Part shown: piece by piece, positions 1 to 64,000 of the stretch
Position numbering within the stretch: position 1 is the stretch's first letter
How the letters are laid out: every line of letters starts with the position of its first letter
DNA from: a virus
Lineage: Duplodnaviria > Heunggongvirae > Uroviricota > Caudoviricetes
Length of the DNA stretch: 64,000 bases
Reading direction: 5' to 3' (one strand)
Virus record (IMG/VR): IMGVR_UViG_2903405734_000002
Coordinates: 1 to 64,000 of that record
Notes under the pieces: model-generated
Told to the model about the DNA's origin: nothing
The model's input: only the letters and a program-made list of their open reading frames with translations
The model's database searches: none
Position numbers and translations under genes: made by a program

Positions 1-71
1 GAATTCGTCTAGTGGTAGGACGGCTGCTTTGCAAGCAGCTCACAGGAGTTCAAATCTCCTATTCTCCACCA
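1..71 (+). tRNA. tRNA-Cys(GCA), 5'-truncated by window edge
   Basis: Anticodon arm gctgc/tttGCAaa/gcagc, T-arm aggag-ttcaaat-ctcct, acceptor 3' strand followed by A and encoded CCA at 69-71. The window starts inside the D-arm. Confidence 0.8.
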
Positions 72-94
72 TCTTTTGCATATAAATGCAATCT

Positions 95-170
95 CGGGGT
101 ATAGCTCAGTTGGCAGAGCTTCGGACTCTTAATCCGCGTGTCGCTGGTTCGAGCCCAGCTGCCCCGACCA
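95..170 (+). tRNA. tRNA-Lys(CTT)
   Basis: Cloverleaf: acceptor CGGGGTA/TGCCCCG, D-stem GCTC/GAGC, anticodon loop ctCTTaa, T-arm GCTGG-TTCGAGC-CCAGC, discriminator A plus CCA. Confidence 0.8.
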
Positions 171-176
171 ATTTTT

Positions 177-251
177 GCTCTGTTCGACTAGCGGCTAGGT
201 CGTTGCGCTTTCAACGCAGAAAGACGGGTTCGATTCCCGTACAGAGCACCA
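177..251 (+). tRNA. tRNA-Glu(TTC)
   Basis: Acceptor GCTCTGT/ACAGAGC, anticodon stem TTGCG/CGCAG with loop cttTTCaa, T-arm ACGGG-TTCGATT-CCCGT, discriminator A, CCA encoded. Confidence 0.8.
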
Positions 252-1600
252 ATCACTGGAGAAGTAGAGCTTGACATCCTCCCAGCCTTAAAGGACTGGA
301 ATTCCTACTGCAATTATGCGCAAGCGCGTAATTCACTTCGGTGGGTTCCTGCTGCTGGCGGCCTTATTGCACCACTCACTTCACAGGCTAACTGGGCGTG
401 TCCCGCCCTTAAAACATTGATTGCGCCAATTACATCAGCGTGTTCACTGAAACCGCATTTGACGCAAAGAAATACGGATTGGGTCTGGCGGTTATCTCCT
501 GAAACATGCCCACAGCACGGACAAGTGCGACTGGTGTTTTTGGGGTTTATCGCTATCATATGGCCGCCTTGCCAAGCTGTTTTGTAGTCAAGCTGACGCC
601 TGAACTCGAACCAACCCTGATCGAGTATCGACTTATTCAAACCCGACTTTGCTCGCACGTTGCGACCTGGCGCTTCCGCTGTTCCTGCTGCCGACTTGGA
701 CATATTTCTTATCTGCAAATCTTCCACCACCACGAGCGCGTGGTTTTTGCTGATCGTGGTGGTTTCTTTATGCAGAAAGTCTTTTCGACAGAAGGCAATG
801 CGGCTGTGGATCCGCTGGACTTTGGCCTTGGCTTTCTTCCAGTTGGCGCTGAATTTGGTCTTGCGACTCATCGCCCGCTGCGCCTTTCGCAGGGCCTTTT
901 CGTGGCGCTTGAAGCTATTGAGAGGGGCTTTGAAATCACCATTGCTGAGAGTGTAGAAACGGGCAATGCCCATATCGATACCGATATCTCCGCCCTGGTG
1001 CAGGGGCACTTCAACCTCTCGCTCAGTCTGGATAGAAACAAACCACTTTCCTGATGCCTGGCTAACCGTGACGTTTTTGATATCACCTAGCACGGCACGA
1101 CTATTGCGATAGCGCATCCAGCCTAGCTTTGGCAGGAAAATCCGGTTATTGGCCTGATCTAACTTGCAGCCCTGCGGATAACGAAATCCGCAACAAAGAC
1201 CCTTCTTCTTGAAGCGCGGAAAGTCAGCTCTTTTGCTGAGGAAATTACTGTAGGCCCGTTCTAAGTCCTTAAGCGCTTGCTGCAAAGACTGGGAAGGGGC
1301 ATCAGCCAACCATCCTGTCTCGTTCGCTCCTTTCCATGCTGTGAGCTGGCGACACAGGCCAGCATAGCTAAGTCTCTTCTCGCCCTGCTCCAATAGCTCT
1401 TTTTGCAAAGCCAACGCCTTGTTATAGACGAAACGACAAGAGCCAGCGAAGCGGCGCATTTGTCGCTGTTGCTGGCTGTCTGGCCGAAGTTCGTATTTGA
1501 AGGCTTGAAGTCGTTGCATGGTCACAGTGTATTTTATTTCATAATAAATTCAACCATATAAGTGCCGAGTGTGGCTTCTATCCAGAAAAACAAAGGCCAT
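252..1600 (-). mobile_element. IS200/IS605-family tnpB-only (IS1341-like) element, approximate ends
   Basis: A lone tnpB sits between the tRNA-Glu 3' end (251) and a downstream terminator (about 1592). Exact LE/RE not determined; the right end and putative omega-RNA scaffold would lie in about 252-420. Confidence 0.5.
314..1525 (-). CDS. tnpB: TnpB (IS200/IS605-family OrfB, RNA-guided endonuclease-type transposase)
   Basis: 403 aa with RuvC-like motifs GIDMGI, VVVEDL and HADVIGAINV. C-terminal zinc finger CPCCG...CVKCG. GC-rich relative to the surroundings. Confidence 0.9.
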   Translation of the reverse strand: MTMQRLQAFKYELRPDSQQQRQMRRFAGSCRFVYNKALALQKELLEQGEKRLSYAGLCRQLTAWKGANETGWLADAPSQSLQQALKDLERAYSNFLSKRADFPRFKKKGLCCGFRYPQGCKLDQANNRIFLPKLGWMRYRNSRAVLGDIKNVTVSQASGKWFVSIQTEREVEVPLHQGGDIGIDMGIARFYTLSNGDFKAPLNSFKRHEKALRKAQRAMSRKTKFSANWKKAKAKVQRIHSRIAFCRKDFLHKETTTISKNHALVVVEDLQIRNMSKSAAGTAEAPGRNVRAKSGLNKSILDQGWFEFRRQLDYKTAWQGGHMIAINPKNTSRTCPCCGHVSGDNRQTQSVFLCVKCGFSEHADVIGAINVLRAGHAQLACEVSGAIRPPAAGTHRSELRACA

Positions 1601-1620
1601 CCTTAATCGGATGGCCTTTT
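1592..1620. terminator. Bidirectional rho-independent terminator
   Basis: Hairpin aaggccatcc-ttaat-cggatggcctt with T/A runs on both strands, at the stop of the 1622..2146 gene. Confidence 0.7.
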
Positions 1621-1621
1621 A

Positions 1622-2146
1622 TTATTTCGGAAAATAAAGTCGTTCAACTGTGAACTTGTAGTTTGGATCTTCCATGTTGCCTGCTGTATCCTTGAGGGAC
1701 ACATAGAACTCATAGGAACCGCTGAAATCGGTAGTGAGCAGCTTCTGATTGGTTGCAAACGCAGCGAAAACAACTGCCGGATCAAACAGATTTTCTATGT
1801 CGCCAATATCAACAACGCCAGAGGAGTAATACTTTCCTGTGTCCTTGTAGATGGTGGCGAGAACCTTGATTCCAGCAGTCATGATGGATTCAACGGAGGC
1901 GAAAGGCTGCTCATCACAATAGTGGAATTGACCCACGTATTCGAGCACATCCTCATGCCTGGTGAAGCCAAGTTCAATGCATGCTTCCTCAAACAAGCCT
2001 GGGGTGATTCTGTTGAAATGAACCTCGTCACCCATCGGGATAAGGGTTCGCTTTTCAAGCATGTGCCTTACAGCCCGTACAAAGGAGTAGGGGATGGTGC
2101 CGTCATTGACCTTACTTGTAAGATCAACCTTTCCTCGAAAGTTCAT
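1622..2146 (-). CDS. hypothetical protein (174 aa)
   Basis: Clean ORF ending at the terminator hairpin. No recognisable motifs. Confidence 0.55.
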   Translation of the reverse strand: MNFRGKVDLTSKVNDGTIPYSFVRAVRHMLEKRTLIPMGDEVHFNRITPGLFEEACIELGFTRHEDVLEYVGQFHYCDEQPFASVESIMTAGIKVLATIYKDTGKYYSSGVVDIGDIENLFDPAVVFAAFATNQKLLTTDFSGSYEFYVSLKDTAGNMEDPNYKFTVERLYFPK

Positions 2147-2222
2147 AAAATTTTCCTTGATTGTATTTATTTAATTATATCAATAATAATTGCGAAGTCA
2201 ATTGTCCGTTTGTTTTTAATAC

Positions 2223-2494
2223 AGATTTGAGAGAGCGCCTGTTACTGGCTTGAACCATGAGCCGATCAAAAATAGCTTTCGGCTCATTGTATGAGCCATT
2301 CAAAGCAGCCAATCGGCTCATCTGGTGAGCCATTGAAAATGGTCGGTCGGCTCACCTAATGAGCCAATGAGGGGTTATGGTCGGCTCACGCCATGAGTCG
2401 CGCACCGATGGTTATCGGCTTGGATCATGAGCCGATCAGTGCTCGCTATCGGCTCACTATATGAGCCAATCAATTTCTGTGATAGGATTGGCGG
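2223..2494 (+). repeat. Tandem array of 34-bp units (7 full plus about 1 partial), each carrying the inverted repeat TGAGCC...GGCTCA
   Basis: ATGAGCC (GTGAGCC in unit 3) recurs at 2257, 2291, 2325, 2359, 2393, 2427 and 2461, an exact 34-bp period. Each unit contains TCGGCTCA, which forms the palindrome TCGGCTCA-N4/5-TGAGCCGA with the next unit. The last unit is the fic start codon and first codons. Confidence 0.85.
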
Positions 2495-3666
2495 GTATAA
2501 GTTGGCGGGATTTGGAGCTATTGATGGAAAAATGGATCTGGAAAAATGAAAAATGGCCTCAATTTCACTGGTCTGGCGCTGCTATCAACCCTCTTTTGAG
2601 GGAGGTAAGAAACAAGCTGGGATTGTTGCTTGGGATGACATCTGCGTCTGCATTTGATGGAAGCCTGGACTCTCAGGCCCTCGATACTTTGCTGGCTAAC
2701 ATTGTGGCGAGTTCCGCAATTGAAAATGAGAGACTGAATGCTGAGTCAGTTCGGTCTTCCCTTGCAAAGAGGTTCGGGATTTCATCTGAGCGCACATACC
2801 CAGTAAGCGAGAGCTCGGAAGGCTTGGCAGAAATGCTGTTCGATGCCTTGAGTCGAGACGGCATAGAGAGACCACTAACCAAAGAGCGGCTGTTCCGCTG
2901 GCATGAATGTCTATTTCCAGGATGTGATGATCTCATTATCGGCAGCAGGGTCTCTCCTGGTAAGCTCAGAGGGCCAGAGGTAATGCAGGTGGTGTCTGGC
3001 AGGATAGATCGGCCTGTAGTGCATTTTGAGGCTCCTCCTCGCGATGGTCTTGAGGAGCAGCTAGATGAGTTTCTTGCCTGGTTTGAAGAAAGCCGGAGCG
3101 AGCAAGAGCAAGACCCGTTGCTAAGGGCCGGAATAGCGCACCTGTGGTTCGTTACATTGCATCCCTTTGATGATGGGAATGGAAGATTGACCAGGATGCT
3201 CACTGATTTGGCGCTAGCCCAGGCAGATCATCATGTTGTCCGCCTGTACGCCATGTCTGTTTCCATCCTTGATAAGCGAGCGGAGTATTACTCAGCACTC
3301 AAGAAAGCTCAGAGAGGTACTACAGACATAACATCATGGCTAGAGTGGTTTTATGCTACGCTGATCCACACTCTCGATGATGCACAGAAAAAAGTTTCAA
3401 CTACTGTTGCAAAGGCCGAATTCTGGCTTAAGAACCGAAGCCTCTCACTCAAGCCTGAACAGTTGAAGGTCTTGAATCGAATGTTAGATGGCGGAGAGAA
3501 GGGGTTTGAAGGCGGAATTAGCGCATCCCAGTACCAATCTGTCGCCAAGGTAAGTAAGGCAACCGCAACAAGGCACCTTGCCGAGCTTTTGGAAAATGGA
3601 TGTTTAGTGAAAGGTGCTGGCGGCGGCGGCAGCTCCAGGTACTTCATAAACACAAGCAAAAAGTAA
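2461..3666 (+). CDS. Fic/DOC family protein (adenylyltransferase-type) with C-terminal wHTH
   Basis: Canonical Fic motif HPFDDGNGRLTR. 401 aa. Confidence 0.9.
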   Translation: MSQSISVIGLAGISWRDLELLMEKWIWKNEKWPQFHWSGAAINPLLREVRNKLGLLLGMTSASAFDGSLDSQALDTLLANIVASSAIENERLNAESVRSSLAKRFGISSERTYPVSESSEGLAEMLFDALSRDGIERPLTKERLFRWHECLFPGCDDLIIGSRVSPGKLRGPEVMQVVSGRIDRPVVHFEAPPRDGLEEQLDEFLAWFEESRSEQEQDPLLRAGIAHLWFVTLHPFDDGNGRLTRMLTDLALAQADHHVVRLYAMSVSILDKRAEYYSALKKAQRGTTDITSWLEWFYATLIHTLDDAQKKVSTTVAKAEFWLKNRSLSLKPEQLKVLNRMLDGGEKGFEGGISASQYQSVAKVSKATATRHLAELLENGCLVKGAGGGGSSRYFINTSKK

Positions 3667-3730
3667 TTTGTCTGGGGTGTTCTGGTGTCATCAGTCACCC
3701 CAGATTGTATTTCATATGGGATTATTGCCC

Positions 3731-4363
3731 TTATATTTCTTTTTTCAGCTTACAGCATCTTTGCTGAACAGAATATAGCGTTCTCTCTGGGAAATAAGCA
3801 TGAACCTCAGTCCAGTTCTTTCCTTGCTTAATCAATTCCTTGATTTTGATATCCTGCTCCTCATCCCACGGATTTTCCTTGGTGTATTTCTTTCTTGCAC
3901 AGATCTTTGAAACCTTTGCTTTTGTAAGTCCAGTGGCCTCTGCCATCTCTGCATGAGTCATGGTTTTATAGTTGTTCTTAATAAAATCCATTTTTTTCTC
4001 ATGTTCTGGATCTTGTGCAAGGGTTTGATATTTTTTTAGTCCCAGCTTTCTACATCTGTTTCTAACATCAAGATCTGTTCTTCCAAGGGCTACTCCCATT
4101 TTTCCATGAGTTAGCTCATTGATGTTGTCTGTGATAAATTTATCTTCTTTATCCGTCCAGGCATTCTTACTTCCCTTTACGGCATAAACAACATCCTTTA
4201 TTAAACCCATCTGCCTGCACATCAAAACGACTTCTCGATTCGTTCTTTTTAGTGCATCGGCCATTTCAGCTGTCGTCATTTTCTTTACATTTTCAACAAG
4301 GAATTGTCTTTCCTCGTTTGTAAAGTCAGTAACCTCTGTTAATCGAACACCTAATTTAGCCAC
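3731..4363 (-). CDS. DNA-binding protein with four Myb/SANT-like HTH repeats
   Basis: Four roughly 50-aa repeats, e.g. WTDKEDKFITDNINELTHGKMGVALGRTDLDVRNRCRKLGL and WDEEQDIKIKELIKQGKNWTEVHAYFPERTLYSVQQRCCKL, matching the Myb pattern W-x-EED...GRT...QCR...L. Confidence 0.6.
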   Translation of the reverse strand: MAKLGVRLTEVTDFTNEERQFLVENVKKMTTAEMADALKRTNREVVLMCRQMGLIKDVVYAVKGSKNAWTDKEDKFITDNINELTHGKMGVALGRTDLDVRNRCRKLGLKKYQTLAQDPEHEKKMDFIKNNYKTMTHAEMAEATGLTKAKVSKICARKKYTKENPWDEEQDIKIKELIKQGKNWTEVHAYFPERTLYSVQQRCCKLKKEI

Positions 4364-4507
4364 TTAAAACCACTCCCTCCAAATATTTATTGCGGATAAT
4401 ATATCATAAAGTATATTGATTGCCAATAGAGTGATGTTACCGAAGATGACATGCACGTAAAATAAAATGGCGAGCAATAAGTGCTCGCCATTAGCCTTGT
4501 TGACTCA

Positions 4508-5632
4508 TTATTTTTTGGGTTTTGAGACGATAATGAGCTCTTCGCTTGAATCAGTTTTGCTTAGGGCGTACTTGTATCCTCCGGCAGAGTAGACGGTTGC
4601 CTCTCTATTGAACGAAGACATCACCTTGGCCGCCTCCAGGGGGACTGGAAGACCATCGCTCCTATAGCTAAACACGATTGTTGCATTAGGCCACCTGTTG
4701 CAGATCGCGGTGAGCTCGGCAAGTGCGGTATCGGGCTTGAGCCAGGCACTGGGCTTGCGAGAGACAGGGCGATGTGGATACCTTTCATCGCCAGATGAGA
4801 ATAATGAATAATCACAAAGGCCATCAAGGAAGTGATAGAAGTCGCTGTAATCAACAGAAACTCCCTTGCCATTGATGTAAGGCGGGTCTAGATAAATCAG
4901 ATCATAATCATCGGCAAAATCACTGAGCGATGCAGAATTAAAGCCAGTAACTCTTGACTCGCTACATTCAGAAATTTCCCCCTTAAAGTTCTTTAGCTCA
5001 TTAATGCACTTAATTGCATGCTTTAGGATTGGGGTTTCCCAAGTCATTTTGTTACCAAAACTTCTCTTTACTTCCTTGGTGCGCATATCCAGATTAGAGC
5101 GGTGGAACAAGTTGTATGGGCGTTTTTTGGTTAGTGCTTGGCCCACGGCATAAATATAAAGACTACGCTCAAAATCATCGTATTTATCGATATTCTGACA
5201 GAATCGGTCAATCTCTGTGTTTTCTGACTCGATAAAAAAGATGCCTTTGTAATTTTTGGATACCAGGCCATCAGAAACAGGGAGCCTGTAAAGAAGATCT
5301 TCAAGGTCTTTTTTGAAGTCAATCTTCTCAATTTTTTCCTTTGTGAAAGTCTGAAAAACCTTAGCAGTATTTTGGCTGTAGAGCATAAAGTCATTTGATG
5401 AGACTTCTTTGCCAATTGTCCTGAACAGCAGAGAGACCACGCCAGAGCCAGAGAACATATCGAGTGGCCTGGTGTATTCAAGCTTGCCTAATGCCGATGC
5501 CAATTCGGAAAGGATCTTGCGCTTTGACCCCTGGAATCGTGTAGCTGGAAACGGCGGGAGAGGGTACTTTTCTGGGTTAAGGAAATAGATTTTTTTCCCG
5601 ATCTCATGAAATTCGGTTTTGTTATTATCCAA
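4508..5632 (-). CDS. N6-adenine DNA methyltransferase, Dam-like (D12 class)
   Basis: Motif I FSGSGVVSLL preceded by RFQGSKRKI (compare Dam KWAGGKYPL). Catalytic DPPY (LIYLDPPYINGKG). Confidence 0.85.
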   Translation of the reverse strand: MDNNKTEFHEIGKKIYFLNPEKYPLPPFPATRFQGSKRKILSELASALGKLEYTRPLDMFSGSGVVSLLFRTIGKEVSSNDFMLYSQNTAKVFQTFTKEKIEKIDFKKDLEDLLYRLPVSDGLVSKNYKGIFFIESENTEIDRFCQNIDKYDDFERSLYIYAVGQALTKKRPYNLFHRSNLDMRTKEVKRSFGNKMTWETPILKHAIKCINELKNFKGEISECSESRVTGFNSASLSDFADDYDLIYLDPPYINGKGVSVDYSDFYHFLDGLCDYSLFSSGDERYPHRPVSRKPSAWLKPDTALAELTAICNRWPNATIVFSYRSDGLPVPLEAAKVMSSFNREATVYSAGGYKYALSKTDSSEELIIVSKPKK

Positions 5633-5742
5633 TTTTTGCCTCTTATTATATTTATTGTATTTTATTGTTATTTTTACTTTTTGGTGTTCTTAGATATCAA
5701 TATTGAGCCCAGGATGGGCTCAACTTAAATTTAAATCAACAC

Positions 5743-6219
5743 TTATGCCGCCATTTTTTTCTTGGATGCAATCATGGACTCCAAAACATATTTTGGTTCA
5801 TCATTATGATGTTCATCCAAGATATCATCAAAAAGATCCATAAATAAATCAATGGCTCTCATATCAACATTTGCGTAAATCATTTCTTTGACAAGCTCCG
5901 ATGTCAGATAAACATCTACATCACTCATCAGTCCTTTATTGTGCCTGTAATCGCACAAAAACATCCCTGCATGGGCAGCAATAACACGAAAACATGGGCG
6001 TTCAAGACCTGATTTCTCATGCGCCTTGATTACAGCAGGCATGCTCGCTCTTACAGCCATTTCAATTGCATTTTTGAGTTGTTTTTTTGACATCCCAAAT
6101 GGAGCCTCATTAAATGAAGCACCTGTAATCTCTGCAATCCGCACGAGTTGCTTTGTTGAAGCCCAAACATCCATGGCATTTTTGATATTCAAAAAAACAG
6201 ACATAAGTCCTCCGGTCAC
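5743..6219 (-). CDS. hypothetical protein (158 aa), translationally coupled to upstream GNAT gene
   Basis: Start overlaps the GNAT stop at 6219. No motif recognised. Confidence 0.5.
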   Translation of the reverse strand: MTGGLMSVFLNIKNAMDVWASTKQLVRIAEITGASFNEAPFGMSKKQLKNAIEMAVRASMPAVIKAHEKSGLERPCFRVIAAHAGMFLCDYRHNKGLMSDVDVYLTSELVKEMIYANVDMRAIDLFMDLFDDILDEHHNDEPKYVLESMIASKKKMAA

Positions 6220-6728
6220 TATCGTGAAAGATCAGTGCTGGCAGGCTCAGGCTCGCCAAACATAAGGGACTTCAAGACCTTGGCCTGACCCTTGTTTGCC
6301 ATGAAAATGTCTCCATTGGAGGCAAAAACAGGCTCAAAGCCAGCCTTCCGGTAAAATGCGATTAGGTTGAAGTCTTTTCTCTGAGCATGACATGTGGATG
6401 CGAAAAGAAAATCGACCTCTGTAAAACCACATTCCTTTTGCAGAAATGCATCAAGCAGCGCTTTTCCAAATCCCTTGCCTCTGCTGTCTTGGTTTACAAG
6501 CACGTTCTGTATGAAGCCAACAGAGTTGTATCGTTCCTCAATGGCAGACAGGAATAGATCTACCATGTTTTGGTTTGCATTCACTCCAAAAGACATGGCC
6601 TCATAAATCTCATCAATATTGGAGATGTCGCTGATGGTCAAACCCCTGATTCGACCATGATCATTCTTTGTCTCAATCACACAAAATCCTCGCGATGATA
6701 ATTTTTGAATTATATAAGTGAACAGCAA
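6219..6728 (-). CDS. GNAT family N-acetyltransferase
   Basis: Acetyl-CoA binding motif QDSRGKGFGKALLDAF. 169 aa. Confidence 0.8.
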   Translation of the reverse strand: MLFTYIIQKLSSRGFCVIETKNDHGRIRGLTISDISNIDEIYEAMSFGVNANQNMVDLFLSAIEERYNSVGFIQNVLVNQDSRGKGFGKALLDAFLQKECGFTEVDFLFASTCHAQRKDFNLIAFYRKAGFEPVFASNGDIFMANKGQAKVLKSLMFGEPEPASTDLSR

Positions 6729-6802
6729 TCATGTAAATTAATTTGTTCAAAAATAAAGGCCATCATTATGATGGCCTAAATGCGCTTTCTTGGAGTCGAG
6801 GC

Positions 6803-8203
6803 TCAAAGACACACATCTCCTTTGGATAATGCTGTTGTTGAGCTTATAGAGCCAGCTGCTGTTGTATAAACGCTTGTTCCCACACCCATTCGACCGGAGT
6901 AGTTTTGGCAGAATGCGCTACTACCTGTTACCCTTGATGGCCTCTTGGATACCAGGATGCTGCCCTGACTCATGTTTTTAAACGCATTGAGCACATCTGG
7001 CTTGCTCTCGGCTTGGGTTCCGGTCAGTATGACCCTCACTGATGACTTGATTCCTGCAAGAGCGGAAATATCAGACAGGCTAGAATCACCGGAAAAATCG
7101 AGCGTTCCTGCGACTTCGAGTGTTGAAAGGCCGCTGATGTTGGTTAGTGATGGCATGTCGCTAAACAACATGTTGCTAGCACTGCCATTCATGCTGGTTT
7201 TCTTAACTCCGCTCATCCAGTTGATGTTTGTCAGTAATTTTTGTCCTTTGAGGCTGACAGTCCTGATTGGCTCATCACCAATAGCTGATGTGATAGAGAT
7301 GGAGGGGAAGTCAGCATCGCTCAGCATCTCTCCATTCAGAGCCATGTGGCTCAAATATGCGTCTGCCCTAAGATCAGCCAATGAGAGGATATCGTTGTAT
7401 CTGGAATGACCATGATTATGATAAAAATCAAGCCAAGGATTGCTTTCTGACTTGCAAATATCTTTTGCAACAACATCCTTTAATTGGTATCCAACCTGCT
7501 CTTTAGCTTTTAGCTTTTTAGACTGAATTCCCTTACAGAACGGGGTCGAGAAATCAGGTTTTTGCTCCTTGTACTGAGCAATAGGCCCGACATTTATTTC
7601 ACCAGAACCAATATTTTTAAATGGTATAAGAGTCGTCATGCTCGACTTTGATATATCAATTTTTGTTGCCTGAGAAAGATTTTTTAGTGCCAAATTATAA
7701 TCAGAAGAGGTCGGGGTTTTGCTCCCAATATAAAGAGCATTAACGCTAACAAGATCTGAGAATCCCTTGATTGATGATGCCTCTGGGCCAATGGTGACAG
7801 AACCATCAATGGCCTTAATCCCCTTCATAAAATCATAATTTTGGATTTTTGAGTTATATGTGTTCAGTCCATATATGCGATCAAGACCAATGGCAAATTT
7901 AGGCAAATTATCGTTGCTGTATTTTAAATTCGAGAGATCTACTGACAGCTTGTTTTTTGACCATGCATCCAAAGATGTGGTTGTCTTGGGAATTTTGCCC
8001 TCCGCCTTCAAAAATTCAAGCCACGCAACCTGATTATCCTCTAATCCAGGCTCCTCTTTTGGAATCTCTGGCTCAGGAGTGATCTCGGATGGAATAGTAA
8101 GGCCATCTGCCGGAATGATAATGCGGTACTCGGAAGCTGCATTGGCAAAAGAAGAAAATGCTGAGATAACAAGACATGCAGCGCATGTTTTTTTGATATT
8201 CAT
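6803..8203 (-). CDS. secreted protein with C-terminal LRR-like repeats
   Basis: N-terminal signal peptide MNIKKTCAACLVISAFSSFANAAS. Repeats of the form L..L.NISGLSTL..., SSLSDISALAGI. Related in pattern to the 47.1-50.3 kb paralogue family. Confidence 0.6.
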   Translation of the reverse strand: MNIKKTCAACLVISAFSSFANAASEYRIIIPADGLTIPSEITPEPEIPKEEPGLEDNQVAWLEFLKAEGKIPKTTTSLDAWSKNKLSVDLSNLKYSNDNLPKFAIGLDRIYGLNTYNSKIQNYDFMKGIKAIDGSVTIGPEASSIKGFSDLVSVNALYIGSKTPTSSDYNLALKNLSQATKIDISKSSMTTLIPFKNIGSGEINVGPIAQYKEQKPDFSTPFCKGIQSKKLKAKEQVGYQLKDVVAKDICKSESNPWLDFYHNHGHSRYNDILSLADLRADAYLSHMALNGEMLSDADFPSISITSAIGDEPIRTVSLKGQKLLTNINWMSGVKKTSMNGSASNMLFSDMPSLTNISGLSTLEVAGTLDFSGDSSLSDISALAGIKSSVRVILTGTQAESKPDVLNAFKNMSQGSILVSKRPSRVTGSSAFCQNYSGRMGVGTSVYTTAAGSISSTTALSKGDVCL

Positions 8204-8336
8204 TATGAAACACCTTTTTTATTATTGTTATTTGGTAAGTTCATAGTTTTAAACTATTAGTTTTTAATGATATTTACTAAAATAAAAAAGGTAAAGTTTT
8301 TTTTAATATATAAACGTTTGTTTGTATTTGTTGAAT

Positions 8337-8366
8337 AAAAAAGCCCCGTTAAAGGGGCTTTTTTGG
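8337..8366. terminator. Bidirectional rho-independent terminator
   Basis: aaaagccccg-ttaa-aggggctttttt. Confidence 0.7.
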
Positions 8367-8377
8367 TTGGTCTTTGC

Positions 8378-10345
8378 TCAAACTGGGCGAGATGGCTCTT
8401 CCATGCCACAAGCATAGTTCTCTGCCATGAGCAGGTATGGAGCCCATTTGAGGTATTCCTGCCTGGTTCTCGGGTCAGAGAAGAACCGCTTGTAGTCACC
8501 CTTCTGGTAAGCAGACGCATTCAAAAGCATCGAGAACGGAACTGTGATTGAGTCCTTGATTTTTTTATCGTAGTAGTCACGACCCATGTAGTTTACCGAT
8601 GGCTCTCGATACCATGTGAATACAGCCTTGCCTGTCTTCATCTGTTTGGATGCAATAGCGAGCTTTCCAGGGCCTTCATTGTTCGCGGGAATGTATCGGT
8701 CGAGCTCTCTGAGCTCATCGCCGTAGGCAGACCTTAATCGCCGTTTATTCTCTCGATCTGTCTCTCTCTGGACAAAAGCCTCATGCTGTCCAACGAAAAC
8801 TGACTCGCTGGTGATTTTGTCATTGAGTGCGGCCCTGAATGCTTCAAAGTCAGGCTTTTCCCCTGAGTAGAGGACGTATTCCGCATCATAGATCAGCTTG
8901 ATGTGCTTGATGAAGTCACTGGGCTTAGACAGGGAGATCCGGCCATGAGGGCTAAGTGCCTCCGAACGGTCTAACAGACCCTGCAACACAACAGAGACCT
9001 TGTTGTATTTTTTGATCTTGTCTGAGAAATACTGATTGATCTCATCAAAGTAGACGTTTTGGTTGTCAAAGGCTTGATATCTGCCATGACGGATATCATC
9101 AAACAGGCTACTGTGGTGTCGATCAATATCTCCTGCTTTTTTGCTTTCTTCAATCTGCGTCAGAACCTGCTCGTACTCGCGAACAGTAATGACGTTTTTG
9201 ACCTTGCCACAGAACATATAAACCATCACTGGTTCGTTAATGAAACCATCATCAGATGGGAAGATCATCTCATCAAAATCCAACATCGTTGAAATTCGAT
9301 AGATTTTCTCTCCATTTCTGACGTAGAGGAAGGTTTGCTCATCCTGCTTTTCCAGGCTGAATCTTACAAACGCATGGATTGAGTTGTCATAGCTTTTTGT
9401 TTTTCTTCTTACCTTGAAGGCAACAACGGTCTTCGAAAATGGCAGCAGCCTTTCTGCGTTCCCATTTCGGCAGAGCCAGCGATCAAACTCAGAGATTTTT
9501 GTAAATGACATGCCGCCTGCATCGTAGTCCAGCAGACACTCCTCATCCATATACAGCCTGCGCTGCATCACATGGATCATCTCATCAGCTCCAGCTGGGA
9601 TGCCGTCTCTCACAAGAACAGTGTCCTCATCAATCCCTGCATACAGACCAACATCCTCAATACGATCATCAATCTTCTTCATGTCATTTTTGATTGATTG
9701 CATCATTGCGGATGGGATCATGGTGCTTGCAAGCACCCACTTTGTGATGACCTGGCAGGTACGCTCAAGATCACCCTGCATGCTTGGCAGAGTCTTCTCT
9801 TTAAAGACGATCATCTCACCCTTGAATGCATTCACATCCATCACATCAGACAGGACTGCAATGCCAGTAGATGAGGACTCCTGAATAGGGGAGGGAAGGG
9901 ACTTGCCGGAAACAAAGCTCGAAACATCACCACTTACCTGCAAACCAAACTTCGCAGCAAGAAGAGATATCTGCCCAAGGATAGCCTTTGATTTCTCCTG
10001 TCCAGCATTGATGAAGTCCTGGATGATTTGCTCATGGCAGGGCTCAAAAATTAGTTGCTCAAACGCATCAGAAAACAACACTCGCTTGTGAAGCGATGAC
10101 AATCTCGCGCCGCTAGGCTCATTCAGCTCAATGAAGTTACTCCCGATGTGAGTGATGCACATGAGGAAGTAGTGGTTATCACCAATTTTCTTTGTGATGT
10201 GCTCGCCGCGACCATCGTCATTCCAAACCGCTTTGGCCCAGTGCCACTGACCAATGAAGAAAATGCCTTTATCTCCGTCTTTCTCAAGGAGGTGACCCTC
10301 ATTTTCCGAAATGACTGAATGTGAAACAGCATGTTTGTCGTTCAT
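8378..10345 (-). CDS. hypothetical large protein (655 aa)
   Basis: Long ORF. Start moved to MNDKHAV (ATG 10345), which follows AGGAG at good spacing. The upstream in-frame extension lacks an RBS. Confidence 0.6.
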   Translation of the reverse strand: MNDKHAVSHSVISENEGHLLEKDGDKGIFFIGQWHWAKAVWNDDGRGEHITKKIGDNHYFLMCITHIGSNFIELNEPSGARLSSLHKRVLFSDAFEQLIFEPCHEQIIQDFINAGQEKSKAILGQISLLAAKFGLQVSGDVSSFVSGKSLPSPIQESSSTGIAVLSDVMDVNAFKGEMIVFKEKTLPSMQGDLERTCQVITKWVLASTMIPSAMMQSIKNDMKKIDDRIEDVGLYAGIDEDTVLVRDGIPAGADEMIHVMQRRLYMDEECLLDYDAGGMSFTKISEFDRWLCRNGNAERLLPFSKTVVAFKVRRKTKSYDNSIHAFVRFSLEKQDEQTFLYVRNGEKIYRISTMLDFDEMIFPSDDGFINEPVMVYMFCGKVKNVITVREYEQVLTQIEESKKAGDIDRHHSSLFDDIRHGRYQAFDNQNVYFDEINQYFSDKIKKYNKVSVVLQGLLDRSEALSPHGRISLSKPSDFIKHIKLIYDAEYVLYSGEKPDFEAFRAALNDKITSESVFVGQHEAFVQRETDRENKRRLRSAYGDELRELDRYIPANNEGPGKLAIASKQMKTGKAVFTWYREPSVNYMGRDYYDKKIKDSITVPFSMLLNASAYQKGDYKRFFSDPRTRQEYLKWAPYLLMAENYACGMEEPSRPV

Positions 10346-10585
10346 TGGTAGCTCCTGATTAAATTCAATGGACTTATTATACAATAAAATAAATAACAAG
10401 CAATATCTTAATGGCATTTTGATGCAGTTAAGAGCGTCTCCGAGACACAAATGTGTGCAGATGATTGGATTTAATGAGTGCCATGCACTAAAAGGTGTAT
10501 CCCACACCCATCCCAGAGCATAGGTTTACTTATGTGTCTCGTGCCAACTCGTTTGGGACTCTGGAACACATAGCAAAAAAAACCA

Positions 10586-11023
10586 TTGACCCATCAATTT
10601 TCGTTGTATAGGATGTTAAACAACATAAGCAACTCAAGGTTTCTCAAAGACATGATTAAGCGACCCAGAACTGCAATTTCAACAGCAATCATTATCGTGA
10701 GAGCAATGAAAAAACGTAATAAGGATTCAGCGCTAACTCGATGCCAGCTGTCTTTGAAGGGGCTTTGTCAGGTTGCCAACAGGGATGTAGTAGATACGAA
10801 TTTTATGGCGAATCTTGCTTCTGAGCTTTACGCCAGGGGGTTCTGCCTGTTTCAAATTTCTAACACCACTTATGGCTTGATTATGGTTGAGTCGGCGGCA
10901 GGTTTTAGAAAAGTTAGTGGTGATCAAATCCTATCTTTAGGTCAAAAGGAGACTCAAAATGAAAGCATACCGACACTGCTTGATCGTGAAACTCTTCCAG
11001 ATCAAAAGCAAAACCTTGCGTAA
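10586..11023 (+). CDS. hypothetical protein (145 aa), possible 5' part of a frameshifted gene
   Basis: ORF overlaps the next ORF by 65 nt in a different frame. Confidence 0.3.
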   Translation: MTHQFSLYRMLNNISNSRFLKDMIKRPRTAISTAIIIVRAMKKRNKDSALTRCQLSLKGLCQVANRDVVDTNFMANLASELYARGFCLFQISNTTYGLIMVESAAGFRKVSGDQILSLGQKETQNESIPTLLDRETLPDQKQNLA

Positions 11024-11351
11024 AAACATTGCAAGCCTGATCAGAAATATCAATATGGGCTTGAAATCAAAAGGATTCGCTGACAATAAGGGCCTTACCG
11101 ACAAGGCAATTGAGAGTCTGCATGGATTTTTCTGGTATTTTGATGACAAAAAAACCAAGGATGAGGCAGAGCGCCAGATCAATGAGCTAATCAAATCAGC
11201 TCATGCAAAACGCATCGGAATTCAATCAACCATAAGAAAGACAAGGATCAAGGGTAGTTTTTGCAAGCGAATCCTTTTGCCGTCTGCATCAAGAAATAAT
11301 GTGGTTGTTTTCCCACCTGCCTCTACAAGAGATATGGAGCCTTGCCACTAA
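10959..11351 (+). CDS. hypothetical basic protein (130 aa)
   Basis: ORF followed directly by a strong terminator at 11357-11390. Confidence 0.4.
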   Translation: MKAYRHCLIVKLFQIKSKTLRKNIASLIRNINMGLKSKGFADNKGLTDKAIESLHGFFWYFDDKKTKDEAERQINELIKSAHAKRIGIQSTIRKTRIKGSFCKRILLPSASRNNVVVFPPASTRDMEPCH

Positions 11352-11356
11352 TCCCC

Positions 11357-11390
11357 AAAAAAGCCACCAGACACATCGGTGGCTTTTTTA
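11357..11390 (+). terminator. Rho-independent terminator
   Basis: aaaaaagccaccag-acacatc-ggtggctttttta. Confidence 0.75.
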
Positions 11391-11457
11391 TTGTAACATT
11401 CCGCACTCAAAAGTATAATTAGCAGATAGGCGAGAATAATAATAACAAGAGGCGACA

Positions 11458-12129
11458 ATGCTTAACGAAAAACAATTTTTGTCCAAAGAGTATGTGGACG
11501 GACTGATAGAGACAGGAAAGTGGAGCAGTCATGGCTCAGACGTTCACAGACTTATCGAGGATGAGCTATTAGAGTCACTTCCAGAACATCTTCAAGAAAT
11601 GGATGCGGATGATTCGCTAAGGCACTCAGATTTTAGACCAATTTTGTGCAATTGGTTGTCAGCCAGATTTAATAAGTGCAAAAAAGACATAGTGGAAGAG
11701 CTCAAGTCTAATAGAGATGAAAATTGCCTCTATTCGATAACAAGAACCATTATGTGCAACGAAGAATTAATTCATAAAATAAAGACAGAAGATTTTGACA
11801 TCGGACGGTTTTGGACGGTAATGAAGTATTATGAATTCATCGACAGAAATCCAGATAACGAAAGTTTGTTCGAGGTTACGGTTGAGGCAAAAGTTGCCTT
11901 ATCTGACATAGATCTTGTAGAAACAATGAGATCAAGAATGGATTATTCAAACGGTGATGAAGAGGCAGAGATTTACATAAAAAATGGTGCGCAGCCACTT
12001 TTTATGAGTTATGCAGTTGTTACGCCGGATGGTGACTACTTAGGTGAGTTTGATTGTGATAAGACCAAGGACAGGTATTTAAACTTCACCAAGAAGGCCA
12101 GAACGCCGGAGCTTGAGGCTTCATACTAA
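11458..12129 (+). CDS. hypothetical protein (223 aa)
   Basis: ORF with AT-rich upstream promoter region, followed by terminator 12127-12158. Confidence 0.55.
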   Translation: MLNEKQFLSKEYVDGLIETGKWSSHGSDVHRLIEDELLESLPEHLQEMDADDSLRHSDFRPILCNWLSARFNKCKKDIVEELKSNRDENCLYSITRTIMCNEELIHKIKTEDFDIGRFWTVMKYYEFIDRNPDNESLFEVTVEAKVALSDIDLVETMRSRMDYSNGDEEAEIYIKNGAQPLFMSYAVVTPDGDYLGEFDCDKTKDRYLNFTKKARTPELEASY

Positions 12130-12157
12130 AAAGAGGCTCGCTTAAAGCGAGCCTTTC

Positions 12158-13003
12158 TTAGTAGCTCAATCCTGACTCATGAACGCTCTTGAGTGCTTGC
12201 CTCATGGCCTTGTTAGATCTTTTCACTTCGTCAATATCTGTAATTCTTTCTTTTGCCTTGAACTCACCTTTCTCATCCATGATAGCAAGGGTCTGGAAAA
12301 ATTCTTTATTCAGAGTGCTGATATAAGTTCCTTTATTGAAGGAGCCTACCGAGTAAAGATCAAGATTATGAATGGCTCGCCCTTCAAGCCTTTTGGTAAT
12401 ATATTCGTGATCAATCTTGCCAGTGAAAAAATCCAATTTCAGCCTGGTTGATTCCCTGAGTTCGTTGAAAAGTGTAGTGCTTGTTGGCTCAATTGCAAAT
12501 GCAACGCCAGGATGAGAACCAACCTTCCAAATTGGCAACCTCATCAGTGTATCAGCGGTTTGCCCCATTGTAGATATGGGTGGCTCAGTCATTCTCAAGA
12601 TGCCATCATTAAGCTCAAAGAAGTCACCTGTATCTAATTTTTTATCAAAGGGAGCACTGGTAAAGGCACCATAGATAAGAAATGCTCTCTGAGTATCATT
12701 TTCTGCTATAGGGATAAATCTGCAAGCTGATACCCCAGGTGTTCCAATGCTAGTCCAGCACTCATGGCTTAAATGGCTGCCAATACAACCCTGCTCATAA
12801 TACTCTGGTTTGCCATTTAATTTATAGTTTCCATCAACAATAAAGCCACCGTTGTTACCAAAAAGATATTCAGTACCTTCTTGAATGAATTCAGAGCTAT
12901 TTTTATCCAGGGTTATTGTTCCAGATATAAATCCACGCCCATCTGAATTAACAATTCTTTGAAAAAGATGAGCATGCCTTACGTTTGACACATTATTGTT
13001 CAT
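12158..13003 (-). CDS. hypothetical protein (281 aa)
   Basis: ORF sharing a bidirectional terminator with the 11458 gene. Confidence 0.55.
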   Translation of the reverse strand: MNNNVSNVRHAHLFQRIVNSDGRGFISGTITLDKNSSEFIQEGTEYLFGNNGGFIVDGNYKLNGKPEYYEQGCIGSHLSHECWTSIGTPGVSACRFIPIAENDTQRAFLIYGAFTSAPFDKKLDTGDFFELNDGILRMTEPPISTMGQTADTLMRLPIWKVGSHPGVAFAIEPTSTTLFNELRESTRLKLDFFTGKIDHEYITKRLEGRAIHNLDLYSVGSFNKGTYISTLNKEFFQTLAIMDEKGEFKAKERITDIDEVKRSNKAMRQALKSVHESGLSY

Positions 13004-13012
13004 TATTATTCC

Positions 13013-13546
13013 TTATCTTGATAAGCCAGATGGCTCATTCTCATATGAAAGCCTGAATTTATGCTCAGGATACGCCAATGCTTTAAATGTTTCATGAAAA
13101 CGAATATTTTCTGGAACATCTTTATCTTTTGTGAATAGTTCCCACATGTCTTTACTTGAATACCCGTTCAGGTTTCTTGCATTGTCATGCTTATAAGCAA
13201 GGAAAAACTTAAGGTGAGGGTTTTTTCTTGCGCAATCATAAAGTTCATCAATATTTTCACTAATTTGTTTAGGCGAAACACTTCTGTATCCGGTCTTGTC
13301 ATATTGAATACCAGTCTCTTTCTCGATAAAGCCAGCAGTTAGATTCTTGGTGATCAATCCATACGTGTTTCCGACAATCCCTCTGCCACCACCATAAGCC
13401 TTGGCTCCAAACTGTCTAGCAACCTTGGCAGCTCCAAGACCATTTCTGAATTCTGGGTTCGCGCCATAAACAAAAATATTATTCCCCGTCATTGCCGAAA
13501 TTTCTTTCCCTTTCCAAAACCTGTAATGTACCATCCAGACCCCCAA
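13013..13546 (-). CDS. hypothetical protein (177 aa), Gly-rich N-terminal motif
   Basis: ORF 10 bp upstream of the 12158 gene. N-terminal FVYGANPEFRNGLGAAKVARQFGAKAYGGGRG is reminiscent of Rossmann-like nucleotide-binding loops, but unassigned. Confidence 0.5.
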   Translation of the reverse strand: MGVWMVHYRFWKGKEISAMTGNNIFVYGANPEFRNGLGAAKVARQFGAKAYGGGRGIVGNTYGLITKNLTAGFIEKETGIQYDKTGYRSVSPKQISENIDELYDCARKNPHLKFFLAYKHDNARNLNGYSSKDMWELFTKDKDVPENIRFHETFKALAYPEHKFRLSYENEPSGLSR

Positions 13547-13914
13547 AAGCTTTTATCTTGTTATTATACCGCAAAATAAATAAGCAAAAAACAGCTATCG
13601 TAAAAAACCTCGAATTCAAATATTTCTGATTTGCACAGTTCCTGTGCATTGAAGCCAGGGGTTTTTGACCTCTCTTTGGTTTTTTCTACTTTTTTTAATT
13701 CTGACTATTGCCATCATATTTAATTTGCGCTATATTAAATCCGTACTGTGTGCAAACGCGAAATGGAGAGCGGCCAGTAAACGGAGCTGGTGAAGAGTAA
13801 AATCGAAATCTTTGATGACAAGCGGTAATTTGCAGATGCAGACTTGAGGTGTGGAGAACGTTTCAAGGTTGGTGCGCGTTTTAAGCTTTGTCATACTGGG
13901 TAGTAATGCCCCCA

Positions 13915-13957
13915 GGTAAGATTATTGTCGGTTCGAGCCCGACTGCACACGCCAAAT
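13915..13957 (+). other. tRNA-like 3' fragment (T-arm plus acceptor plus CCA) inside an 800-bp non-coding region
   Basis: gtcgg-ttcgagc-ccgac, then tgcacac-g-cca. A perfect complementary 5' acceptor half, GTGTGCA, lies about 200 nt upstream at about 13747. Confidence 0.35.
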
Positions 13958-14343
13958 TCATAAGCATATGAGTTATAAGGTTTTTTCTTATGTGCTAAAT
14001 GTTAATACAGTTATTTGAACTACTTTATCCACAGAAAATGTGGATAACATTACATAAAACAATGCAACAGGGCCTGGCAAGCCCTGATTTTTGCATCCTA
14101 AAAAGAAGGCAGACAAAATGCACAATATGATAAACAGAATCAAGAAGAAAAAATCCAGTAAAATTGTAAGAAACACAAAAGGGGCTGTGGAGATAGCTCT
14201 GATCTTCGGCATTATTGCGCTGGTTATCCAACAGTGGGGCCAGGCAGTAGAGAGGATAGGGTAGCAAACTGGGAATAATTCCGCACTTGTGCGGGAATAA
14301 TTAAAAGCGACAAAAGATCTTATTCTAATGTCGCTTTTATTAA

Positions 14344-14760
14344 TTAAACAGAAAGAACACCTTCCGAAATTACCTTTTCTGCAATCATTGCGTCCTCCTC
14401 AGAGGTAAAACCAAATTCTATTCTTTGTGTTGTCTTTTCCCTTTCCATTCCAAAGACAAGTATTTCAACCATTCCACCTTTATCTTTTGATTCGGATTTT
14501 GTTATGGAATACATTTGTATTTTTTTGTAAGGAATAGATGTGCAGTCAATTTTCTTGCCTATCATCCCAGATTTGCTGGAAACGATAATTCTTTTGTTGG
14601 TAAGAAATACACAAGCATCAATTTCTTTGCTTGCTACTAAAATCTCTTCACCTGGAATCATTAAATGTTCCACTAAGCTCTTGTGCTCTGGATTAATCAC
14701 CAGTGCCTTAATATACCACGAATTAAAATCTAACATTTTAAACTCCAAAAACAACCCCAC
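14344..14760 (-). CDS. hypothetical protein, possible bacterial PH (bPH)-like domain
   Basis: 138 aa. Terminator hairpin at 14302-14338 downstream. Confidence 0.45.
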   Translation of the reverse strand: MGLFLEFKMLDFNSWYIKALVINPEHKSLVEHLMIPGEEILVASKEIDACVFLTNKRIIVSSKSGMIGKKIDCTSIPYKKIQMYSITKSESKDKGGMVEILVFGMEREKTTQRIEFGFTSEEDAMIAEKVISEGVLSV

Positions 14761-14787
14761 CTTGGGTGGGGTTATTATAGTTATTGC

Positions 14788-16788
14788 TTAGAATGGAATC
14801 AAGTCATCTCTATCGTGTGATTTTGACTGTTGCTCTTGCCTGGCTGTCTTATCAATTTCGCCAAGCACTTTCCCATCTGACACGCTCTTGAGCATTTCAT
14901 AAACGCTGTCGAACTCCATTGCCTTCTTGGTTAGCGCAATCTCCATCTTAATGGCTGCCAGCTCATGATCTTTTGCGATTGACGGGTGATCACCACCACA
15001 AAAATCGTGACAGGCAAATGCATTAAAAACAGGCTCTTTGCTAGTGAGATCAGCATTTTTCTTGGAGATATGTGATACAGGAATAACACTGATCAGTGAG
15101 TGGAACTCCTTGCCGTTTTCGGTTGAGGTTGCCTTAAACAAAATCTCTTTCCTCGAAGACAGTGCCTTCCATGAATCAATTGAAATTTGCCTTCTTGTTA
15201 GCTCTTCCGCACCAATATCAGCGGTTTCCCTAATTGACCTGACAAGTGCAGAGTCAGCAAAAAGAGAATCCCTCTTGTTGGTGATTTCCTGCAAGGTGAT
15301 TTTGCCGTTCTTTTCTTGATAGATGTCGCAATTAAAGAATTCCTTGCTGTTCAGCTCAGAATCTGTAACTGTTCCGATAACTGGCTTAATATCAACCGCT
15401 GGGAATTTCTTCCACAGGTAGGCATCAATGTCATCACACTTATCATGCGTCATTTCAGAAACAGCATCTAGGGTGATCTCATCCTTAATAAGACTGTTCA
15501 AGAATAGCTCTTTCTTGTTGTCAATTGCATAAGAAATATTGTCTACCGCCCCTACAAACTTCTCTTTATTTGAGCCAGAAAGCGCATTCAAAATTCCGAA
15601 GTTAAAGTCATGAATCTTGACATATTTTTCAATAAAACCATCAACCTCTTTCTGGGATGAGAAATTAAGATCTTTGTTGAAGCAAATCTCAACAGCAGCC
15701 TGTATCCTTGCCCTTGATGGATTAGGAGAATTCAGTTCAAAATCAGAGATGTTGAGCTCATTGAAGTATTTGCTCATAACCTTGTTTGACTCTGTTCCTC
15801 CATTAAATGCATCATAAACCCTGCTAAAGGCAGAGTATGCGCCTTCAATTTCATTTGGAATGTAAAGATACATCTCGTTCCGAGATGCAAAGTCCAGTGT
15901 GTTTGCACATGAATTCTTAGGATTCAGTGTCACAAATCTTTTTTTCTCTGTGTGCGGCCCTTGGAATGGATCTTCACCAAGTTCTTTGCTCTCCACATCC
16001 AAGAAAACAGTCTCTTTCGTCCAGTATTTTGAAAGCCTATCTTCCAGCTTTGCATATCTTTCCTGGTAGATGCCGGAGAAGAGATTACCAGGAACAAATG
16101 TATCATTCTTTTTCTGGTATTCGTTCACAATCCCCTTAATGGTTTGAAGCTTGCGCAGCTCCTCTTTTTCATTAAAGAATACATTTCCCATGTCACTGGC
16201 TTTGTTAAGCAGCCTGACGGACGTATGAATAGGGGTTCCGCACCACGAAGCCTTGAGCTGCCTTGTGTAAATGAAATCCTGAAACTCTGGAGTCCAGCAC
16301 ACAGTCCTTTCACGAACATCAAGTGCTACCTGTACAGCATTAATGTCAAATGATTTGATGATTGTTTTGGCAAGATCTAAGCCTTGAATCCCTGATGTGG
16401 AAATGTGAATGTTGTTGATTCTTTCGTTTTCAGGGACAGTGCTTGATGCAATGATTTGATATGTAGACTTAGGGAACGGGCCTGTCATCAACTCATTTGC
16501 AAAGCTTGATTCGATGGTCAATCCTCCACCTACATCAGATCTTACAAGATTTGTTCCTGCACCATCTTTTACATCATAATCACGATTCTCAAAGGCCCCA
16601 CGCAGGAATACATCAAGATCCTTGTATCTGCCCTGAACTGGAAGCCCTACAACTTCATAGAGTGCAGATGCAACTGCTTGACCAGCAAAAATTCCACCGA
16701 TAGGAAGCTGACCAAACTTCTCTTCCAGCACATCCATGATTTTATTGAACAAAACCTTATTGTTCCATTTTTCAAGATCGTACATCAT
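14788..16788 (-). CDS. hypothetical large protein (666 aa), possible pol-beta-like nucleotidyltransferase N-terminus
   Basis: N-terminal GGIFAGQAV...RYKDLDVFL loosely resembles hG[GS]...D[IL]D nucleotidyltransferase motifs; weak. Terminator 14747-14776 downstream. Confidence 0.5.
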   Translation of the reverse strand: MMYDLEKWNNKVLFNKIMDVLEEKFGQLPIGGIFAGQAVASALYEVVGLPVQGRYKDLDVFLRGAFENRDYDVKDGAGTNLVRSDVGGGLTIESSFANELMTGPFPKSTYQIIASSTVPENERINNIHISTSGIQGLDLAKTIIKSFDINAVQVALDVRERTVCWTPEFQDFIYTRQLKASWCGTPIHTSVRLLNKASDMGNVFFNEKEELRKLQTIKGIVNEYQKKNDTFVPGNLFSGIYQERYAKLEDRLSKYWTKETVFLDVESKELGEDPFQGPHTEKKRFVTLNPKNSCANTLDFASRNEMYLYIPNEIEGAYSAFSRVYDAFNGGTESNKVMSKYFNELNISDFELNSPNPSRARIQAAVEICFNKDLNFSSQKEVDGFIEKYVKIHDFNFGILNALSGSNKEKFVGAVDNISYAIDNKKELFLNSLIKDEITLDAVSEMTHDKCDDIDAYLWKKFPAVDIKPVIGTVTDSELNSKEFFNCDIYQEKNGKITLQEITNKRDSLFADSALVRSIRETADIGAEELTRRQISIDSWKALSSRKEILFKATSTENGKEFHSLISVIPVSHISKKNADLTSKEPVFNAFACHDFCGGDHPSIAKDHELAAIKMEIALTKKAMEFDSVYEMLKSVSDGKVLGEIDKTARQEQQSKSHDRDDLIPF

Positions 16789-17090
16789 ATTTATTTAACA
16801 CCTTGTTTTGTCATAACTTTTATCATTATACCACCACCACAACAATTAATTAAATAAAATAAATTATTGTTGGCAAAATAAATCACACCTTCACATGATT
16901 GTTTTGGATTTTAAATATTTATTTATCCGAATAACTTTCCGTTTGCTTGATTTTTTATTAGGTTTGGCGTTCTTATCTTGTATAAATCATCATCAAACCG
17001 TGTGAATAGATGATTATTTGTTTGAATAATAAGGTTGTGATGGTAATATGGCAGCACCTATAACAATAACAATGAAGCCATAATAATAAC

Positions 17091-18686
17091 ATGAAAAAGA
17101 ACAGTGGTTTTACTCTTTTAGAGCTACTCTTGGTGATTGGCCTGTCTACAGCCATAGCCGTTGTGGCCTTTCAGGACAAAATGCTTGAGACCGAGCAGTC
17201 ACAGGCAAGACAGCTTGGTATGGAGCTCTTTCAGTACAACTCCGCCGTACAAAACTATCTTGCTCATGAATCAGGAAACAAGAATCCGGCATCTTTGAAC
17301 GGGGTAAAGCACAGTGGTGTAAACTGGCTTAAATCCTCATCATCCTGTAGTGGCGGCCAGGCTGTGAAGGAGTGGCTTGCCTGTAGATTCCTTCAAGCGC
17401 AAGGTGGAAAAACCACTTTTGGTCGCCTGTCTTTCAACACAACCCTCTCGTTCTCAAGCTCTGAGGGTTTGAGTGCAACAACAGTGGTTAGCCCGCTTGA
17501 GTTCAATAAAAATGGGGTGATGGAGAGAAGGGGTGATCTGAGTGGGTTGGCGGCTCTCGTTGCTTCTGGTGCTTATTCGGTTAAGGACAAACCTATGGCG
17601 GCCAACTCTCAGGATAGCTCCATCGTTTACTGCCCAGAAACCGCATCAAAATCGCCGAGCATGGCCGCGATTTGTAATGGCAGGGATGGGTCTATTGTGA
17701 TGTTTAGCCGCAACTTGAGCGAGTCTGATAGATGGCTTCGCGTTGATCATGGCAACGTGATGCAAAACACTCTTGAATTCCGCACTGGCAGTACAACTCC
17801 TGAGTCCCTTTCTGAGATCCAAAAGATTGACTCTGTTGCTCGTCAAATCCGCAACGTTGCCAGGATATACAACCTTGGCGATGGCAATACCAACGGAGAA
17901 AATGACAATCTTTATCTTGGAAAAAGAAAAGGCGAGTTCGCCAAAACATCTGCGACACTTAAAAGTGACGCTGTAATTGTTGATGCTGATCAGGAGATTC
18001 TTGGGAAGTTAATTGTCCAAAGTGATGTTATTGCAAGAGGAAATATAACATCTGAGAAGGACATTCTTGCCAAGGGCAACATAACATCTGAGAAGGATGT
18101 TCTTGCTAAGGGCAACATAACAGCTGAAAAGGATATTCTTGCAATTGGAAACATTACCTCTAAGGGCGGTCTAAAAGTAGATAAAGATGCCTTAATAAGT
18201 GGCAATACGACCACATCAAAAATAATTGATGCTAATGACGGAAACTACTATGTTGACATGAATGGATCATCAAAACTAAATGTTCTTGTTGCAAATCAGA
18301 TAGAATCAACAGGATTTATTCTTCCTGGCGCATTTAAACCAGGAGAAAACTGTTCAAGAAATGGGGCTATTGGCAGAAACTCAGCAACTAATGGGCCTAT
18401 GCTTTGTGTTAACAATAAATGGGAAAGTAATGAATCCAAGATAGGGCCTTGGGTTGCTTATAGTCCAAATGTAACCTATACAGCCCCATCAGATGGTTTT
18501 ATCACTGCTAAGACACGGCACAACAATTGGGTTTCTATATCTGTTGGTGGTTCAGAGCGCTGCCATGTTGCAGCACGAGATAAATACGGCCAAGGACAGG
18601 TAAGCTGTACAAGCATTGTTGCCAAAGGAGAGAAATTCAGGGTTACTGGTGGCATTCAATATATTTATTTCAGGCAGATCGGGTAA
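17091..18686 (+). CDS. large type IV pilin-domain protein (paralogue 1 of 3)
   Basis: Prepilin leader MKKNSG|FTLLELLLVIG with E+5. Contains an internal 33-bp (11-aa) AKGNITSEKDIL repeat x3.5. Cys-containing C-terminal domain. Confidence 0.8.
   Translation: MKKNSGFTLLELLLVIGLSTAIAVVAFQDKMLETEQSQARQLGMELFQYNSAVQNYLAHESGNKNPASLNGVKHSGVNWLKSSSSCSGGQAVKEWLACRFLQAQGGKTTFGRLSFNTTLSFSSSEGLSATTVVSPLEFNKNGVMERRGDLSGLAALVASGAYSVKDKPMAANSQDSSIVYCPETASKSPSMAAICNGRDGSIVMFSRNLSESDRWLRVDHGNVMQNTLEFRTGSTTPESLSEIQKIDSVARQIRNVARIYNLGDGNTNGENDNLYLGKRKGEFAKTSATLKSDAVIVDADQEILGKLIVQSDVIARGNITSEKDILAKGNITSEKDVLAKGNITAEKDILAIGNITSKGGLKVDKDALISGNTTTSKIIDANDGNYYVDMNGSSKLNVLVANQIESTGFILPGAFKPGENCSRNGAIGRNSATNGPMLCVNNKWESNESKIGPWVAYSPNVTYTAPSDGFITAKTRHNNWVSISVGGSERCHVAARDKYGQGQVSCTSIVAKGEKFRVTGGIQYIYFRQIG
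18046..18180 (+). repeat. In-frame 33-bp coding tandem repeat (about 3.5 copies)
   Basis: aagggcaacataacatctgagaaggatgttcttgct-like units encoding (A)KGNITSEKDIL. Confidence 0.7.
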
Positions 18687-18719
18687 TCCCCTTTGCAGCA
18701 TATTTAATTAGGGGACTTA

Positions 18720-20594
18720 ATGAAAAACAAAGGGTTTACTCTTCTAGAATTATTGTTGGTTATTGGCATCACAACATCAATGGCTATTGTTTCGTTTCAA
18801 GATAAGATGCTTGAGACGGAGCAATACCAGGCAAGAAAATTAGGGATGGAGTTGTTTCAATACAACTCCGCTGTTCAAAACTATCTGGCACATCAATCTG
18901 GAAACCCTAACCCTAAATCACTGGAAAAAACGCACATTGGTGTAAAGTGGCTTAAGTCCACCAGCTGCGGCGGAGAGAGTGATAAAGAGTGGTTGTCTTG
19001 TAATTTTCTTGGGTACACAAATGGGAAAACCTCGTTTGGCAGGCTCTCGTTTAGTACAACCATTGTGTATGAGAACAATAACGTTCTTACTGCTAGAACA
19101 GTTATGAGCAAGCTGAATGTCGGCACCGCTGGTAAGAACCAGGAGAGGGCTGATCTCAGTGGTCTTGCAGCTATGGTGGCATCAGGGGCCTATGCCGTCA
19201 GTGAGGATGGAAGAGCTGCCAGCGCTCAAGATAGCACCATCGTTTACTGCCCAGATACATCCATTCCAACAGCCAGCACAGCGGCTTGTCAGGGTGAGAA
19301 AGGGGTAATAGTGATGATTGGCCGAAATCAGAGCTCATCAGACAGATGGCTAAGGGTTGATCATGGTAACGTGATGCAAAACGCTTTGGAATTTCGGACA
19401 GGGGACTCCACGCCATCAACGCAATCAGAGCTTTCTGCAATAGATGGATTCAATAGACAGATCCGTAATGTAGCTCGAATTTACAACCTTGGAGATAGCA
19501 ATAGTAATTCATCTAGTGACAACCTTTATCTCGGAAAGAAATATGGCAATGCAGCAAAAAGCATGGCTACTCTTGCAAACAATGCAGTTATTGTTGATGC
19601 CGACCAAGAAATTCTTGGAAGGTTGGTTGTTTCTTCGTCTATTCAGGCCAAAGGCAATATCTCCACAGAAAAAGATATTAGTGCAAAAGGAAATATCTCA
19701 TCTGACGGCAAGATTACAGCCAATCAAGATATTGAATCAAAGAAAAACATCTATGCGAATGGAAATCTTATTTCAGCAGGTGATGCAAACATTGGAAATA
19801 CTCTTAATGTAACAAGGGATGCCGCGATTAATGGTGCAGCAACGATAAACGGAATTGTTACAGCAAAAAGTAAAATGGCTGTTGGCGATGATGCCACGTT
19901 CAATGGAAACATCTTCGGAAAGAAAAGTATTTTTGTAGATCAAAACGGAACATTCAACGGCATCGTTTCAACTCAAAGATTGGTTGATGCCAATAATAAT
20001 GGATATTATGTAGACCCCAGCGATACATCAAGACTAAATAGCGTGAATGCGAACTATCTAAAATCATATGGAGATATCTCTTCTGATGGAAGTATTTATG
20101 CAAATGGAAATATGAGTGCTAATGGCAATGTATCATCAGGAAACATTGCATCAGGAAAGTATATTCTTCCAAACCAGGTTGTTGGCGTAAATAGTTCCTG
20201 TGCGGGCCTTCCTTCTGGAACAATCGCAAAAAGTCCGCAAGGAGAGATTTTAAGTTGCCAATCTGGAATTTGGGCGGGTTCAAAAAGTGACATGCAGACT
20301 TTTTCTGGCAATAGCTCAATTAGCGGATTGACGCCATACAAAAAATATCTTGTCACAGTGTATGGCATTACTGATGACAAAGGGGAGAGAGGTGCGTGGT
20401 TAGGGCCTGTTAAAGTAACCAACAGCAGTGGGGGAGTAATTGATACTACAAGTAGTCTTGATATAAACTGGATGGATGGAAATACCCCTCAGAGTGCTGT
20501 TTTTATAATTAACGCTCCATATGATGGTGTTATTTATGGATATACAGATAATGACAATGCTGCGCTTAATATGAAAGCAGTTTCCCTTAATTAA
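18720..20594 (+). CDS. large type IV pilin-domain protein (paralogue 2 of 3)
   Basis: Leader MKNKG|FTLLELLLVIG. N-terminal about 300 aa is conserved with paralogue 1 (RADLSGLAA.VASGAY, DRWLRVDHGNVMQN, IRNVARIYNLGD). The C-terminal half diverges. Confidence 0.8.
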   Translation: MKNKGFTLLELLLVIGITTSMAIVSFQDKMLETEQYQARKLGMELFQYNSAVQNYLAHQSGNPNPKSLEKTHIGVKWLKSTSCGGESDKEWLSCNFLGYTNGKTSFGRLSFSTTIVYENNNVLTARTVMSKLNVGTAGKNQERADLSGLAAMVASGAYAVSEDGRAASAQDSTIVYCPDTSIPTASTAACQGEKGVIVMIGRNQSSSDRWLRVDHGNVMQNALEFRTGDSTPSTQSELSAIDGFNRQIRNVARIYNLGDSNSNSSSDNLYLGKKYGNAAKSMATLANNAVIVDADQEILGRLVVSSSIQAKGNISTEKDISAKGNISSDGKITANQDIESKKNIYANGNLISAGDANIGNTLNVTRDAAINGAATINGIVTAKSKMAVGDDATFNGNIFGKKSIFVDQNGTFNGIVSTQRLVDANNNGYYVDPSDTSRLNSVNANYLKSYGDISSDGSIYANGNMSANGNVSSGNIASGKYILPNQVVGVNSSCAGLPSGTIAKSPQGEILSCQSGIWAGSKSDMQTFSGNSSISGLTPYKKYLVTVYGITDDKGERGAWLGPVKVTNSSGGVIDTTSSLDINWMDGNTPQSAVFIINAPYDGVIYGYTDNDNAALNMKAVSLN

Positions 20595-20606
20595 AAGGAT
20601 AATAAA

Positions 20607-22415
20607 GTGAAAAATAAAGGGTTTACGCTGCTTGAGTTGCTGCTGGTGATTGGTATCACTACATCAATGGCGGTAGTAACTTTTCAAGACAAGATGCTTG
20701 AGACAGAGCAGTCTCAGGCTCGCCGACTCGGCATGGAGATCTTCCAGTACAACTCCGCCGTTCAGAACTATCTGGCCCACCAATCGGGCCAGCAAAACCC
20801 TGCATCAGTGGCAGGTACATTCAAAGGGGTGAATTGGCTTAAGTCCACCAGCTGCGGAGGAATGGCTGATAAGGCATGGCTGTCGTGCAATTTCCTGAGT
20901 CACAGTGGGGGGAAAACCACTCTTGGCCGTCTCGGCTTTACCACTGAGATTAAGTATGACCCCTCAGTTGGGTTAACTGGCCGAACAGTGATGGATAAGC
21001 TCTCTCTCGGGAGTGGGAGTAGTACACAGGAACGTGCTGACCTATCTGGCCTGGCCGCACTGGTGGCATCTGGTGCCTATGCTGTCAGTGAAGACGGAAA
21101 AGCAGTGAGAGCTCAGGATAGTACAGTTGCCTACTGCCCAGACACAGCAGGGACATCTCCTATCAATGCAGTATGCCAAGGCGATAAGGGCAGCATCGTG
21201 ATGCTCAGCCGCAATCTCAGCGCTGCTGACCGCTGGCTCAGGGTTGATCATGGCAACGCCATGCAGAATGCACTGGAATTCCGCACAGGCGATCCTACGC
21301 CTGCCAGCCAAACTGATATCCAGGCTATCGATTCCGTCAGTCGCCAGATCCGCAACGTGGCTCGCATCTACAATCTCGGCAACAGTAACAGCAATGGCGA
21401 AAGCGACAACCTCTACCTGGGCAAAAGGTACGGGAATGCAGCCAAGAGCATGGCAACACTCCCTAGCAACGCCGTTGTCATCGATGCCGATCAGGAGGTG
21501 CTAGGGAAGCTGGTCGTAGCTGCATCTATTGATGCAAAAGGGGATATAAGCACAAAGGCCAACTTCAAGGCAGACGGAAGTGCGATCATCAAAAAAGACA
21601 TTAGCGCAGGAAGTGACCTATCTGTTGGAGGAAAGACAACTCTTGCCGGAGATGTTGCGGCTCAGAGTAATGTCTCTATTGGCAAATCACTGTCAGTGGC
21701 CGGAGAGATTGAAGGTAAGCAAAACCTCAAAATTGCCAATGGAGGTAACTTTGGTGGGGATGTTATCGCCAAGAACATTACTGCTGGAGGCAAGATTGCA
21801 GGCGGCACACTCAATATCAGTGGTTCTGGCTACTTCAATGGCGAGCTTTTCGCTCAACGGCTTGTTGACTCAAATGATCCAGCCTATCTGGTTGACCCCA
21901 ATAATGAGTCAAATTTCAATGAGGTGCGGGTTACAACACTAAATGCTCGGGGCAACGTCAATGCTACCAATGTCAACGCAACCAATGAGGTGAGGAGCAG
22001 GACGGTCATTGCCAATGGTGATACCGTTGCTGGTGGCTATGCAGCAGGCCAATATTTGCTATCAAACGGCACAGCTTGGGAAGGTGGGTCATGTCATGGT
22101 GTAGCACATGGGGCAATCTCAAAGGATCCATCTGGCGGACTTCTTACTTGCAAGGGCGGTGTTTGGAAGAGTCCATCGCAAGCGATGCAGATCACCACTG
22201 CTTATGGGCCTGTCTCCGCTTGTAGAGGAACCTCAACAGCAACATGCCCTGCTGGCACCAAAGTTATTTCTGGAGGTCATCACTGGCAGGGTTCTTGTGG
22301 GTGTGGAGAAGAGCACCGCTTTATCCTCAATAGTGCCCCTAATGGAACAAGAGCCTGGAGTGCTCAGATGGAGTGTTCTCATGTTATGGCGGTAGCCATA
22401 TGCGTGACAGAATGA
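20607..22415 (+). CDS. large type IV pilin-domain protein (paralogue 3 of 3), visibly higher GC
   Basis: Same leader and core as paralogues 1 and 2. Distinct Cys-rich C-terminus. Nucleotide composition is clearly more GC-rich than copies 1 and 2. Confidence 0.8.
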   Translation: MKNKGFTLLELLLVIGITTSMAVVTFQDKMLETEQSQARRLGMEIFQYNSAVQNYLAHQSGQQNPASVAGTFKGVNWLKSTSCGGMADKAWLSCNFLSHSGGKTTLGRLGFTTEIKYDPSVGLTGRTVMDKLSLGSGSSTQERADLSGLAALVASGAYAVSEDGKAVRAQDSTVAYCPDTAGTSPINAVCQGDKGSIVMLSRNLSAADRWLRVDHGNAMQNALEFRTGDPTPASQTDIQAIDSVSRQIRNVARIYNLGNSNSNGESDNLYLGKRYGNAAKSMATLPSNAVVIDADQEVLGKLVVAASIDAKGDISTKANFKADGSAIIKKDISAGSDLSVGGKTTLAGDVAAQSNVSIGKSLSVAGEIEGKQNLKIANGGNFGGDVIAKNITAGGKIAGGTLNISGSGYFNGELFAQRLVDSNDPAYLVDPNNESNFNEVRVTTLNARGNVNATNVNATNEVRSRTVIANGDTVAGGYAAGQYLLSNGTAWEGGSCHGVAHGAISKDPSGGLLTCKGGVWKSPSQAMQITTAYGPVSACRGTSTATCPAGTKVISGGHHWQGSCGCGEEHRFILNSAPNGTRAWSAQMECSHVMAVAICVTE

Positions 22416-22526
22416 TTTTTTAATATTTTTTGAAAAAAGAACTAGACAGGCATTAATTTGTGGATTAATATCTAAAAACACCCTGACGAAAGGCACAAAC
22501 GAGTCGTCAGGAGTAAGTGAAGAAGT

Positions 22527-22602
<76 letters not shown>

Positions 22603-22605
22603 GAG

Positions 22606-22681
<76 letters not shown>

Positions 22682-22683
22682 AT

Positions 22684-22759
22684 TCTCTCGTAGTTCAGTC
22701 GGTAGAACGGTGGACTGTTAATCCATATGTCACAGGTTCAAGTCCTGTCGAGAGAGCCA
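22684..22759 (+). tRNA. tRNA-Asn(GTT)
   Basis: Acceptor TCTCTCG/CGAGAGA, anticodon loop ctGTTaa, CCA encoded. Confidence 0.85.
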
Positions 22760-22816
22760 AATTTCTTCTGTCGATGCATTTCGGCAAGAAGAGAGCCGAA
22801 AGGCTCGCCTGTTTGA

Positions 22817-22892
22817 TGCGAGGTAGAGCAGTTGGTAGCTTACGGGCCTCATAAGTCCGTGGTCGCTGGTTCGAGTCCAGCCCTCGCTTCCA
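22817..22892 (+). tRNA. tRNA-Met(CAT), with 1:72 mismatch
   Basis: Anticodon loop ctCATaa, T-arm GCTGG-TTCGAGT-CCAGC, CCA encoded. Positions 1 and 72 are T:T. Confidence 0.8.
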
Positions 22893-22898
22893 AGATTT

Positions 22899-22975
22899 GG
22901 GATTGTAGCTCAGTTGGTTAGAGTGCTGGCCTGTCACGTCAGAGGTCGCGGGTTCGAGCCCCGTCAGTCCCGCCA
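22899..22975 (+). tRNA. tRNA-Asp(GTC)
   Basis: Acceptor GGGATTG/CAGTCCC, anticodon loop ctGTCac, CCA encoded. Confidence 0.85.
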
Positions 22976-22980
22976 TACAT

Positions 22981-23064
22981 GCGAATGTGGTGAAATTGGT
23001 AGACGCAGGACATTTAAAATGTTCCGCCTTTGGCGTGTCGGTTCGATCCCGACCATTCGCACCA
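22981..23064 (+). tRNA. tRNA-Leu(TAA)
   Basis: Acceptor GCGAATG/CATTCGC, anticodon loop ttTAAaa, long variable arm, CCA encoded. Confidence 0.85.
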
Positions 23065-23258
23065 GTTTCAGGGGCCTTCATGTTGAGGGCGTCCTGTTGA
23101 GTAAAGGCGCACCAAGTGCGTATTTTTAGTGATGCATCAGGAATGCATCCTCAAGCAGTGAAGTTGTGTTTTAGCAGTACCTAAAAAATTTAATTCAACA
23201 AAAATAATAACATCACCTCAGAGTGATGTTTTTTATTTCTAAAAAACGGAGTTTCAAT

Positions 23259-24644
23259 ATGATTGATACCAACGTGTTCTACATGCTTGGCCTTGTAGTC
23301 TTTCTTGTCGGCTGCTTTGCGCTTGCTAAGCTCTTGCTCAGTCTGCGCCGAGTTGTTCCTACCAACATGGTGCATATCGTTCAAAGCAAGAACGTGACCA
23401 AGACCTACGGTAAGGGCAAAGACTTTGGTAACGTCTACTACAAATGGCCGGAGTGGATCCCGTATCTGGGTGTGATGGTCACCGAATTTCCTGAGTCGAT
23501 CTTCCAGGTTAGCCTGACTGGTTATGATGCATACGACCAGAAAAAACTGCCGTTCATTGTGGATATCGTGGCATTTTTCAGGATTAAAGATGCTGGTGTC
23601 GCAGCACAGCGCGTAGCTTCCTTCCAAGAACTGCGAACTCAGCTGGAAAACATCGTTCAGGGTTCTGTTCGCCGTATCCTGGGTGGTTCTGAGCTGGACT
23701 CCATTATGACCGAGCGTTCTGTGTTTGGTGATCAGTTCACCGAAGAAGTAAGGCTTCAAGTCGAAGAGTGGGGCGTACTTCCGGTTAAGATGATTGAATT
23801 CATGGATATCCGCGACAAGCAGGGCTCCAGTGTTATTGAAGACATGATGGCGAAAGAAAAATCTCGCATCAACATGGAGTCTCGTACCCAGATTGCTGAA
23901 AACAACAAGCAGGCAACTGTAAAAGAGGTTGAAGCCTCGCAGGTCATCGAGTCAGCAAAAATCGAAGCGAAACAGCAGGTCAGTCTGAAAAACGCAGAGG
24001 TTCAATTGAACGTTGGTCTGGCCGATGAAAGAGCCAAGCAAGAAAACCACATTGCTCGTGCTGTAACTATCGAGAAAGAGATGCTTGCCTCCAAAGTGAG
24101 CCAGGTATCCAGCGCAGAGATTGAGCGTGAAGTTGCGTCTGTTCAAGCTCAGCAGAAGAAAGAGGTTGAAGTAATTACAGCGGATGCTCGCGCCTCTGTT
24201 CTCAAGATCGATACTGCTGCACATGCAGAAGCCAAAGTGAAAGAGGCCGAAGGTTTGCTGCAAGCCGCCAGGATGGAGTCTGAGGGGGTTATTGCCATCG
24301 GTGATGCGAAAGCTAAAGCAGAAGAAGCCATGCTGATGGCTCCTGTTAATGCCCAGATCGCTCTCTCCAAAGAGATTGGTAGCAACCAGGGATACCAAGA
24401 ATACCTCATCACCACCAACAAGATTGAGGCGGCTAAAGAGGTTGGTATCGAGTCTGCCAAGGCTATGCAGAATGCAGAGCTCAAGGTTATTGCCAACACT
24501 GGCTCTCCCGATGCGGGTCTCTCATCTATCGCAGACGCCTTCACCGCAAAAGGTGGTGCTGGAATGATGGGAATGCTGGAGAACCTGGGACAATCAGAGT
24601 TCGGCAAAGACATTATCGGCAGGCTGTCAGGCCAAGCGAAGTAA
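23259..24644 (+). CDS. SPFH/band-7 flotillin-like protein (YqiK/FloT-like)
   Basis: N-terminal TM helix, SPFH domain, long Ala/Glu/Lys coiled-coil C-terminus. Start set at MIDTN (RBS ACGGAG). Terminator 24659-24688. Confidence 0.8.
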   Translation: MIDTNVFYMLGLVVFLVGCFALAKLLLSLRRVVPTNMVHIVQSKNVTKTYGKGKDFGNVYYKWPEWIPYLGVMVTEFPESIFQVSLTGYDAYDQKKLPFIVDIVAFFRIKDAGVAAQRVASFQELRTQLENIVQGSVRRILGGSELDSIMTERSVFGDQFTEEVRLQVEEWGVLPVKMIEFMDIRDKQGSSVIEDMMAKEKSRINMESRTQIAENNKQATVKEVEASQVIESAKIEAKQQVSLKNAEVQLNVGLADERAKQENHIARAVTIEKEMLASKVSQVSSAEIEREVASVQAQQKKEVEVITADARASVLKIDTAAHAEAKVKEAEGLLQAARMESEGVIAIGDAKAKAEEAMLMAPVNAQIALSKEIGSNQGYQEYLITTNKIEAAKEVGIESAKAMQNAELKVIANTGSPDAGLSSIADAFTAKGGAGMMGMLENLGQSEFGKDIIGRLSGQAK

Positions 24645-24817
24645 TCAAAAAGCACACCAAAAGCCAGACAAATGTCTGGCTTTTTTTGATTAAAAATATA
24701 TCAAATAAAGAACGAAGGCGAAAAAACGAAAAAAAACAGAATAATTAGATTGACCATAAATAACTAACTTGGTATAGTGTGTTCATCAGGTGAGGGGAAC
24801 ACCCCAAAATACTAGAT

Positions 24818-24945
24818 GACTTGAGACTTGCATATAGTGCGACTAGGCAAGCCGCCATAGAGGATTTATGGTGTTTAGATTATTTAAGACTTGTATATAG
24901 TGCGACTAGACAAGCCACCATAAGTGATGTATGGTGTAGTAAATT
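24818..24945 (+). repeat. Direct repeat, 2 x about 66 bp, each with a hairpin (gccaccata...tatggtg)
   Basis: ttgagacttgcatatagtgcgactaggcaagccgccatagaggatttatggtgt repeats as ttaagacttgtatatagtgcgactagacaagccaccataagtgatgtatggtgt. A related hairpin recurs in the terminator after the tRNA. Confidence 0.7.
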
Positions 24946-24952
24946 TATAAAT

Positions 24953-25029
24953 GGCCCCGTATCACAATCGGTTAGTGGAGCGTCCTCATAAGGCGTAACG
25001 TCTCGGTTCGAGTCCGAGCGGGGCCACCA
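24953..25029 (+). tRNA. tRNA-Ile2-like (anticodon CAT, lysidine type)
   Basis: Acceptor GGCCCCG/CGGGGCC resembles E. coli ileX/ileY (GGCCCCT). Anticodon loop ctCATaa. CCA encoded. Strong terminator hairpin follows at 25046-25097. Confidence 0.75.
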
Positions 25030-25169
25030 TTTTCAAATAAATTCAGAGCCACCATAGATGATATTGAAAATATCTCTTTGGTGGCTTTGTTTTTTTATTT
25101 TTGTTATATGCTGGTGGTTTATTGACTATAACTCACACATGCAAATATAATATTGAAAAATAAATCACA

Positions 25170-25532
25170 ATGGATGGTTTCATAATGATGAATAATGTCG
25201 TGCTTAATCCAGTCCTTACGAAAGTGAGCGTAACGGGAAGAAATAAAAAGGGGCTTTCTTTTTCTTTTCTTACCAATGAAAATGTAAATCTTGGTGATCT
25301 AGTTGAGATCAATATAAACAACAAGGCATTTTCATTTGAGATTTGCGAAATGGAAATTAGCGGCTCTAATCTTCTTTGTCACTGCCGAGAGTATGGTTAT
25401 TTTGCAGAATTTCTTTCTTACCATTATTCAGGAATGGGTATTTCCTTGTTTGACATCCAGCATCTGGACGTATCTTTTATCTGTGATAAGGATAAAATCA
25501 AGCAATTGAATGATGCTAGTTCTTGGACTTAA
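25170..25532 (+). CDS. hypothetical protein (120 aa)
   Basis: ORF only. Weak PilZ-like hints not supported. Confidence 0.4.
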   Translation: MDGFIMMNNVVLNPVLTKVSVTGRNKKGLSFSFLTNENVNLGDLVEININNKAFSFEICEMEISGSNLLCHCREYGYFAEFLSYHYSGMGISLFDIQHLDVSFICDKDKIKQLNDASSWT

Positions 25533-25547
25533 CAACAACAAAATGGA

Positions 25548-26000
25548 GTGCCTATGGTAAATAATGTTTCACCATCAAAAGCCTATGTAGCAGCGACAGC
25601 GGCATGTATTTGCCTGTCTATCGGTGCATACCTTATTGGAGTGTGGCGATCTGGTATGCAGCTTAATGAGCAGGGATACTACCTTATTTGCTTGCTCTTC
25701 GGTCTGTTTTCGTCTGTTACCTTGCAGAAGGTAATTCGCGACAAAAGCGAAGGGATCCAGGTAAGCGAAAAGTATCGACTAATCACTGTTTTTGCAATGG
25801 TCTCATCGGTAGCTCTTTTTGCTATCGGTCTGTTCAATGCAAGCATGCTGCCTAGCGAGAAGGGGTTCTTTGCTATGGCGTACATCCTGGCGATGTATAG
25901 CAGCATCACAGCCCAGAAGAACGAGGCAGACAGGCGAGCGTGTGGTGAGCCAGCGCAAGCGTCACAGCAGACCCTTGTAAGCACCACAGTTGAAGATTAA
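25548..26000 (+). CDS. small inner-membrane protein (4 predicted TM helices)
   Basis: Hydrophobic segments. Possibly YiaA/B-like. Confidence 0.5.
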   Translation: MPMVNNVSPSKAYVAATAACICLSIGAYLIGVWRSGMQLNEQGYYLICLLFGLFSSVTLQKVIRDKSEGIQVSEKYRLITVFAMVSSVALFAIGLFNASMLPSEKGFFAMAYILAMYSSITAQKNEADRRACGEPAQASQQTLVSTTVED

Positions 26001-26044
26001 TAGCACTGCCGAAAGGCAGTGTTTTTCGTTATGGATAAGAAAAA

Positions 26045-26416
26045 ATGAATAATAAAAACAAAAAAAGCACAAGAAAAATTAGAATGAGCAAGGCTCTTGA
26101 GGGTAGGCTTCTCTCCTCTGTTAGACAAGGAAGAAGAGAGACCATATTCAAGATAATCGGAAAGAAGAATAATGACATTGTTCCTTGCTATGTTTGTGGG
26201 GAGCATGTAAAAAAAGAGCAGGCTACACTAGAACATATAATTCCTCTATCACTTGGCGGCACCGATGACATGGACAACCTGTGGATCTCGCATGAGAAGT
26301 GCAACAGACGAAGAGGAAATAACCTGAAATATCCTTGTTTTGGAGCGCCTCCTGAACTAAGGATTTCATCCGACAGAAAAAAACACCATGAAGACCTCTT
26401 GGAAGACCTTCATTAA
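26045..26416 (+). CDS. HNH endonuclease
   Basis: CYVCGEHV...LEHIIPLSLGGTDDMDNLWISHEKCNRRRGN (C-x2-C ... H ... N ... H-x2-C). Confidence 0.75.
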   Translation: MNNKNKKSTRKIRMSKALEGRLLSSVRQGRRETIFKIIGKKNNDIVPCYVCGEHVKKEQATLEHIIPLSLGGTDDMDNLWISHEKCNRRRGNNLKYPCFGAPPELRISSDRKKHHEDLLEDLH

Positions 26417-26431
26417 CGGGAATCATCAGCA

Positions 26432-27085
26432 ATGCACGAAAGCATATATCCATTAAACTTCCCCATTGAGGGGGAGGGTAAATTGCGTTTTGGAATGAAA
26501 GCCCAGGGCTGTCTGCCATTTGTCCAGCGGTCTGTTGCTGATGGGCAGGGTTGGAAGCAGATAGCAAGGAGCATAGGCTGGGTGGCTTTTTCTGCCATGC
26601 AGGAATACACCTCAATATCATTGTCTGATTTTCTTTCTGAGAAGGGACTGCTAATTGACTCATGCAACAGGAATCCATTTTTTGGGTTCGCGCTGTACGA
26701 CCAAGAGACAAGCTGCATCGACATAAAAAGAGATAGGGAAAATAACCAAGAGCCAGGCTCTATGTTTCAAGCGCTGGTGGTTTGTGCTCAATTTATAGCC
26801 ACAAACAAAGCTGTATTTGATCAAGGCCCAATCCAATCGCCAGAAATATACATGGAGAATGACTCAGAGCCTCGTGACATGGTATTTCATGCCTACCTAA
26901 GAAAAAACGGGGTCGAGATCATCGTATCTGACAGAGCCTATCATGGCGCAATCGAAAGAATAGCCTCTATGCTTCAACATGGATATATTTTGATCTCAAG
27001 CGTGTTTTTTGATTTGGTTGATATAGATAACGCTCAAAAAGCGTTCGTTTCTGATTCTGCCGTCAAAAAAAGCCTGTTTTTTTGA
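26432..27085 (+). CDS. hypothetical protein (217 aa)
   Basis: ORF only. Confidence 0.45.
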   Translation: MHESIYPLNFPIEGEGKLRFGMKAQGCLPFVQRSVADGQGWKQIARSIGWVAFSAMQEYTSISLSDFLSEKGLLIDSCNRNPFFGFALYDQETSCIDIKRDRENNQEPGSMFQALVVCAQFIATNKAVFDQGPIQSPEIYMENDSEPRDMVFHAYLRKNGVEIIVSDRAYHGAIERIASMLQHGYILISSVFFDLVDIDNAQKAFVSDSAVKKSLFF

Positions 27086-27146
27086 TAAAAATTATCTAAG
27101 AGGGGTTGCGCTATGTTTTATTATAGCTATAATAACTACATCGATT

Positions 27147-27514
27147 GGGGCTGACCTGGTTTCGACAGGGTATAGGTGCCTGAATTGCGAGTCGTGTGTT
27201 ATGTATCACACGTAAATCCATGCATAAAACAAATAATCGCTAACGACGAAAGCTTCGCTGTCGCCGCCTAATAAGCGGTAGACAGCCTCTCCACTCAGGG
27301 TTTCTCAGGGCCTAGAGAACATGGAGAGTCAAGTCTCCCTGAGATCGCGTGGCGGCTTCTGTCAGTAGCCAAGACGCTAAACGTAACCTGACTCGCCGGA
27401 GGAATGATTTGCCCATCAATCATCTTCCTGGCTAAAAAAATGATGAGGCTATGCTCGTAGATGTTCAACGCACTGGTGTTCTGGACGCGGGTTCGATTCC
27501 CGCCAGCTCCACCA
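27147..27514 (+). ncRNA. ssrA: tmRNA (SsrA), tag peptide ANDESFAVAA
   Basis: 5' GGGGCTGAcctggtttcgac. Resume codon gct then AACGACGAAAGCTTCGCTGTCGCCGCCTAA. 3' tRNA-like end GGACGCGGGTTCGATTCCCGCCAGCTCCACCA. 368 nt. Confidence 0.95.
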
Positions 27515-27600
27515 CAGATTCAGATGAGTCCTGGGTTTTGTTTTAATCCAGGATTTGTTTTTTAAGGCTCCATGTTTTTTATTGTTGGGGCGAATGATTT

Positions 27601-27695
27601 ACGAGGCTCCTCGCGGCTAGTTGCAGAGCGGCAAGAGGGTGGATGTGGTCTAACTGCAAGGGTCACTGCATGGTTCGAATCCTGCGGCCTCACCA
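27601..27695 (+). other. Degenerate tRNA/ssrA-3'-like remnant
   Basis: catGGTTCGAATCCtGCggcCTCACCA resembles the ssrA 3' end GGTTCGATTCCCGCCAGCTCCACCA, but the T-stem is disrupted by an extra T. Lies 90-180 bp downstream of ssrA. Confidence 0.4.
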
Positions 27696-27769
27696 AATTG
27701 GCTCAAAAGAGCTTTTGTTTTGAGTGTTAGCTGGTCTAACATGTTGTTAATATCGTCTGAGGATTTTTT

Positions 27770-28234
27770 ATGCAAGAAGGTAGCAAAAAGCTTTCTTGCG
27801 GGATTCTTATCGTAGACGCAAACAAAAACATCTTGATGCTGCATGCAACAGGGCAGAGCTTTTGGGATCTACCAAAGGGAACCCAGGATGAAGGCGAATC
27901 CACGATTGAGACTGCCGTAAGAGAAGTAGAGGAAGAAACCGGAATCAAGGTAGATCCATCAAAATGCATCGAGCTTGGCTGGTATGAATACAACAAGTTC
28001 AAGGATCTGTTCTTGTTCCTGTTGCCAGTTGACGAAGTTGATCTTAGTCAGCTCAAGTGCGATAGCTACTTCATTAATGGTAATGGCGAAGAGCTGCCAG
28101 AAGCAGATGCCTTCAAGATGATTCCCATTGAGAAAGCATCAAGTTTCATGTGCCAAAGCATGTCCAGGCTGTACAACAGCTGCCTCGAAAGAGACATCAA
28201 CATCATGCTTGATCGCTTCAAGAAAGCCGCATAA
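27770..28234 (+). CDS. NUDIX hydrolase
   Basis: Nudix box GTQDEGESTIETAVREVEEETGI. Confidence 0.8.
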   Translation: MQEGSKKLSCGILIVDANKNILMLHATGQSFWDLPKGTQDEGESTIETAVREVEEETGIKVDPSKCIELGWYEYNKFKDLFLFLLPVDEVDLSQLKCDSYFINGNGEELPEADAFKMIPIEKASSFMCQSMSRLYNSCLERDINIMLDRFKKAA

Positions 28235-28245
28235 AAAAAGCCTCG

Positions 28246-28821
28246 CTACTGCGAGGCTTTTTCTTTTCTTTCCAGTCGATCCCTTTCTTCCTGCTCCCTG
28301 AGATGCTTTATGATTCTCCTCTCAAGGTAGGTAGCAAGTCGTCTGTTTGTTGTTGTAAGTATCTCGATGTTGTTTTGGTTCTTCATGAGAGCGCTTACAA
28401 TGTAGCTTCTGCTAAAGGTTCCGTCCTTGTAGTCAACAAAAATCTCAACCACGTTTTTAGATTTCAGTTGTTCGGTTTTCTCAATGAGCGAGATTGGTGA
28501 TTGACTTATTGTAATTTGTCTTGGGTTGATATTTATATATACATCATTTACCATCATTCCGAATATTTTATATCCAGAATAACACATGACAACAAGAGCC
28601 ATGATTTGGATGTGCATTTGATTTAGATTAAATATAGCGCCCTTTAATCTGACGGACTCAAAAATATATCCAGATACCAATATGGTCATAAGCCAAAAAA
28701 GAGCAATAATTCGCACCTCCATTGCTCTACCTAGCTTAAACCTGATTAGAAGCCTTATTTTGCCCATACTCACATGAACAAAGCTTGGTTTTTGAATCTT
28801 CCCTTTTATATTTATTGCCAT
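28246..28821 (-). CDS. membrane protein (191 aa)
   Basis: Two to three TM helices. Charged C-terminus. Confidence 0.5.
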   Translation of the reverse strand: MAINIKGKIQKPSFVHVSMGKIRLLIRFKLGRAMEVRIIALFWLMTILVSGYIFESVRLKGAIFNLNQMHIQIMALVVMCYSGYKIFGMMVNDVYININPRQITISQSPISLIEKTEQLKSKNVVEIFVDYKDGTFSRSYIVSALMKNQNNIEILTTTNRRLATYLERRIIKHLREQEERDRLERKEKASQ

Positions 28822-28895
28822 TTGAATCTACTATTATTGTTATAATGGTATTATATATTTTACATTAACCATTAAATAAAAACAATATAGATGAA

Positions 28896-29255
28896 TTACA
28901 TGCAAAAAACATGAACACCAGTGGTGGTGTATGACTCTCTATTTGCGAGAGCGGCTCTCCATTGCTGCATAATGGCATCATAAGAGGGGTTTTCAGAAAG
29001 ATGGATATCAATAAGTGTATCTGCGACTAGAAAAGCTTCATTGCTATTACTCATCACCTGGCGTAGTAGGTGATTGCGCATATCGCTCTTGGCTTTAAAT
29101 AAGCAGCGAAACTCTATTTCTGATTCATTAACCGGAACTATCTGAATTGAACGAATAAAAGAAATGGCTCCACTCTCGATGAGCAAAGCAAAGGCAGAGA
29201 TGTCTTTTCTTTGACCGTTTTCAGATCTGTCTTGTGGTTCCAGGTGACGAGCCAT
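28896..29255 (-). CDS. hypothetical protein (119 aa)
   Basis: ORF only. Confidence 0.4.
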   Translation of the reverse strand: MARHLEPQDRSENGQRKDISAFALLIESGAISFIRSIQIVPVNESEIEFRCLFKAKSDMRNHLLRQVMSNSNEAFLVADTLIDIHLSENPSYDAIMQQWRAALANRESYTTTGVHVFCM

Positions 29256-29286
29256 TTAGCTGCTAAATCTCCATTTAAGTCTGTTT

Positions 29287-29634
29287 TTAGAAGGAACAGC
29301 TGTACAGCCGAACAAGGCGGGGAAGCTCAATAACCCCTATAGTATAACCCATAAAACCTATTATAGCGATATGGTCATGATTGTCATTTGAATAACATGT
29401 GGTTTTATAAATATTTTTGCCCATTGAGTCCTGAAAATCATAAAATACCTTTATTATCAACAACATAAGAATGAGTGGATACCTGCCGCTGGCTTTACCG
29501 ACTAACATCTTGTAACAATTAATCTTGGTGATATAGCTATCATCAAATGCATGGTTGCGTTTTTTTTGAGCTATTGATGCAGTAAAAGTGACGAAGATCA
29601 AGTATTGGTCACTTATTGCTTCACATGGATACAA
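29287..29634 (-). CDS. hypothetical protein (115 aa), doubtful
   Basis: ORF only. Low-complexity, AT-rich. Confidence 0.25.
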   Translation of the reverse strand: MYPCEAISDQYLIFVTFTASIAQKKRNHAFDDSYITKINCYKMLVGKASGRYPLILMLLIIKVFYDFQDSMGKNIYKTTCYSNDNHDHIAIIGFMGYTIGVIELPRLVRLYSCSF

Positions 29635-29809
29635 AAAGGTGCAGATGCCTCAAGTCGCATCTCTGTTATTGTTTGGCTTAAATAGCTGATTCCTGTCTCA
29701 CGATTTAAATAATGGATCCAATATTTACTCCATAATATTTAATGTTTATTAATTGACTGAAAGTAGTCTATGTATTATATTTCATTAATAGAATTTTAAG
29801 GGGTGTGAA

Positions 29810-30268
29810 ATGAAGGCAAAAGCAGCTATTGTAAAAAACCGAAAGGCTGAGTTCGACTATTTTTTGAAAGAGCGTATTGAAGCTGGCCTGTCTCTAGAAG
29901 GGTGGGAGGTTAAGTCTCTCAGGGAGGGGAAAGTAAACCTCCAGGAAAGCTATGTGATGAATATCGGCGGCAGGATGATGTTGGTAGGCTGCCATATTAC
30001 TCCAATGATCCAGGCCAGCACTCATGCTCATTGTGATCCGGTCAGAAACAAGCCGCTCCTTCTGAACAAGAAAGAGATTGACCACTTGATTGGATCTGTT
30101 GAGCGCAAAGGCTTTACTTGCATTCCGGTTTCGCTGTATTTTAGCGGAGGAAAAGTTAAGCTTGAGATTGCACTTGCGGAAGGCAAAAAGCAGCACGATA
30201 AGCGAGCAACAGAGAAGGCCAAGGATATGAAGCGCGAAGCAGATAAGGCCATCAAGGGGCTTCGCTAG
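29810..30268 (+). CDS. smpB: SsrA-binding protein SmpB
   Basis: KAEFDYFLKERIEAGLSLEGWEVKSLREGKVNLQESYV...GKKQHDKR closely matches SmpB. Confidence 0.9.
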   Translation: MKAKAAIVKNRKAEFDYFLKERIEAGLSLEGWEVKSLREGKVNLQESYVMNIGGRMMLVGCHITPMIQASTHAHCDPVRNKPLLLNKKEIDHLIGSVERKGFTCIPVSLYFSGGKVKLEIALAEGKKQHDKRATEKAKDMKREADKAIKGLR

Positions 30269-30290
30269 TCTTTATTCAAAGAGGATAGCA

Positions 30291-30611
30291 ATGGCAAATA
30301 GAAAGATATACGGCATCCACCCATCAAGACCTGAATATGTTGCAAAAATCAAAGGTGATGCCGGAAGATATCCGATATGGGGTTTGGATTGGTATAATAA
30401 CCGAGCCATTGTCTCTCGTGCGGGTGCGCTCGAACTAATTAGCTTCGATAAAATTGCATTCGAAATGGAAAATAAGGATGAAGAAAAAGAAATCCAGCTT
30501 TTTCAGTGCGTGAAATGCAAGCATCTTTATCACGAAAAGATCGCTTCTTGTGATTGTACTGCTGGCGAACCTTTTGAGTACACTGACTGGATTGCAAGAC
30601 CTGTTATCTAA
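30291..30611 (+). CDS. hypothetical protein (106 aa), four Cys (CVKC...CDC)
   Basis: ORF. Possible zinc ribbon. Terminator 30617-30648. Confidence 0.45.
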   Translation: MANRKIYGIHPSRPEYVAKIKGDAGRYPIWGLDWYNNRAIVSRAGALELISFDKIAFEMENKDEEKEIQLFQCVKCKHLYHEKIASCDCTAGEPFEYTDWIARPVI

Positions 30612-30646
30612 TTCTTAAAAAAGAAAACCTGCCGAGGCAGGTTTTT

Positions 30647-31201
30647 TTATGCTTCCGCTGTGATCAAGTCATTCAGCATTTCATCATCGAGATATCTGAT
30701 CATGATGTAATCATCGATGGGGCAGAGTCCGAGCTTGTTCATCTCAGCAACTTTATCCTCATCTTCAATTGCCATCCTGTCGCACAAGCAATCCCAGGCT
30801 GGGCACATCGCGAAAGAATATTTCATTTCGCTCTCTTTCAGCAGTCTGCGGATAACATGCTTCTCAATTCCAAGTCCCATGTAAAATGGCGTCATGGACA
30901 CATCATCAATGATGATACATTTTCTTGGGCCAGTGACACCCTGAGAGATAATGTCAGAGATCGTAGCAATGGTATAGGAATCATCCAGAAGATATTTTTT
31001 AAGCCTTCCGAGGTAGGTCTCATCTCGGTCAAGCCATCGTCTGGCAGTTTTTAGATCGTTAGCTAAACCCCAATCATATTCGGTGTAGAGCAAGTGACCT
31101 ATGACTTTGTTTTCTATGAGTATTTCATGAGTAACATGAGAAAGAAACTGATTATCTCCGATGTCAATAATGGCTTCACTCAATGAAACTGGGTGGGTCA
31201 T
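30647..31201 (-). CDS. hypothetical protein (184 aa)
   Basis: ORF only. Confidence 0.5.
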   Translation of the reverse strand: MTHPVSLSEAIIDIGDNQFLSHVTHEILIENKVIGHLLYTEYDWGLANDLKTARRWLDRDETYLGRLKKYLLDDSYTIATISDIISQGVTGPRKCIIIDDVSMTPFYMGLGIEKHVIRRLLKESEMKYSFAMCPAWDCLCDRMAIEDEDKVAEMNKLGLCPIDDYIMIRYLDDEMLNDLITAEA

Positions 31202-31411
31202 ACACTCTCCTCATTCGATCAATAATTGAAATATAGGTGTTTTTAAATTAAATGGCAAGAATTTTGGTTTGACATCAAAAAAATAACTGGTATGAAGATG
31301 ATCGAACTACGCAAGCCATCAGCCTGCATAAGGGGTGGGGCGGCTCAGAATCTCTTGCTTTTTAATATATTTTATGTATAATTAATTACATAAATGACAA
31401 GGAGATAGAGC

Positions 31412-32977
31412 ATGTTTCGGCATCAAGTAAAGCTTCCTCATGGCTATTTTGCTAAATCTAAAAATGAATATTCTAATTGGAGATTTAGTTGGTGGAGAGA
31501 GGCTATTCAAAACTCTGTTGATGCTGGGGCAACCAAGATTGAGCTTTTTATAAAGACCATGGATGATGGTAAATTAATGCTCATTTGCAGAGATAATGGC
31601 TCAGGAATGAGCAAATCCACTTTGCAAGATGTCTTTCTGGCTCTTGGTGAAACCGACAAAGGCACCGATAAAACAGGTGGTTTTGGATATGCTAAGGTCA
31701 TTATTCTTTTTGCTCACGACAGCTATACCATCAAAACCCAGGATAACATTGTCACTGGGATGGGCGGATCATATGACATTGATGAGCTGACAGAGTTTTT
31801 TAATGGAACTGAAATCTCAGTGGTCATGGATGTAGAGGGTTCTTTTAATGAGAGCTCTTTCAGAAGACAGCTCATGGAATTTGTTGATTCATCATCGTTC
31901 GACAAAAATGTTCACCTCTACCTGGACAATAAGGAGCTTAAAAAACCAGAAAAATCATATGCTTATCATGTTGACAGCAAGATCGGCAAGATCAGCTTTA
32001 ATGATGGAGAGCCAGGTGACTCATCAAGATTAATGATTAGGGTAAATGGGCTGGTGATGTTCACACATTCCGTTTATCTCAATGAGCAGTCATCATCTTT
32101 TTATGGCATTCTTGACCTCGACAAGCCATCAGTTGAAATCCTGACGAGTAATCGCGATGGTCTGAAATATGAATACTCGCAAACACTGAATCAGATCGTT
32201 TCTGTTTTGAGCCAGGAAAGAAGCAGCCTCAAATGCAAAGACTTGATTGATGTTACCTTCAACAGGATGTATGACTATGAGTACGAAAGAAGCCTGTCCT
32301 CATCTCGCCAACTGAGTGGCGGCTCTGCATATGCAGGATCACTTAGTGAAGTTGGCATCAAGGGGATGCCATTACATGGTCAAAATCCAGATTTTTCAGG
32401 AAATCCATTTCAAAAATTTAAAGCAAGGGCTGACGCACTCGTAGATCAGGTGGCGCTCCGATTTGGAAAAATCGATCAGTCTCAGTACCCTAACAATTTC
32501 AAGGTAAAAACTCATGAGATGAATGCTGAAAATCCAAAGAAAAAATACTTTGAGATTATCAGACTTCTAGAGCTGAAAAGAGTCCAAAAGCTGGCATGGA
32601 CATGGTTTTTTATCATAGAGGAAATTCTAAAAACAGAGTGGGCTGAGACACATAGCATCAAGTGGGTTAAGAACAGGGCCACTCGATTCGACATGCCAAT
32701 CAATATAGGCTTCATCTTTAGTGATGAGGCAAATGGCTTAAAGGTAAGAGATAAGGATGGCTATCATATATTGATTAACGTTGCATCTCTTGATGATGAC
32801 TATGACTTCGAGGACATCCTTGATATTGCTACTCATGAAGTAACACATCTGGCTGTATCCAATCACAGCGAAGGCTTTTGTTCAGAAGAAATGGCGCTAA
32901 GAAAAAGCCTTAGAAAAAGGATTAAGGCTCGACAGCTTGAGCGTCTTTGTCTCGAAAAGGTTCGAGAGATCTTCTAA
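31412..32977 (+). CDS. GHKL-type ATPase (Bergerat fold) with C-terminal HExxH zincin-like motif
   Basis: N-box EAIQNSVDAGA, G1 RDNGSGM, G2 TDKTGGFGYAKV. C-terminal IATHEVTHLAV. RBS AGGAGA. A hairpin lies immediately after the stop. Confidence 0.65.
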   Translation: MFRHQVKLPHGYFAKSKNEYSNWRFSWWREAIQNSVDAGATKIELFIKTMDDGKLMLICRDNGSGMSKSTLQDVFLALGETDKGTDKTGGFGYAKVIILFAHDSYTIKTQDNIVTGMGGSYDIDELTEFFNGTEISVVMDVEGSFNESSFRRQLMEFVDSSSFDKNVHLYLDNKELKKPEKSYAYHVDSKIGKISFNDGEPGDSSRLMIRVNGLVMFTHSVYLNEQSSSFYGILDLDKPSVEILTSNRDGLKYEYSQTLNQIVSVLSQERSSLKCKDLIDVTFNRMYDYEYERSLSSSRQLSGGSAYAGSLSEVGIKGMPLHGQNPDFSGNPFQKFKARADALVDQVALRFGKIDQSQYPNNFKVKTHEMNAENPKKKYFEIIRLLELKRVQKLAWTWFFIIEEILKTEWAETHSIKWVKNRATRFDMPINIGFIFSDEANGLKVRDKDGYHILINVASLDDDYDFEDILDIATHEVTHLAVSNHSEGFCSEEMALRKSLRKRIKARQLERLCLEKVREIF

Positions 32978-33021
32978 GAGAAAGCAATGACGCACATACT
33001 GTGCGTCATTTTCATATTAAG

Positions 33022-33402
33022 ATGATGAGAATCAATATGGCTTTGTACACAATAAGAAAATCAAAAAAAGAGTGTTTTCATATAGTTTCATTCAAAAAGA
33101 AGTTCTTAGAACTGATTTCTGAGGCTGACGGGTGGTGCATTCGGGTTTTGATTGCGAAAATCATAAAAGACCTGTCGGCCCTAAAAGGGAGGGTTGTCAT
33201 TGATGCTGACTCACAAGATCTCATCAATGAGGTAATCTCAAAAAATGGGGATTTTGTTTTTGGAGAACCAGGGGATTACTCCATGTCCCTATTTTTTATA
33301 GATGGATTAATGATATCTAACTCAGGAATGGACTATGAGAGGATGTTCGACCTAATCACAAAATTCTATAAAATGCTCAAAGAGGACAAAGGCCAGGATT
33401 GA
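33022..33402 (+). CDS. hypothetical protein (about 126 aa)
   Basis: ORF. Start placed after the hairpin that follows the GHKL gene. Confidence 0.35.
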   Translation: MMRINMALYTIRKSKKECFHIVSFKKKFLELISEADGWCIRVLIAKIIKDLSALKGRVVIDADSQDLINEVISKNGDFVFGEPGDYSMSLFFIDGLMISNSGMDYERMFDLITKFYKMLKEDKGQD

Positions 33403-33561
33403 TGACTGGCTGTTTTTTGCCCAGAAGAATCCCCTATTCATTATTTTTAAAAAAACCAAACAACCTTATATTTTGGCTTGACGAATATAATATTTTAAGT
33501 ATAATTAACTCCATCAAAGCAAAACAACAACTAGCAAAAAATAATAGATAGGGTGAAAATT

Positions 33562-34002
33562 ATGAGTAATTCAATGAAAGTATCCGGCCTGGTAAAAGCG
33601 CTCATCAAATCTTCTGTTGAAACCAACGTGTTTCTCGTTAATGGCGTAAGGCTGTCTGGCTGCATTGAGAAAGCCGATGCTTCGACTCTCATTCTTGTTC
33701 GTGATGGCAAAAAACAAGCCATCTATCGACATGCTATTGCCACCATTGTTCCTGTAGGGCAATTCAGCAAAGAAGCATTTGACTCTGCCGCTGATTGCGC
33801 AGAGCAAAGCACTGGCGAGAGCCTGCTCAGTGGCCTTGTAAAAACTGGTGACAACATCAATGCATTCATGCTGAATGGAATTCGCTTGTCTGGTGTTCTT
33901 CTGTGTGAAGATGATGAAATGCTCCTGATGTCAGTGCCAGAAAAAGATCAGTTCCAATCCGTAATGAAGCGAGCTATCGCCACTCTTTCTGCTTTGGATT
34001 AA
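33562..34002 (+). CDS. tandem double-Hfq (Sm-like) domain protein
   Basis: Domain 1 VFLVNGVRLSGCIEKADASTLILVRDGKKQAIYRHAIATIVP, compare Hfq [23 protein letters not shown]...YKHAISTVVP. Domain 2 AFMLNGIRLSGVLLCEDDEMLLMS...MKRAIATL. Confidence 0.8.
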   Translation: MSNSMKVSGLVKALIKSSVETNVFLVNGVRLSGCIEKADASTLILVRDGKKQAIYRHAIATIVPVGQFSKEAFDSAADCAEQSTGESLLSGLVKTGDNINAFMLNGIRLSGVLLCEDDEMLLMSVPEKDQFQSVMKRAIATLSALD

Positions 34003-34092
34003 TCGAATTTTCCATTATGGAGACTCTTTGGTTTGAGTCTCTATGGTCAGGAGTCCTGGCATTGCCAGAATTAAGGTTTCGGAGTACAAAAT

Positions 34093-34527
34093 ATGACCAA
34101 TAAAAAGATTTTTATGATTGAGGCGCTGATTAAGTCAGAGCAGGCTGTGGATGTGTTTCTCGTAAATGGAATCTGCCTAAAAGGGCGTCTGGTTGCACAG
34201 ACCAGTGGATACTTGGTGTTGTCCGATTTCATGGCGAAGAAAGCGCCTCAAATCATCTATCGACACGCTATCTCTACCATTGTTCCCATTGGTGCGTTCG
34301 ATGTTGAGTCTGCACTGGTTGATCCTATGCTGCCAGAGTGCAAGCAAGGAGAGGCCCTTCTTGACGCGATTATGAGCCAAAATCTGAGCACAAGTGTGTT
34401 TATGATGAATGGCATTCGCCTGGTGGGCATCCTTGTCAGTCAGACAGAAGAATCCTTCCTTATGAAGGTGTTCAACGGCTGCCAGGAGATCCGAAAAGCA
34501 GCAATTGCAACCATTGTGCCGTCATAA
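34093..34527 (+). CDS. tandem double-Hfq (Sm-like) domain protein, paralogue
   Basis: Domain 1 VFLVNGICLKGRLVAQTSGYLVLSD...IIYRHAISTIVP. Domain 2 VFMMNGIRLVGILVSQTEESFLMKV...RKAAIATIVP. RBS GGAG. Confidence 0.8.
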   Translation: MTNKKIFMIEALIKSEQAVDVFLVNGICLKGRLVAQTSGYLVLSDFMAKKAPQIIYRHAISTIVPIGAFDVESALVDPMLPECKQGEALLDAIMSQNLSTSVFMMNGIRLVGILVSQTEESFLMKVFNGCQEIRKAAIATIVPS

Positions 34528-34727
34528 ATCGCATGCTTGTCAAAAGGCCACCATAAGGTGGCCTTTTTTGGTAATCAGAAAAACAGGCAGGGCAAGGGAA
34601 AAACCTGGTTGCTTGCTGCGAAGCAGGGTTTTGAGAATCCGCTTACGCGAACATAGCCAGTTCTCCTTTCTCTTTATCCGTAAATGGTTATAATCCCAGC
34701 CAGATAGGTGTACTCCCTGGGGTTTCG

Positions 34728-35063
34728 ATGAAAAATCTTCCTTACTTCTCCTTTGTAGACAAAAGACTTCACGAGGAGTGGTCTGTCGATGGCCTGCATC
34801 AATTCTACGTTCCCAAAGGCATTGTGACGCACATTAGCTATTACCCTATGGATGGCAAGGATGAAGAGATCGGAGTCCTTTATACATCGCCCAGCGGCGT
34901 ATTGTTTAGGGAGTGGCGCTCAAGGAATGAAGTCGAGATAAACGAAATCAATGAGGTAGAGTGGAATTCCCTCTACGAGCTGTTTACAGCCAAACAAATG
35001 ACTCACAGAAGAGGGATCTCTCTTCGGTATAGTCCCGAGCAGAACATCTTGGATGTTCACTAA
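34728..35063 (+). CDS. hypothetical protein (111 aa)
   Basis: ORF. Terminator 35062-35095. Confidence 0.45.
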   Translation: MKNLPYFSFVDKRLHEEWSVDGLHQFYVPKGIVTHISYYPMDGKDEEIGVLYTSPSGVLFREWRSRNEVEINEINEVEWNSLYELFTAKQMTHRRGISLRYSPEQNILDVH

Positions 35064-35093
35064 AAAGGCGGCCATTGGCCGCCTTTCTCTTTT

Positions 35094-36623
35094 CTACTCA
35101 TCATCATCTATGGCTGTTCTTAGGTTGCTTGCGAAAAGGTCTGACTCGATTTGATCAACGTTTTCAAAGTCGAACTTGATGATCCCTTCATCTTGGTATG
35201 CATCTTGATTATGAAGGTCTTTGTCATAATCATCATCTGGGTAATCATCACTATCAAGATGAGCTGACGAGAAGATGTCTCCTGGCAGCTCGCTATCATC
35301 AGGAAGATCTCCCTCCAACCCTTGCAGCAGCTCCTTCATCTCACTTTCATGATCAACAGTAGCTTGATGGGGCAGGGGGCTATCATCCATTATCTCATCC
35401 CCAAGGCCAATGATGTCCGCAATCCTGGCTTTTTCTTCGTCATCCATTGCTTGGGCTGTTGGATGATCTGCCGGAAGAATGTCAATGATTTCAGGAAGTA
35501 GTTCGGCCACTATCGCGACAGAAGCAGCTGCGGTGCCAGTACCAATAGCAGCTTGGGCGACTTCATTTTTTTCTTCCTTGATGATTGCCTTCGGAGGAGT
35601 TTTGTATGATGACTCCTCATCCTCTCTTTCCTCTTTGCTTGTTCTGATAACTCTATGTTCTTTATTGGTTTTTTTATGCTCTTTCTGCTCTGATTGCTCT
35701 TTTTTGATGAGCTCCATCATTGCCTTGTTCATGTCGTCATTATCAAAGACGCCTGGTGCCTTTTGTTGTTTTTTTTCTGAGATTTTAAAGTTACTATATT
35801 TTTCATCAAAATATTCTTTGTCTGTCAGCAATCTAGCAAAAACATCCGACTCATCTTCTGCCTCATCAGATACAGACTCTTCAAGCTCAGAGCGATTGAT
35901 CAGGATGGCTAGGCTATCCTCAATCTGCTGATCTTCTTTGGCGAATTTTTCATTAATTGATATGGAAAGGTCTTTATTTATAAATTCCACCGCATCTTTT
36001 TTGGAGAAGTATTGGGAAGAATTCTCGGTATCGCTTTGAGCTACCAATCGGCTTGTTTGTATTAAATCATCAAACTCTTCTTTGAGGTATTTAATTTCTT
36101 TTGCCGTGGGCGTTAGGGCATAGACGAGCTCAACATAAAGATTGATAAATTTCAAAGCATCTGTTTCTGCGCCTTTCAAGTAATTGACCAGGGCTGGCTT
36201 TAAAAAGTCCTCATCATAGTCTCGGTTAAATCCCTTTACTGATAACAGCCCTGATGCAGCAAGAAGAATTGCTCTTTTTGTTGCCTTGTGGTTTCCCAGG
36301 ACATGGAGCCTGTCCATTAACCACTTGGCCCTGTATCCCATGATTAAAAGAACAGAAACTATGCCAATAAAAATAATGCTGTTATACGAGGCGCTTAGGC
36401 AAAGGGTGCATACATAAAGTGAAAGAGCAATGATGCCCAATGGAAGTCTGTTTACCGAAGACCACTCGGGGAACGTCTCGGACAAACGCCTTCTCTTTAA
36501 CATGCAATCGATCAGAAACTTATCCAGAAGAGGAAGATCTGTAATCGGGAAAAGGCGCTTGTTGATTACCTTAATGGCCTCCCTCGATTTCTGTAGATGC
36601 TCATATTCTTTGTGATTCTTCAT
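35094..36623 (-). CDS. membrane-anchored acidic low-complexity protein (509 aa)
   Basis: N-terminal TM helices. Long Glu/Asp/Lys-rich C-terminal region. Confidence 0.55.
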   Translation of the reverse strand: MKNHKEYEHLQKSREAIKVINKRLFPITDLPLLDKFLIDCMLKRRRLSETFPEWSSVNRLPLGIIALSLYVCTLCLSASYNSIIFIGIVSVLLIMGYRAKWLMDRLHVLGNHKATKRAILLAASGLLSVKGFNRDYDEDFLKPALVNYLKGAETDALKFINLYVELVYALTPTAKEIKYLKEEFDDLIQTSRLVAQSDTENSSQYFSKKDAVEFINKDLSISINEKFAKEDQQIEDSLAILINRSELEESVSDEAEDESDVFARLLTDKEYFDEKYSNFKISEKKQQKAPGVFDNDDMNKAMMELIKKEQSEQKEHKKTNKEHRVIRTSKEEREDEESSYKTPPKAIIKEEKNEVAQAAIGTGTAAASVAIVAELLPEIIDILPADHPTAQAMDDEEKARIADIIGLGDEIMDDSPLPHQATVDHESEMKELLQGLEGDLPDDSELPGDIFSSAHLDSDDYPDDDYDKDLHNQDAYQDEGIIKFDFENVDQIESDLFASNLRTAIDDDE

Positions 36624-36717
36624 ATATTCTCCGTTTTTATTTTATTTATCATTTAAATGAAGCAAACCGATGTGGTATGATAACAAATATAAGAATAATA
36701 ATGAAGGTAATGTTGTT

Positions 36718-37521
36718 ATGAGCTACAAAAAAGAGATGGAGTCATTCATATCTAAGAATCGCGAATCGATCTGCGAAAGCCTTGGTCTTAAGAGCTATGA
36801 GATCATTGATAGCGATCTAAGAATTATGGCTGCATACCTGACACCAAAGGCAGGTGAGAAAAATTTTGATGCTGGTAACGGCATTGATACCTCTTTCATT
36901 GAAGATCTTAAGCGCCTGCCTAGAAACAAGGTGGGAGAGGAGATCCTGCTTAAAGCGATTGAAGCAAAAGAGAAGGGGGAATCCCTCGGCAGAAGGATGC
37001 CAAATGCCCTGAGCAAGCGTCAGCTCTTCTCCCCAAAGGTAGAGGCGGCCATGCAAGAAAGACGCAGAGAGATGAGTTCTGAGTCGTTTGGCAAGCTCTC
37101 TGGCAATGTGGTTATGCTCAAAACTCACCTTAAGACCCTTGCTCAATTGCTTCACAGTGATAGCAGCTTTGCAGAGCCATCTTTCAGGTTTCAGATTAGA
37201 GCAATTTTGAAGATGATTAGCAGTGACCTTAATAAGTGCAACTATCAAGCCAGGGCTGGAGCAGTCTGGGCTATTAAGTCAGGTATTTCTGCTGATAGTG
37301 CTGCGATTGCTGTTAATCAGGTTTATTTGAGACATCTGAATCAACTGAGCAAAACTTTTGCGCCAGTGGATGAATTGATTAACGCCAACGGAATTGACTG
37401 CAAAATGTCAAAACAGATTGACTCAATCAAAGAACGGTGGTATCAAGAGTTCCAAGAAGTATTCCAAATGAAAAAGGACATTGTGCATGGAAATCGATTC
37501 GTTGCTGAACCAAGCCTCTAA
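36718..37521 (+). CDS. hypothetical protein (267 aa)
   Basis: Start at MSYKK with GAAGG RBS. ORF. Confidence 0.5.
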   Translation: MSYKKEMESFISKNRESICESLGLKSYEIIDSDLRIMAAYLTPKAGEKNFDAGNGIDTSFIEDLKRLPRNKVGEEILLKAIEAKEKGESLGRRMPNALSKRQLFSPKVEAAMQERRREMSSESFGKLSGNVVMLKTHLKTLAQLLHSDSSFAEPSFRFQIRAILKMISSDLNKCNYQARAGAVWAIKSGISADSAAIAVNQVYLRHLNQLSKTFAPVDELINANGIDCKMSKQIDSIKERWYQEFQEVFQMKKDIVHGNRFVAEPSL

Positions 37522-37675
37522 AGAGGATATTATTGAAGTGCTCCGAAAAAATGCGACACCAGAACAAAATAGATTTCTTGATGTTGCGAGAGAAGTCGAA
37601 AACGAAATGAACGGCATTCCAGAGTGCTGTGACGCTCTTGAACAAGCGGTCAAAAGCCGAACATCAAAATCATAA
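37487..37675 (+). CDS. small hypothetical protein (about 62 aa)
   Basis: ORF with AAGGA RBS. Overlaps the preceding gene's end. Confidence 0.3.
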   Translation: MEIDSLLNQASKEDIIEVLRKNATPEQNRFLDVAREVENEMNGIPECCDALEQAVKSRTSKS

Positions 37676-37711
37676 TCAAAAAAAGAAAAGGCACCTTGAA
37701 GGTGCCTTATT

Positions 37712-37975
37712 TTATTTCCTGTTTTTCATTTCCTCGCACACAGCAATACTGATTTTTGCCGGATACTTTCTCAAAATATCTACAAGATCTGCATCATGAG
37801 GATCATTATTGGTCTCAAAACCAAAGCAATCTGCCAGGGTGAGAACATCAAGAACATTATTTAAGAAAAACCTACGCTCATCTGCATCGCTGATTTTGAC
37901 ACCGTGCTTTTCGGCATGAGCAACAAGAACAGCGGAGACTTCTTTCTTGATATTTTCAATCTCTTGAAGCTTCAT
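37712..37975 (-). CDS. hypothetical protein (87 aa)
   Basis: ORF. Terminator hairpin 38011-38040 on the other side. Confidence 0.45.
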   Translation of the reverse strand: MKLQEIENIKKEVSAVLVAHAEKHGVKISDADERRFFLNNVLDVLTLADCFGFETNNDPHDADLVDILRKYPAKISIAVCEEMKNRK

Positions 37976-38053
37976 TTTTTCACCTAAATTAATTTTTTAG
38001 TTTTCTAACTAAATAAAGGTGGCATCGCCACCTTTATTTTTAAGATAAATATC

Positions 38054-38305
38054 TTAAACAACAACTTCCTCAAGCTGGCTTTTAGCAGCATCAAGCTTGC
38101 GAGTCTCATTCATGCCTGGGCCGAAGACCTTGCGATGATGGTTGCACATGGCGCAAGAGCAGCATGCAGGGGTATTTACAGAACGACCGAGGCGAACAGG
38201 GTCGATCTCGCCGTTCTGATCGTGGATGCCGCAGTAATTCTGCTTGATGCGCCTGGACTTAATGCGAAGAAAATGATGGCGCTTACTGGCTCTACCTTTT
38301 TTCAT
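38054..38305 (-). CDS. small basic Cys-rich protein (83 aa), possible zinc ribbon
   Basis: YCG...CCSCAMCNHH. Lys/Arg-rich N-terminus. Confidence 0.45.
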   Translation of the reverse strand: MKKGRASKRHHFLRIKSRRIKQNYCGIHDQNGEIDPVRLGRSVNTPACCSCAMCNHHRKVFGPGMNETRKLDAAKSQLEEVVV

Positions 38306-38405
38306 AAGACTACTTCCTTATGGCTATTGTTATAATTGACACCATTCTAATATCAACAATAATTATTTACAAGTAAAATAATCAAGAGATTTGAGCCAGG
38401 TCTCA

Positions 38406-39047
38406 TCAGCTAAAAATTCGATCAAAAATTGAGCTGTTATTTATAGCATCTATTAATTTGACCATTACTCCACCAGCCACAAAAGACATGATAATCAAGA
38501 AAAGAACATCGCTTATGCTAAGTTCTACTTCTTTATTTTTTGTTTTAGTCTGATTGTCTTTTATTTCTTGTAATGGTTCGAGTGGTTCGTCAAAACCGAC
38601 AAGTAGAGTATTTATTTCTTCTTCGCTCAGTTCTGGATTTGAGTATGCAATTCGCATATATTCATCTAAGATTGCATCTTTTCTACTACCAAAAACCCTG
38701 TCTCCAAGCTCTCCTTTTAGCTCAAAATAATCAACTATTGATTCGACTATCTCCTGATAACCCTCATCAGTAAAAAAATGAATTTCAGAACAATGAAGTG
38801 CTCTGTAAATTTTATTGTATTCCATCTGCTTGACAGACATCAGACAAAGATCGTTATATTCATTGTCTTTGCTTCTAAAAACATCCAATAGGTTAAAAAG
38901 CGATGTGATTTCACAAATAGAAAAAAACCCTTTTGAATGCCTTGCATTAAACAGCATGGTTGCAATATTAATTAGCTGATTTTCTGCCATGACCGCAATA
39001 TTGCTTTTGACCATGGGGAATAACTCTTGCTCTTTGTTGCTGAACAT
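38406..39047 (-). CDS. hypothetical protein with C-terminal TM helix (213 aa)
   Basis: ORF. Confidence 0.5.
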   Translation of the reverse strand: MFSNKEQELFPMVKSNIAVMAENQLINIATMLFNARHSKGFFSICEITSLFNLLDVFRSKDNEYNDLCLMSVKQMEYNKIYRALHCSEIHFFTDEGYQEIVESIVDYFELKGELGDRVFGSRKDAILDEYMRIAYSNPELSEEEINTLLVGFDEPLEPLQEIKDNQTKTKNKEVELSISDVLFLIIMSFVAGGVMVKLIDAINNSSIFDRIFS

Positions 39048-39216
39048 ATGCGCCCTTATTTTTTGTTGATAATATCAGTTATAATAACATCCATCAAGAC
39101 AAACAGCATTGCCTTTTTAAATAACAATAATATACTAATATTTTTCATATTTAATTGAAAAAAAACAGCATAAGAATTAAAATACAATAAAAAAACAACC
39201 AAAAAAGGATAGAAGT

Positions 39217-39867
39217 ATGAATTTAAACTTTTCCAGCTCCCAATGGGACAATCTAGCGAGCTTGTTGAGCGAGGGGGCATCAAGCGAACTGTTGATTAAT
39301 GCTCTTTCTTTTCAGGCTGTCATTAATGATCTACAGCTAAAGTCTCCAACCCAGGAAGATTTGTCATCAAAAGAATTTACCGACTCAGAACTGGTCGCGA
39401 GAAAAGAGTTTGCGCTTGAAGAACGCGAGAATCTTGTTGATGAGATTTTATCCAATATTAGCGATATTGATTTTATTGATCTTGCCGGAAACATATGGAT
39501 GGACTCTGTAGGTAGGTACAAGATTAGCCTGGCTGAACTTCACCACAGCATCATCATGGATGACATCAAGAACATTGACTTTCTTATCACTGACAACAAT
39601 CCGGCAGAAATCACACACTTCCACAGAAAAAATGGAATGATCTCTCTTGATGCGCTAATCAAGGGCAGAGATGGGGTCGTGCTGTCAGATGGGAAATCCA
39701 TTGTTGATTACGATGTAAAATCAAAAATTGTCGGCGTGGAATATTCATCCGTAAATGATATTGCATCAGAACTTGAGTCTTATACAGAAAGGCTATCTGA
39801 ATCAATCGATAGGGCTATTGAGGATGTTTACAGGAGACCAAGCATCAGCTCTGAACTATCACTTTAA
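39217..39867 (+). CDS. hypothetical acidic protein (216 aa)
   Basis: ORF. Confidence 0.5.
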   Translation: MNLNFSSSQWDNLASLLSEGASSELLINALSFQAVINDLQLKSPTQEDLSSKEFTDSELVARKEFALEERENLVDEILSNISDIDFIDLAGNIWMDSVGRYKISLAELHHSIIMDDIKNIDFLITDNNPAEITHFHRKNGMISLDALIKGRDGVVLSDGKSIVDYDVKSKIVGVEYSSVNDIASELESYTERLSESIDRAIEDVYRRPSISSELSL

Positions 39868-39896
39868 ACAGAAAGGGGCCTGCCAAGCAGGCCCTA
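39866..39896. terminator. Rho-independent terminator (serves the minus-strand operon ending at 39909)
   Basis: ggggcctgc-caa-gcaggccc with a T-run on the minus strand. Confidence 0.6.
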
Positions 39897-39908
39897 ATTA
39901 CTGGTTCA

Positions 39909-40544
39909 TCAGAAGGTGGATTTACACACCATAAATCCCATGTCAGAGATTTTACAAGGAACCCCATTCACAGATACTGGGACATCGTTACCATCAATAC
40001 TCAAGCCAATAGCAGTAACCTCACCAGTTTTCAGATTTGCTGACATTGTTAGGATGCCAACAATACTGCTTTTTTCATCTTCATCGAGATCATCATTGCA
40101 ATCCAGCTCGTCTGATTCCAGATAGAAGCGTTTGCTGAAATGTATCAGCTCGCCTTCTTTTACAGACTCCTTTCCATCTGACTCGGTAACTGAATCATCA
40201 TTCGGGATATCGATATTCTGGAAAATCTGCTCGAAATAATTGGATGCTCGCTTCTCTATTATTGAGATAAACTCTAAGCCAGAAATAAGGTCAGCACTGA
40301 TTTGTCCTTTTTTGCCAGACTCTCGATGTGCATCCCGAATGATTTCGGCCAGGGTCTCAACTATCTCAACCTTTATATCCAGATCAATATCACTCAGAGC
40401 GCTTCCAACCCCAGAACGATCACTGAGATTGGCTAACACACCACGAGCAGCACGGTGAGCCCAATCTTTTGGTGGTACTCCAGCTTCGCCATTGGTATCG
40501 TAAGGGTATTTATCGCCATTAATCAAATTGCTGTTAATTTCCAT
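39909..40544 (-). CDS. hypothetical protein (211 aa), last gene of the helicase-associated operon
   Basis: ORF, same strand as and downstream of the 40646 gene. Confidence 0.55.
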   Translation of the reverse strand: MEINSNLINGDKYPYDTNGEAGVPPKDWAHRAARGVLANLSDRSGVGSALSDIDLDIKVEIVETLAEIIRDAHRESGKKGQISADLISGLEFISIIEKRASNYFEQIFQNIDIPNDDSVTESDGKESVKEGELIHFSKRFYLESDELDCNDDLDEDEKSSIVGILTMSANLKTGEVTAIGLSIDGNDVPVSVNGVPCKISDMGFMVCKSTF

Positions 40545-40645
40545 TATATGCGTCCAGAATCATCTGTTTAGTGCAGACATAATATCATGAAAAATAAATA
40601 AAGCAAGAAAAGCCTCGCATGAGCGAGGCTTTTAGGTGTTATTTC

Positions 40646-41050
40646 TTACTGATTGTTATCAGTAGATGCCACTTCTTCTGGCTTCTCTGCCGTCATTTCG
40701 TACTTTTCATTCAGGCAGGTAAACACTTCGTGAGCCAGCACCACTGTCGGAATGGTCAGGCCACCGATGTAGTCGATAGCATCACCTGTGTCCAGGGTGA
40801 AGGTAATTGGCAGCCCCTCGCGGTTGTCATTATTGCTATCATCAAAGGTGATGATCGCAGGAATGACTGGAAGCTGTGCATCAAACTCAAGATCCTTGTC
40901 GGCCATCATCTGGGTTGCATAGCGAAGGCCCAGTCTTGCCCAGTTGGTTGCAACATCGTCTTCGGAGTGTTCATTGAGCTCAATGGACACATTAATCTGA
41001 GAGCGCCCATCATCAGAACGCACTTCATCAAAAACAAGCCTTACGCTCAT
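40646..41050 (-). CDS. hypothetical protein (134 aa)
   Basis: ORF. 9-bp gap to the upstream gene. Confidence 0.55.
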   Translation of the reverse strand: MSVRLVFDEVRSDDGRSQINVSIELNEHSEDDVATNWARLGLRYATQMMADKDLEFDAQLPVIPAIITFDDSNNDNREGLPITFTLDTGDAIDYIGGLTIPTVVLAHEVFTCLNEKYEMTAEKPEEVASTDNNQ

Positions 41051-41059
41051 AAAACCTCC

Positions 41060-41608
41060 TTAAATCCGGTTTGCCAGCAAAACGATATTGTTCACGGTGT
41101 TGCCGCTGATATAAACCAGAGCAGGCAAGATCTGGTGTGAGGCTTCGCTGGTGTTGCCGAGGTGTTCCTTGGCTTCTCGCGGAACCCACTTTGGCATCGC
41201 GCTCTCGCTCAAGACAAGATAAGCCTCAATTTCGGCAGACTCATCGCTAGGCTCAATATCCTCATCATCTTCATCATCCCATTCGTCATCCTCATTGAGG
41301 GGAGGGGTGATGGATGCAGTAACCATGACAGCACCTTGAAAAAGACAGGGATAGATAACCTCAAAGCCCTTCGAGAAGATGTTGTAAACACAAACACCCT
41401 GGCTCTCATTCTTGCCATCCTCTACATCCAAAGAATCGGATGCAGCGGCCATAGAAATGTTCAGGTCAAAGGCGATGTACTCGACACAGCGAGTAACAAA
41501 GAGATTTTTTCGCTCTCCATTCTCGTTATTATCTGCAAGGCAGACAATCGAGCAATCAAGCTCACTCCTCAGTTCTGGCACCAAAAAAAGCTGGCGAATT
41601 CGGCTCAT
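41060..41608 (-). CDS. hypothetical acidic protein (182 aa)
   Basis: ORF with an acidic stretch DDEWDDEDDEDIEPSDE. Confidence 0.55.
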   Translation of the reverse strand: MSRIRQLFLVPELRSELDCSIVCLADNNENGERKNLFVTRCVEYIAFDLNISMAAASDSLDVEDGKNESQGVCVYNIFSKGFEVIYPCLFQGAVMVTASITPPLNEDDEWDDEDDEDIEPSDESAEIEAYLVLSESAMPKWVPREAKEHLGNTSEASHQILPALVYISGNTVNNIVLLANRI

Positions 41609-41669
41609 AAAACAACCTCTCGTTGCGTTGAGAGGGGCCTTCTTACCGATAGGCCCCTATGGGTGATGA

Positions 41670-42773
41670 TTACTTGCTGGAGCCAAAGAAAGCGCGGCGG
41701 TGATCACTATCTGCTGACTCGGGCATTTCAATGGTCAGCGATTGCTTCTTGTTGTTGCTATCGAACACCATTGTGTTGAGGAAGCGCTGAATTGAGCGGT
41801 CGCTTTCCTCTTGCTCTCCGTAATGAGAGCTCGCTTCGGTCAGGATGTTATACACATCGAACTGAGTCAGGTGGCTTCCAAATGACTCAGCCGCCTTTTT
41901 ATCTCCGAACAGATCTTCCTTGTAGTATTTATGAAGATTCAATTCAGGGCTCACTTGGTAGGCCATCGATCTCAGCTTGGAGGCGTCTGTCGGTTCGATC
42001 TTCTTGTCTTCGGCCCGAGCAAGCAACAGTGCGTTGGTATCCATGGCTTGGCGAACACTAGCCCGAGTTGAGCGCATATCCTTAAAGCGATCGTTCAGGA
42101 GGCTGTTAAAGCGCGGTTTCAGCTGCGTTGCAGTGATCGAAAGATTGCGCTCCCAGTCGTTGATAAGCGGCACGGCATAGGTGACCAGCGGTGCATTGGC
42201 AACCATCCCATTAGAGCAGATCAAGCGCATCACTTCGAGACTGGTAGTGATCTTGTCTGAGAAAGGAGACCAGCGATAAATCAGTCGGTTTTCAAAGGCA
42301 CCACCCTCTCCAAGGCTCTCCACTTCCATTTGGAAAGATTCAGCCTCCCCACCAAGGAAGATACCATTTGAACCAAACCCTCGATAACGATTGAAGATGG
42401 AGCGGCGAGACTGCTGTAAGCGCTCGTTCACACCCTCATGGAATTTGTCACCAGTAACCTTGACCTCGCTGTAGCGCTTCACGCCAATGCGGTCTGAAAG
42501 CTCGCTTACGCCTGTTTCTGAGTGAATAAACCCACGATACTCAGAGCCTCGATAGTCCACCATTTGCCCATCAAAAAACACGTAAGTGCCACCATTAAAG
42601 TGAGCCTGGATCACGGAAGCCTCAGTGCTCATGCACATCTGACTTTCCTTGGCTTCAACAGGGAACTGATGCACAAAGCGATCATCGATAATCAAAGTTA
42701 ACTGGAAAGCACCTGCGGCTTGCAAAAAGTCCAACTTAACTTCAACATCTGCATTGCGAATTACTTCCAACAT
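41670..42773 (-). CDS. hypothetical protein (367 aa), possible PD-(D/E)xK-like segment
   Basis: ORF. D-x9-EVK arrangement (DRIGVKRYSEVK) noted; weak. Confidence 0.55.
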   Translation of the reverse strand: MLEVIRNADVEVKLDFLQAAGAFQLTLIIDDRFVHQFPVEAKESQMCMSTEASVIQAHFNGGTYVFFDGQMVDYRGSEYRGFIHSETGVSELSDRIGVKRYSEVKVTGDKFHEGVNERLQQSRRSIFNRYRGFGSNGIFLGGEAESFQMEVESLGEGGAFENRLIYRWSPFSDKITTSLEVMRLICSNGMVANAPLVTYAVPLINDWERNLSITATQLKPRFNSLLNDRFKDMRSTRASVRQAMDTNALLLARAEDKKIEPTDASKLRSMAYQVSPELNLHKYYKEDLFGDKKAAESFGSHLTQFDVYNILTEASSHYGEQEESDRSIQRFLNTMVFDSNNKKQSLTIEMPESADSDHRRAFFGSSK

Positions 42774-42874
42774 AAATAAGCCTCACTGGTGAATTGGCTG
42801 CCCAACTGATAAATTAATTATACCTAAAATAAATAAAATGGCAATCCTATGACTGCCAATTTATTTAAAAAATA

Positions 42875-44077
42875 TTATGCCGCAACAGGCTCGGTAGCAT
42901 CGTTTGGCACCAGTAAGTCAGCGTCATCAATCTCTGACTTGAAATCTGCCAAATTGATCAGCGGAATATCATGCTCTTTCACGCCTTCTCTGTAAAATGT
43001 CTTGATGCTGTTTCGGTAAACAAGGCCATTGTTGATAATGAACTTAAACATCTTGGACAAATCACGAAGATTGTTCAGATCAGTCTCTCGATGGAGGAAT
43101 CCCATAAGCCAAGAGATAGATGTGGTGGCCCTCATATTCATCGGCGTTTTGAATCGGCACTTCTCAGATATTTTCTGCAAATTGACCATTCCGGTCTTCT
43201 TGATAATTGATGGAATATCAAGAAAATCAGTCTCGGCGTAACCGTACAATTTACCAATCGTTTTGGCTGCTCGAATTGCAAACTCAATAGTCGGATATGA
43301 TGGGTTTGTCTCTGATGCAATAGAGTACACCATCCGAACTTCATCTTTATTGCTTGTACCAAACTCCTTGTCTGCCGACAGAACAGGGGAGTAAACCACG
43401 ATCTGCTCCAAATCTGGGTAAGCAGCATTCGGTTTGTAAGCAAGCACACAGCCAGTGGATAGCGGCAGGTATGCGCTGGAAACTGTTTCATGAAGTTCCT
43501 CGGCGCTATCCGTGTTAACAGAGCTAATTTCCTTGGCTGTTTTCTGTTTTTGGAAGCGATCAAGCCCCATTTTTGACAGTTTGACGTAGTTCACCATCTG
43601 AATGAAGTAAGAGCCATCATTCGTGATGTTAAACATGGAACGGGTATCTTCTGCGTTTTTCACCCAAAAAATTTCCTGACCATTGATCCAGACGTTTTCA
43701 GCATCCTTGATAGCATCGCCAAGTTTTACGATAACCTTGGAGAAGTTGGACTGCCAATTCTCAGCTGCTTGAAATGCACCGAGTCGGCGGTTAAACATCT
43801 GGATTTCAACACCAATGATGTCAGAGCCGTAGTAGTTGAGTGAAGCCAATCGAGGAGAAGAAAACTCCTTCATAACGTTAAACTTGAAAAAGCCCTGGCT
43901 TACACTTCTGTGGATCTTTATTTTTGTTACCTTGTGATCTCGATAAGAGACCTGATCTTCTGCGGTAGACAAATACGGCTCTCCGTTTCGGTGAGTGGTA
44001 ACATACAAATAATCACCAGTAACCTTCAAAAGGTAAACGTAAACTGAGCGCAGCTTATTAATGTCAAATTGCAGCAT
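42875..44077 (-). CDS. hypothetical protein (400 aa)
   Basis: ORF. Confidence 0.55.
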   Translation of the reverse strand: MLQFDINKLRSVYVYLLKVTGDYLYVTTHRNGEPYLSTAEDQVSYRDHKVTKIKIHRSVSQGFFKFNVMKEFSSPRLASLNYYGSDIIGVEIQMFNRRLGAFQAAENWQSNFSKVIVKLGDAIKDAENVWINGQEIFWVKNAEDTRSMFNITNDGSYFIQMVNYVKLSKMGLDRFQKQKTAKEISSVNTDSAEELHETVSSAYLPLSTGCVLAYKPNAAYPDLEQIVVYSPVLSADKEFGTSNKDEVRMVYSIASETNPSYPTIEFAIRAAKTIGKLYGYAETDFLDIPSIIKKTGMVNLQKISEKCRFKTPMNMRATTSISWLMGFLHRETDLNNLRDLSKMFKFIINNGLVYRNSIKTFYREGVKEHDIPLINLADFKSEIDDADLLVPNDATEPVAA

Positions 44078-44244
44078 TTGGAAACCCTTATCAAGAGTAG
44101 TTCAATTGGAATACAGGAATGATATTAAAAAAACAAAGAACCGTCAATATTTATTTTTCATAATAATAAGTATTGGCGGCAGTGTGGAAGCGCCATGAAC
44201 AACCCCACCCAAAAAGGGTGGGGCCTCCCACAAAAGGCATGATT

Positions 44245-45468
44245 TTAGGCCGCTTGGCGAACCTCGCTATCATCCTGAGACTCAGTGGTGTCAATGTCGA
44301 TCCCCATGCGGTAAATGGACATCTTGCCCCATGTAGGATCTTCACCAGACAGCAATTCCTCATGCCATTCGTTCTTTTTGATATAGATCAGGCGCTCATA
44401 CTTTGTCAGACCAACAACATCCTTGGCGACCACTGAATCGACCAGGGGATTAATCAGCTCCCAAACAGCACAGGGGCTATCAGGGCGAATGCCACGGCCA
44501 ATAAATTGCTTTTTCTCTTGTTCAGAGTTGAAGTTGCGAGCAGTAAAGATATCAGTGATGTTTTTAGCATCAATGCCCTCACCAATTTTTTGGCAGTTTA
44601 CGATGAATTGGATCTTGCCAGATGACAGATTATCTAGCGCTTCATCAAGCTCTGCCTCAGTGCTTTTGCTATCAAGCTTCGCAGCTCGAAGGCGCAAGCC
44701 GCGAGTCAGGAATCGGTACACCCGTTTCACCTCGGCCTCGGTACGCATAAAGATGATCGTGTTGCCCATATGGGTGTGATACTGCTCAAGTACAGCACAG
44801 GTAAGCTCTGACTTGTCATTCTTGCCTGTGTCGATAATCGAGTTAACGCCAACAGAAGCGGTAAACCCGAGTTGAGCAGCTTCTTCTTCGGTGATGGCGG
44901 TAACAACCGCTTCAAACTTCAACAGAAGCCCATCAGCGCGAGTGTCATCAGCAGTAAGACCAATCATTGGTCTGGTTGTAAGATCATCCAGAAGCTCCTG
45001 AATAGAGCTCATAGCTTCATGGTGGCATTCATCAAGGATGGTCAGATCCCACCCCTTTTCGATCATGTACTGCGGGATCTCTGAGAATGCAGAGTGAACA
45101 TGCAGCTCAATAGAATCGACATCGGAAAATGTCTCCATTGCCTGGCGATTCAGCCGATGCTTGTTTGATATGAAAAGAATTCGCATCTTTTCGTCATCCT
45201 TGAGTCCAAGGACATTGCGAACCCGAGTAGATACGACCAGTAGCTTTGCCATCAGTGTTTTGCCAGTGCCAGTAGGCGACTTGAGCAACAAGCGATTAAG
45301 ACCACTCTCCAAATGATCTGCTATCTTGTTCACACCATTGGCCTGATAAAAACGAGGCGTATCAGATACGGACTCAAAAAGGTGCAAGGGGGCGGCATAG
45401 CGGTCGTTGTTGATGATCACGGGGTTCATGTCTTTGTCCTCAATGGAAAGTTGAATGTCTCGAACCAA
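44245..45468 (-). CDS. compact SF2 DExH-box helicase (407 aa)
   Basis: Motif I SPTGTGKT, motif II DECHH, motif VI QFIGRGIRP. Both RecA-like domains present. Confidence 0.8.
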   Translation of the reverse strand: MVRDIQLSIEDKDMNPVIINNDRYAAPLHLFESVSDTPRFYQANGVNKIADHLESGLNRLLLKSPTGTGKTLMAKLLVVSTRVRNVLGLKDDEKMRILFISNKHRLNRQAMETFSDVDSIELHVHSAFSEIPQYMIEKGWDLTILDECHHEAMSSIQELLDDLTTRPMIGLTADDTRADGLLLKFEAVVTAITEEEAAQLGFTASVGVNSIIDTGKNDKSELTCAVLEQYHTHMGNTIIFMRTEAEVKRVYRFLTRGLRLRAAKLDSKSTEAELDEALDNLSSGKIQFIVNCQKIGEGIDAKNITDIFTARNFNSEQEKKQFIGRGIRPDSPCAVWELINPLVDSVVAKDVVGLTKYERLIYIKKNEWHEELLSGEDPTWGKMSIYRMGIDIDTTESQDDSEVRQAA

Positions 45469-45601
45469 TGAGGCTTATTATACATAAAAATAAATACTAC
45501 GCAAGAATTCAGACTCAAACTCATGGATATTTATTATTTGACATAATAAACGTTGAATGATATGATTTTGAGAATTAAAGGTGACTCAGGAGTAGCACGG
45601 C

Positions 45602-45937
45602 ATGGTAAAGCAACGAGTGCTGGGGTTTGAACCGAAAACCCCAATGACACAGCAAGATATTGATTCTTTCGATGTTTTTGCTGTCTTTAAGAAGAAGCGT
45701 CACGGCATGAAGGCGAAATGGCGATTTCTGCGTAACGATGAAACCGTGCAGCAGGGCGACAAAATGTTTCATCATGCAAAAGCTCGTGGCACCGACCGAG
45801 ATCATGATGCAGATCGTGAAAACATGATGATGTACCTGATCATTAATGCGGAAGACTTCAATCGACTGGCAGAGGTGGTGACTTTCGGATACCTGGCGTC
45901 TGAATATCCCAATCGCCTTTTCGTGAGAAAAGTGTAA
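45602..45937 (+). CDS. hypothetical protein (111 aa), divergent from helicase operon
   Basis: ORF. Confidence 0.4.
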   Translation: MVKQRVLGFEPKTPMTQQDIDSFDVFAVFKKKRHGMKAKWRFLRNDETVQQGDKMFHHAKARGTDRDHDADRENMMMYLIINAEDFNRLAEVVTFGYLASEYPNRLFVRKV

Positions 45938-45990
45938 CTGGAACTAATTTGCCCGAAGGGCAGGATCTAACAAAACAGAAGGATGTTTTT

Positions 45991-46443
45991 ATGAAAAAGG
46001 CGTTTATTGCTCTCGGCTTGATGATGATTGGCGGATTCGCCAATGCGGAAGTTATTGGTTCTGTTAACACAACCTTTAAACTGATTGGGGCAAACGACAA
46101 AATCCTGGTTGAGGCTTTTGACGATCCCCAGATCAAAGGCGTCTCCTGCTCTCTCAGTCGCGCAAAAACAGGCGGTATTTCAGGCAGCGTGGGCCTTGCG
46201 GAAGACTCGTCTGATGCGGCAGTATCTTGCCAGCAAATTGGCGAGATTGTCATCCCTGATGACATCGAAGATGGTGAAAACGTCTTTGAGAAAGAAACGA
46301 GCATTTTCTTCAAGACCATGAAAGTTGTTCGCTTTTATGACAAAAAGCGAAAGGTGATCAACTACCTTGTGTACTCTACCAAGATTATTGATGGATCACC
46401 GAAAAACAGCGTTGCCACAGTCGCTGTTCGGCCCTGGAAGTAA
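45991..46443 (+). CDS. creA: CreA family periplasmic protein
   Basis: Signal peptide MKKAFIALGLMMIGGFANA. TTFKLIGANDKILVEAFDDPQIKGVSCSLSRAKTGGISG matches CreA. Confidence 0.7.
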   Translation: MKKAFIALGLMMIGGFANAEVIGSVNTTFKLIGANDKILVEAFDDPQIKGVSCSLSRAKTGGISGSVGLAEDSSDAAVSCQQIGEIVIPDDIEDGENVFEKETSIFFKTMKVVRFYDKKRKVINYLVYSTKIIDGSPKNSVATVAVRPWK

Positions 46444-46456
46444 ATAGGAGTTAGAA

Positions 46457-47005
46457 TTGCAAGCAAATTCAAAATACTCAATGATTCAGCTTGCTCAGCT
46501 GGCTAAACTCCTTGAATTGTCTGGCGGAGCGATCTCAAAAGAGAAACTGTCGATTTTGTTTTTGCTTTTTCAAAGAGAGCTTCTATGTCGGTACGGTATC
46601 ATTTCAGCTGCAAGTGACCGCATAATGACTGGCGACAAGATCGCAATAGAAGTGCTTGATGAAGCAAGCGTCAATGGCGAGCTGCCATCAATTGTTTTTG
46701 ATCTCAAAAACAACCCTGTCTCTTTCACCGAGAGGGGGCTTGAGATGTTAGCCAAAACTGACTATGAAGACGAAATGGCACTTAATGGTTGGTTGTGTGA
46801 GGCAGATATCAAGCTAATTGGCAAAATTGTTGCTTCACAATCGAAAGAAGAAGACCAGAAAGAAGAGCTGGTTGGGTTTTTCGGCCACAGTAATGAGTTC
46901 TTGTCTTGGCCTGAAATAGTAAAGAAAAACGATCATTGGGATGAAATAAATCCAGCATTAAGAGCCTACCTGAAAGAGAACGAGATTTCGGGAATGCTTA
47001 TTTAA
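46457..47005 (+). CDS. hypothetical protein (182 aa)
   Basis: ORF. Confidence 0.5.
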   Translation: MQANSKYSMIQLAQLAKLLELSGGAISKEKLSILFLLFQRELLCRYGIISAASDRIMTGDKIAIEVLDEASVNGELPSIVFDLKNNPVSFTERGLEMLAKTDYEDEMALNGWLCEADIKLIGKIVASQSKEEDQKEELVGFFGHSNEFLSWPEIVKKNDHWDEINPALRAYLKENEISGMLI

Positions 47006-47112
47006 CCAGCCAAACCCCAAAACCCCAGCAAGGGCCTATTTGACTCTTGCTGGGGTTTTTATTTTGTGATAAATTATTATTCATTAAAAATAATAATAAA
47101 TGAAGAATAAAA

Positions 47113-47901
47113 ATGAAAATAAGGAAAAGCAGCCTGGTATTGTGCATGATTGCAATTGGGTTTTCTTTCTCTTCACTTGCAGAAAGCAGATATGAATTCT
47201 CAATTCCTGTAGAAATGTCAGCAGAAGAAGATGACAGTGGCCGAGAGTGGAGAGAGTTTTTTGCTAATGCCAATACAATCCTTAAAAGCAAACTACCCCC
47301 GAATGGCAAAGTTAACTTTTATGAATATAATAGCGGCCTTGGAATTAGCAAGGATGAAGGATGGAAAAGAGGTTCATGGTACATAGCATTTGGAGGAGGA
47401 ATAAAGTTAACATCGGCTGATTTTCCTAAATCAAAAAAGGGAACAAAAATATTTGGTAAGATTAGTGGCGTGGGTCACGAACTAGCAGATGTTGATTTTT
47501 TAAGTGGCATAGAGGTTTTAAATTATGGCTTGGAATTATCATCAAGCAAAATTGAGAATTTAAGAGGTCTTAGAGATCTAAAGGATTCTACTCGTGACAT
47601 TATGTTTTTAAATAGCAATAAACTTACATCGCTTGATGGACTTCAAAATCTCAAAATTACCAGAGGATTGTATATATACAACAATCCAAGTTTGACTGAT
47701 ATATCAGCCATTGAGAATCTGGCTGGTCACGGCCTTGTGGCGCTTGATGATGTTGCGCAATACAAGAAAAAACCGAGAAAGGGTAGCGCCTTTTGCAATA
47801 GTATAAGAGATAAAAAAATATATGCAAAAGTAAGAAAAGATAGCCCGAAAGGAAATTATATCGATAGCCCATTTCTTACGGTGGATCAGGTTTGCATGTA
47901 A
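47113..47901 (+). CDS. secreted LRR-like protein, tandem family member 1
   Basis: Signal peptide. RYEFSIPVEMSAEEDDSGREWREFF. LRR segment ...NNPSLTDISAIENL. C-terminal KKKPRKGSAFCNSIRDKKIYAK...VDQVCM. Confidence 0.7.
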   Translation: MKIRKSSLVLCMIAIGFSFSSLAESRYEFSIPVEMSAEEDDSGREWREFFANANTILKSKLPPNGKVNFYEYNSGLGISKDEGWKRGSWYIAFGGGIKLTSADFPKSKKGTKIFGKISGVGHELADVDFLSGIEVLNYGLELSSSKIENLRGLRDLKDSTRDIMFLNSNKLTSLDGLQNLKITRGLYIYNNPSLTDISAIENLAGHGLVALDDVAQYKKKPRKGSAFCNSIRDKKIYAKVRKDSPKGNYIDSPFLTVDQVCM

Positions 47902-47927
47902 AAACGCACAAAAACAGAGAACAAAAT

Positions 47928-48701
47928 ATGAAAATAACAAAAAACAAGCCTCTTTCTTCACTCCTGGCAGTCCTTATTGTTTTTGTATCTGGTAGGGTTT
48001 ATTCAGCAGACAAATATGAATTCAAAATACCAGTAGAGATGAGTGCATCAGAAAAGCCGAAAGAAAATGGCGAAGAATGGAGGCAATTCTTTCTTTCTGC
48101 AAGTAAAAAATTTAAGCATAGGCAACCAAGGCCGAGCGGAGAAATAGGTGCTATTGGTATGGGCTCGGAGCAACTATGGATGTCTGGAAATTGGTCTGCA
48201 AGCATCCCCTCTGTTGGCCTTATGGATAGCGAGTTACCAAGAGGTACGCTTGGCCTAAGCACTATTGGAAACATCGAGCTTCCAAACAACAAATTAACCA
48301 ATGTGGATTTCATGGCTGGGGTTACTGTATCAACTAGAAACATAGAACTACAAGACAATATGCTGACAAATTTAAAAGGACTGTCAAGCCTCAAAATTCA
48401 AAGAGATTATTTTCACATTGATGGCAACATGCTTACAAGCTTAAATGGCCTTGAAAATTTAGAGCAAATAAGAACTCTTCATTTTTATAATAATCCAAGC
48501 CTGACAGACATATCAGCAATAAGCAACATTCAAAGGCCAGGTGGTGTTGTTTATATGGATAATCCAAAACAATATAAAAAGAAGCCTAAGTTAGGAAGTC
48601 CATTTTGCAATGGAATAAGAGATAAAAAGCTATGGGCACATGCTGGAACAATATTTAATAAAGGGCCAGAGTTAAAGGCTGGAGATGTTTGCGAACAATA
48701 A
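47928..48701 (+). CDS. secreted LRR-like protein, tandem family member 2
   Basis: MKITKNKPLSSLLAVLIVFVSG. KYEFKIPVEMSASEK..EEWRQFF. NNPSLTDISAISNI. C-terminal KKKPKLGSPFCNGIRDKKLWA...GDVCEQ. Confidence 0.7.
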   Translation: MKITKNKPLSSLLAVLIVFVSGRVYSADKYEFKIPVEMSASEKPKENGEEWRQFFLSASKKFKHRQPRPSGEIGAIGMGSEQLWMSGNWSASIPSVGLMDSELPRGTLGLSTIGNIELPNNKLTNVDFMAGVTVSTRNIELQDNMLTNLKGLSSLKIQRDYFHIDGNMLTSLNGLENLEQIRTLHFYNNPSLTDISAISNIQRPGGVVYMDNPKQYKKKPKLGSPFCNGIRDKKLWAHAGTIFNKGPELKAGDVCEQ

Positions 48702-48755
48702 TAATATCGCCATGCGTAAGTATTCGCTCTCTATGCAGCTAAAGGAATTACAACA

Positions 48756-49535
48756 ATGAAGAGATTAAAATTTGCAAAAGGTCTTTTTGTCTTAATTATT
48801 TGTTTGCCAACAAGTGCAATGTTAGCAACAGAAAAAAATGAAAGATATGAATTTAACATTCCTATTGCAATGGAAAAAACAGCAGATGAAAGCGGAAGGG
48901 AGTGGAAGGAGTTTATTATTTCTGCAAACTCAATTTTTAAGGATAGAATCAAGTATGGAAGCGTGTCATATTCGGGCATTAATGATGAAGAAAAATGGAA
49001 AACAGGAATGTGGCGTCTTAGCTTTCCAGGTGGAGTGAAATTAAAAAACAGTGAGCTACCAAAATCATTAATGGGAACAAAAATAATAGGTGATTTAATT
49101 TTATCAAATCAAGAACTAGCCGATGTTGATTTTTTGAGCGGCGTTGAAGAGGCTAGATACAACCTTTATATTGATGGAAATAAAATAAACAATCTTAAAG
49201 GGATGAGAAATCTTAAAAAGGTGCATTATGATGCGCTCATGTTAAGAAACAACAATCTTACAACTCTTGATGGGCTTCAAAGCCTAAGAGACATAAGGCA
49301 AATAACATTACATGGAAACCCATCTCTCTATGATATTTCAGCATTAAAAAATATTGAGTCTTATGGCACGGTATATTTTGACAAAATAGATCAATACAAG
49401 ATTAAGCCACGGAAAGGAAGTCCTTTTTGCAATAGCATAAAAAACAAAAAAGTATATGCAAAAGAAAGAGTTGTAGACAAAAAAGGAAATTATGTTGATG
49501 GGCCATTTCTAACAGAAGATCAGATCTGCATGTAA
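48756..49535 (+). CDS. secreted LRR-like protein, tandem family member 3
   Basis: Signal peptide. RYEFNIPIAMEKTADESGREWKEFI. GNPSLYDISALKNI. C-terminal IKPRKGSPFCNSIKNKKVYAK...EDQICM. Confidence 0.7.
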   Translation: MKRLKFAKGLFVLIICLPTSAMLATEKNERYEFNIPIAMEKTADESGREWKEFIISANSIFKDRIKYGSVSYSGINDEEKWKTGMWRLSFPGGVKLKNSELPKSLMGTKIIGDLILSNQELADVDFLSGVEEARYNLYIDGNKINNLKGMRNLKKVHYDALMLRNNNLTTLDGLQSLRDIRQITLHGNPSLYDISALKNIESYGTVYFDKIDQYKIKPRKGSPFCNSIKNKKVYAKERVVDKKGNYVDGPFLTEDQICM

Positions 49536-49549
49536 GGAAAGTATAAAAA

Positions 49550-50341
49550 ATGAATCTAAAAATGAAATCAACAACAATGAAATATTTAACTGCATGTCTA
49601 CCTTTCCTTTTGTGTTTTCCAGCAAGCGAAATATCAGCCGCAGGTGGGGGTGCGCGATATGAGTTTAAAATCCCTGTTGCAATGGAAAAAACAGCAGATG
49701 AAAGCGGAAGGGAATGGAGGGATTTTTTTCTATCTGCAAAGTCAAAATTTAAAGATAGGACTCAATATTCTTTCTTTCAATATAGCGATGTTAGTGATGA
49801 GGAATGGAAGAGAGGAGCGTGGTCGGTTAGTTTCGCAGGCGGACTTATATCAAATAGTGACCTGCCAAAATCATCACTTGGAACCAAGACGCTGGGTAGC
49901 TTCTCTATGTCACACCAAAGATTTACTAATGTTGATTTTTTAAGTGGCGTTGAAGAGTTAAGACGCGATCTGTATCTCGATGGAAATCAAATAGAAAATT
50001 TAAAAGGGATGAGAAATATAAAAAAGGCTTATTATCACAATTTAGTCCTAAGAAAAAACAAGCTAAAAAGCCTTGATGGGCTAGAAAACCTAAGACAGAT
50101 AAGACGCCTTGATGTGCATGGTAATCCAGAACTTGTAGACATCTCTGCAATAAAAAATATCGAATCACATGGAGTGGTTTATGTAGATGACATAAGGCAA
50201 TACAAAATAAAGCCACCAAAGGGCAGTCCTTTTTGCAATAGCATAAAAAACAGGAAAGTATTCGCAAGAGAACAGCTTTTAAATAAAAAAGGTGAGTATG
50301 TTGATGGGCAAGAGTTGACAGAAAGCCAAATCTGCATGTGA
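49550..50341 (+). CDS. secreted LRR-like protein, tandem family member 4
   Basis: Signal peptide. RYEFKIPVAMEKTADESGREWRDFF. GNPELVDISAIKNI. C-terminal IKPPKGSPFCNSIKNRKVFAR...ESQICM. Confidence 0.7.
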   Translation: MNLKMKSTTMKYLTACLPFLLCFPASEISAAGGGARYEFKIPVAMEKTADESGREWRDFFLSAKSKFKDRTQYSFFQYSDVSDEEWKRGAWSVSFAGGLISNSDLPKSSLGTKTLGSFSMSHQRFTNVDFLSGVEELRRDLYLDGNQIENLKGMRNIKKAYYHNLVLRKNKLKSLDGLENLRQIRRLDVHGNPELVDISAIKNIESHGVVYVDDIRQYKIKPPKGSPFCNSIKNRKVFAREQLLNKKGEYVDGQELTESQICM

Positions 50342-50433
50342 TCTTATAGGGTTGCTATGTTATGATGGATGAGTCCAGTAGACTACATTGCTTGTTTTTG
50401 ATACAATTAAATAAATAAAAAAAAGAGATAGTC

Positions 50434-50748
50434 ATGTCAAGAGAGCAAGAGAAGATTTACATTGATGATGTTCACCCGCTTGTAGAAAGAATTACCTTGA
50501 TTTGCAAGCAATCTGGCATGCCTATGTTTATGACATTTCAAGATGGAAGCGATAGCTTTAGGACTAGCTGTATCAACCAGGAAAACAGCCAGTTTGAAAA
50601 GCTAAAGCTTCACATGTTTGTAAATGAAACATGGTCTATTGATCAGCTTCTTAGCATGATTATTGAGGATGCAAAGAAAAATGGGCATGACTCATTGTAC
50701 CTAAAGGCAATGGGCATACCCAATAAGAACCAGCTTGCAAACAAGTGA
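50434..50748 (+). CDS. hypothetical protein (104 aa)
   Basis: ORF. Confidence 0.45.
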   Translation: MSREQEKIYIDDVHPLVERITLICKQSGMPMFMTFQDGSDSFRTSCINQENSQFEKLKLHMFVNETWSIDQLLSMIIEDAKKNGHDSLYLKAMGIPNKNQLANK

Positions 50749-50792
50749 GTATCTGTTTTGTTCCGGCATATCTGCCGAACAGTTCCAGTTCC

Positions 50793-51359
50793 TTACACCA
50801 CTTGCTCCATTTGTTTTTTTTGCTCAGCCATGGCTTTTTCAAAGCAGTCAAAAACGTATTTTGCGATCCTGAGACTATCCTGATCACAGTCTCCGCTTTT
50901 AGATAGCAACAAAAGCTCTTCGCTTGCAACAGAAACAATAATGGTCGCAAATCTTCCTCCATAGAGCCTCAAGCGAGAGATCGCCATGCTCATACCCTTG
51001 CTTGAGGATAAGTGCTGACAACGCTCTATGGTTGACTCTATTGCGGCCTGGTACTCGTAACTAGCATCCTGATCTCTTGTAATGGGCAGATAAGGCTTGA
51101 CCGCTTCAAAAGACTGGATCTTCCCAGGCATCTTGTCTTCTGCCTTGTATGCATGATATGCCCACGAGTAAATAATATCTGTGATATTAACTCGCCGACC
51201 TTCATCAATATCGGCAATCCGAGAAAGATGCTCATCGAAAGTAAGGAAGCCCGTCTTATATGAACGAGCTTCCTCCTTTGGCAAAGAAGAATACCAGGAC
51301 AGCAGTTTACTCCTGATCATGCAAATGACTCTAAAATGCGCCATCACGCTCTCCATCAA
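50793..51359 (-). CDS. hypothetical protein (188 aa)
   Basis: ORF. Confidence 0.5.
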   Translation of the reverse strand: MMESVMAHFRVICMIRSKLLSWYSSLPKEEARSYKTGFLTFDEHLSRIADIDEGRRVNITDIIYSWAYHAYKAEDKMPGKIQSFEAVKPYLPITRDQDASYEYQAAIESTIERCQHLSSSKGMSMAISRLRLYGGRFATIIVSVASEELLLLSKSGDCDQDSLRIAKYVFDCFEKAMAEQKKQMEQVV

Positions 51360-51427
51360 TGAATTTAACCACCGCCAAGGTATTATAATGCAATATTTAA
51401 AAAATGAAATAGTTTTTTTGATGAAAA

Positions 51428-52099
51428 CTATTCTTTAAATGCCTTAATGTAAAGTTTTACAAGCCAAACAAGAATATGATTTATGTGTGCCGCCATGAGG
51501 CATGTTACGTGGTGAGGTGGAAATTCCCTGTCCTCTACATATTTTGGCATTAAATGTGCAATGTAAACTGATGACAAAAATGAAAACAAAGATACCGACA
51601 TGGTTGCGCCATCTGGGAGTAGGCCAATAAACCCAGAAATCTGATAAAATCCGATTGATACCGCTCCAATCAGAAGAACCTCATGAAATAGCTTGTGCTT
51701 CCTTTTTGTGATCGACATTGCAAAAGACATGGTGATCATGGATGCCATCAGCGAGTACACATAGAAAATAACCTGAATAAAATCAGCACTAAAAAGTGCA
51801 GCAAGATATGGCACTGTCACCGCGCTACCAGCCAGAGTGAAAAATGCCAGCGGCCTCATTCCTGGTCTTCTCTTCATGATTTTGTAGAATGCGTAAACCA
51901 TAGCCGAGATGGTAAAGAACGCCCCCATAAATGACAGGGTGCTTTCTTTGAGGATTGCTGTTAACCCCATGAAATCACTGATAAATGATGATGTTGTTGC
52001 GGCAGCAAAAATCCAGAAGAAATAAAGATATACATCTCGATATGTAGACACTTTTACTGATGGTTGCGAATGAAAGTGTTCTTGTAGTTTATGGAACAT
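51428..52099 (-). CDS. polytopic membrane protein (223 aa, about 6 TM)
   Basis: Highly hydrophobic. Confidence 0.55.
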   Translation of the reverse strand: MFHKLQEHFHSQPSVKVSTYRDVYLYFFWIFAAATTSSFISDFMGLTAILKESTLSFMGAFFTISAMVYAFYKIMKRRPGMRPLAFFTLAGSAVTVPYLAALFSADFIQVIFYVYSLMASMITMSFAMSITKRKHKLFHEVLLIGAVSIGFYQISGFIGLLPDGATMSVSLFSFLSSVYIAHLMPKYVEDREFPPHHVTCLMAAHINHILVWLVKLYIKAFKE

Positions 52100-52245
52100 T
52101 TGATAACCCCTTTTATTATTATGGTAGGGGGTTTATTTTATCATCACCATGAGAATCATTCAAACAGATAGAATTCGATTTTTATTGACAATAATAATGC
52201 TGCATATATAATCAAATAAAATAATCAGCATTCAAAGAGAGGGTT

Positions 52246-52602
52246 TTGATGGAACATATCGAATTTGTTGCACTGTATCGTGGCAAAAAGCTGAATCTTG
52301 CCTATAACGTAAAAAAAGCATCCAAGGTTTTTTGTGATGCCTTCCCTGAGCACGGCTTGTCCTGGTTGATGCAGAAGTTCATTAAGCTGCGTCAAAATGT
52401 GTACCTGCTGGGTTTTCTGGCTCTTATGTGCTTGCTTTCTCCATGGAAAGGATTGGTGTTTATCGTTGCCATTTATGCACTGTGTCAGCTGGGTGCTGAG
52501 AAGATGATCCGCCGCTACATCGAGGATAACATGGTAAGCAACGAGAAATTTTACCAGGCCATGATCCAGAACCAAGTCGTTTTCATCGCGAAACACGATT
52601 AA
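52246..52602 (+). CDS. small membrane protein (118 aa)
   Basis: ORF with 2 TM. Terminator 52613-52640. Confidence 0.45.
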   Translation: MMEHIEFVALYRGKKLNLAYNVKKASKVFCDAFPEHGLSWLMQKFIKLRQNVYLLGFLALMCLLSPWKGLVFIVAIYALCQLGAEKMIRRYIEDNMVSNEKFYQAMIQNQVVFIAKHD

Positions 52603-52638
52603 TCCCGATCAGAAAAAGGGGCCTTTCGGCCCCTTTTT

Positions 52639-53547
52639 TTATTTTATTTTTGACAAAATAAACTTCTTGAATTGCTCCGTCTCGTCTGCAATTAGGGCAT
52701 CAACAACAAACCGATGTCCTTTTTTCTTTCCTGAAATATCTGAAATCAGATGAGAAAAACGAATGCCTTCAATCGATTTCACATTGGAAAACACAAACTC
52801 AGTATGGTTTTCGCCGCCATGAATTTCGTAATAGACTGGGGCCTCTTCATGCAGTCTATCATCCAGAGCTTCCTTAAGTTGCTCAAAGTATTTTTTTGTC
52901 AATGACTTTGCATTGGATAATTCAGCCTCTTTGCCACCAGCATTTATGCTTGTAACTCTAGCAAGTCGCATTGAGAGTTCATCAGCTTCTAAGTCAGCAG
53001 CGAGATGTGTAAACAGAGTCTCTTTTTTGTTTGGGATGGCTTTGTTGATAATCTTTACTGCATTTGCTCTGACTTTTTTACAGATGTAGTGAGATAGAGA
53101 TGTTAGCTCGGCAGTCCTGTAATTATCCTTGTTGATATAGCTAAAGAAAACAGATTGAATTCCAAGCGGTCTTGGTTTGGTTACGTTTGCGTCTTGCTGC
53201 CCAGAGTCTCTCTTGAAAAGAAACTCCCTAAAGTCATAGCTTTCAAGCAGGTTTAACTCATTCATAACCGTCAGCATGTCTACCTCGTCATTAAGGAGGA
53301 TCCGATGCTCGCCAAGGCCCGCAACAAGAGATAGGTAATAGCCATATAGCTCAGCCCTAACAAATTGGTTGTCTTCAAGACCTTTTTCCAAGATCTCTTT
53401 GTCTACAATCTTCTCGATGTAAGAGTCCAGGGCACTTCTGTTTTCTGATGCTATCGTCAATCTGGCGCAGTTCTGTGATTCAGCATCGAGACTGAAAAAA
53501 TCTGGCCTATGACCAAGAAGAAAATGCGTTAATTTTAGACTGTTCAC
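52639..53547 (-). CDS. hypothetical protein (302 aa)
   Basis: ORF. Confidence 0.55.
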   Translation of the reverse strand: MNSLKLTHFLLGHRPDFFSLDAESQNCARLTIASENRSALDSYIEKIVDKEILEKGLEDNQFVRAELYGYYLSLVAGLGEHRILLNDEVDMLTVMNELNLLESYDFREFLFKRDSGQQDANVTKPRPLGIQSVFFSYINKDNYRTAELTSLSHYICKKVRANAVKIINKAIPNKKETLFTHLAADLEADELSMRLARVTSINAGGKEAELSNAKSLTKKYFEQLKEALDDRLHEEAPVYYEIHGGENHTEFVFSNVKSIEGIRFSHLISDISGKKKGHRFVVDALIADETEQFKKFILSKIK

Positions 53548-53713
53548 TTATGCGCTCCAAGAATATCTCATTACAGAGAATTATAGTTTTATTTTTGATT
53601 GTGACAACCAAAAACACTGCAACATTATTCTTGACATAAACAAATGTTGTCTTTTAATTATTTATGGTGTAATTTATTCGTATGGTTAAAATAAGAACAA
53701 TAAAGGTAAATAT

Positions 53714-54343
53714 ATGAAAAAAAGCATTTTATCGTGCATTATGATTCTTGGTATTTCTGCGTTTAGTTCTGCTGCTATGGCATCGAGAAATGATAGTAAT
53801 GACATGTCATCTCAAAACGATATCAATGGCGAATACTACAAGAAAAAAATGATCGAGCAGTGCGGGCATGTATCCGAAGTTGGAATGAGTAGTGTCTTCG
53901 GTGAAAAGGCATATCACGAAAAATTTTATCCAGAGCTTGGCACATTCTCGTCTGAGCTTGACCGGATCAAAACAATTGATGGCAACACGTATGCATCCAT
54001 TACTGGTGTCTTTAGGCAGGCCAAGCAAGATAAGGATGATCTAAGGCTGGGACTGATCCAAAACCAGAACATGAGAAACAGAAATATCGTCAATCTAAGC
54101 GTGAACCAGAGCGGGCAAAGCAAAGTTGAGCAGTTGTATGCCCAGGTTCAGACAGAGCTGCTTCAACGAGAGGCAACTGTTATGCAGAGAGCAGCTGATA
54201 GCGTGATGAGCATCATCCAGGGGGATGGCAGAAGGTCATACGGCCCTAATGGAAATGGCGGAGTGCCAAGCACTTATGACAAATGGCAGCAATGTCAGAA
54301 GTGGTGGGTCTACGAGAAAAAACTAAGCCCTTGGAATAACTAA
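53714..54343 (+). CDS. secreted hypothetical protein (209 aa)
   Basis: Signal peptide MKKSILSCIMILGISAFSSAAMA. Terminator 54361-54390. Confidence 0.55.
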   Translation: MKKSILSCIMILGISAFSSAAMASRNDSNDMSSQNDINGEYYKKKMIEQCGHVSEVGMSSVFGEKAYHEKFYPELGTFSSELDRIKTIDGNTYASITGVFRQAKQDKDDLRLGLIQNQNMRNRNIVNLSVNQSGQSKVEQLYAQVQTELLQREATVMQRAADSVMSIIQGDGRRSYGPNGNGGVPSTYDKWQQCQKWWVYEKKLSPWNN

Positions 54344-54392
54344 GCGGGGTAGGGGATGCTAGTTGGCCGCCATAAGGCGGCCAACTCTTTGG

Positions 54393-55817
54393 TTAGATTG
54401 TATTTCGCCTGCCTGGAAGTACCTCTCCCAAGTTTTTGGCACCGACAAACACAGGGGCAATGAAGACTAGCTTCATGAGCTTGTTCTCGGCCCCGTAGTG
54501 CTGGCCTCTCCAGTGTGGCCCACGCCAGTGAGGTGACACCTTCCGCTTATCTGTTGGCGAGTCATTGAGGTATTGTTTGACCGATGCCTGATCACTCTCG
54601 TTTGAGTGGAAGTGAAGCCTGGTAAAGGACGGTAATGCTGCCTCTTTTTGGATTTTGACACCAAGTTTTTTGGGGTTTGTTTTGTTGATCGGCGGCATTG
54701 GCCCCTGATCTACAACAGTTGAAACAAACTCTTTCCTGGCATAGTTGCTGTTAACAAAGAGCAAGATTGACGCAGCATATCGAACCAGCGCGATTGTGTC
54801 TTGTGAGCGCCGATCATCTTCATACTCCATGAGCTCAACGCCAGATTCTGCCTCCATCATTAGGGCAAGCATGTTTTTGTCGATCTCGTAATCATCGAGC
54901 AAGGCGCTTGTGATCGAGTCGATTAGTGATCTCTCAAGGTCTTTGATTAGAACGTTTATGAACATGGTGGCATCATCAAAGTAGCGATCACCCTCATGCG
55001 GCTTGCCATTGAAGTAGAAGCAAATCCTTGTGAATGGGGTTTCTTCTGTGATACCAGCAGACTCAATCATTTTAGGGGAGTAGTGTCTTGTGGCCCCACT
55101 ATGAGCCTCATGATCATCCCTGAATATCGTTATCGTCTCAAGATCGTGCCAGCCAGTTGCTGCATTAAATAGGCGAAGGCCGCTATCTGCCGGAACCTCT
55201 ATCAGGGTCATTGCCCTGGTAGGAATAACCATTTTAGAGGGAACCTTATCAGTGATCTTGGTAATGCTCATGAGATCAGATACGGTCTTGGATACCTTGA
55301 AGTGATCCATGCACAGAGACTTCTGGCCTACTATCTTCAATTCAGCAAGCACGGTTGCTGGACTTCCCCAAAAGTCATTTATCGTCTTAAGCATCGCTGG
55401 ATTGCCATGCATCTCAACAAGGGCATCAGCTATCGCTTTCGCTTCATTTGTAACGATGTCGATTGATCTTCCTTCCAGGAAAATCCCGCTCAGCATGAGG
55501 ATGTCCATTGCCACATGAAACGGCGATTGAAACGAAAATAGCCCCATGCCAAAAACGGTTGGCAACGGGATCAGACCTGCAAATCGCTCTGATGCTGTTA
55601 CTTTGTTTTTAAATGGAGTGGTGTTGTCATAGAGCTTTGCCTTCTTGAAAACCTGCTCATTGAAGTAATCTCTGTTCTTGAGCATCATTTCGTAATGCAG
55701 CGCCATTGTCTGCGTAATTACTTTTTTCTTGGCAAGCTCCCTGATCTTGTCAGAAACAAACTTTTCATTCGAATAGTTACTAAAAACAACACCCAGATTA
55801 TTCATCTTGCTCACCAT
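54393..55817 (-). CDS. hypothetical protein (about 475 aa)
   Basis: Long ORF. The annotated N-terminal extension to 56090 overlaps the CpxP-like gene and a terminator hairpin (55894-55920), so the start was moved to MVSKMNNLG. Confidence 0.55.
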   Translation of the reverse strand: MVSKMNNLGVVFSNYSNEKFVSDKIRELAKKKVITQTMALHYEMMLKNRDYFNEQVFKKAKLYDNTTPFKNKVTASERFAGLIPLPTVFGMGLFSFQSPFHVAMDILMLSGIFLEGRSIDIVTNEAKAIADALVEMHGNPAMLKTINDFWGSPATVLAELKIVGQKSLCMDHFKVSKTVSDLMSITKITDKVPSKMVIPTRAMTLIEVPADSGLRLFNAATGWHDLETITIFRDDHEAHSGATRHYSPKMIESAGITEETPFTRICFYFNGKPHEGDRYFDDATMFINVLIKDLERSLIDSITSALLDDYEIDKNMLALMMEAESGVELMEYEDDRRSQDTIALVRYAASILLFVNSNYARKEFVSTVVDQGPMPPINKTNPKKLGVKIQKEAALPSFTRLHFHSNESDQASVKQYLNDSPTDKRKVSPHWRGPHWRGQHYGAENKLMKLVFIAPVFVGAKNLGEVLPGRRNTI

Positions 55818-55939
55818 TTCGATAGAAGTGAAGGCATTATACACAAAACCTAATAAGACTAACAAGAGAAGTATAAGGAGTGTTTTGCATACAAAAAGCC
55901 CATCTTGAGATGGGCCTTGTTGGATAGTTGTTTTTTTCT

Positions 55940-56524
55940 TTATCTGGTCGTCTTGTTGAGCGTTTTGTATTGAGCAAACTGTTCGGCTGTAAGAATGGAT
56001 TTTACAGCGGTAATGTGTCTCTCTTTTTCTTTTGCAATGAATTTTCTGGCAGTGATAATATCGGTCATTTCTTGTTTCGTGAATTTGCATCCTTTATGGG
56101 ATGTTTCTTTCTTGGTTAGTTCGCCAGCCATCACTTCATCGTAAGGGGAAACTGGTGGCTCGATCAATTCCTTTGATTCTTGGGTAACGGCAATTTCTTT
56201 GGGGCAATCTGCCTTTTTGATGTTGTGTCGATGAAGAGCCCTGATTGCCCTTAATGTGTCCTTGTGCTTGCTCATTTCTCTTTCAAGATTAACCCTTTGT
56301 TCATTTGAAAGATTAAGAGATTCCATCTTTTTAATGAGTTCTTCTCTGGCCTGGCTCTTTCCATGTCTAGCGTGACTGGTATTAATGTCTTTTTCGTCAG
56401 ATGGGCGAATATGCGCAGATTTATCAGAAGAATTATCTGACGCAGGGCCACCAGCATAGGCAGATGAAATGCTGCTAATAGTAATGAGAGATGCAGCCAT
56501 AAATGACAAGATATGTTTTTTCAT
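55940..56524 (-). CDS. periplasmic CpxP/Spy-like (LTxxQ motif) protein
   Basis: Signal peptide MKKHILSFMAASLITISSISSAYA. C-terminal LTAEQFAQYKTL. Terminator downstream at 55894-55920. Confidence 0.5.
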   Translation of the reverse strand: MKKHILSFMAASLITISSISSAYAGGPASDNSSDKSAHIRPSDEKDINTSHARHGKSQAREELIKKMESLNLSNEQRVNLEREMSKHKDTLRAIRALHRHNIKKADCPKEIAVTQESKELIEPPVSPYDEVMAGELTKKETSHKGCKFTKQEMTDIITARKFIAKEKERHITAVKSILTAEQFAQYKTLNKTTR

Positions 56525-56658
56525 AAAGCGTACCTTTTATTGTTATTATAATAAATCGCTATCTAAATACGACTTAATATTACACATTTAATTTATATAT
56601 ATCAAGCAATATATAAAAAAGGCGCGTTTTTCAACGCGCCTTTTAAATTTACCAGAAA

Positions 56659-59146
<2,488 letters not shown>

Positions 59147-59230
59147 TGTGGAGATATGCCTCAACCTAAAAAAATGAACCAATGGCAATAAAAAAGACCC
59201 CTTCAAGAGGGGTCTTTCTTCTGATAGGAA

Positions 59231-60313
59231 TTACTCCCCATCATTCTCTTCTTCGCTGTCGCTGTCGCCTTCGACTGGCTCAACAGGCTCCACTGGTTCT
59301 TGCTTGGCAGAGAAGCCTTCCTTGAGCTTTTTCAGCTCGGCAACCAGCTCAGGAGTCAGGGTGACGGTCTGTGCTTCATCGGTATCCACCAGCAGTTCTG
59401 CCAGTTGAGAAACCACATTCACAGTGCTCTCCTTGACCTTCTTGGTGAAGCGAACCACAGGCTTGTCCATCGCCTTATCCAGCTCTTTGCGAGAGATACG
59501 GATCTCAGGAGCGGTCTTTTTGACCTCAACCTCAGTCTCAACATCAGTCTCAGTCTCGGTGTCAGACAGAGCAGCTTCATTAGGCTGGGCAACCTCGGCA
59601 GTCTCATTCAGAAGACGCTCAAAGTCCTTCTTCTTCTGCTCGATGATGCCATCAATAAGCTCCATTGCCTTGGTTTCACCATACTTGCGAACAACCTCCA
59701 GGGCATTGCTGTACGGAATGACTTCGCTAGTGATGTAGCCCTGCAAGCGGTAAGGCAGGCTTGCGATAGAGCGGATGTTGCGAATGTGCTGAACACTGCA
59801 ATTACGCTTGGCAGCGAGATCTTCATCAGTAAGACCAAGCGCAGTCAGGCGAGTGAACACATCTGCCTGCTCCACATAATCCAGAGGCAGACCATCCTGG
59901 GAAGTCAGGATCAGCATCAGCTGAGCAACATCATTACCCTGGAATGGGATGCACTGCACAAACTTGAACTCCAGACCATCTTCTTCGATTGCCTGACGCA
60001 GAGCGATCATTCGGCAGTGACCATCACCTACATACAGATGACCATCCTTGATGCGCACACGGATGGGCGGGATCTGAGTCGGATCGGTATTCCACTGACG
60101 GCGCAGAGAAGCGATGTGCTTGAGCTTTTTCTTGGTGCCATAATCTTTACGAGCGTTAAAGCCAGGCTCAATCTCAATAAGATGAGGAGAAACCAACCAG
60201 AGGTCATTCTTTTTGACTTCCTCAGGCTTAAACTTCTTGAGGGCAGCCATGGAAGTAACGAATACGGGATTAGCTTCTGCTTGCGGTTGTTGTTCTACGA
60301 TGTTGCTGGTCAT
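59231..60313 (-). CDS. ParB/Srx-fold (ParB-like nuclease) domain protein with acidic C-terminal tail
   Basis: LIEIEPGFNARKD...IPPIRVRIKDGHLYVGDGHCRMIA (ParB N-terminal domain signature). C-terminal EPVEPVEPVEGDSDSEEEN. Confidence 0.65.
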   Translation of the reverse strand: MTSNIVEQQPQAEANPVFVTSMAALKKFKPEEVKKNDLWLVSPHLIEIEPGFNARKDYGTKKKLKHIASLRRQWNTDPTQIPPIRVRIKDGHLYVGDGHCRMIALRQAIEEDGLEFKFVQCIPFQGNDVAQLMLILTSQDGLPLDYVEQADVFTRLTALGLTDEDLAAKRNCSVQHIRNIRSIASLPYRLQGYITSEVIPYSNALEVVRKYGETKAMELIDGIIEQKKKDFERLLNETAEVAQPNEAALSDTETETDVETEVEVKKTAPEIRISRKELDKAMDKPVVRFTKKVKESTVNVVSQLAELLVDTDEAQTVTLTPELVAELKKLKEGFSAKQEPVEPVEPVEGDSDSEEENDGE

Positions 60314-60687
60314 AACTGCCTCTCTATTACTATTATTGAGTTTATGTTAGCGAACCGCCAAAACAACTTCATCCGGCTACCCGCCTGGGCTGTATCGCTC
60401 ACTTGATGGATACACTATACCTGACGAGGTAATTATTTTCAAGTATAATAAATAAGAAATATCAAAAAAAATCAATTTAGGCATGGTGCGGCGAAGGGAG
60501 GGCAGAAAGAGAGGGAGAACTGGCTTCTGATGAACGCAAAGCGTTGATAAAAAATAAATGGCACTTTCTATTGACGATTGAGTTGCCAACACTAATATGT
60601 CAATTAGGAGCTCGTGTTATCCCCCAATGCCACAAGTTCTGCAACTAGCAAGAGGCCAGCACTACCCCGAGTGCTGGCCTTTTTGTT

Positions 60688-61293
60688 TTACATCAAGAGA
60701 CTGGCGCTTGAAATTTTTTTAATTAGCTGTATATCAAAATCGATGTATTCACAGGAGAATGATTCCCGTTCAATACCGTCATTTTTTCTGTAAATAGACA
60801 AATCCAAATTGCCTTTTTTAGATCGTGATATGTGGATGTTCGCAAGATACGTTTTTCCATCCTCATCTTTAAGGATCACATCATTGAATTTGGTCACAGA
60901 ATCTGGTGCATTCCCACCAAGGACATCTTGAGATTCTGAGTTTAAAAAGTCCAATACATAATCTTTGAGTCCATAGATATGGAAAGGAAGAATGATCCCT
61001 ACGTTTGTCATAGCGCCAGCAAGGGCTTCTTCGCTCTCATTGAAGTAAGACCAAGGATAGCAGTTGTCTGGAGACTCAAAGAATGACTTTAGTTCAATTA
61101 GATCTGAATGCATTCCACCATTGAAAAGAATGATGGTTTTGTGGCCTGTTGCCCACTCAACGTAGGTTTCCCTAGCATAATCATCCTCTTTTTCGTCAGC
61201 ATACTTAATAGCAAGCTTATCCTGAACGTGATCCGCTTGAACCCCCGCCTGAACTCCGGTGAGGAACATGTTTTGAAAATGATAACAGCGCAT
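60688..61293 (-). CDS. hypothetical protein (201 aa), third gene of RNA-repair-like cassette
   Basis: AAGGA RBS. 8-bp gap after the HD-Pnk stop. Confidence 0.55.
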   Translation of the reverse strand: MRCYHFQNMFLTGVQAGVQADHVQDKLAIKYADEKEDDYARETYVEWATGHKTIILFNGGMHSDLIELKSFFESPDNCYPWSYFNESEEALAGAMTNVGIILPFHIYGLKDYVLDFLNSESQDVLGGNAPDSVTKFNDVILKDEDGKTYLANIHISRSKKGNLDLSIYRKNDGIERESFSCEYIDFDIQLIKKISSASLLM

Positions 61294-61301
61294 AATTTTC
61301 C

Positions 61302-62510
61302 TTAAAATGAATGAAGCCAGGTTAGTTTGTGAACTTCTCGCAGATCTGGCAGCTGAAAGATTTTTGCTTGCTTGTGGATGATCTCTGCTGGAATGGAATG
61401 CTTCCTATCCCTGTTGTTTTTCAGGCATTGTGCCAGTGGGGCTTGAAGCAAAACCATTTCAATAAAAGCGCCATAGTCATTGGCAATCCCAAGCAGTTTT
61501 TCCCTTAAATCGATTCTGAGGTTTGTTGCATCCCAAACCACGTTCTCTCCGATCCGAAGCGAGACCTTGAGTTGCTCGTAAGCAAAACGGAATACCTCTC
61601 CGTGATTGTCGATATCGAGACGATCACCAATCATGAGTTCACGGATCTCATCAGGGGAGATCACCCTGTACCCAGGGTAGTTTTTCTTGATGAAGGTGCT
61701 TTTGCCTGAACCAGAGATTGCGCACATCACAACGACATGTGACTTCCCTTGGTTCTGATAGGCAATAGACATCACCTCGTCCTCAAGATGGATCCGTCCC
61801 TTGTCCAGGGCGCTCATCCCCTTGTGGTAAGCAGCCATGCGGAACAAGTCATCTTTGTCTGCAAAGTGCTCATCAACCTTTTTGGAAAGCCCTTCATAGG
61901 CAGTCGTTCGCCAAAGGCCGAGCTCCTCTGCAAAAAGACGAAACACCTCAAGCATTTCGAGTTGCTCATCATAATCATCGGAAACAGTACCTTTCCTGTC
62001 TGCAACCTCAAGCAGATAGATCATCTCCATGCTTGGGATTTTTCGAGAAAGAGCTCTATAGTCAGCTTCCCCTTTGTTCATATAGACCAGCTTCTTGGGT
62101 TGGTCATGATAAGCAACAAGCTGAATGATATCCTTCCAATCTTCCTGGGTGATGCCAAGGGGAGGGGAGCAGGTAAACAGCAACGATGCGCCAGTATGCT
62201 CGTGATAAGGAGCAACCACCCGCTCAACGCCATCCTTCTCTCTACGCCTTGTTGTAAGCGGCTTTCCGTAGTCATGAAACAGGGCAGACAAAATCAAAAC
62301 GTCCTGTTCACGAACGGAAAGATGGCTCGCACAGGTCTCGATCAGGAAGTAAACCTGCTGCAATACCAAATTGGTATGCACCGCAACATTACCCTCTCCA
62401 TGCCAACCAGGATCTTGCTCGGTGGACGAAAACTCGCCAAGCAAGGGGAAATCCTTGCAAAGAGCAGCAAGAAACTGCTCGAAGCTAAATCCCATAAAAC
62501 GTGACTTCAT
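61302..62510 (-). CDS. HD phosphohydrolase plus P-loop polynucleotide kinase fusion (HD-Pnk-like)
   Basis: HD motifs H...LFHDYGK...H...D. Walker A VVMCAISGSGKST. RBS AGGTG. Start is 2 bp after the ligase stop. Confidence 0.7.
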   Translation of the reverse strand: MKSRFMGFSFEQFLAALCKDFPLLGEFSSTEQDPGWHGEGNVAVHTNLVLQQVYFLIETCASHLSVREQDVLILSALFHDYGKPLTTRRREKDGVERVVAPYHEHTGASLLFTCSPPLGITQEDWKDIIQLVAYHDQPKKLVYMNKGEADYRALSRKIPSMEMIYLLEVADRKGTVSDDYDEQLEMLEVFRLFAEELGLWRTTAYEGLSKKVDEHFADKDDLFRMAAYHKGMSALDKGRIHLEDEVMSIAYQNQGKSHVVVMCAISGSGKSTFIKKNYPGYRVISPDEIRELMIGDRLDIDNHGEVFRFAYEQLKVSLRIGENVVWDATNLRIDLREKLLGIANDYGAFIEMVLLQAPLAQCLKNNRDRKHSIPAEIIHKQAKIFQLPDLREVHKLTWLHSF

Positions 62511-62512
62511 AG

Positions 62513-63163
62513 TTACACCTTGATACTTTCAGGATCCCTGAGTTTGTTCGGGATCACGGCTGACTTCATCCAGTGCTCATCTGTTTGCACATGACCTTTG
62601 CGAACAAATTTTGCAACCTTCTTGCTGAAATCGCCGATATGGAAAGATGCAGTAGGACGAATAACAAAACCCTCTGACTTCGTAAGATCCATCGTTTTGT
62701 GGAGGTTTCGAATCAGCTTGTCATCCCAAGGCCCACGATACAGAACAGGTACGGTTTTTACACCGATCTCATTGGCGAGCTCAACAGTCTCATCCCATGA
62801 GAGACAGAATCCTTGCTCATTCCAAATAGAAAACAGCAGGAAAAAAGACTCCAGGTTGTCATAGGCAATGCTATGACGCGCAAACATACCCTCACCACAA
62901 AGGCGCTTGTCCGCAGGGATTCTGTGCGCGATAGACGCATGAAATCTACGCATCCAGGTGCGAGACTCATGGTGGCTATATGTCAGCGAACGAGCATGCA
63001 TACAGTGGCTATAAAGGTTGGTATTTTCACCATCCATCTTCTCAAGAATGATGAGCTCTGGCTCAGAGAGCAGGCCATCAAGACTTCCAATGATTTTGTC
63101 ATCATTCGTAACTGACATTGACCAAGGAAGGTGAGGAGTGCTCGGGTATTTTGTCTCTTGCAT
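62513..63163 (-). CDS. ATP-dependent RNA ligase (Rnl family nucleotidyltransferase)
   Basis: KYPSTPHL N-terminus, motif I EKMDGEN (KxDG), motif IV EGFVIR, motif V KFVRK. Start at MQETKYP with GGAGG RBS. Confidence 0.75.
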   Translation of the reverse strand: MQETKYPSTPHLPWSMSVTNDDKIIGSLDGLLSEPELIILEKMDGENTNLYSHCMHARSLTYSHHESRTWMRRFHASIAHRIPADKRLCGEGMFARHSIAYDNLESFFLLFSIWNEQGFCLSWDETVELANEIGVKTVPVLYRGPWDDKLIRNLHKTMDLTKSEGFVIRPTASFHIGDFSKKVAKFVRKGHVQTDEHWMKSAVIPNKLRDPESIKV

Positions 63164-63382
63164 TTTCTTTGCCTCCAAAATTAATGAATGAATTATATTT
63201 AAACATAAATAAATGTCAATGCGATGGCGATAATATTTTTTAAATAAATAACTCACTGGGATTGACAGGTCAAACTGTTGTGTTATGATAGATGTCGTAA
63301 ATTAAAGAGGTTTCTTATGTATATTCCAGGAATACGGCTCGTTGGGTTTCGATTGTGAAACTTAACGTAGGAGCCACAAAAA

Positions 63383-63937
63383 ATGAGTCTGCTGGATAAA
63401 AAATACATCCTGACCAGTATTTCAGGTAATACCGATGTTATTCACAACATGCGTGAATTCATCAAAGATTTCGGATTGCGCAGGTTTGCTGTTGATTTTG
63501 GTTTTGCTTTCGATGAGCACAAACCATCACTGTCATACTATGGCACACAAAGAGAATATGAAAAATCAGATGAATACCTCTACAAAAAAGAGTATTCAAG
63601 CAAGTACATTCTTGATTTTTTCTACTCTGGTGAAGCAGTAGATCCGATTGATATCGCAATTGAGTTTCTGAACGAAAATCCCGATTACTTTGCTTCAAAA
63701 TGCAAGCTTTACTCATTCGGAACGGCATTCTACAAACGGAGTGCTCATAAGAGGAGACGCCATTACAGAAGGGTAGCAATTGGCCTTCACACAAAGCTGG
63801 TGGAGAGGGAAAGAGCCCTGGAGTTTGGCTTCAAGATGGGTAGGCCGTGTGGCATCGGGGAAATCTATGAAGATGACTACTTTGCGGACAAGAAAGACCG
63901 AAACTGGAAGAAATTCAGAAAGCAGCAATACAAATAA
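63383..63937 (+). CDS. hypothetical basic protein (184 aa)
   Basis: ORF. Terminator 63940-63970. Confidence 0.5.
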   Translation: MSLLDKKYILTSISGNTDVIHNMREFIKDFGLRRFAVDFGFAFDEHKPSLSYYGTQREYEKSDEYLYKKEYSSKYILDFFYSGEAVDPIDIAIEFLNENPDYFASKCKLYSFGTAFYKRSAHKRRRHYRRVAIGLHTKLVERERALEFGFKMGRPCGIGEIYEDDYFADKKDRNWKKFRKQQYK

Positions 63938-64000
63938 AATGGGGCCGCATTAAGCGGCCCTTTTTAATTTACCATTGATTTTAAATAGTGAAAAGTGATA

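Follow-up and report, generated by a model that had tools for sequence, protein, structure and literature searches.

A seven-unit inverted-repeat array upstream of a viral fic gene as a probable expanded Fic auto-operator

The family of Fic proteins with a C-terminal wHTH is very large (at least about 8,000 clusters were scored), and, to our knowledge, studies of its DNA binding are confined to three proteins. CccR of Yersinia pseudotuberculosis, a class II Fic protein, has its inhibitory helix at the N-terminus and an HTH at the C-terminus. It represses its own gene via the inverted repeats AGATAATCAT-N26-ATGATAATCT, which lie near or overlap its own −35/−10 elements, dimerisation is required, and the HTH helices are 70 Å apart (PMC9755527). 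CbFic2 binds DNA via its HTH, and DNA binding induces its dimerisation; it has been proposed that the monomer AMPylates, while the DNA-induced or DNA-bound dimer deAMPylates, and, as the protein was tested with random DNA only, its sequence specificity was left open by the authors (PMC10628234). The dimer of SoFic (mloA, Shewanella oneidensis) binds specifically within the 100 bp that precede its own start codon, and autoregulation has been proposed, no site having been defined (bioRxiv 10.64898/2026.07.09.737422).

In this study, a stretch of viral DNA of 64,000 nucleotides (IMG/VR record IMGVR_UViG_2903405734_000002, positions 1 to 64,000; hereafter, the window) was analysed, in which seven 34-bp units built of inverted repeats lie upstream of a gene for a Fic protein of this kind. 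Since autorepression via promoter palindromes has been published for CccR, the run is read as an expanded Fic auto-operator: it is likely that the array is the operator through which the adjacent fic gene is autoregulated, grown from the customary two units to seven.

Organization of the array and of the neighbouring genes

In a preliminary description made from the sequence alone, the array had been presented as a perfect series of seven units, with ATGAGCC at seven positions and TCGGCTCA in every unit. The spacing was borne out by reading of the sequence and by a repeat search (six copies, every spacing 34), the 34-bp period being exact throughout the array (2258–2470). The word perfect was not, as only u1–u4 and u6, five of the seven units, are intact, while u5 is degenerate and the minus half-site of u7 is lacking. 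ATGAGCC is exact at five of the seven positions (2325 reads GTGAGCC, and 2393 reads ATGAGTC), and TCGGCTCA is likewise found in five units only, with TCGGCTTG in u5 and ATAGGATTG in u7. The unit can be written as TGAGCCRAT-N11-ATCGGCTCA plus 5 bp, with half-sites of alternating orientation, and a second palindrome, TCGGCTCA-N5-TGAGCC, spans each unit boundary. In total, the array harbours 13 half-sites: the plus half-sites (TGAGCCRAT) start at 2258, 2292, 2326, 2360, 2394, 2428 and 2462, and the minus half-sites (ATCGGCTCA) start at 2278, 2312, 2346, 2380, 2414 and 2448. The elements of the array are as follows, together with their state in the related assemblies L002, L003, L145 and L211, which are described further below.

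2241–2256, plus strand: leader of module 1, GTTACTGGCTTGAACC, with a second copy at 2411–2426 (repeat search and sequences)
2257–2290, plus strand: unit 1, TGAGCCGAT-N11-TTCGGCTCA, identical in L002
2291–2324, plus strand: unit 2, TGAGCCATT-N11-ATCGGCTCA; in L002, the half-sites are unchanged and 7 of 16 other positions differ
2325–2358, plus strand: unit 3, TGAGCCATT-N11-GTCGGCTCA, missing from the six-unit alleles L002, L003 and L145
2359–2392, plus strand: unit 4, TGAGCCAAT-N11-GTCGGCTCA
2393–2426, plus strand: unit 5, degenerate, TGAGTCGCG-N11-ATCGGCTTG; the degenerate form is retained in L002 and L211
2427–2460, plus strand: unit 6, TGAGCCGAT-N11-ATCGGCTCA, equivalent of the first unit of the canonical operator
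2461–2494, plus strand: unit 7, TGAGCCAAT-N11-ATAGGATTG, with a decayed minus half-site, equivalent of the canonical fic-proximal second unit

The leader contains a −35-like hexamer, TTGAAC (2250–2255), whose offset to the first half-site is that of the TGGACG/TAGACA of canonical loci. Its second copy is the 3′ part of u5 (2411–2426, GTTATCGGCTTGGATC), with a −35-like TTGGAT at 2420–2425. Moreover, the 63-bp stretches 2241–2303 and 2411–2473 share 79% identity at an offset of 170 bp, i.e., five units. Judging from these repeats, the array looks like two modules, each composed of a leader and two units (u1–u2 and u6–u7), which are separated by u3, u4 and the plus part of u5.

The clustering of the motif is far beyond chance: 11 of the 47 TGAGCC/GGCTCA hexamers of the window are found inside 210 bp, versus 0.12 expected (Poisson P ~1e-18). 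Neither TGAGCC-N15-19-GGCTCA nor GGCTCA-N4-6-TGAGCC pairs occur outside the array in the 64 kb, where single motifs are as frequent as expected by chance. A REP/BIME/REPIN element was rejected on the grounds of this chance-level frequency and of the restriction of paired sites to one locus. The array was not reported by Tandem Repeats Finder, because the DNA between the half-sites is not repeated. Its presence in the independent assemblies L001, L211, L002, L003 and L145 rules out an assembly artefact. Nor is it a CRISPR, as had already been noted: the half-sites are 9 bp long and alternate in orientation, the gaps are 5 and 11 bp, and no cas gene is present among the flanking ORFs.

The genes and signals next to the array are listed below.

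2524–3666, plus strand: fic, encoding a 380-aa class II Fic protein with DUF4172 (Pfam; full-length match to 8CIL/CbFic2, E-value 2e-80)
3517–3651, plus strand: C-terminal wHTH of Fic, with the recognition helix SKATATRH at 3553–3576 and the wing at 3601–3651 (clade alignment)
2496–2517, plus strand: putative fic signals picked out by eye, TATAAG (2496–2501) and a Shine–Dalgarno GGAG (2514–2517)
1622–2146, minus strand: divergent 174-aa ORF, a near-orphan (ORF list), which adjoins the array in every relative, including those without fic
2174–2201, minus strand: strong sigma-70-like promoter of the 174-aa ORF, TTGACT-16-TATAAT with a TG extension (scan, 11/12 matches)

The features expected of a Fic protein with an operator of the CccR type are all present in the window protein: the HxFx(D/E)GNGRxxR motif (HPFDDGNGRLTR, 3160–3195), the N-terminal (S/T)xxxE(G/N) inhibitory helix (SSAIEN, 2710–2727), and the C-terminal wHTH. 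The last unit of the array had been taken for the fic initiation codon, and the array for a serial duplication of the gene's 5′ end or operator. The initiation codon and the duplication of the 5′ coding end both proved wrong; ATG 2461 only opens the longest ORF. The start of fic is placed at ATG 2524, because DUF4172 begins at residue 25 of the ORF opened by ATG 2461 (Pfam), Fic orthologues open with M-x(1-8)-W-I-W, GGAG precedes ATG 2524, and in L001, a contig of 98% identity, the gene was called from the corresponding ATG with a product of 380 aa. The distance from the array to the start codon is thus about 53–54 bp when counted from the last intact half-site; for the decayed last half-site, the distance is 33 bp, which falls within the range of 11–48 bp observed at canonical loci. 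A promoter scan of this region of the window called no plus-strand promoter, and the canonical −10 positions within the window units are poor (CGCTAT and AGCTTT).

The neighbours of the array are the 174-aa ORF, fic, a gene for a Myb/D5-like regulator (3731–4363), and a D12 methylase gene; the Myb-like protein matches phage transcriptional regulators. The 174-aa ORF is present in L001–L004 and L211. Its product has no Pfam or PHROG match, its homologues comprise one 90% cluster and 17 weak remote matches, and its AF2 model (mean pLDDT 36) is too poor for a fold search. The promoter of this ORF is situated within an AT-rich stretch, 43 bp from the array. The sole transposase-like gene nearby, TnpB, is located beyond the 174-aa gene. 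In the plasmid collection, a match was obtained to the fic coding region only (65–69%).

The two-unit module and the recognition helix of Fic

In total, 185,579 genomes (one per species) were scanned with the pattern TCGGCTCA-N5-TGAGCC-N15-TCGGCTCA, which has 22 fixed bases and for which about 0.07 chance matches were estimated. The scan yielded at least 120 loci. Among the matches listed, most belong to Pseudomonas, and the others to Halomonas, Erwinia, Yersinia, Luteibacter, Stenotrophomonas, Aeromonas, Pseudidiomarina and further genera; the pattern was also found in seven viral contigs. The usual form is TGAGCCGAATA-N7-TATTCGGCTCA followed by N5 and then repeated, that is, two units 34 bp apart. 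At 71 or more loci, a Fic orthologue (DUF4172-Fic-wHTH), mostly of 45–60% identity to the window Fic, starts 11–48 bp, mostly 22–28 bp, past the last half-site. The GAATA/TATTC extensions, an outer fourth half-site, and an upstream TGGACG/TAGACA are conserved at these 71 loci, even though the pattern does not demand them. According to the promoter scan, L147 contains TAGACA-17-CATTAT, the spacer of which is filled by unit 1, which also overlaps the −10 element; hence, the module sits on the fic promoter. Promoter hexamers are overlapped by half-sites in both L147 and L206.

Not every copy of the motif is accompanied by fic. At about 45 motif loci among the matches listed, no fic was found within the fetched 8 kb, some of these loci being truncated at their edge. 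In several loci of Pseudomonas, 1.5 units are retained beside a DUF2135 gene, which faces fic in other species, and this arrangement is read as a probable loss of fic. The remaining fic-less loci have mixed contexts, fic-less sites adjacent to a holin being known as well, and, in Aeromonas, a second array is found upstream of an H-NS-like gene. Given the fic-less loci and the Aeromonas array, the motif is not exclusively a fic auto-operator. The two-unit module is therefore widespread in Gammaproteobacteria and not peculiar to the window genome. The preliminary description had named a widespread REP-like element unrelated to fic as an outcome that would speak against it; the element has indeed turned out to be widespread, but it is neither REP-like nor unrelated to fic, being tied to this gene.

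Fic homologues were also fetched from viral contigs by protein, independently of the DNA motif, and their upstream regions were read. Homologues of 55–59% identity have the TGAGCC module upstream, and those of about 40% identity show similar layouts with other half-sites, either of the type TGCGGnGAWT/AWTCnCCGCA (the layout in L160 being 10+9+10+5 = 34 bp) or of the type TGAAGCGATT/AATCGCTTCA (L157 and L158). Many of the loci fetched by protein exhibit a unit spacing of 33–34 bp. Alignment of the wHTH domains and tabulation against the upstream DNA revealed, without exception, that the recognition helix SKATATRH goes with TGAGCC (4/4), S-x-D-[TS]-A-x-R-D with TGCGG (about 28/28), and SR[AT]TAYRE with GAAGCG (5/5). 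SKATATRH is found in the window Fic and in all 16 of the motif-linked orthologues sampled.

The helix of CbFic2 (8CIL) is SRTTAYRE, from which sites of the GAAGCG type were predicted. The prediction held: in C. burnetii, GAAGCGATT-N8-AATCGCTTCA-N5-CGAAGCAATT is found 13 bp before the ATG of the CbFic2 gene (as read, aGAAGCGATT-aatgtTAT-AATCGCTTCA-caata-CGAAGCAATT). At this locus, TTAAAA-17-TG-TATAAT straddles unit 1, with TATAAT at the border between the loop and the minus half-site, and two Coxiellaceae relatives share the GAAGCG-type arrangement of C. burnetii. Such covariation of helix and half-site would be hard to explain unless the half-sites are read by the Fic wHTH. Based on the position of the motif in the 71 loci, the covariation, and the outcome for CbFic2, the C-terminal wHTH of Fic appears to be the best candidate for the binder of the TGAGCC half-sites. 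In line with the preliminary description, the array can be regarded as a stack of predicted dimer-type (inverted-repeat) binding sites that belong to fic.

The same data bear on the possibility that the half-sites are bound by another protein, such as the Myb/D5-like regulator, the 174-aa protein or a host factor, and serve mainly in the control of the divergent 174-aa gene. This we regard as highly improbable. The array and the 174-aa gene do remain together after the deletion of fic described below, a strong promoter of that gene is found close to the array, and the Myb-like protein resembles transcriptional regulators of phages. However, neither neighbour is conserved beside the motif at the 71 loci of other genera where it is linked to fic, the product of the 174-aa ORF is a near-orphan, and it is the Fic helix with which the half-sites covary.

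It is also very unlikely that the inverted repeats act as RNA, i.e., that hairpins with 9-bp stems in the fic leader control stability, termination or translation. The predicted fold of the region (−120 kcal/mol, as compared with −91 kcal/mol for shuffles; z = −5.7) and the expected transcription of the canonical second unit within the leader agree with such a role, but a z-score of this kind is given by any run of inverted repeats, and neither an Rfam match nor terminator-like sites were found in the region. Furthermore, the stems are conserved in sequence, without compensatory pair changes within the clade; the changes between clades track the recognition helix of the protein, which RNA structure would not require; and the first unit, being situated in the promoter spacer, precedes the probable start of transcription.

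Unit number and history of the array

The relatives of the window locus are five further assemblies, which were obtained by exact-protein look-up with the 174-aa ORF and its 98% variant, and their sources are limited to Logan SRA assemblies and one metagenome contig. A comparison of unit number across relatives had been suggested at the outset, and the number does vary. L001 has seven units in the same layout as in the window. L211 has fic and seven units, of which u1 is shortened to 24 bp and u2 has an altered minus half-site, ATCAGCTCA. L002, L003 and L145 are without fic and have six units, u3 being absent. The fic-less alleles correspond to a deletion of window positions 2484–3613 (blastn), which starts inside u7 and spares the last ~50 bp of fic. 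Since this 3′ remnant is retained, the loss of fic is secondary, and the array does not represent an independent element that acquired fic by insertion. Two further proposals were rejected. The first, that the array is tied to the 174-aa ORF and not to fic, as the absence of fic from L002 and L003 might suggest, failed on the retained 3′ remnant, which indicates a simple deletion. The second, that fic is a recombination cassette at 11-7-11 units, failed on the same remnant, on the lack of a second site downstream, and on the lack of a recombinase.

Mobile or replicative elements were considered as well, namely a REP/MITE-like palindrome, an iteron origin or centromere of the plasmid type, or a site-specific recombination site (11-7-11 core) that moves a fic cassette. 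The wide occurrence of the motif, the AT-rich tract adjoining the array, the location of fic-loss breakpoints inside a unit in both the window lineage and Pseudomonas, and the presence of some copies beside tRNA ends in prophage contigs would fit such an element. On the other hand, there is one array in nearly all of the fetched 8-kb loci and one in the window, no rep, par, RAYT or recombinase gene is found beside the array, and the last ~50 bp of fic in the fic-less allele point to an ordinary deletion and not to an empty attachment site. Altogether, a reading of this kind is extremely improbable. An iteron origin or a partition site of the sopC or parC type was rejected, given the lack of rep/par genes and given that the partner conserved across genera is fic.

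Comparison of the window with L002 revealed that the two arrays differ at 3 of 90 half-site positions and at 24 of 80 other array positions (Fisher P = 1.3e-6). When the units of the window are compared with each other, differences are found at 51 of 270 half-site and 158 of 240 other positions. Thus, the half-sites are, by this measure, under selection, and the spacers are drifting. The expansion is old, because the spacers of different units have been randomised (158/240), though the half-sites survive. As for the fic-less alleles L002, L003 and L145, in which the half-sites are intact, the loss of fic may be recent; otherwise, the array would have a role besides fic autoregulation.

These counts also weigh on the idea that only u6–u7 act as an operator, with u1–u5 being a functionless leftover of the module duplication. 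The degeneration of u5, the alteration of u1 and u2 in L211, the missing unit in L002, and the norm of two units elsewhere are what would be expected of vestigial units. Nevertheless, neutral relics should decay evenly, whereas the half-sites of u1, u2, u4 and u6 are conserved between diverged alleles, with about 30% of the spacer positions changed; the half-sites persist despite the age of the expansion; and no other lineage among 241 million metagenome records has more than three units. We therefore consider this idea unlikely, though it may hold for u5, and for u1 and u2, which vary in L211.

The last of these points comes from a survey of array length. Among the 120 genome loci listed, two or three (~2%) have three units, and none has more. 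A scan of the 241 million metagenome records for three consecutive units with perfect cores yielded 15 loci, 14 of which have exactly three units; only L145, the relative of the window with six units and a deleted fic, is longer. The seven-unit array of the window is the longest example found. Gain of units by duplication is seen directly in the metagenome loci L136 and L139, which, when compared with the similar array L099 of Aeromonas sobria, contain a perfect 34-bp duplicate. In the TGCGG clade, operators commonly have 6–8 half-sites; multi-site operators are thus normal in the family, and the window, with its 13 half-sites, stands at the extreme of a continuum.

Proposed mechanism and comparison with known Fic systems

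In the mechanism proposed for the expanded auto-operator, one Fic homodimer would bind each unit, with one wHTH (SKATATRH) on each half-site of the convergent pair. The cores of such a pair are 23 bp apart from centre to centre, or ~78 Å, which is near the 70 Å of CccR; the placing of the dimer on the convergent and not on the divergent pair is taken solely from this distance in a distant homologue. At the unit boundaries, the cores (GGCTCA-N5-TGAGCC) are 11 bp apart, that is, one helical turn, so that neighbouring dimers would lie side by side and their binding could be cooperative. At canonical loci, unit 1 would coincide with the promoter spacer and the −10 element, and unit 2 with the transcription start and leader. 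By analogy with CccR, bound Fic would block RNA polymerase and shut off its own promoter, so that a potentially toxic enzyme would repress its own synthesis.

In the lineage of the window, the promoter-operator module was presumably duplicated, as suggested by the resemblance of 2241–2303 to 2411–2473, and more 34-bp units were added. Units u6–u7 would then represent the canonical pair, and u1–u5 up to five extra dimer sites reaching towards the divergent promoter, so that as many as seven dimer sites would separate fic from the divergent 174-aa gene. The extra units may make repression tighter, more switch-like or more cooperative, may regulate the 174-aa gene, or may keep Fic in the form of DNA-bound dimers.

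A further suggestion, drawn by analogy with the proposed DNA-bound dimer of CbFic2, is that the array is a chromosomal scaffold on which up to seven Fic dimers are held side by side, setting the level of free Fic. It is put forward tentatively, as a rather doubtful possibility. If it is true, a long array of high-affinity sites would be a sponge or switch for enzyme activity, and the number of units would be an evolvable threshold. The persistence of the array after the deletion of fic, and the second array at the H-NS-like gene in Aeromonas, would fit a role in trans of Fic-type regulators that goes beyond self-repression.

Regarding the auto-operator itself, its principle has already been published for CccR, whereas the sequence family, its geometry and the recognition code appear to be undescribed: in the literature searched (open-access papers and bioRxiv), no description of the TGAGCCGAATA module or of the correspondence between helix and half-site was found, and a search with the motif string returned matches unrelated to Fic, including the tandem-repeat promoter of Aspergillus cyp51A. 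The window feature alone is an expanded operator and not a new kind of element, and its value lies mostly in the family-wide recognition code. The comparison to which the array gave rise yields this code in a concrete and testable form, with three pairings of helix and half-site, and an operator geometry common to the family (an inverted pair, an N5 junction, and a 33–34-bp period). In addition, a candidate specific site has been obtained for CbFic2, and the seven-unit array may be used as a natural substrate for questions of cooperative binding of Fic dimers and of control of the AMPylation/deAMPylation switch by DNA.

The array of the window shares its core, 34-bp period, orientation to fic and recognition helix with the canonical TGAGCCGAATA-N7-TATTCGGCTCA module. 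The two differ in the extension of the half-site, which is GAATA in the canonical module and RAT(C/G)A in the window, and in the number of units, the canonical module having two (three in ~2% of the listed genome loci and in 14 metagenome loci) and the window seven. SoFic is, like the window Fic, a Fic-wHTH protein, and it binds upstream of its own gene, but the homology is distant (E-value ~1e-7, Fic core only), and no repeat array has been reported for it.

CbFic2 (8CIL, Coxiella burnetii) is the closest solved homologue of the window Fic, matching it over the full length (E-value 2e-80), and the two proteins have the DUF4172 dimer interface, the Fic domain and the wHTH in common. However, CbFic2 has the helix SRTTAYRE and half-sites of the GAAGCGATT type instead of TGAGCC, with three half-sites and no array.

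CccR is alike in being a class II Fic protein with an HTH, in the inverted repeats in its own promoter region, and in the wide spacing of the half-sites. The similarity of the window Fic to the 380-aa protein 7XUX, which we take to be CccR, is confined to the Fic core (E-value 7e-5). In CccR, the half-site is AGATAATCAT, present as one pair 26 bp apart, whereas in the window it is TGAGCCGA(A)T, with an 11-bp separation (7 bp between full 11-mers) and a 34-bp repeat. CccR has one operator as compared with the seven units of the window, and its binding has been demonstrated, while that of the window Fic is predicted from sequence. Thus, the putative operator of the window is not that of CccR, but its analogue in a different Fic clade.

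A second TGAGCC array in Aeromonas-type loci

In Aeromonas sobria locus L099 and the similar metagenome contigs L136 and L139 there is a second TGAGCC array, which has two or three units; the third unit is a perfect 34-bp duplicate. The fic gene of L099 has a separate 1.5-unit operator of its own.

L099 3535-3597, second TGAGCC array
L136 4970-5066, second TGAGCC array
L139 1668-1764, second TGAGCC array
L139 1978-2400, H-NS-like ORF

The second array is found ~1 kb past the fic 3' end in this group, and an H-NS-like ORF with a C-terminal TWTGQGRMPKAI follows ~210 bp downstream of it. Thus, genes other than fic may also be under the control of Fic-type operators.

TGAGCC motifs in loci without fic

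Eight fic-less Pseudomonas loci (L012, L089, L093, L094, L097, L107, L110 and L113) retain exactly 1.5 units (half-sites in the order minus, plus, minus), which are adjoined by a conserved stretch, …GTGATTyCC…CCGATTGTTAAAAAAC. In several of these loci a ~270-aa ORF comes next, the L012 copy of which was assigned to DUF2135 (Pfam). In other species, fic is located on the far side. The breakpoint of the apparent fic loss in Pseudomonas is inside the fic-proximal unit, and the same holds for the window's lineage.

A 1.5-unit motif was also found in one chromosomal and two prophage-like loci, none of which has fic near the motif.

L104 405-452, 1.5-unit TGAGCC motif, Citrobacter sp. OP27 chromosome
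L125 8692-8731, 1.5-unit TGAGCC motif, prophage-like contig
L127 1044-1083, 1.5-unit TGAGCC motif, prophage-like contig

In L104 and L127 the motif comes after the 3' end of a tRNA, and in L104 and L125 it lies ahead of a Phage_holin_8 ORF.

Gene content of the window

1-251, partial tRNA, tRNA-Lys(ctt), tRNA-Glu(ttc)
314-1525, minus strand, TnpB/IS605 OrfB gene, directly after these tRNAs
1622-2146, minus strand, 174-aa ORF, divergent from the array
3731-4363, minus strand, 210-aa protein with a Myb-like DNA-binding domain
4508-5632, minus strand, D12-class adenine methyltransferase, next after the Myb-like gene

No TnpA is present in the window ORF list. The G+C content of the initial 2 kb is 0.50, and it drops to about 0.40 by 4-6 kb. 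The 174-aa ORF, a near-orphan, has a strong promoter; just 17 remote homologues of it were found among 1.8 billion representatives, and its structure prediction from the single sequence was unusable. Four stretches of the 210-aa protein match the PHROG 'D5-like transcriptional regulator'. In relatives, the Myb-like gene adjoins the fic locus, and in L001, a fic-bearing relative of the window, the methylase is also found there.

Three big ORFs follow in succession at 17091-22415. At its N terminus, the first carries a pilin-like methylation motif, and coding repeats of 36/72 bp lie within it (18019-18161). The second and third give weak bactofilin-domain matches, and many further large ORFs of the window have no Pfam match. 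Six tRNA genes are clustered at 22527-23064, a further tRNA-Met lies at 24953-25029, and a tmRNA with the tag ANDESFAVAA is located at 27147-27514. A 63-bp x 2 tandem repeat (24813-24937) is found immediately upstream of the tRNA-Met.

Half-sites upstream of CbFic2

L206 about 545-600, candidate CbFic2 site upstream of CbFic2/CBU_0822, Coxiella burnetii

The region upstream of CbFic2, the closest solved homologue of the window Fic, contains GAAGCGATT-N8-AATCGCTTCA-N5-CGAAGCAATT, which overlaps a TG-extended TATAAT; loci L208 and L210 show such sites too. To date, CbFic2 has been examined with random DNA only, and these half-sites, as judged from sequence, offer a candidate sequence-specific site for it.

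What the first reader, a model, noticed from the sequence alone, without database searches (positions are those of the whole stretch)
3731..5632. Four-repeat Myb/SANT-like DNA-binding protein paired with a Dam-like adenine methyltransferase
The 210-aa protein consists of four roughly 50-aa units fitting the Myb/SANT signature (W..EED...GRT..QCR..L), which is unusual in bacteria. It sits directly upstream, on the same strand, of an orphan D12-class DPPY methyltransferase. No cognate restriction enzyme is evident. The HNH gene is 20 kb away.
Basis: partly seen in the sequence, partly recalled or inferred. Interest (0 to 1): 0.55.

Follow-up and report, generated by a model that had tools for sequence, protein, structure and literature searches.

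The report
Phage-type Myb-repeat regulator, orphan methylase
A small DNA-binding protein built from four Myb-like helix bundles sits next to a lone DNA adenine methylase in what looks like a large phage-like element, but both belong to known families and they are neighbours through local gene order, not an obligate pair.

Summary
Both ORFs exist at the stated coordinates, but on the minus strand. The methylase (4508-5632) is therefore upstream of the 210-aa gene (3731-4363), not downstream. A predicted terminator and a promoter lie between them.

The 210-aa protein is four three-helix Myb-like repeats. Repeat 4 is a canonical Myb. Repeats 1-3 are a GcrA-DBD/Myb-like type that is common in phages. 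The protein belongs to PHROG 323, "transcriptional regulator, D5-like" (E 5e-40), and is a remote homologue of phage T5 D5.

The methylase is a D12-class enzyme with no restriction partner. Its 73%-identical Vibrio homologue is paired with an EcoRV-family endonuclease, so the likely target is GATATC.

The pairing is not conserved beyond one group of closely syntenic relatives:
- Four of five close relatives carry a Sel1-repeat gene between the two genes.
- One related lineage has the methylase without the Myb gene.
- Three lineages have Myb homologues without the methylase.
- One lineage has methylase-Arc-Myb in an operon-like arrangement.

These are new members of known kinds. In passing, 26 of 64 hexamer palindromes are completely absent from the window.

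The parts
3731..4363 (-). Gene for the 210-aa four-repeat Myb-like DNA-binding protein ('Myb4'); basic (pI 9.35)
   Evidence: ORF. PF00249 E 1.9e-10. phrog_323 E 5.4e-40 with 4 stretches. AF2 model with four 3-helix bundles. dN/dS 0.12-0.27 against relatives. pI.
4199..4327 (-). Repeat 1 (aa 13-55); the usual Trp is replaced by Phe
   Evidence: Self-similarity R1-R2 z 17.2 and R1-R3 z 9.1. Helices 16-25, 31-38 and 42-51.
4034..4162 (-). Repeat 2 (aa 68-110), WTDKED...GRTDLDVRNRCRKLGL
   Evidence: Weak single-sequence matches to Myb R3. Repeat profile A5 hits Myb and GcrA DNA-binding domains.
3884..4012 (-). Repeat 3 (aa 118-160); lacks the Trp and is HTH-like
   Evidence: Weak HTH family hits over aa 122-159.
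3743..3874 (-). Repeat 4 (aa 164-207), a canonical Myb repeat
   Evidence: PF00249 41.1 bits on aa 164-206. c-Myb 1h88 E 1.2e-11.
4398..4426 (-). Sigma-70-type promoter-like site for the Myb4 gene (TTGGCA-17-TATATT, with TG before the second hexamer)
   Evidence: 10 of 12 matches. The region is conserved in L001 and L002. Prediction only.
4466..4492 (-). Intrinsic-terminator-like hairpin after the methylase gene (11-bp stem followed by a T run)
   Evidence: RNA fold -20.2 kcal/mol, z -3.4. Conserved next to the methylase 3' remnant in L001.
4508..5632 (-). Orphan D12-class N6-adenine DNA methyltransferase (374 aa); probable GATATC specificity, inferred
   Evidence: PF02086 E 5e-15. PADLOC MTase_II E 6e-35. 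FSGSG at residue 60 and DPPY at residue 249. 73% identical to the Vibrio parahaemolyticus enzyme that is paired with an EcoRV-family endonuclease. dN/dS 0.02-0.05.
5743..6219 (-). 158-aa ORF of unknown function between the GNAT and methylase genes; present only in the window
   Evidence: Window 5798-6203 is absent from L001 and L002. No hit in Pfam, PADLOC, PHROGs or NCBIfam.
6219..6728 (-). GNAT acetyltransferase, the constant upstream neighbour of the methylase in every related locus
   Evidence: PF13508/PF00583. GNAT-methylase adjacency in L001, L002, L006, L012, L015, L016 and L017.

Best explanation
These are two separately transcribed genes of a large phage-like element.

(1) The 210-aa protein is a double-strand-DNA-binding transcription or replication regulator of the phage "D5-like" family. 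It has four Myb/GcrA-DBD-like three-helix modules joined like beads on a string. Each module is expected to place its basic third helix in the major groove, so the protein would read a long or repeated site, or coat DNA cooperatively as T5 D5 does. It probably works with an Arc-type ribbon-helix-helix partner in relatives; that partner has been lost in this genome.

(2) The methylase is a solitary descendant of an EcoRV-type restriction-modification system. It most likely methylates GATATC and so protects the element's DNA from hosts that carry that restriction system.

Their adjacency reflects local gene order next to a tRNA cluster, in a variable cargo region, not a two-gene system.

Shown: family memberships, fold, lack of a restriction partner, variable adjacency, purifying selection. 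Inferred: DNA binding and regulatory role, the GATATC target, the anti-restriction role, the phage nature of the element.
For: Myb4 family:
- phrog_323 'transcriptional regulator, D5-like', E 5.4e-40, 4 stretches.
- hhalign to Listeria phage B054 gp65: 98.3% probability, E 1.5e-14 over 167 columns.
- hhalign to T5 D5: 95.2% probability, E 2.7e-8. The T5 record annotates D5 as a DNA-binding protein required for replication and late transcription (McCorquodale 1979, cited in PMC12630848).
- 22 phage proteins in BFVD at E<=1e-3, including 'D5 protein' of a Vibrio phage.
- The third helices are basic.

Arc link:
- Arc-Myb4 fusions P0005 and L007 8802-9854.
- Arc gene overlapping the Myb4 start by 4 bp in L006/L012.

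Separate transcription units: terminator plus promoter between the genes.

Methylase:
- The Vibrio homologue is convergent with a PF09233 endonuclease.
- That endonuclease matches EcoRV structures at E 7e-43. The alignment covers the EcoRV segments that I recall as the catalytic residues (D74, D90, K92) and the GSGNTxN recognition loop; the match is shown by the tool, the role assignment is from memory.
- 73% identity spread evenly along the methylase.
- No homologue of that endonuclease in the window.
- GATATC is not depleted (24 observed against 20-25 expected), whereas 26 other hexamer palindromes are absent.

Phage-like context:
- 11 tRNAs plus a tmRNA.
- RNA ligase, a PNK-like gene and a ParB-like gene, all with PHROG hits.
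- LigA 44-47% identical to phage LigA proteins.
- Nothing similar among 185,579 species genomes.
Against: - No phage structural gene was found in the 64 kb, and no relative is present in IMG/VR. A plasmid or an odd chromosomal island is therefore not excluded.
- The methylase family is almost absent from sequenced phages (1 weak hit).
- GATATC specificity rests on homology only, and many other palindromes are also spared.
- In L006/L012 methylase, Arc and Myb4 are close-packed on one strand, which fits co-transcription and a possible functional link.
- The regulator's targets are unknown. No repeated DNA motif was found near the genes.
Confidence: 0.6

Rival explanations
1. The methylase and the Myb4 protein form a functional epigenetic module. 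Either Myb4 (with Arc in relatives) controls methylase expression, as a restriction-modification controller protein does, or it reads the m6A mark the methylase writes, as GcrA reads CcrM methylation.
For: - The genes are adjacent in the window.
- The window-type junction appears ancestral, because a methylase 3' remnant sits directly next to the Myb4 promoter region in L001 and L020.
- L006/L012 have an operon-like methylase-Arc-Myb4 arrangement, although the Myb4 proteins are only about 36% identical.
Against: - A terminator and a separate promoter lie between the genes.
- A Sel1 gene is inserted between them in 4 of 5 close relatives.
- L015 has the methylase but no Myb4.
- L005/L007, L021 and L022 have Myb4 homologues but no D12 methylase within reach.
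- The GcrA methyl-pocket residues R33, N34, I37 and G38 (PMC5887438) are not kept in R1 or R2. This rests on my manual alignment.
- There is no sigma-interacting domain.
- All loci that keep the pair are syntenic relatives, so they count as one observation.
Confidence: 0.12
2. The protein is a eukaryote-like effector (a 'nucleomodulin') acquired from a eukaryotic host. It would be secreted by an intracellular bacterium to bind host chromatin, alongside neighbouring eukaryote-like Sel1 and Fic proteins.
For: - Repeat 4 matches eukaryotic c-Myb repeats (E 1.2e-11).
- Fic (2461-3666) is the immediate neighbour, and relatives carry a 14-repeat Sel1 protein next door.
Against: - Repeats 1-3 and the whole architecture match phage proteins.
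- The closest homologues lie among arrays of small phage-like ORFs.
- No housekeeping bacterial context and no secretion signal are evident.
- Restriction-site purging across the window points to a mobile element or phage.
Confidence: 0.03
3. The protein is the free-standing or left-over DNA-binding part of a homing endonuclease. The same tandem repeats serve as the DNA-recognition arm of HNH and LAGLIDADG endonucleases.
For: - phrog_1891 HNH endonuclease, E 5e-6.
- P0024 carries the repeats plus a LAGLIDADG domain.
- BFVD hits annotated as endonucleases.
Against: - There is no nuclease domain.
- The 210-aa length is conserved, with purifying selection (dN/dS 0.12-0.27), in all close relatives.
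- The same four-repeat stand-alone architecture is kept in P0004, P0006 and B054 gp65.
Confidence: 0.05

Closest known systems
Phage T5 D5 protein and PHROG 323 ('transcriptional regulator, D5-like'), e.g. Listeria phage B054 gp65
   Same: Small proteins made only of tandem ~45-aa WTxEE...GRT...LGL three-helix repeats. HMM E 5.4e-40. Profile-profile probability 98.3% (B054 gp65) and 95.2% (T5 D5). Found in a phage-type gene context.
   Different: Only about 24-29% identity. The last repeat here is a canonical Myb repeat (W...W spacing, FPxRT), which T5 D5 lacks. T5 D5 lies in the replication module beside the ligase genes; here the neighbours are a methylase and Fic. Function has not been tested here.
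GcrA DNA-binding domain (Caulobacter crescentus; PDB 5yiu) with the CcrM methylase
   Different: GcrA has one DNA-binding domain plus a C-terminal CCCH zinc sigma-70-interacting domain (PMC5887438). Here there are four DNA-binding-type repeats and no such domain. PF07750 does not match. The methyl-pocket residues are not conserved (manual alignment). The methylase is D12 class, not CcrM type.
Eukaryotic Myb/SANT repeats (c-Myb R1-R3, DMTF1, SNAPC4, Reb1)
   Same: Three-helix fold and the signature W-x2-EED...GRT...R. R4 passes the Pfam Myb threshold. The repeat profile hits DMTF1 and B-Myb at E about 1e-5. The multi-repeat proteins SNAPC4 and Reb1 are the top Foldseek PDB hits, though weak (E 0.04).
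   Different: Prokaryotic or phage origin. R1 and R3 lack the first Trp. The linkers are long and disordered. There are no flanking eukaryotic domains.
EcoRV-type type II restriction-modification systems, and solitary phage or mobile-element adenine methylases
   Same: D12-class enzyme with motif I before DPPY. 73% identical to the methylase that is convergent with an EcoRV-family endonuclease in Vibrio parahaemolyticus.
   Different: No endonuclease is present here. It is not a Dam-family member by the NCBIfam threshold. It has no solved relative by sequence. The target site is not measured.

Membership tests
Myb/SANT DNA-binding domain (PF00249) | Match to the family model above its curated threshold | tested here: met
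   Repeat 4 (aa 164-206) scores 41.1 bits against a cut-off of 24.4, E 1.9e-10. c-Myb structures match at E 1.2e-11.
Myb/SANT DNA-binding domain (PF00249) | All four units are Myb-type three-helix bundles | tested here: met
Phage D5-like transcriptional regulators (PHROG 323) | HMM match over the tandem repeats, and homology to T5 D5 | tested here: met
   E 5.4e-40 with 4 stretches. hhalign 98.3% to B054 gp65 and 95.2% to T5 D5.
Phage D5-like transcriptional regulators (PHROG 323) | Double-strand DNA binding, with an effect on replication or late transcription | not testable with these tools
   Known for T5 D5 only (T5 record note; McCorquodale 1979).
GcrA family (PF07750) | GcrA-type DNA-binding fold | tested here: met
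GcrA family (PF07750) | Match to the family model, and a C-terminal CCCH zinc sigma-70-interacting domain | tested here: not met
   No PF07750 hit at E<=0.1. The protein ends right after repeat 4. Its Cys residues (49, 104, 155, 203, 204) cannot form the C-X14-C-X9-C-X2-H motif described in PMC5887438.
GcrA family (PF07750) | m6A methyl-pocket residues (R33, N34, I37, G38) | tested here: inconclusive
   When the repeats are aligned by hand on the ...LGL end of helix 3, R1 gives N, R, V, L and R2 gives D, L, R, N at these positions. They are not conserved, but the alignment is manual and the target site would differ anyway.
D12-class N6-adenine DNA methyltransferase (PF02086) | Family model match, SAM-binding FxGxG and catalytic DPPY | tested here: met
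   56.3 bits against a cut-off of 22. FSGSG at residue 60 and DPPY at residue 249.
Dam family proper (TIGR00571) | Score above the curated cut-off | tested here: not met
   23 bits against a cut-off of 114.85.
Complete type II restriction-modification system | Cognate endonuclease gene next to the methylase | tested here: not met
   The neighbours are a 158-aa ORF of unknown function, GNAT and Myb4. tblastn with the Vibrio EcoRV-like enzyme finds nothing in the window, L001, L002, L006 or L012.
Restriction-modification controller (C) protein | Small single Xre-type HTH protein encoded upstream of, and co-transcribed with, the endonuclease or methylase | tested here: not met
   The protein has four Myb-like repeats, lies downstream of the methylase behind a terminator-like hairpin, and has its own promoter-like site.

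The most novel reading that the evidence does not exclude
In a clade of large tRNA- and tmRNA-carrying phage-like elements, an orphan GATATC-type methylase and a multi-repeat GcrA-DBD/Myb-like protein (with an Arc partner) form an epigenetic switch. The repeat protein would bind DNA according to its methylation state and so time the element's gene expression or replication. This would be a phage counterpart of the CcrM/GcrA module.
Probability: 0.06. Interest if true: 0.6.

Novelty: new member of a known kind. Interest (0 to 1): 0.25.

Why it matters
Taken at face value, a Myb-repeat protein coupled to a methylase in a prokaryote would suggest a new epigenetic reader-writer pair. The evidence gives a more ordinary picture: a phage D5-like tandem-repeat regulator and a restriction-modification-derived solitary methylase that lie side by side in a variable cargo region.

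Three points remain useful. The D5-like phage regulators are built from repeats that are Myb-like and GcrA-DBD-like in both sequence and fold. The methylase gets a likely target site (GATATC), which can be tested. The host element belongs to a poorly sampled lineage with extreme restriction-site purging.

Tried and rejected
- Hidden restriction enzyme. I suspected the 604-639 aa gene between the methylase and Myb4 in relatives was the missing endonuclease. It is a 14-repeat Sel1 protein.
- Autoregulation through a GATATC site 66 bp upstream of the methylase start. The site is not conserved in any relative, which have GATGTC there.
- Repeated DNA motifs as candidate binding sites around the two genes. 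Nothing beyond chance-level short repeats.
- Fusion of the repeats to DNA methylases in cluster-J mycobacteriophages. These were tblastn hits at E 0.1-0.2. The annotated gene is a C5-cytosine methylase without the repeats, so the hit is weak and probably a different frame or an inserted HNH gene.
- Identifying the organism. Both genome-contig scans (Myb4 and LigA), three viral-contig scans, and megablast against phages, plasmids and E. coli found no close relative. A literature search for the accession prefix JAAKOL was useless.
- Whole-chain Foldseek against the PDB gave only weak hits (best E 0.04), because the four domains have no fixed relative arrangement.
Full report
**What is in the sequence**

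The ORF list shows both genes at the reported coordinates, on the minus strand.
- A 374-aa ORF at 5632->4508 has a TTG start preceded by AAGAGG. This start context is conserved in all relatives.
- A 210-aa ORF at 4363->3731 has a GTG start.

The 144-bp gap holds an 11-bp-stem hairpin followed by a T run (4492-4466; RNA fold -20.2 kcal/mol, z -3.4). It also holds a TTGGCA-17-TATATT promoter-like site with a TG extension (4426-4398). The two genes are therefore predicted to be separate transcription units.

Both genes are under purifying selection against close relatives: dN/dS is 0.12-0.27 for the repeat protein and 0.02-0.05 for the methylase.

**The repeat protein**

- Internal repeats. Units R1 (aa 13-55), R2 (68-110) and R3 (118-160) are similar to one another well beyond shuffled controls (z 9-17). 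R4 (164-207) resembles R2 (z 4.2).
- Predicted structure. AlphaFold2 on a shallow 4-sequence alignment gives four three-helix bundles with confident domains and disordered linkers (mean pLDDT 80.6; pTM 0.33, as expected for beads on a string).
- Repeat 4 is a canonical Myb repeat: PF00249 scores 41.1 bits against a cut-off of 24.4, and c-Myb structures match at E 1.2e-11.
- Repeats 1-3 belong to a 43-aa repeat type with consensus xWTxEExxFLKxNYxxMTxxEIAxxLGRTxxSVxxKAxKLGLx. I recovered it 166 times in 101 of the 149 best family members. A profile of 40 such repeats hits solved Myb domains (DMTF1 1.5e-5, B-Myb 3e-5, c-Myb 2e-4) and the GcrA DNA-binding domain (6e-3).
- The third helices are basic and the protein has a pI of 9.35.

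The four-repeat Myb/SANT-like description is therefore correct.

**It is a known phage family**

- PHROGs assigns the protein to phrog_323, "transcriptional regulator, D5-like", with E 5.4e-40 and four matched stretches.
- Profile-profile comparison gives 98.3% probability (E 1.5e-14, 167 columns) to Listeria phage B054 gp65, which has the same four-repeat build.
- It gives 95.2% probability (E 2.7e-8) to T5 D5 itself. The T5 record annotates D5 as a DNA-binding protein required for replication and late transcription. The original paper is McCorquodale et al. 1979, listed in the references of PMC12630848.
- Foldseek against predicted viral structures gives 22 phage proteins at E<=1e-3, including a "D5 protein" of a Vibrio phage and endonucleases that use such repeats as DNA-binding arms.
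- An exhaustive HMMER search of 1.84 billion representatives finds 1012 proteins at E<=1e-3 and 109 at E<=1e-10. Many have 3-10 repeats. Some are fused to Arc or LAGLIDADG domains.

Close full-length relatives are rare, however: only 4 proteins reach E<=1e-30.

**The methylase**

- It is D12 class (PF02086, E 5e-15), with FSGSG at residue 60 ahead of DPPY at residue 249.
- It is not a Dam-family member by the curated threshold (23 bits against 114.85), and it has no solved relative by sequence.
- The family is widespread. Homologues 68-73% identical occur in Vibrio, Klebsiella, Moritella and Aeromonas.
- In Vibrio parahaemolyticus the 73%-identical homologue is convergent with a PF09233 endonuclease.
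- That endonuclease matches EcoRV structures at E 7e-43. The alignment covers the stretches that, from my recollection of EcoRV, hold the catalytic Asp74, Asp90 and Lys92 and the GSGNTxN recognition loop.
- Identity between the window enzyme and the Vibrio enzyme is even along the chain, including the region between motif I and DPPY.

I therefore infer GATATC as the likely target, with a probability of about 0.6-0.7. It is conserved in that position in L012 and is unrelated to the methylase.

**Is the pair conserved?**

All loci found are listed below.

| Group | Loci | Arrangement |
|---|---|---|
| A (Myb4 78-98% identical) | window | methylase, then Myb4 |
| A | L001, L002, L016, L020 | a 604-639 aa Sel1-repeat gene on the opposite strand lies between methylase and Myb4 |
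| B (Myb4 ~36%, GNAT ~50%, methylase 80-83% identical) | L006, L012 | GNAT - methylase - Arc (108 aa) - Myb4, close-packed on one strand, Arc stop overlapping the Myb4 start |
| Other | L015 (methylase 73%) | GNAT - methylase - terminator - tRNA-Arg/Ala, no Myb4 |
| Other | L005, L007 | an Arc-Myb4 fusion, followed in L007 by a second Myb4; no D12 methylase in the flank held (10 kb upstream in both, about 6 kb downstream in L007 only) |
| Other | L021, L022 | Myb4 homologues without the methylase; L022 lies near MksE/condensin-like genes |

- In L001 and L020 a roughly 130-160 bp remnant of the methylase 3' end still abuts the terminator-promoter-Myb4 segment. The window-type junction therefore looks ancestral in group A, and the Sel1 gene a later insertion.
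- Group B is syntenic with the window and ends at a tRNA cluster (different tRNAs, though its end resembles the window's tRNA region), so it counts as shared ancestry, not independent evidence.
- The constant partner of the methylase is the GNAT gene.
- The constant partner of Myb4, where there is one, is Arc. It occurs as a fusion or as an overlapping gene.
- The segment between the methylase and the tRNAs is variable cargo: Sel1, Arc, Fic, IS605/TnpB and small ORFs.

**Nature of the element**

The 64-kb window carries:
- 11 tRNAs and a tmRNA
- LigA, 44-47% identical to LigA of Aeromonas phages and of ~275-kb Serratia jumbo phages
- an RNA ligase and an HD/AAA_33 PNK-like gene
- a ParB-like gene (phrog_1033) and a helicase

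Most of the other large ORFs that I scanned (about 35) have no family match. No close relative exists among 185,579 species genomes or in IMG/VR.

Restriction sites are purged to an unusual degree. 26 of the 64 hexamer palindromes are entirely absent, although 6-20 copies of each are expected. GGWCC and CTGAAG are absent as well. Close relatives show the same pattern: 0 observed against 59 expected in L001, and 0 against 39 in L002. GATATC is not purged (24 observed, 20-25 expected), which fits protection by the methylase. Many other palindromes are also spared, so this is only consistent with that idea, not specific support.

I read the element as a large phage or phage-like replicon of a gammaproteobacterial host. 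No structural gene was seen, so this remains an inference.

**Mechanism and rivals**

Best reading (confidence 0.6): Myb4 is a D5-like multi-module double-strand-DNA-binding regulator with its own promoter. The methylase is a solitary anti-restriction enzyme derived from a restriction-modification system.

The main rival (0.12) is a functional methylase/Arc/Myb4 epigenetic module, by analogy with CcrM and GcrA (PMC3667746, PMC5887438).
- For: the GcrA-like fold and the group B arrangement.
- Against: the variable adjacency, the separate promoter, the lack of GcrA's sigma-interacting domain, and methyl-pocket residues that are not conserved in my manual alignment.

A eukaryote-derived effector (0.03) and a homing-endonuclease remnant (0.05) are unlikely.

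**Verdict**

The "paired system" interpretation is not supported as a conserved unit. These are new members of known kinds, and interest is 0.25.

Noticed in passing
window 1-64000 (also L001, L002; weaker in L012, L005, L007): Extreme restriction-site avoidance. 26 of 64 hexamer palindromes are completely absent, although 6-20 copies of each are expected. This includes all four NGGCCN' and all four NCCGGN' palindromes, while GGCC itself occurs 178 times. GGWCC and CTGAAG/CTTCAG are absent too. L001 and L002 show 0 observed against 59 and 39 expected. GATATC, GATC-containing sites, GAATTC, CAGCTG, GAGCTC and TTGCAA are spared.
   Followed up: partly
window 1-251, 22527-23064, 24953-25029, 27147-27514: Eleven tRNA genes in three places, plus a full-length tmRNA (tag ANDESFAVAA), in a region almost free of recognisable housekeeping genes. 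The related contig L012 also has a tmRNA (tag ANDENFALAA) and tRNAs. This suggests a huge phage or similar replicon from an unsampled lineage.
   Followed up: partly
L001 7778-9592, L002 2068-3987, L016 11179-12993, L020 33-761: A 604-639 aa protein with 14 Sel1 repeats is inserted on the opposite strand between the methylase and the Myb gene in 4 of 5 close relatives. L001 and L020 keep a duplicated ~130-160 bp methylase 3' remnant beside it. The window lacks the gene.
   Followed up: yes
L006 1798-2124, L012 11172-11498, P0005, L007 8802-9854: An Arc-type ribbon-helix-helix protein is either encoded just upstream of the Myb4 gene, overlapping its start by 4 bp, or fused to its N-terminus. 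This link is stronger than the one between the methylase and Myb4.
   Followed up: partly
window 5743-6219 (-): A 158-aa ORF with no family match lies between the GNAT and methylase genes. The 406 bp at 5798-6203 are absent from L001 and L002.
   Followed up: partly
window 2461-3666 (+): A DUF4172-Fic protein (PADLOC SoFic, E 1e-40) lies immediately downstream of, and convergent with, the Myb4 gene. It is present in L002-L004 and absent in L001, where an IS605 TnpA/TnpB pair sits instead.
   Followed up: no
window 314-1525 (-): An IS605-family TnpB (OrfB_IS605 plus a Cas12f1-like TNB domain) lies next to tRNA-Lys and tRNA-Glu. Its nearest DNA matches are Aeromonas media and Edwardsiella plasmids at 73-75% identity.
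   Followed up: no
window 17091-22415 (+): Three consecutive 531-624 aa proteins carry a type IV pilin-like N-terminal methylation motif. Two of them also carry bactofilin-like repeats. This is an unusual combination.
   Followed up: no
window 56659-63256 (-): A cluster of NAD-dependent DNA ligase, a ParB-like protein (phrog_1033; shared at 50-60% identity with L007), an HD/AAA_33 polynucleotide-kinase-like protein and an RNA ligase. This looks like a tRNA or nucleic-acid repair set of the kind phages carry.
   Followed up: partly
L008-L011 (Vibrio parahaemolyticus), 5395-8526: The EcoRV-type restriction-modification pair in Vibrio is flanked by a PUA-like protein and an anti-restriction-like (PF03230) gene. 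GATATC is absent from the 13-kb locus L008 (0 observed against 4.3 expected).
   Followed up: no
L022 11652-16329: A distant Myb4 homologue lies 3 kb upstream of an MksE-containing condensin or Wadjet-like gene trio (429, 210 and 919 aa).
   Followed up: no

What the first reader, a model, noticed from the sequence alone, without database searches (positions are those of the whole stretch)
17091..22415. Three tandem 530-620-aa type IV-pilin-domain proteins with conserved N-halves and divergent C-terminal domains; the third copy is compositionally foreign
All three begin with a class III prepilin leader (MKKNSG/MKNKG | FTLLELLLVIG) and share about 300 aa of core, then diverge into different Cys-containing C-terminal modules. 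The third gene is visibly more GC-rich than the first two, which suggests horizontal acquisition or gene conversion from a differently composed cassette. Copy 1 also contains an in-frame 33-bp repeat (x3.5). The design resembles adhesin or antigenic-variation pilin systems (constant pilin stem, variable tip), but without a shufflon recombinase.
Basis: seen in the sequence. Interest (0 to 1): 0.6.

Follow-up and report, generated by a model that had tools for sequence, protein, structure and literature searches.

The report
Tandem PilV-like pilus-tip adhesin genes
Three neighbouring genes on a large, low-GC mobile element of Aeromonas encode oversized pilus subunits with a constant stem and exchangeable tips, most likely alternative adhesins of a conjugative pilus that are kept as separate genes instead of being shuffled by DNA inversion.

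Summary
Three co-directional ORFs (531, 624 and 602 aa) each have a prepilin leader. They share about 300 aa of N-terminal domain and then diverge. Two details are wrong. The repeat in copy 1 is 36 bp x 3.9, not 33 bp. Copy 3 is more GC-rich (51.5% against 44.2% and 41.4%) but is not compositionally foreign (GC3 z = +0.67 among 66 window ORFs).

The proteins are distant relatives of PilV, the tip adhesin of conjugative type IVb pili:
- They align collinearly with IncK PilV, including its Cys-loop motif.
- The tails of copies 2 and 3 are 35-50% identical to PilV tails.
- The models resemble the type IVb tip pilins TcpB and CofB.
- Family members occupy the PilV position of type IVb pilus operons beside Dot/Icm genes on pMPPla107-type megaplasmids.

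The window matches an Aeromonas veronii assembly whose low-GC contigs carry at least eight paralogues. There are no inverted repeats and no recombinase was found, so this is not a shufflon. Near-identical elements differ only in the variable half of copy 1. One chimera joins another paralogue's stem to copy 3's variable half.

Verdict: a shufflon-free, multi-gene variant of a known adhesin system. The function is inferred.

The parts
17091..18686 (+). pilV-like gene 1 (531 aa). Leader MKKNSG|F; constant N-domain aa 1-~300; short beta-helix; Cys-loop aa 421-444; tail aa 445-531 (2 Cys).
   Evidence: ORF; N_methyl; 100% identical to A. veronii PTH79989.1; landmarks
18019..18161 (+). In-frame 36-bp (12-aa, KGNITSEKDILA) tandem repeat x 3.9 that forms the beta-helix stalk of copy 1.
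   Evidence: TRF; the repeat finder family D6; absent from the allele in L001
17888..18690 (+). Variable half of copy 1. This is the only segment that differs (30-85% identity per 100 bp, 126-bp length difference) between the window and the otherwise >=97% identical contig L001, so it is an allelic cassette replacement.
   Evidence: blastn and mafft sliding identity; allele profile shows a break at aa ~300
18720..20594 (+). pilV-like gene 2 (624 aa). Leader MKNKG|F; SD AGGGG; beta-helix aa ~305-425 (borderline Bactofilin hit); Cys-loop aa 494-518; Cys-free tail aa 519-624 that is 50% identical to the tail of Acidovorax pACP4.3 PilV.
   Evidence: AF2 model pLDDT 67
20607..22415 (+). pilV-like gene 3 (602 aa, GTG start, SD AAGGA). 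GC 51.5%; beta-helix aa ~303-420; Cys-loop aa 496-520; 6-Cys tail aa 521-602. The last 121 aa are 35-39% identical to IncI2 and Xanthomonas PilV C-termini.
   Evidence: AF2 model pLDDT 70
16789..17090 (.). AT-rich divergent intergenic region upstream of copy 1 (presumed promoter region). The 33-nt and 12-nt gaps between the three genes suggest one operon.
   Evidence: sequence. The promoter scan is not above the shuffle expectation, so this is inferred only.
22527..23064 (+). Array of six tRNA genes (Thr, Thr, Asn, Met, Asp, Leu) immediately downstream. This is context only and is typical of the tRNA-rich megaplasmid class.
   Evidence: ARAGORN; Rfam

Best explanation
The three genes are paralogous PilV-like minor pilins. 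Each is a large subunit (about 525-620 aa once mature) that would be cleaved at G|F by a prepilin peptidase and inserted through its hydrophobic alpha1 helix at the tip of a type IVb ('thin', conjugative) pilus. Each protein has four parts. The first is a constant ~300-aa pilin domain with two disulfides, which docks into the filament. The second is a beta-helical stalk of variable length. The third is a conserved disulfide loop. The fourth is a short variable tail that would bind a surface receptor on the partner cell, as shown for R64 and TP114 PilV. They belong to a family of at least eight paralogues on a low-GC, tRNA-rich element of megaplasmid type in Aeromonas veronii and A. media. Classical IncI plasmids make alternative PilV tips by Rci-mediated inversion of a shufflon. 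This element instead keeps alternative tips as complete, separately translated genes. Diversity arises over evolutionary time by homologous exchange of the variable half, or of the tail alone, between alleles and between paralogues. Shown here: the homology, the architecture, the genomic position of relatives, the modular exchange, and the absence of a shufflon. Inferred: assembly into a pilus, tip location, the role in recipient recognition, and co-transcription.
For: - Pilin signature in all three.
- Collinear BLASTP against IncK PilV over aa 3-213 (E 8e-7) and aa 389-545 (E 2e-11), including the Cys-loop motif. hhalign probability is 92.8% over 53 columns around that motif.
- Tail of copy 2 is 50% identical to the Acidovorax PilV tail, and that PilV ends a genuine type IVb pil operon.
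- The last 121 aa of copy 3 hit 271 plasmid records. In nearly all rows listed the match lies under a gene annotated pilV, including an IncI2 pilV followed by the shufflon integrase.
- Family members occupy the PilV slot after TcpQ, secretin, PilO2, ATPase, T2SS-F, Bundlin/PilS pilin and ATPase. In two of the three loci this operon lies beside DotD/TraI/IcmT genes. The loci are pMPPla107 (30-32% identity, E 1e-38 to 1e-44), L025 and L026 (P0041, 50% identical to copy 2).
- Eight family members appear to share a contig with the type IVb ATPase, judged by matching contig lengths.
- Multi-copy in megaplasmids: 6 places in pBASL58, 4 in FeN3W and 3 in pPLMAXa. At least 8 in A. veronii GCA_003036425.1.
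- Modular exchange: copy-1 alleles are 91-100% identical up to aa 300 and 15-73% after it. P0019 equals the P0030 stem (95-100%) plus the copy-3 variable half (95-100%). P0016 and P0021 differ only in the tail. There are 16 tail clusters among 79 proteins.
- No inverted repeats and no recombinase found.
- DsbB and a DsbA-like gene lie next to a second paralogue cluster.
Against: - The window proteins do not reach Pfam Shufflon_N (PF04917) or any NCBIfam PilV model, even at relaxed thresholds. They are therefore a separate, distant subfamily.
- The three genes are not next to any pilus machinery. None was found in the window or in any Aeromonas-element locus held. A type IVb operon on this particular element is inferred from relatives only.
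- The tail models have low confidence (pLDDT <50 to 69), and Foldseek found no PDB match.
- There are no expression or functional data. The promoter scan is at chance level.
Confidence: 0.65

Rival explanations
1. They are type IVb tip pilins, but they serve adhesion to animal, plant or abiotic surfaces, auto-aggregation, or pilus assembly and retraction (as for TcpB, CofB or Salmonella Typhi PilV), not recipient recognition in conjugation.
For: The closest solved structures are TcpB and CofB. The genes lie far from any transfer genes in the window. Hosts such as Aeromonas are colonisers of animals (own knowledge).
Against: In two of the three relatives examined, the family's in-operon members lie directly beside Dot/Icm-type transfer genes. 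The tails are homologous to those of conjugative-plasmid PilV proteins, whose variants set recipient specificity (PMC9045228).
Confidence: 0.2
2. Copy 3 (or the whole trio) is a recent horizontal import or a gene-conversion product from a donor of different composition.
For: Copy 3 has 51.5% GC against 41-44% for its neighbours, and GC3 in the shared N-domain is 0.565 against 0.48 and 0.42.
Against: GC3 z is only +0.67 among 66 window ORFs, and several unrelated genes are equally GC-rich. The excess is largely in codon positions 1 and 2. Copy 3 orthologues are syntenic and 92-100% identical across elements. No high-identity conversion tracts exist between the copies.
Confidence: 0.08
3. This is a Neisseria-like antigenic variation system in which one expressed gene is rewritten within a cell from neighbouring silent cassettes.
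For: The genes are tandem copies with a constant 5' part and a variable 3' part. Chimeras between paralogues exist in the population.
Against: All three copies are complete, each with its own start codon and leader, and copies 2 and 3 have clear Shine-Dalgarno sequences while copy 1's is weak. The paralogues are only ~60-80% identical at the DNA level in the constant part, with identical runs of 19 nt or less. No truncated cassettes or inverted repeats are present.
Confidence: 0.04
4. They are T2SS pseudopilins or cytoplasmic bactofilin-type cytoskeletal proteins, as current database names suggest.
For: NCBI names them 'polymer-forming cytoskeletal protein' and JGI names them 'PulG/CcmA'. Pfam Bactofilin scores 26-30 bits against a cut-off of 27.9. 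GspH scores 22-28 bits.
Against: The GspH match covers only the first ~45 aa and is far below its 80-bit cut-off. The Bactofilin match covers only the ~90-aa beta-helix of a 600-aa protein that carries a prepilin leader and eight or more disulfide-prone Cys residues in two of the three copies. The homologies and contexts point to type IVb pili.
Confidence: 0.03

Closest known systems
PilV of IncI1/IncK/IncI2 plasmids (R64, TP114) with the Rci shufflon
   Same: Prepilin leader. Collinear, weak homology of the constant region, including the C..G..GR...G..LSCQSG.W loop. C-terminal tails are homologous (35-50% identity). The design is a constant stem with alternative tips. Family members sit last in a type IVb pil operon.
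   Different: No Rci recombinase and no sfx inverted repeats. Alternative tips are whole genes (three in tandem, at least eight per element), not invertible 3' segments. The N-domain is ~300 aa rather than ~200 aa, and the beta-helix stalk is 60-130 aa. PF04917 and the NCBIfam PilV models do not match. The trio is an orphan cluster beside tRNA genes.
TcpB (V. cholerae TCP) and CofB (ETEC CFA/III) type IVb minor pilins
   Different: No detectable sequence similarity. TcpB and CofB are single-copy genes in operons of virulence pili, and their known role is to initiate assembly and retraction and to bind secreted partners (PMC5207764).
[quoted passage not shown]
   Same: A multi-copy pilin-like family on tRNA-rich, TnpB-rich megaplasmids that carry Dot/Icm and BfpA-like pilins.
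   Different: That paper only counts the family. I could not verify that SF2096 is the same family. There was no DNA match in E. coli genomes, and the sequences are not held.
pMPPla107/pBASL58 Pseudomonas megaplasmid family
   Same: Low GC relative to the host, many tRNAs, MPF_I typing, and 2-6 homologues per plasmid, with a TROVE gene nearby in both pBASL58 and the Aeromonas element (PMC6482414).
   Different: Only 25-32% protein identity. The published descriptions do not mention pilins. The Aeromonas element has not been shown to be a plasmid.
Neisseria pilE/pilS antigenic variation
   Same: A constant N-terminal part and a variable C-terminal part of a pilin, with recombination moving the variable parts.
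   Different: Here every copy is a complete gene. There is no evidence of intra-cell conversion. The proteins are minor (tip) pilins, not the major pilin.

Membership tests
Type IV pilin superfamily | Class III signal peptide: short basic leader, G at -1, F at +1, E at +5, and a hydrophobic alpha1-N | tested here: met
   Leaders MKKNSG|FTLLE and MKNKG|FTLLE. Pfam N_methyl 19.6-22.3 bits. TIGR02532 15.7-17.1 bits against a cut-off of 16.3. PDB profile hits to pilin N-termini.
Type IV pilin superfamily | Pilin fold (long alpha1 packed on a beta-sheet, with disulfide-bonded regions) | tested here: met
   [not shown]
Type IV pilin superfamily | Cleavage and N-methylation by a prepilin peptidase, and incorporation into a filament | not testable with these tools
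   No A24 peptidase was seen in the window or in the related operons shown. An experiment is needed.
PilV (shufflon-type conjugative pilus tip adhesin) | Match to the curated family models (Pfam PF04917 Shufflon_N; NCBIfam PilV) | tested here: not met
   No hit, even at E <= 1, for the C-terminal ~230-325 aa of each of the three proteins, and none at E <= 0.01 for the full-length proteins. IncK PilV scores 2.8e-108 and Acidovorax PilV 2.6e-23 in the same search. Thirteen family members carry precomputed PF04917 hits.
PilV (shufflon-type conjugative pilus tip adhesin) | Detectable homology to bona fide PilV across the constant region and the Cys-loop | tested here: met
   BLASTP gives two collinear segments, E 8e-7 and 2e-11. 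hhalign probability 92.8%. tblastn hits lie under genes annotated pilV on IncK/IncI2 and other E. coli plasmids.
PilV (shufflon-type conjugative pilus tip adhesin) | Gene located at the distal end of a type IVb pil operon on a conjugative element | tested here: not met
   The window trio is flanked by an unknown 666-aa gene and a tRNA array. The feature is met for family members in pMPPla107, L025 and L026.
PilV (shufflon-type conjugative pilus tip adhesin) | Shufflon: an Rci tyrosine recombinase and inverted sfx repeats flanking alternative 3' segments | tested here: not met
   Zero inverted repeats in 16500-23200. No integrase domain in the scanned window ORFs.
PilV (shufflon-type conjugative pilus tip adhesin) | C-terminal segment binds recipient LPS or another surface receptor and sets mating specificity | not testable with these tools
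   Only homology of the tails to PilV tails is shown. Function is known for R64 and TP114 (PMC9045228).
T2SS minor pseudopilins (GspH/GspJ) | Full-length match to the equivalog models, ~140-200 aa in size, and a gsp operon context | tested here: not met
   22-28 bits against a cut-off of 80, covering aa 4-48 only. The proteins are 531-624 aa. No gsp genes lie nearby.
Bactofilin (PF04519) | The protein consists essentially of the bactofilin beta-helix domain and forms cytoplasmic polymers | tested here: not met
   Copy 1 has no hit, copy 2 scores 26.2 bits (below the 27.9 cut-off) and copy 3 scores 30.3 bits. The match covers ~90 of ~600 aa. A prepilin leader is present.
Phage tail fibre / receptor-binding proteins | Homology to phage proteins or a phage genomic context | tested here: not met
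   No PHROG family beyond a leader-only match. tblastn against 50,697 phage records gave no match.

The most novel reading that the evidence does not exclude
A family of tRNA-rich megaplasmid-type elements spanning Aeromonas, Pseudomonas and Vibrio, and possibly Enterobacteriaceae, has replaced the shufflon with a hard-wired, multi-gene repertoire of 2 to 8 or more PilV-like tip adhesins per element. The variable halves are swapped among loci and among elements at two fixed junctions: the N-domain/beta-helix boundary and the point just after the Cys-loop. Displaying several tips, simultaneously or under regulation, would set an unusually broad, cross-genus recipient range.
Probability: 0.35. 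Interest if true: 0.6.

Novelty: new variant of a known kind. Interest (0 to 1): 0.42.

Why it matters
Megaplasmids of this class are being found in more and more genera, but how they choose and reach recipients is unknown. A repertoire of separately encoded PilV-like tips with exchangeable modules would be a second genetic route to the outcome that shufflons achieve by DNA inversion. It gives concrete candidates for host-range determinants that can be tested by deletion and tail swapping. It also corrects misleading database names: 'polymer-forming cytoskeletal protein' and 'PulG/CcmA'.

Tried and rejected
- Phage origin: rejected. Megablast of 14000-24000 against phages and plasmids matched only tRNAs, tblastn against phages found nothing, and PHROGs gave nothing useful.
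- T2SS pseudopilin and bactofilin readings: rejected on coverage and cut-offs.
- Shufflon or silent cassettes: no inverted repeats and no truncated copies.
- Gene conversion among the three copies: no identical tracts longer than 19 nt.
- Copy 3 as foreign DNA: GC3 is within the window's range.
- Foldseek against PDB: no hit at E <= 0.001. afdb50 was unavailable.
- The search for homologous proteins with the copy 3 C-terminal 173 aa returned nothing, although identical full-length proteins exist. This is a prefilter limitation of the tool.
- Search for the Aeromonas element's own type IVb operon: tblastn found none in the window or in the Aeromonas-element loci held. The top 120 homologues of the pMPPla107 ATPase carry no Aeromonas name. 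The 486-kb, 43% GC contig with the operon (L025) comes from a cattle-diarrhoea metagenome of unknown host. The contigs carrying P0041 come from other samples.
- blastn of the copy 2 N-domain against complete E. coli genomes: no match.
- The only plasmid hit for copy 1's tail lies in an unannotated stretch next to T4P-like genes on A. hydrophila plasmid NZ_CP083945.1, with no ORF of 150 aa or more there.
Full report
**1. What is in the sequence**

Three + strand ORFs lie head to tail at 17091-18686 (531 aa), 18720-20594 (624 aa) and 20607-22415 (602 aa, GTG start). They are separated by 33 and 12 nt.
- Copies 2 and 3 have clear Shine-Dalgarno sequences; copy 1's is weak.
- Each protein starts with a short basic leader, G at -1, F at +1 and E at +5. 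Pfam N_methyl and TIGR02532 recognise this signature.
- The proteins are 48-52% identical overall. Long invariant blocks run up to a DADQE[IV]LG motif at aa 293-305.
- After that motif comes a beta-helical stretch of very different length. It gives borderline Pfam Bactofilin hits in copies 2 and 3.
- Next come a YYVDP-like motif and a conserved Cys-loop (C..G..I......G..L.C..G.W).
- The proteins end in unrelated tails of 87, 106 and 82 aa, with 2, 0 and 6 cysteines.

**2.

- The repeat in copy 1 has a 36-bp (12-aa) unit repeated 3.9 times at 18019-18161, not 33 bp.
- GC is 44.2%, 41.4% and 51.5%, so copy 3 is richer. It is not an outlier at synonymous sites. Among 66 window ORFs (GC3 mean 0.443, sd 0.077, range 0.27-0.61), copy 3's GC3 of 0.494 has z = +0.67. 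Its excess GC is largely in codon positions 1 and 2.
- The C-terminal halves of copies 1 and 2 are the low-GC3 oddities (0.29).
- Codon-level comparison shows no conversion tracts between the copies. Identical runs are 19 nt or less, and synonymous sites are largely randomised. The copies are therefore old paralogues.
- There are no inverted repeats in 16500-23200.
- No integrase domain appears among the scanned ORFs of the window.

**3. Where the window comes from**

- Copies 1 and 3 are 100% identical to Aeromonas veronii proteins. Copy 1 is PTH79989.1, on a 215-kb contig of GCA_003036425.1.
- Contigs that are 96.7-99.5% identical occur in an A. media assembly and in metagenomes.
- The window is 42.8% GC, far below Aeromonas chromosomes (about 58-62%, own knowledge).
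- It is full of genes without family assignment.
- It also carries 9 complete tRNA genes plus a partial one, a tmRNA, SmpB, two Hfq genes, an NAD-dependent ligase, an RNA-repair pair, TnpB, Fic and a methyltransferase.
- No phage signal was found.
- This profile matches the tRNA-rich pMPPla107/pBASL58 megaplasmids of Pseudomonas (PMC6482414) and the recently described Enterobacteriaceae megaplasmids (bioRxiv 10.1101/2025.09.30.679422).
- That the Aeromonas element is a plasmid is an inference.

**4. What the proteins are**

Sequence searches found 78 clusters of close relatives. A profile search found 479 representatives at E <= 1e-30, although some of those top hits are giant beta-helix repeat proteins that match only the stalk region. 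Four lines of evidence tie the family to PilV, the minor pilin and tip adhesin of conjugative type IVb pili.

(a) Copy 2 aligns collinearly with an IncK plasmid PilV. The aligned segments are aa 3-213 (E 8e-7) and aa 389-545 (E 2e-11). The second includes the loop [23 protein letters not shown]. hhalign of the family profile gives 92.8% probability.

(b) The tails are shared with bona fide PilV proteins.
- Copy 2's tail is 50% identical to that of Acidovorax pACP4.3 PilV, which closes a complete type IVb pil operon.
- Copy 3's last 121 aa match PilV of Xanthomonas plasmids (39%) and of IncI2 shufflon plasmids (35%), in 271 plasmid records.

(d) Family members sit exactly where pilV sits.
- In pMPPla107, a 492-aa homologue follows TcpQ, the secretin lipoprotein, PilO2, ATPase, T2SS-F, major pilin and ATPase. 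It is 30-32% identical, E 1e-38 to 1e-44. This operon lies directly after DotD/T4SS genes.
- The same arrangement occurs in a 486-kb, 43% GC metagenomic contig.
- It also occurs in a JGI contig whose PilV-slot protein (P0041) is 50% identical to copy 2.
- Eight family members appear to share a contig with the type IVb ATPase, judged by matching contig lengths.

The window proteins do not reach the curated PilV models, neither PF04917 nor NCBIfam. I therefore call them PilV-like, not PilV.

**5. A multi-gene, modular family**

- The same A. veronii assembly carries five more paralogues on a second low-GC contig. These are two tandem pairs (619+561 aa and 610+638 aa), beside DsbB and a DsbA-like gene, and one orphan of 623 aa. 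That makes at least eight in total.
- Pseudomonas megaplasmids hold 2-6 each.
- The preprint on pMEGA plasmids lists 'possible bacterial shufflons/pilin proteins, 7-16 per genome' without further analysis.

Three observations show that the variable part moves as a module.
1. The window and contig L001 are at least 97% identical in every 100-bp window across 14788-24700, except 17888-18690. That segment is the variable half of copy 1. It is 30-85% identical and differs in length by 126 bp.
2. Six copy-1 alleles are 91-100% identical up to aa 300 and 15-73% identical beyond it.
3. P0019 is a chimera. Its first ~280 aa equal those of another paralogue (P0030, 95-100%), and the rest equals copy 3's variable half (95-100%). 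P0016 and P0021 differ only in the tail after the Cys-loop.

This indicates two junctions: the N-domain/beta-helix boundary and the point after the Cys-loop. From recollection of the R64 literature, not checked here, the second junction is where shufflon sfx sites sit. Tails fall into 16 clusters among 79 proteins. In a tandem array, each variable half is flanked by conserved coding sequence: its own N-domain on one side and the next gene's leader and alpha1 on the other. This offers homology for such exchange, but that is an inference.

**6. Mechanism proposed**

- A prepilin peptidase would process each protein, and the alpha1 helix and pilin domain would seat it at the tip of a type IVb conjugative pilus.
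- The beta-helix would act as a spacer of adjustable length. The 36-bp repeat shows recent expansion of this stalk.
- The Cys-loop and tail would bind a receptor on the recipient cell. PilV variants of R64 and TP114 do this and thereby set recipient range in liquid mating (PMC9045228).
- Several complete genes give the element alternative tips without DNA inversion.
- Not shown: expression, assembly, tip location, receptor binding, and the presence of a type IVb operon on this Aeromonas element. No such operon lies in the window or in the Aeromonas-element loci I could read.

**7. Rivals**

- A role in colonisation or pilus dynamics rather than mating cannot be excluded.
- Horizontal origin of copy 3, Neisseria-like cassette conversion, T2SS pseudopilins, bactofilins and phage fibres are each contradicted by tests reported above.

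**8. Verdict**

The feature is real. Its design was read correctly by the first stage, and it is now placed as a shufflon-free, multi-gene variant of the PilV adhesin system on megaplasmid-type elements. The 'foreign third copy' claim is not supported. Interest is moderate. A specialist would find the logic familiar. The modular exchange and the link to megaplasmid host range are new, testable details.

Noticed in passing
window 27147-27514 (tmRNA), 29810-30268 (SmpB), 33553-34002 and 34093-34527 (Hfq x2): The low-GC element carries its own trans-translation pair and two Hfq paralogues. The tmRNA scores 197 bits in Rfam, with tag ANDESFAVAA, and SmpB is present. This is unusual cargo for a mobile element.
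   Followed up: partly
window 1-251, 22527-23064, 24953-25029: There are nine complete tRNA genes plus a partial one at the window start. Six of them form an array directly downstream of the pilV-like trio, and two tRNA-Thr(TGT) copies are 88% identical.
   Followed up: partly
window 47113-50341: Four tandem paralogous genes (262, 269, 259 and 263 aa) lie here. Two of them have weak LRR hits. They have the lowest GC3 in the window (0.27-0.31), so they are a second tandem family of possible surface or interaction proteins.
   Followed up: no
window 14788-16788 (-): A 666-aa ORF is transcribed divergently from the trio and is syntenic in related contigs. It has no Pfam, NCBIfam or PHROG match.
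   Followed up: partly
window 56659-58671, 61302-62510, 62513-63256: An NAD-dependent DNA ligase lies here, together with an HD/AAA_33 kinase-like gene adjacent to an RNA ligase. The last two look like an RNA-repair module, and TROVE/Ro-like genes occur elsewhere on the element (L024).
   Followed up: no
window 314-1525 (-), 2461-3666, 4508-5632: An IS605-type TnpB, a DUF4172-Fic protein and a D12 adenine methyltransferase lie near the window start. TnpB is also multi-copy in the published megaplasmids.
   Followed up: no
L019/L020 398-952 and 8311-9180: DsbB and a DsbA-like thioredoxin gene flank the second pilV-like cluster on the A. veronii 271-kb contig. They may support disulfide formation in these Cys-rich pilins.
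   Followed up: no
L021 21541-36551; L025 17060-20519; L026 11787-21502: A conserved block of multiple radical SAM/SPASM genes immediately follows the PilV-slot gene in all three type IVb operons examined. Its function is unknown.
   Followed up: no
[not shown]
   Followed up: partly
L022 9001-9345 (A. hydrophila plasmid NZ_CP083945.1 41241-41585): The only plasmid match to copy 1's tail (34% identity) lies in an unannotated 5-kb gap next to T4P/T2SS-like genes. No ORF of 150 aa or more is present there, so it may be a pseudogene or an assembly problem.
   Followed up: partly

Follow-up and report, generated by a model that had tools for sequence, protein, structure and literature searches.

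Textbooks present Hfq as an RNA chaperone that works as a homohexamer, and how heteromeric Sm rings arose from homomeric ones is a classic problem in their evolution. In the 64,000-nucleotide stretch of DNA analysed here (the window), two adjacent genes, hfqA and hfqB, each encode a protein with two Hfq-like Sm domains in one chain. What are these proteins, and what might they do on an element whose host, Aeromonas veronii, already possesses an Hfq that has been studied (PMC8652118)?

The hfqA-hfqB operon and its products

A preliminary description of this DNA had proposed that 33562-34527 holds two adjacent genes for divergent double-Hfq paralogues. Both open reading frames are indeed present there on the plus strand (Table 1), hfqA preceded by the SD sequence AGGGTG, 8 nt 5' of the start, and hfqB by GGAG. 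The remainder of the proposal was borne out as well. Each protein matches the Pfam Hfq model PF17209 in two stretches and above the gathering score of 27 (HfqA, 74.9 bits, E 3.8e-21; HfqB, 61.7 bits, E 5e-17), and a phmmer search queried with nothing but the core of E. coli Hfq delimits two domains in each (residues 10-66 and 82-142 of HfqA, 9-66 and 88-144 of HfqB). HfqA and HfqB are 40-42% identical; the N- and C-domains within a chain are 27-32% identical. The motifs quoted at the time hold for one half of each protein only: FLVNG[VI].L.G and YRHAI[AS]TIVP are found in the N-domains, but the C-domains, whose Sm1 motif reads FM[LM]NGIRL.G in both proteins, have a degenerate Sm2. On TIGR02383 ("RNA chaperone Hfq", an equivalog model with a cut-off of 61.7 bits) HfqA scores 70.2, HfqB 60.9, and the relatives from other elements 53.6-73.9 bits. 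The PGAP label of both genes is plain "RNA chaperone Hfq", which hides their two-domain features.

The AF2 monomer model of HfqA (pLDDT 83.6, pTM 0.77; only pLDDT 63 from a two-sequence alignment) contains the Sm fold, an N-terminal helix and a five-stranded bent beta-sheet, twice over. The pTM value indicates that the two barrels would form a fixed unit. They are joined by a linker of net charge -4 (computed on residues 69-88).

Table 1. Features of the hfqA-hfqB region; positions are those of the window.
Feature	Position	Strand	Evidence and remarks
Element tmRNA (ssrA)	27147..27514	+	Tag ANDESFAVAA; ARAGORN; Rfam RF00023, 197 bits
Element SmpB	29810..30268	+	Pfam SmpB, E 2.5e-53; NCBIfam 192.7 bits vs 130
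GHKL-type ATPase with C-terminal HExxH	31412..32977	+	HATPase_c_3, E 4e-8
Conserved 121-aa ORF	33037..33402	+	Directly upstream of the hfq promoter; synteny
Predicted sigma-70-type promoter of hfqA-hfqB	33478..33505	+	TTGACG-16 nt-TATAAT; 11/12 consensus match
hfqA leader	33506..33561	+	A-rich, unstructured; (AAN)n runs AAAACAACAAC...AAAAAATAATAG immediately 5' of SD
hfqA	33562-34002	+	ATG start; 146 aa; A-type, two Sm domains
HfqA N-terminal Sm domain (aa 9-66)	33586..33759	+	Sm2 YRHAIATIVP kept; phmmer, alignment, AF2
HfqA acidic inter-domain linker (aa 67-86)	33760..33819	+	Low pLDDT; dN/dS 0.30, relaxed constraint
HfqA C-terminal Sm domain (aa 87-146)	33820..33999	+	Degenerate Sm2 VMKRAIATL
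Intergenic stem-loop hfqA/hfqB	34010..34053	+	Without U-tract; -28.3 kcal/mol, z -2.8
hfqB	34093-34527	+	ATG start; 144 aa; B-type, two Sm domains
HfqB N-terminal Sm domain (aa 7-66)	34111..34290	+	Sm2 YRHAISTIVP kept
HfqB C-terminal Sm domain (aa 87-144)	34351..34524	+	Degenerate Sm2 IRKAAIATIVP
Predicted intrinsic terminator 3' of hfqB	34542..34569	+	11-bp stem AAAAGGCCACC/GGTGGCCTTTT; -20.2 kcal/mol, z -3.95

The promoter block TTGAC-N2-ATATAATATTTTA-N-GTATAAT, spacer included, occurs once in the window and is the same in three lineages of the element, between which the Hfq proteins are 30-51% identical. The leader that follows has a fold energy of -2.5 kcal/mol (z +0.3). The U-run of the terminator lies partly inside the stem, and GC-rich hairpins are also found 3' of hfqB in relatives L012 and L026. 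From these signals hfqA-hfqB is predicted to be a self-contained two-gene operon. The intergenic hairpin was considered as a conserved regulatory element and rejected, as it has no counterpart in L012 or L026.

Genomic setting, distribution and selection

The gene order is ssrA, smpB, the GHKL gene, the 121-aa ORF and then hfqA-hfqB. The pair had been placed between ssrA and smpB but actually lies downstream of both. Its suggested association with the GHKL-HExxH gene proved not to be obligate. A separate terminator hairpin (32986-33010) serves the GHKL gene, the hfq pair starts from a different promoter, and in the third lineage (L023-L028) the GHKL gene is missing, which together rule it out as a member of the operon. 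The 121-aa ORF has counterparts of 118-131 aa in all three lineages and no match in Pfam, PHROG or NCBIfam. Elsewhere on the element, which has a GC content of about 43%, are genes for a ParB-like protein, thymidine kinase, Dam methylases and an AcrVA2-like protein. Neither the window nor some 20 kb of flanking sequence showed any capsid, terminase or conjugation gene. Related contigs reach 404,852 bp, in the Aeromonas sp. MrichA-1 assembly, and 535,803 bp, for RCUT01000003.1 of GCA_003941965.1, and the elements of the family likewise carry their own tmRNA (tag ANDENFALAA in L012), SmpB and tRNAs. The hfq operon belongs to a mobile element of very large size and low GC content that occurs in Aeromonas and related hosts, one of them an A. 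veronii strain encoding WP_107683888.1. We found no paper on this Aeromonas element, and reviews of jumbo phages are silent on Hfq, tmRNA and SmpB.

A neighbourhood consisting of a tRNA cluster, tmRNA, NUDIX, SmpB and, further on, hfqA-hfqB is kept in all three lineages, and an RNA ligase and an HD/kinase (kinase-phosphatase-like) protein are encoded in the same window. It is conceivable that the Hfq proteins are accessories of translation or RNA repair, binding tmRNA, tRNAs or damaged RNAs together with SmpB, the ligase and the kinase-phosphatase-like protein. We regard this as quite unlikely. The hfq pair has a promoter and terminator of its own, smpB and the genes around it are without the leader motif described below, and nothing specific ties Hfq to tmRNA; the synteny may mean shared gene order only.

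The preliminary description had asked how duplicated-Sm Hfq is distributed. The double-Hfq family to which HfqA and HfqB belong is small and separate, and is confined to a single family of very large elements; in all three diverged lineages of these the A and B genes stand side by side in the same synteny. The other lineages were found by exhaustive HMM search, a word-based protein search having given three clusters only. Megablast of positions 27000-47000 against INPHARED and PLSDB gave no related record, and HfqA, HfqB and most of their neighbours have no match in PHROGs. Against phages, tblastn found single-domain hfq genes only (about 40% identity), no match for a conserved 367-aa neighbour, and, for SmpB, host genes at prophage borders only. 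All four loci from an IMG/VR scan are single-domain, 30 pattern matches in GTDB species-representative genomes yielded no confirmed case, and a JGI metagenome scan was dominated by ordinary hfq genes, none above 48% identity. One apparent two-domain Hfq (L018, residues 10-143) was discarded as a 70-aa Hfq aligned to both halves of the query.

In a tree of the individual domains (bootstraps moderate, 31-91%), the N-domains group apart from the C-domains, and each of the two clades is divided into A and B. The topology points to domain fusion first and gene duplication into A and B afterwards, the two copies being retained together as the element lineages diverged. All four Sm domains are under strong purifying selection: dN/dS is 0.13 for whole HfqA (N-domain 0.09, C-domain 0.08) and 0.05 for whole HfqB (0.00 and 0.02). 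On these values the reading as pseudogenised duplicates was rejected. More generally, the idea that a captured hfq was duplicated and is now decaying without function might draw on the degenerate Sm2 of the C-domains, the loss of many canonical residues and the score of HfqB just under the TIGR02383 cut-off; with dN/dS at 0.00-0.09 across the four domains, pair and promoter conserved in three deeply diverged lineages and reading frames intact in all copies, we give it hardly any credence.

Comparison with known double-domain and canonical Hfq proteins

The double-domain chain had been presented as a departure from the canonical hexamer, with trimers as the expected assembly. Neither the architecture nor the trimer idea is new, since a two-domain housekeeping Hfq is already known in Sphingomonadales (Zymomonas mobilis ZMO0347) and trimers have been proposed there (PMC2877685); what stands is that the element family is distinct. 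The likeness to the Sphingomonadales proteins is real: one chain, two Hfq/Sm domains and a linker of about 15-20 residues, HfqA being collinear with the PRK14091 model over both domains (positions 29-160) and Sphingomonas Hfq covering 96% of HfqB. Yet on that model (NCBIfam NF010691/PRK14091, cut-off 270 bits) HfqA reaches only 71.6 bits, HfqB 52.2 and their relatives 49-72, against 287.4 for Sphingomonas Hfq as positive control, which places HfqA and HfqB outside the PRK14091 two-domain family as judged by profile score. Sphingomonad Hfq keeps Q8, R16, R17, F39, F42 and Y55-K56-H57 in both domains, which the element proteins do not, and its two domains share 57% identity, compared with the much lower value within the element chains. 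It is, moreover, a single gene in a chromosomal ntrC-ntrY-ntrX-hfq-hflX context, whereas the element has an A/B pair in a mobile-element block without hflX. The domain tree suggests separate fusion events for the two kinds of tandem Hfq. The refutation that had been envisaged, a known duplicated Hfq with a characterised function, did not materialise: the proteins are not PRK14091 members and have no characterised function. We know of no two-domain Hfq that has been characterised biochemically, and a profile search of PDB sequences found no solved structure of one.

Metagenomic proteins such as P0018, P0026, P0012 and P0016 also repeat Hfq domains in one chain, and P0029 and P0042 have three domains each, so the repeated-domain architecture arose repeatedly. 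In these proteins the domains of a chain are each other's closest relatives (bootstraps 58-95%), the mark of recent internal duplications, and the canonical YKHAI is present in both domains, with 126-167 bits on Hfq models. From canonical Hfq (E. coli, Pseudomonas) the element proteins retain the Sm fold (TM 0.8-0.9 per domain), the Sm1 motif, the YRHAI Sm2 of the N-domains and the distal-face residues. Identity between the element domains and E. coli Hfq is only about 26-31%. They differ in being fused, in lacking the arginine rim, Q8/Q41/F42 and the disordered C-terminal tail, in being acidic or neutral rather than basic, and in being borne on a mobile element beside a host hfq. HfqA and HfqB are, in sum, a divergent, selectively maintained variant of a rare but known architecture.

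The best whole-chain structural match is 2x4j, a viral double-barrel Hfq-like protein (PSV ORF137-like), with which both barrels superpose within one chain. The likeness is structural: 2x4j is a shorter protein of an archaeal virus (109 residues resolved), is 15% identical and is not among the profile matches of element Hfq to PDB sequences. The match raises the thought that the rings have DNA as their ligand, single-stranded or curved, when the giant element replicates or is packaged, a role also put forward for archaeal Hfq-like proteins encoded by plasmids and viruses. Archaeal plasmids offer a precedent, in that their Hfq-like genes adjoin helicases and a replication role has been proposed (PMC3543421), and the low pI of the element proteins speaks against generic RNA binding. 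We nevertheless see little chance for such a role: an acidic protein suits DNA no better than RNA, the operon is without replication genes, and 2x4j, at such low identity, is itself without known function.

RNA-binding faces, the leader motif and a proposed function

Residues of the distal A-R-N pocket (F/Y25, G29, I/V30, Q52 and T61) are present in each of the four domains, and the other two lineages have them too. G29, Q52 and T61 have structural roles as well, and for this reason their conservation is no specific proof of A-R-N binding. The arginine rim R16/R17/R19, a requirement for sRNA-mRNA annealing, is replaced in the four domains (I-K-S, I-K-E, V-K-G and M-S-N). So are Q8, Q41 and F42 of the proximal uridine pocket, with no Phe in the 39-42 loop, where the alignment is approximate. 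Proximal K56(R) and H57 are kept in the N-domains only; in the C-domains Y55 and H57 have become M and R (HfqA) or R and A (HfqB), the Sm2 equivalents of Y-K-H-A-I being YRHAI in the N-domains, MKRAI in the C-domain of HfqA and RKAAI in that of HfqB. The Sphingomonas tandem Hfq retains every one of these residues, distal as well as R16/R19, Q8/Q41/F42 and Y55/H57. The best-conserved segments of the element proteins are the ring-forming strands beta4-beta5. With one RNA-binding face kept and the other two discarded, the proteins would be natural separation-of-function variants; and in view of the missing rim and Q8/Q41/F42 pocket they are most likely plain binders of A-rich RNA, not sRNA matchmakers. 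Their pI of 4.8-7.0 (9.99 for the E. coli core) and the net charge of the C-domains (0 to -3) are unusual, and the near-neutral to acidic character would count against reading them as RNA binders.

Runs of (AAN)n are found just 5' of the SD in about one quarter of the element's genes, hfqA included (z≈7). In the -40..-1 regions AANAANAA is found 35 times, compared with 9.8±3.6 for shuffled sequence and 3 for the antisense strand, and it clusters at -30..-15; the enrichment refers to mononucleotide shuffles only and to crude gene-start calls. It recurs in L012 (z 5.7) and L026 (z 6.7), is not seen at unrelated loci whose GC content is similar (z 0.1-0.3), and presence of the motif is common to orthologues. 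The hfqA leader itself has AANAANAA in the window and in L026, and the near match ACAATAATAG in L012; a 509-aa and a 191-aa gene are among the others whose leaders bear the motif. A-rich tracts 5' of the SD can be general translation enhancers or sites for ribosomal protein S1, host Hfq could be an alternative reader of these leaders, and what links the motif to the element's Hfq is co-occurrence.

The initial view that the pair is specialised rather than housekeeping agrees with its place on a foreign element of about 43% GC, with the host having its own Hfq (PMC8652118) and with the replacement of key residues: HfqA and HfqB are probably the element's own RNA regulator. As to how they would act, our preferred reading, held tentatively and at somewhat less than an even chance, is that pseudo-hexameric HfqA/HfqB rings regulate translation of element mRNAs by distal-face binding. 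We infer the stoichiometry, RNA specificity and outcome. From the behaviour of the family, three chains would make a three-fold symmetric ring of six domains, the N-domains canonical-looking and the C-domains that alternate with them remodelled, with distal A-R-N pockets kept at all six positions; the assemblies might be A3 and B3, mixed or stacked. Such rings would bind the (AAN)n runs 5' of the SD in about a quarter of element mRNAs, that of hfqA among them, and would thereby control how strongly element genes are translated, either independently of host Hfq or in competition with it. The model for this action comes from Pseudomonas, in which Hfq represses amiE at its ribosome-binding site: the distal face of Hfq binds (A-R-N)n at -26..-8 and blocks initiation, with a requirement for Y25 and not for K56 (PMC4063720). 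A 1:1 operon does not fit neatly with a ring of three chains. A bolder version, possible but doubtful in our judgement, would have giant elements (contigs of 0.4-0.5 Mb) run a private post-transcriptional regulon through three-fold symmetric tandem-Sm rings, perhaps heteromeric or stacked A3·B3 assemblies of the co-expressed paralogues, that read only (AAN)n leaders and lack the sRNA-matchmaking surfaces; element translation would then be insulated from the host Hfq network or pitted against it.

The same features could instead be turned against the host. HfqA and HfqB might act as decoys that titrate the host's sRNAs or its A-rich mRNAs, or that enter defective rings together with host Hfq, rewiring host control in favour of the element. 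They are encoded on a foreign element in a host with its own Hfq, their strands beta4-beta5 are well preserved, the rim and proximal losses would leave a mixed or competing ring inactive in annealing, and the promoter is strong and near consensus. The low identity to E. coli Hfq, however, makes co-assembly doubtful, the absence of Q8/Q41/F42 makes it less likely that the U-tails at sRNA 3' ends are captured, the element-wide leader motif points to element transcripts as clients, and retention of two paralogues is left unexplained. We consider such interference unlikely.

Whichever clients they serve, HfqA and HfqB offer a natural and strongly selected case in which fused Sm domains diverged asymmetrically and the gene was duplicated again. 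Together with the candidate cis-motif that the element carries, they provide a directly testable system for translation control by very large mobile elements or phages, beside the element's own tmRNA and SmpB. If the bolder version is correct, its rings would be the first natural Hfq rings to alternate functional with remodelled subunits, and would parallel, in bacteria, the passage of Sm rings from homomers to heteromers.

Tandem Hfq domains in HfqA and HfqB

The adjacent genes hfqA and hfqB are each preceded by a plausible Shine-Dalgarno sequence and encode proteins that are 40-42% identical to each other. Both products match the Pfam Hfq model at two separate places along the chain, with scores far exceeding the gathering threshold, and the E. 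coli Hfq core used as sole query also recovers two domains in each. An AlphaFold model based on a 36-sequence alignment (pLDDT 83.6, pTM 0.77) consists of two successive units of one helix and five strands, with a badly ordered linker between them. The preliminary description of two neighboring double-Hfq-domain genes at this site is thus borne out, as is their assignment to the Hfq/Sm family. No further Hfq-like genes were found within the window.

The interpretation offered there is partly supported, and the two-domain architecture is already known. Two Sm-like domains were described by Yang et al. in the Hfq of Zymomonas mobilis and six other Sphingomonadales, raising the question of whether the ring is made of three chains (PMC2877685), and NCBIfam includes a dedicated two-domain Hfq model, PRK14091 (176 positions; cut-off, 270 bits). 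A Sphingomonas Hfq from the ntrX-hfq-hflX context passes this cut-off with 287 bits. At 49-72 bits, the window proteins and their relatives fall short of it and are not PRK14091 members, which sets them apart from the already known duplicated-Hfq family. With the generic model TIGR02383, the family scores around the cut-off (53.6-73.9 versus 61.7 bits). No two-domain Hfq chain was found in the PDB. Further tandem Hfq proteins are numerous in metagenomes, where P0029 (232 aa) and P0042 (203 aa) have three Hfq-like domains in a row; two such chains would make a six-domain ring. In several of the metagenomic tandem proteins the two domains of one chain are each other's closest relatives, indicating that the fusion arose repeatedly.

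Descent of the pair and its carrier element

When 1.84 billion representative proteins were searched exhaustively by HMM, 1301 Hfq-like matches emerged, only 24 of them with E < 1e-10. The nearest four constitute two more A/B pairs: P0005 with P0006, from sequencing-run assemblies, and P0008 with P0004, from compost metagenomes (contigs of 535,803 bp [GCA_003941965.1, RCUT01000003.1] and 287,446 bp). In both, the A and B genes are adjacent and ordered as in the window, within a common syntenic block (YiaAB, HNH, (tmRNA), NUDIX, SmpB ... 118-131-aa ORF, hfqA, hfqB ... helicase). In a single-domain tree (bootstraps 31-91%) the first (N) domains of the family form one clade and the second (C) domains another, each dividing into A and B types; the full-length alignment is collinear, in agreement with the tree. 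This pattern gives the order of events: the domains fused first, gene duplication followed and the element lineages diverged last. The pair consists of asymmetrically diverged tandem-Sm Hfq-like paralogues, apparently of independent derivation, and it is confined to one giant mobile element family. All four domains are under strong purifying selection: compared with a variant of ~90% identity, HfqA has dN/dS values of 0.09 (N) and 0.08 (C) and HfqB of 0.00 (N) and 0.02 (C), the HfqA linker being more relaxed (0.30). Gene decay is ruled out by these low values in every domain.

Identical proteins are recorded in Aeromonas veronii, A. media and Aeromonas sp. MrichA-1 on contigs of up to 215,275 and 404,852 bp (the latter from MrichA-1), and also in many metagenome runs; the element family occupies 0.4-0.5 Mb contigs from cultured Aeromonas isolates and compost metagenomes. 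GC content is ~43% across the whole window, versus about 58-60% in Aeromonas chromosomes. This difference and the contig sizes identify a foreign, very large element, either a huge phage or a megaplasmid. An examination of about 85 kb of the element family revealed neither structural nor conjugation genes, the element was not found in INPHARED, PLSDB, IMG/VR or the GTDB species representatives, and many window ORFs have no family match. A. veronii carries a canonical Hfq of its own, which has been studied experimentally (PMC8652118). Interference with host Hfq is one rival explanation for the element pair.

Control region and neighboring genes

Features of the window and related loci
Feature	Position	Strand	Remarks
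hfqA	33562-34002	+	146 aa
hfqB	34093-34527	+	144 aa
hfqAB promoter	33478-33505	+	TTGACG-16-TATAAT
Same promoter, relatives	L012 ~9900-9930; L026 ~9920-9950		loci of the two diverged lineages
Motif-bearing gene starts (examples)	8203(-), 11458(+), 28821(-), 33562(+), 36623(-), 39217(+), 47113(+), 52099(-), 53714(+), 56524(-)		motif also in L012, L026
tRNA clusters	1-251, 22527-23064, 24953-25029		Lys, Glu, Thr x2, Asn, Met x2, Asp, Leu
tmRNA	27147-27514		tag ANDESFAVAA
tmRNA, relative	L012 3696-4062		tag ANDENFALAA
SmpB	29810-30268		about 50% identical to gammaproteobacterial SmpB
GHKL-HExxH protein	31412-32977		521 aa
NAD-dependent DNA ligase; HD + AAA_33 (polynucleotide-kinase-like) protein adjoining RNA ligase	56659-58671, 61302-62510, 62513-63256		repair/metabolism set
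TnpB; Fic/DOC protein	314-1525; 2461-3666	-; +	left end of window
Prepilin-type proteins	17091-22415		three in succession
Leucine-rich-repeat proteins	48756-50341		two neighbors
AcrVA2-like ORF	~54393-55850	-	orthologue L019 16666-18117

The near-consensus promoter lies 56 nt upstream of hfqA. The entire block, including the 16-nt spacer with its embedded second TATAAT, is invariant in the three lineages, although protein identity there is only 30-51%; no second copy exists elsewhere in the window. Such invariance may mean that a regulator binds here or that promoter strength is very strongly selected. The hfqA leader is rich in A and unstructured. Between hfqA and hfqB lies a strong hairpin that only the window lineage has, and a stable stem-loop with a short terminal U-run lies 3' of hfqB.

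The window carries 10 intact tRNA genes and one truncated at its left edge, and the element's tmRNA and SmpB are conserved in all three lineages; a role of the pair with tmRNA or tRNA is a second rival explanation. The GHKL-HExxH protein has an HATPase_c_3 (MutL/MORC-like) ATPase at its N terminus and the HExxH motif, with a weak match to WLM, at its C terminus. The gene, named as a neighbor in the preliminary description, is present in two lineages but cleanly missing from the third and is therefore dispensable; in the window it has its own terminator hairpin. NUDIX, HNH and ParB-like proteins are also encoded, besides the nucleic-acid repair/metabolism set. A DNA-related role is a third alternative.

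Other genes deserve mention. At the left end lie genes for an IS605-type TnpB (OrfB_IS605 plus Cas12f-like TNB domain) and for a DUF4172-containing Fic/DOC protein. Three large proteins (531, 624 and 602 aa) each have a prepilin-type N-terminal methylation motif, in two cases combined, unusually, with a match to bactofilin-like beta-helix repeats. Two ~265-aa ORFs lacking a family match precede a pair of leucine-rich-repeat proteins (about 260 aa each), possibly as a paralogous array. One ORF has an orthologue with a precomputed Pfam AcrVA2-like (anti-CRISPR) match; the longer ORF call in the window gave no match in a direct Pfam scan. The repair/metabolism set continues just outside the window (flank locus L019) with a thymidine kinase, a YkuD protein and two methylases of the Dam type.

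Distal-face residues and A-rich leaders

The four window domains, and those of close relatives, were compared with E. coli Hfq. Distal-face residues Y25 (as F/Y), G29, I30 (as I/V), Q52 and T61 are conserved in each window domain and also in the other lineages. Rim residues R16, R17 and R19 are lost in every domain (three of the four have Lys at position 17), and Q8, Q41 and F42 of the proximal pocket are substituted throughout. At Sm2/pore positions Y55, K56 and H57, the N-domains read Y-R-H and the C-domains M-K-R (A) or R-K-A (B). The Sphingomonas two-domain Hfq, unlike the window proteins, has all canonical residues in both domains. HfqA and HfqB lack a C-terminal tail, their inter-domain linker is acidic, and taken as a whole these proteins range from neutral to acidic (pI 4.8-7.0 versus 9.99 for the E. 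coli core).

The Hfq distal face recognizes (A-R-N)n; on Pseudomonas amiE mRNA, Hfq bound to such a stretch at -26 to -8 blocks initiation in a manner requiring Y25 but not K56 (PMC4063720). Gene starts in the window were called crudely, 71 in all, and the 40 nt preceding them contain 35 copies of the octamer AANAANAA, versus 9.8 ± 3.6 in shuffles of the same 40-mers and 3 on the antisense strand. At least one copy precedes 18 of the 71 genes (about a quarter), with matches concentrated at -30 to -15, directly 5' of the Shine-Dalgarno sequence. These (AAN)n runs frequently read AATAATAA or AACAATAA. The two diverged lineages show the same enrichment (z 5.7 and 6.7), which is missing from unrelated loci of similar GC (z 0.1-0.3). 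Motif presence tends to be shared by orthologues: all three lineages have it at the 191-aa and 509-aa genes, and two or three have it at hfqA, YiaAB and the 283-aa and 216-aa genes. Several genes, among them those for SmpB, NUDIX and the GHKL protein, lack it throughout the lineages compared. This co-occurrence suggests that the Hfq pair is tied to an element-wide A-rich leader motif. A-rich leaders can also enhance translation in a general way, and they could be read by host Hfq.

In the proposed mechanism, three chains would form a six-barrel ring with three-fold symmetry, whose six retained distal pockets would bind A-rich leaders and which would act as a translational regulator of element genes, its own included. 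With the rim and uridine pocket gone, the ring would not serve as an sRNA-mRNA matchmaker. HfqA and HfqB might assemble into separate, mixed or stacked rings. While not categorically new, the pair offers an attractive, directly testable system for the evolution of Sm rings and for how very large elements control translation.
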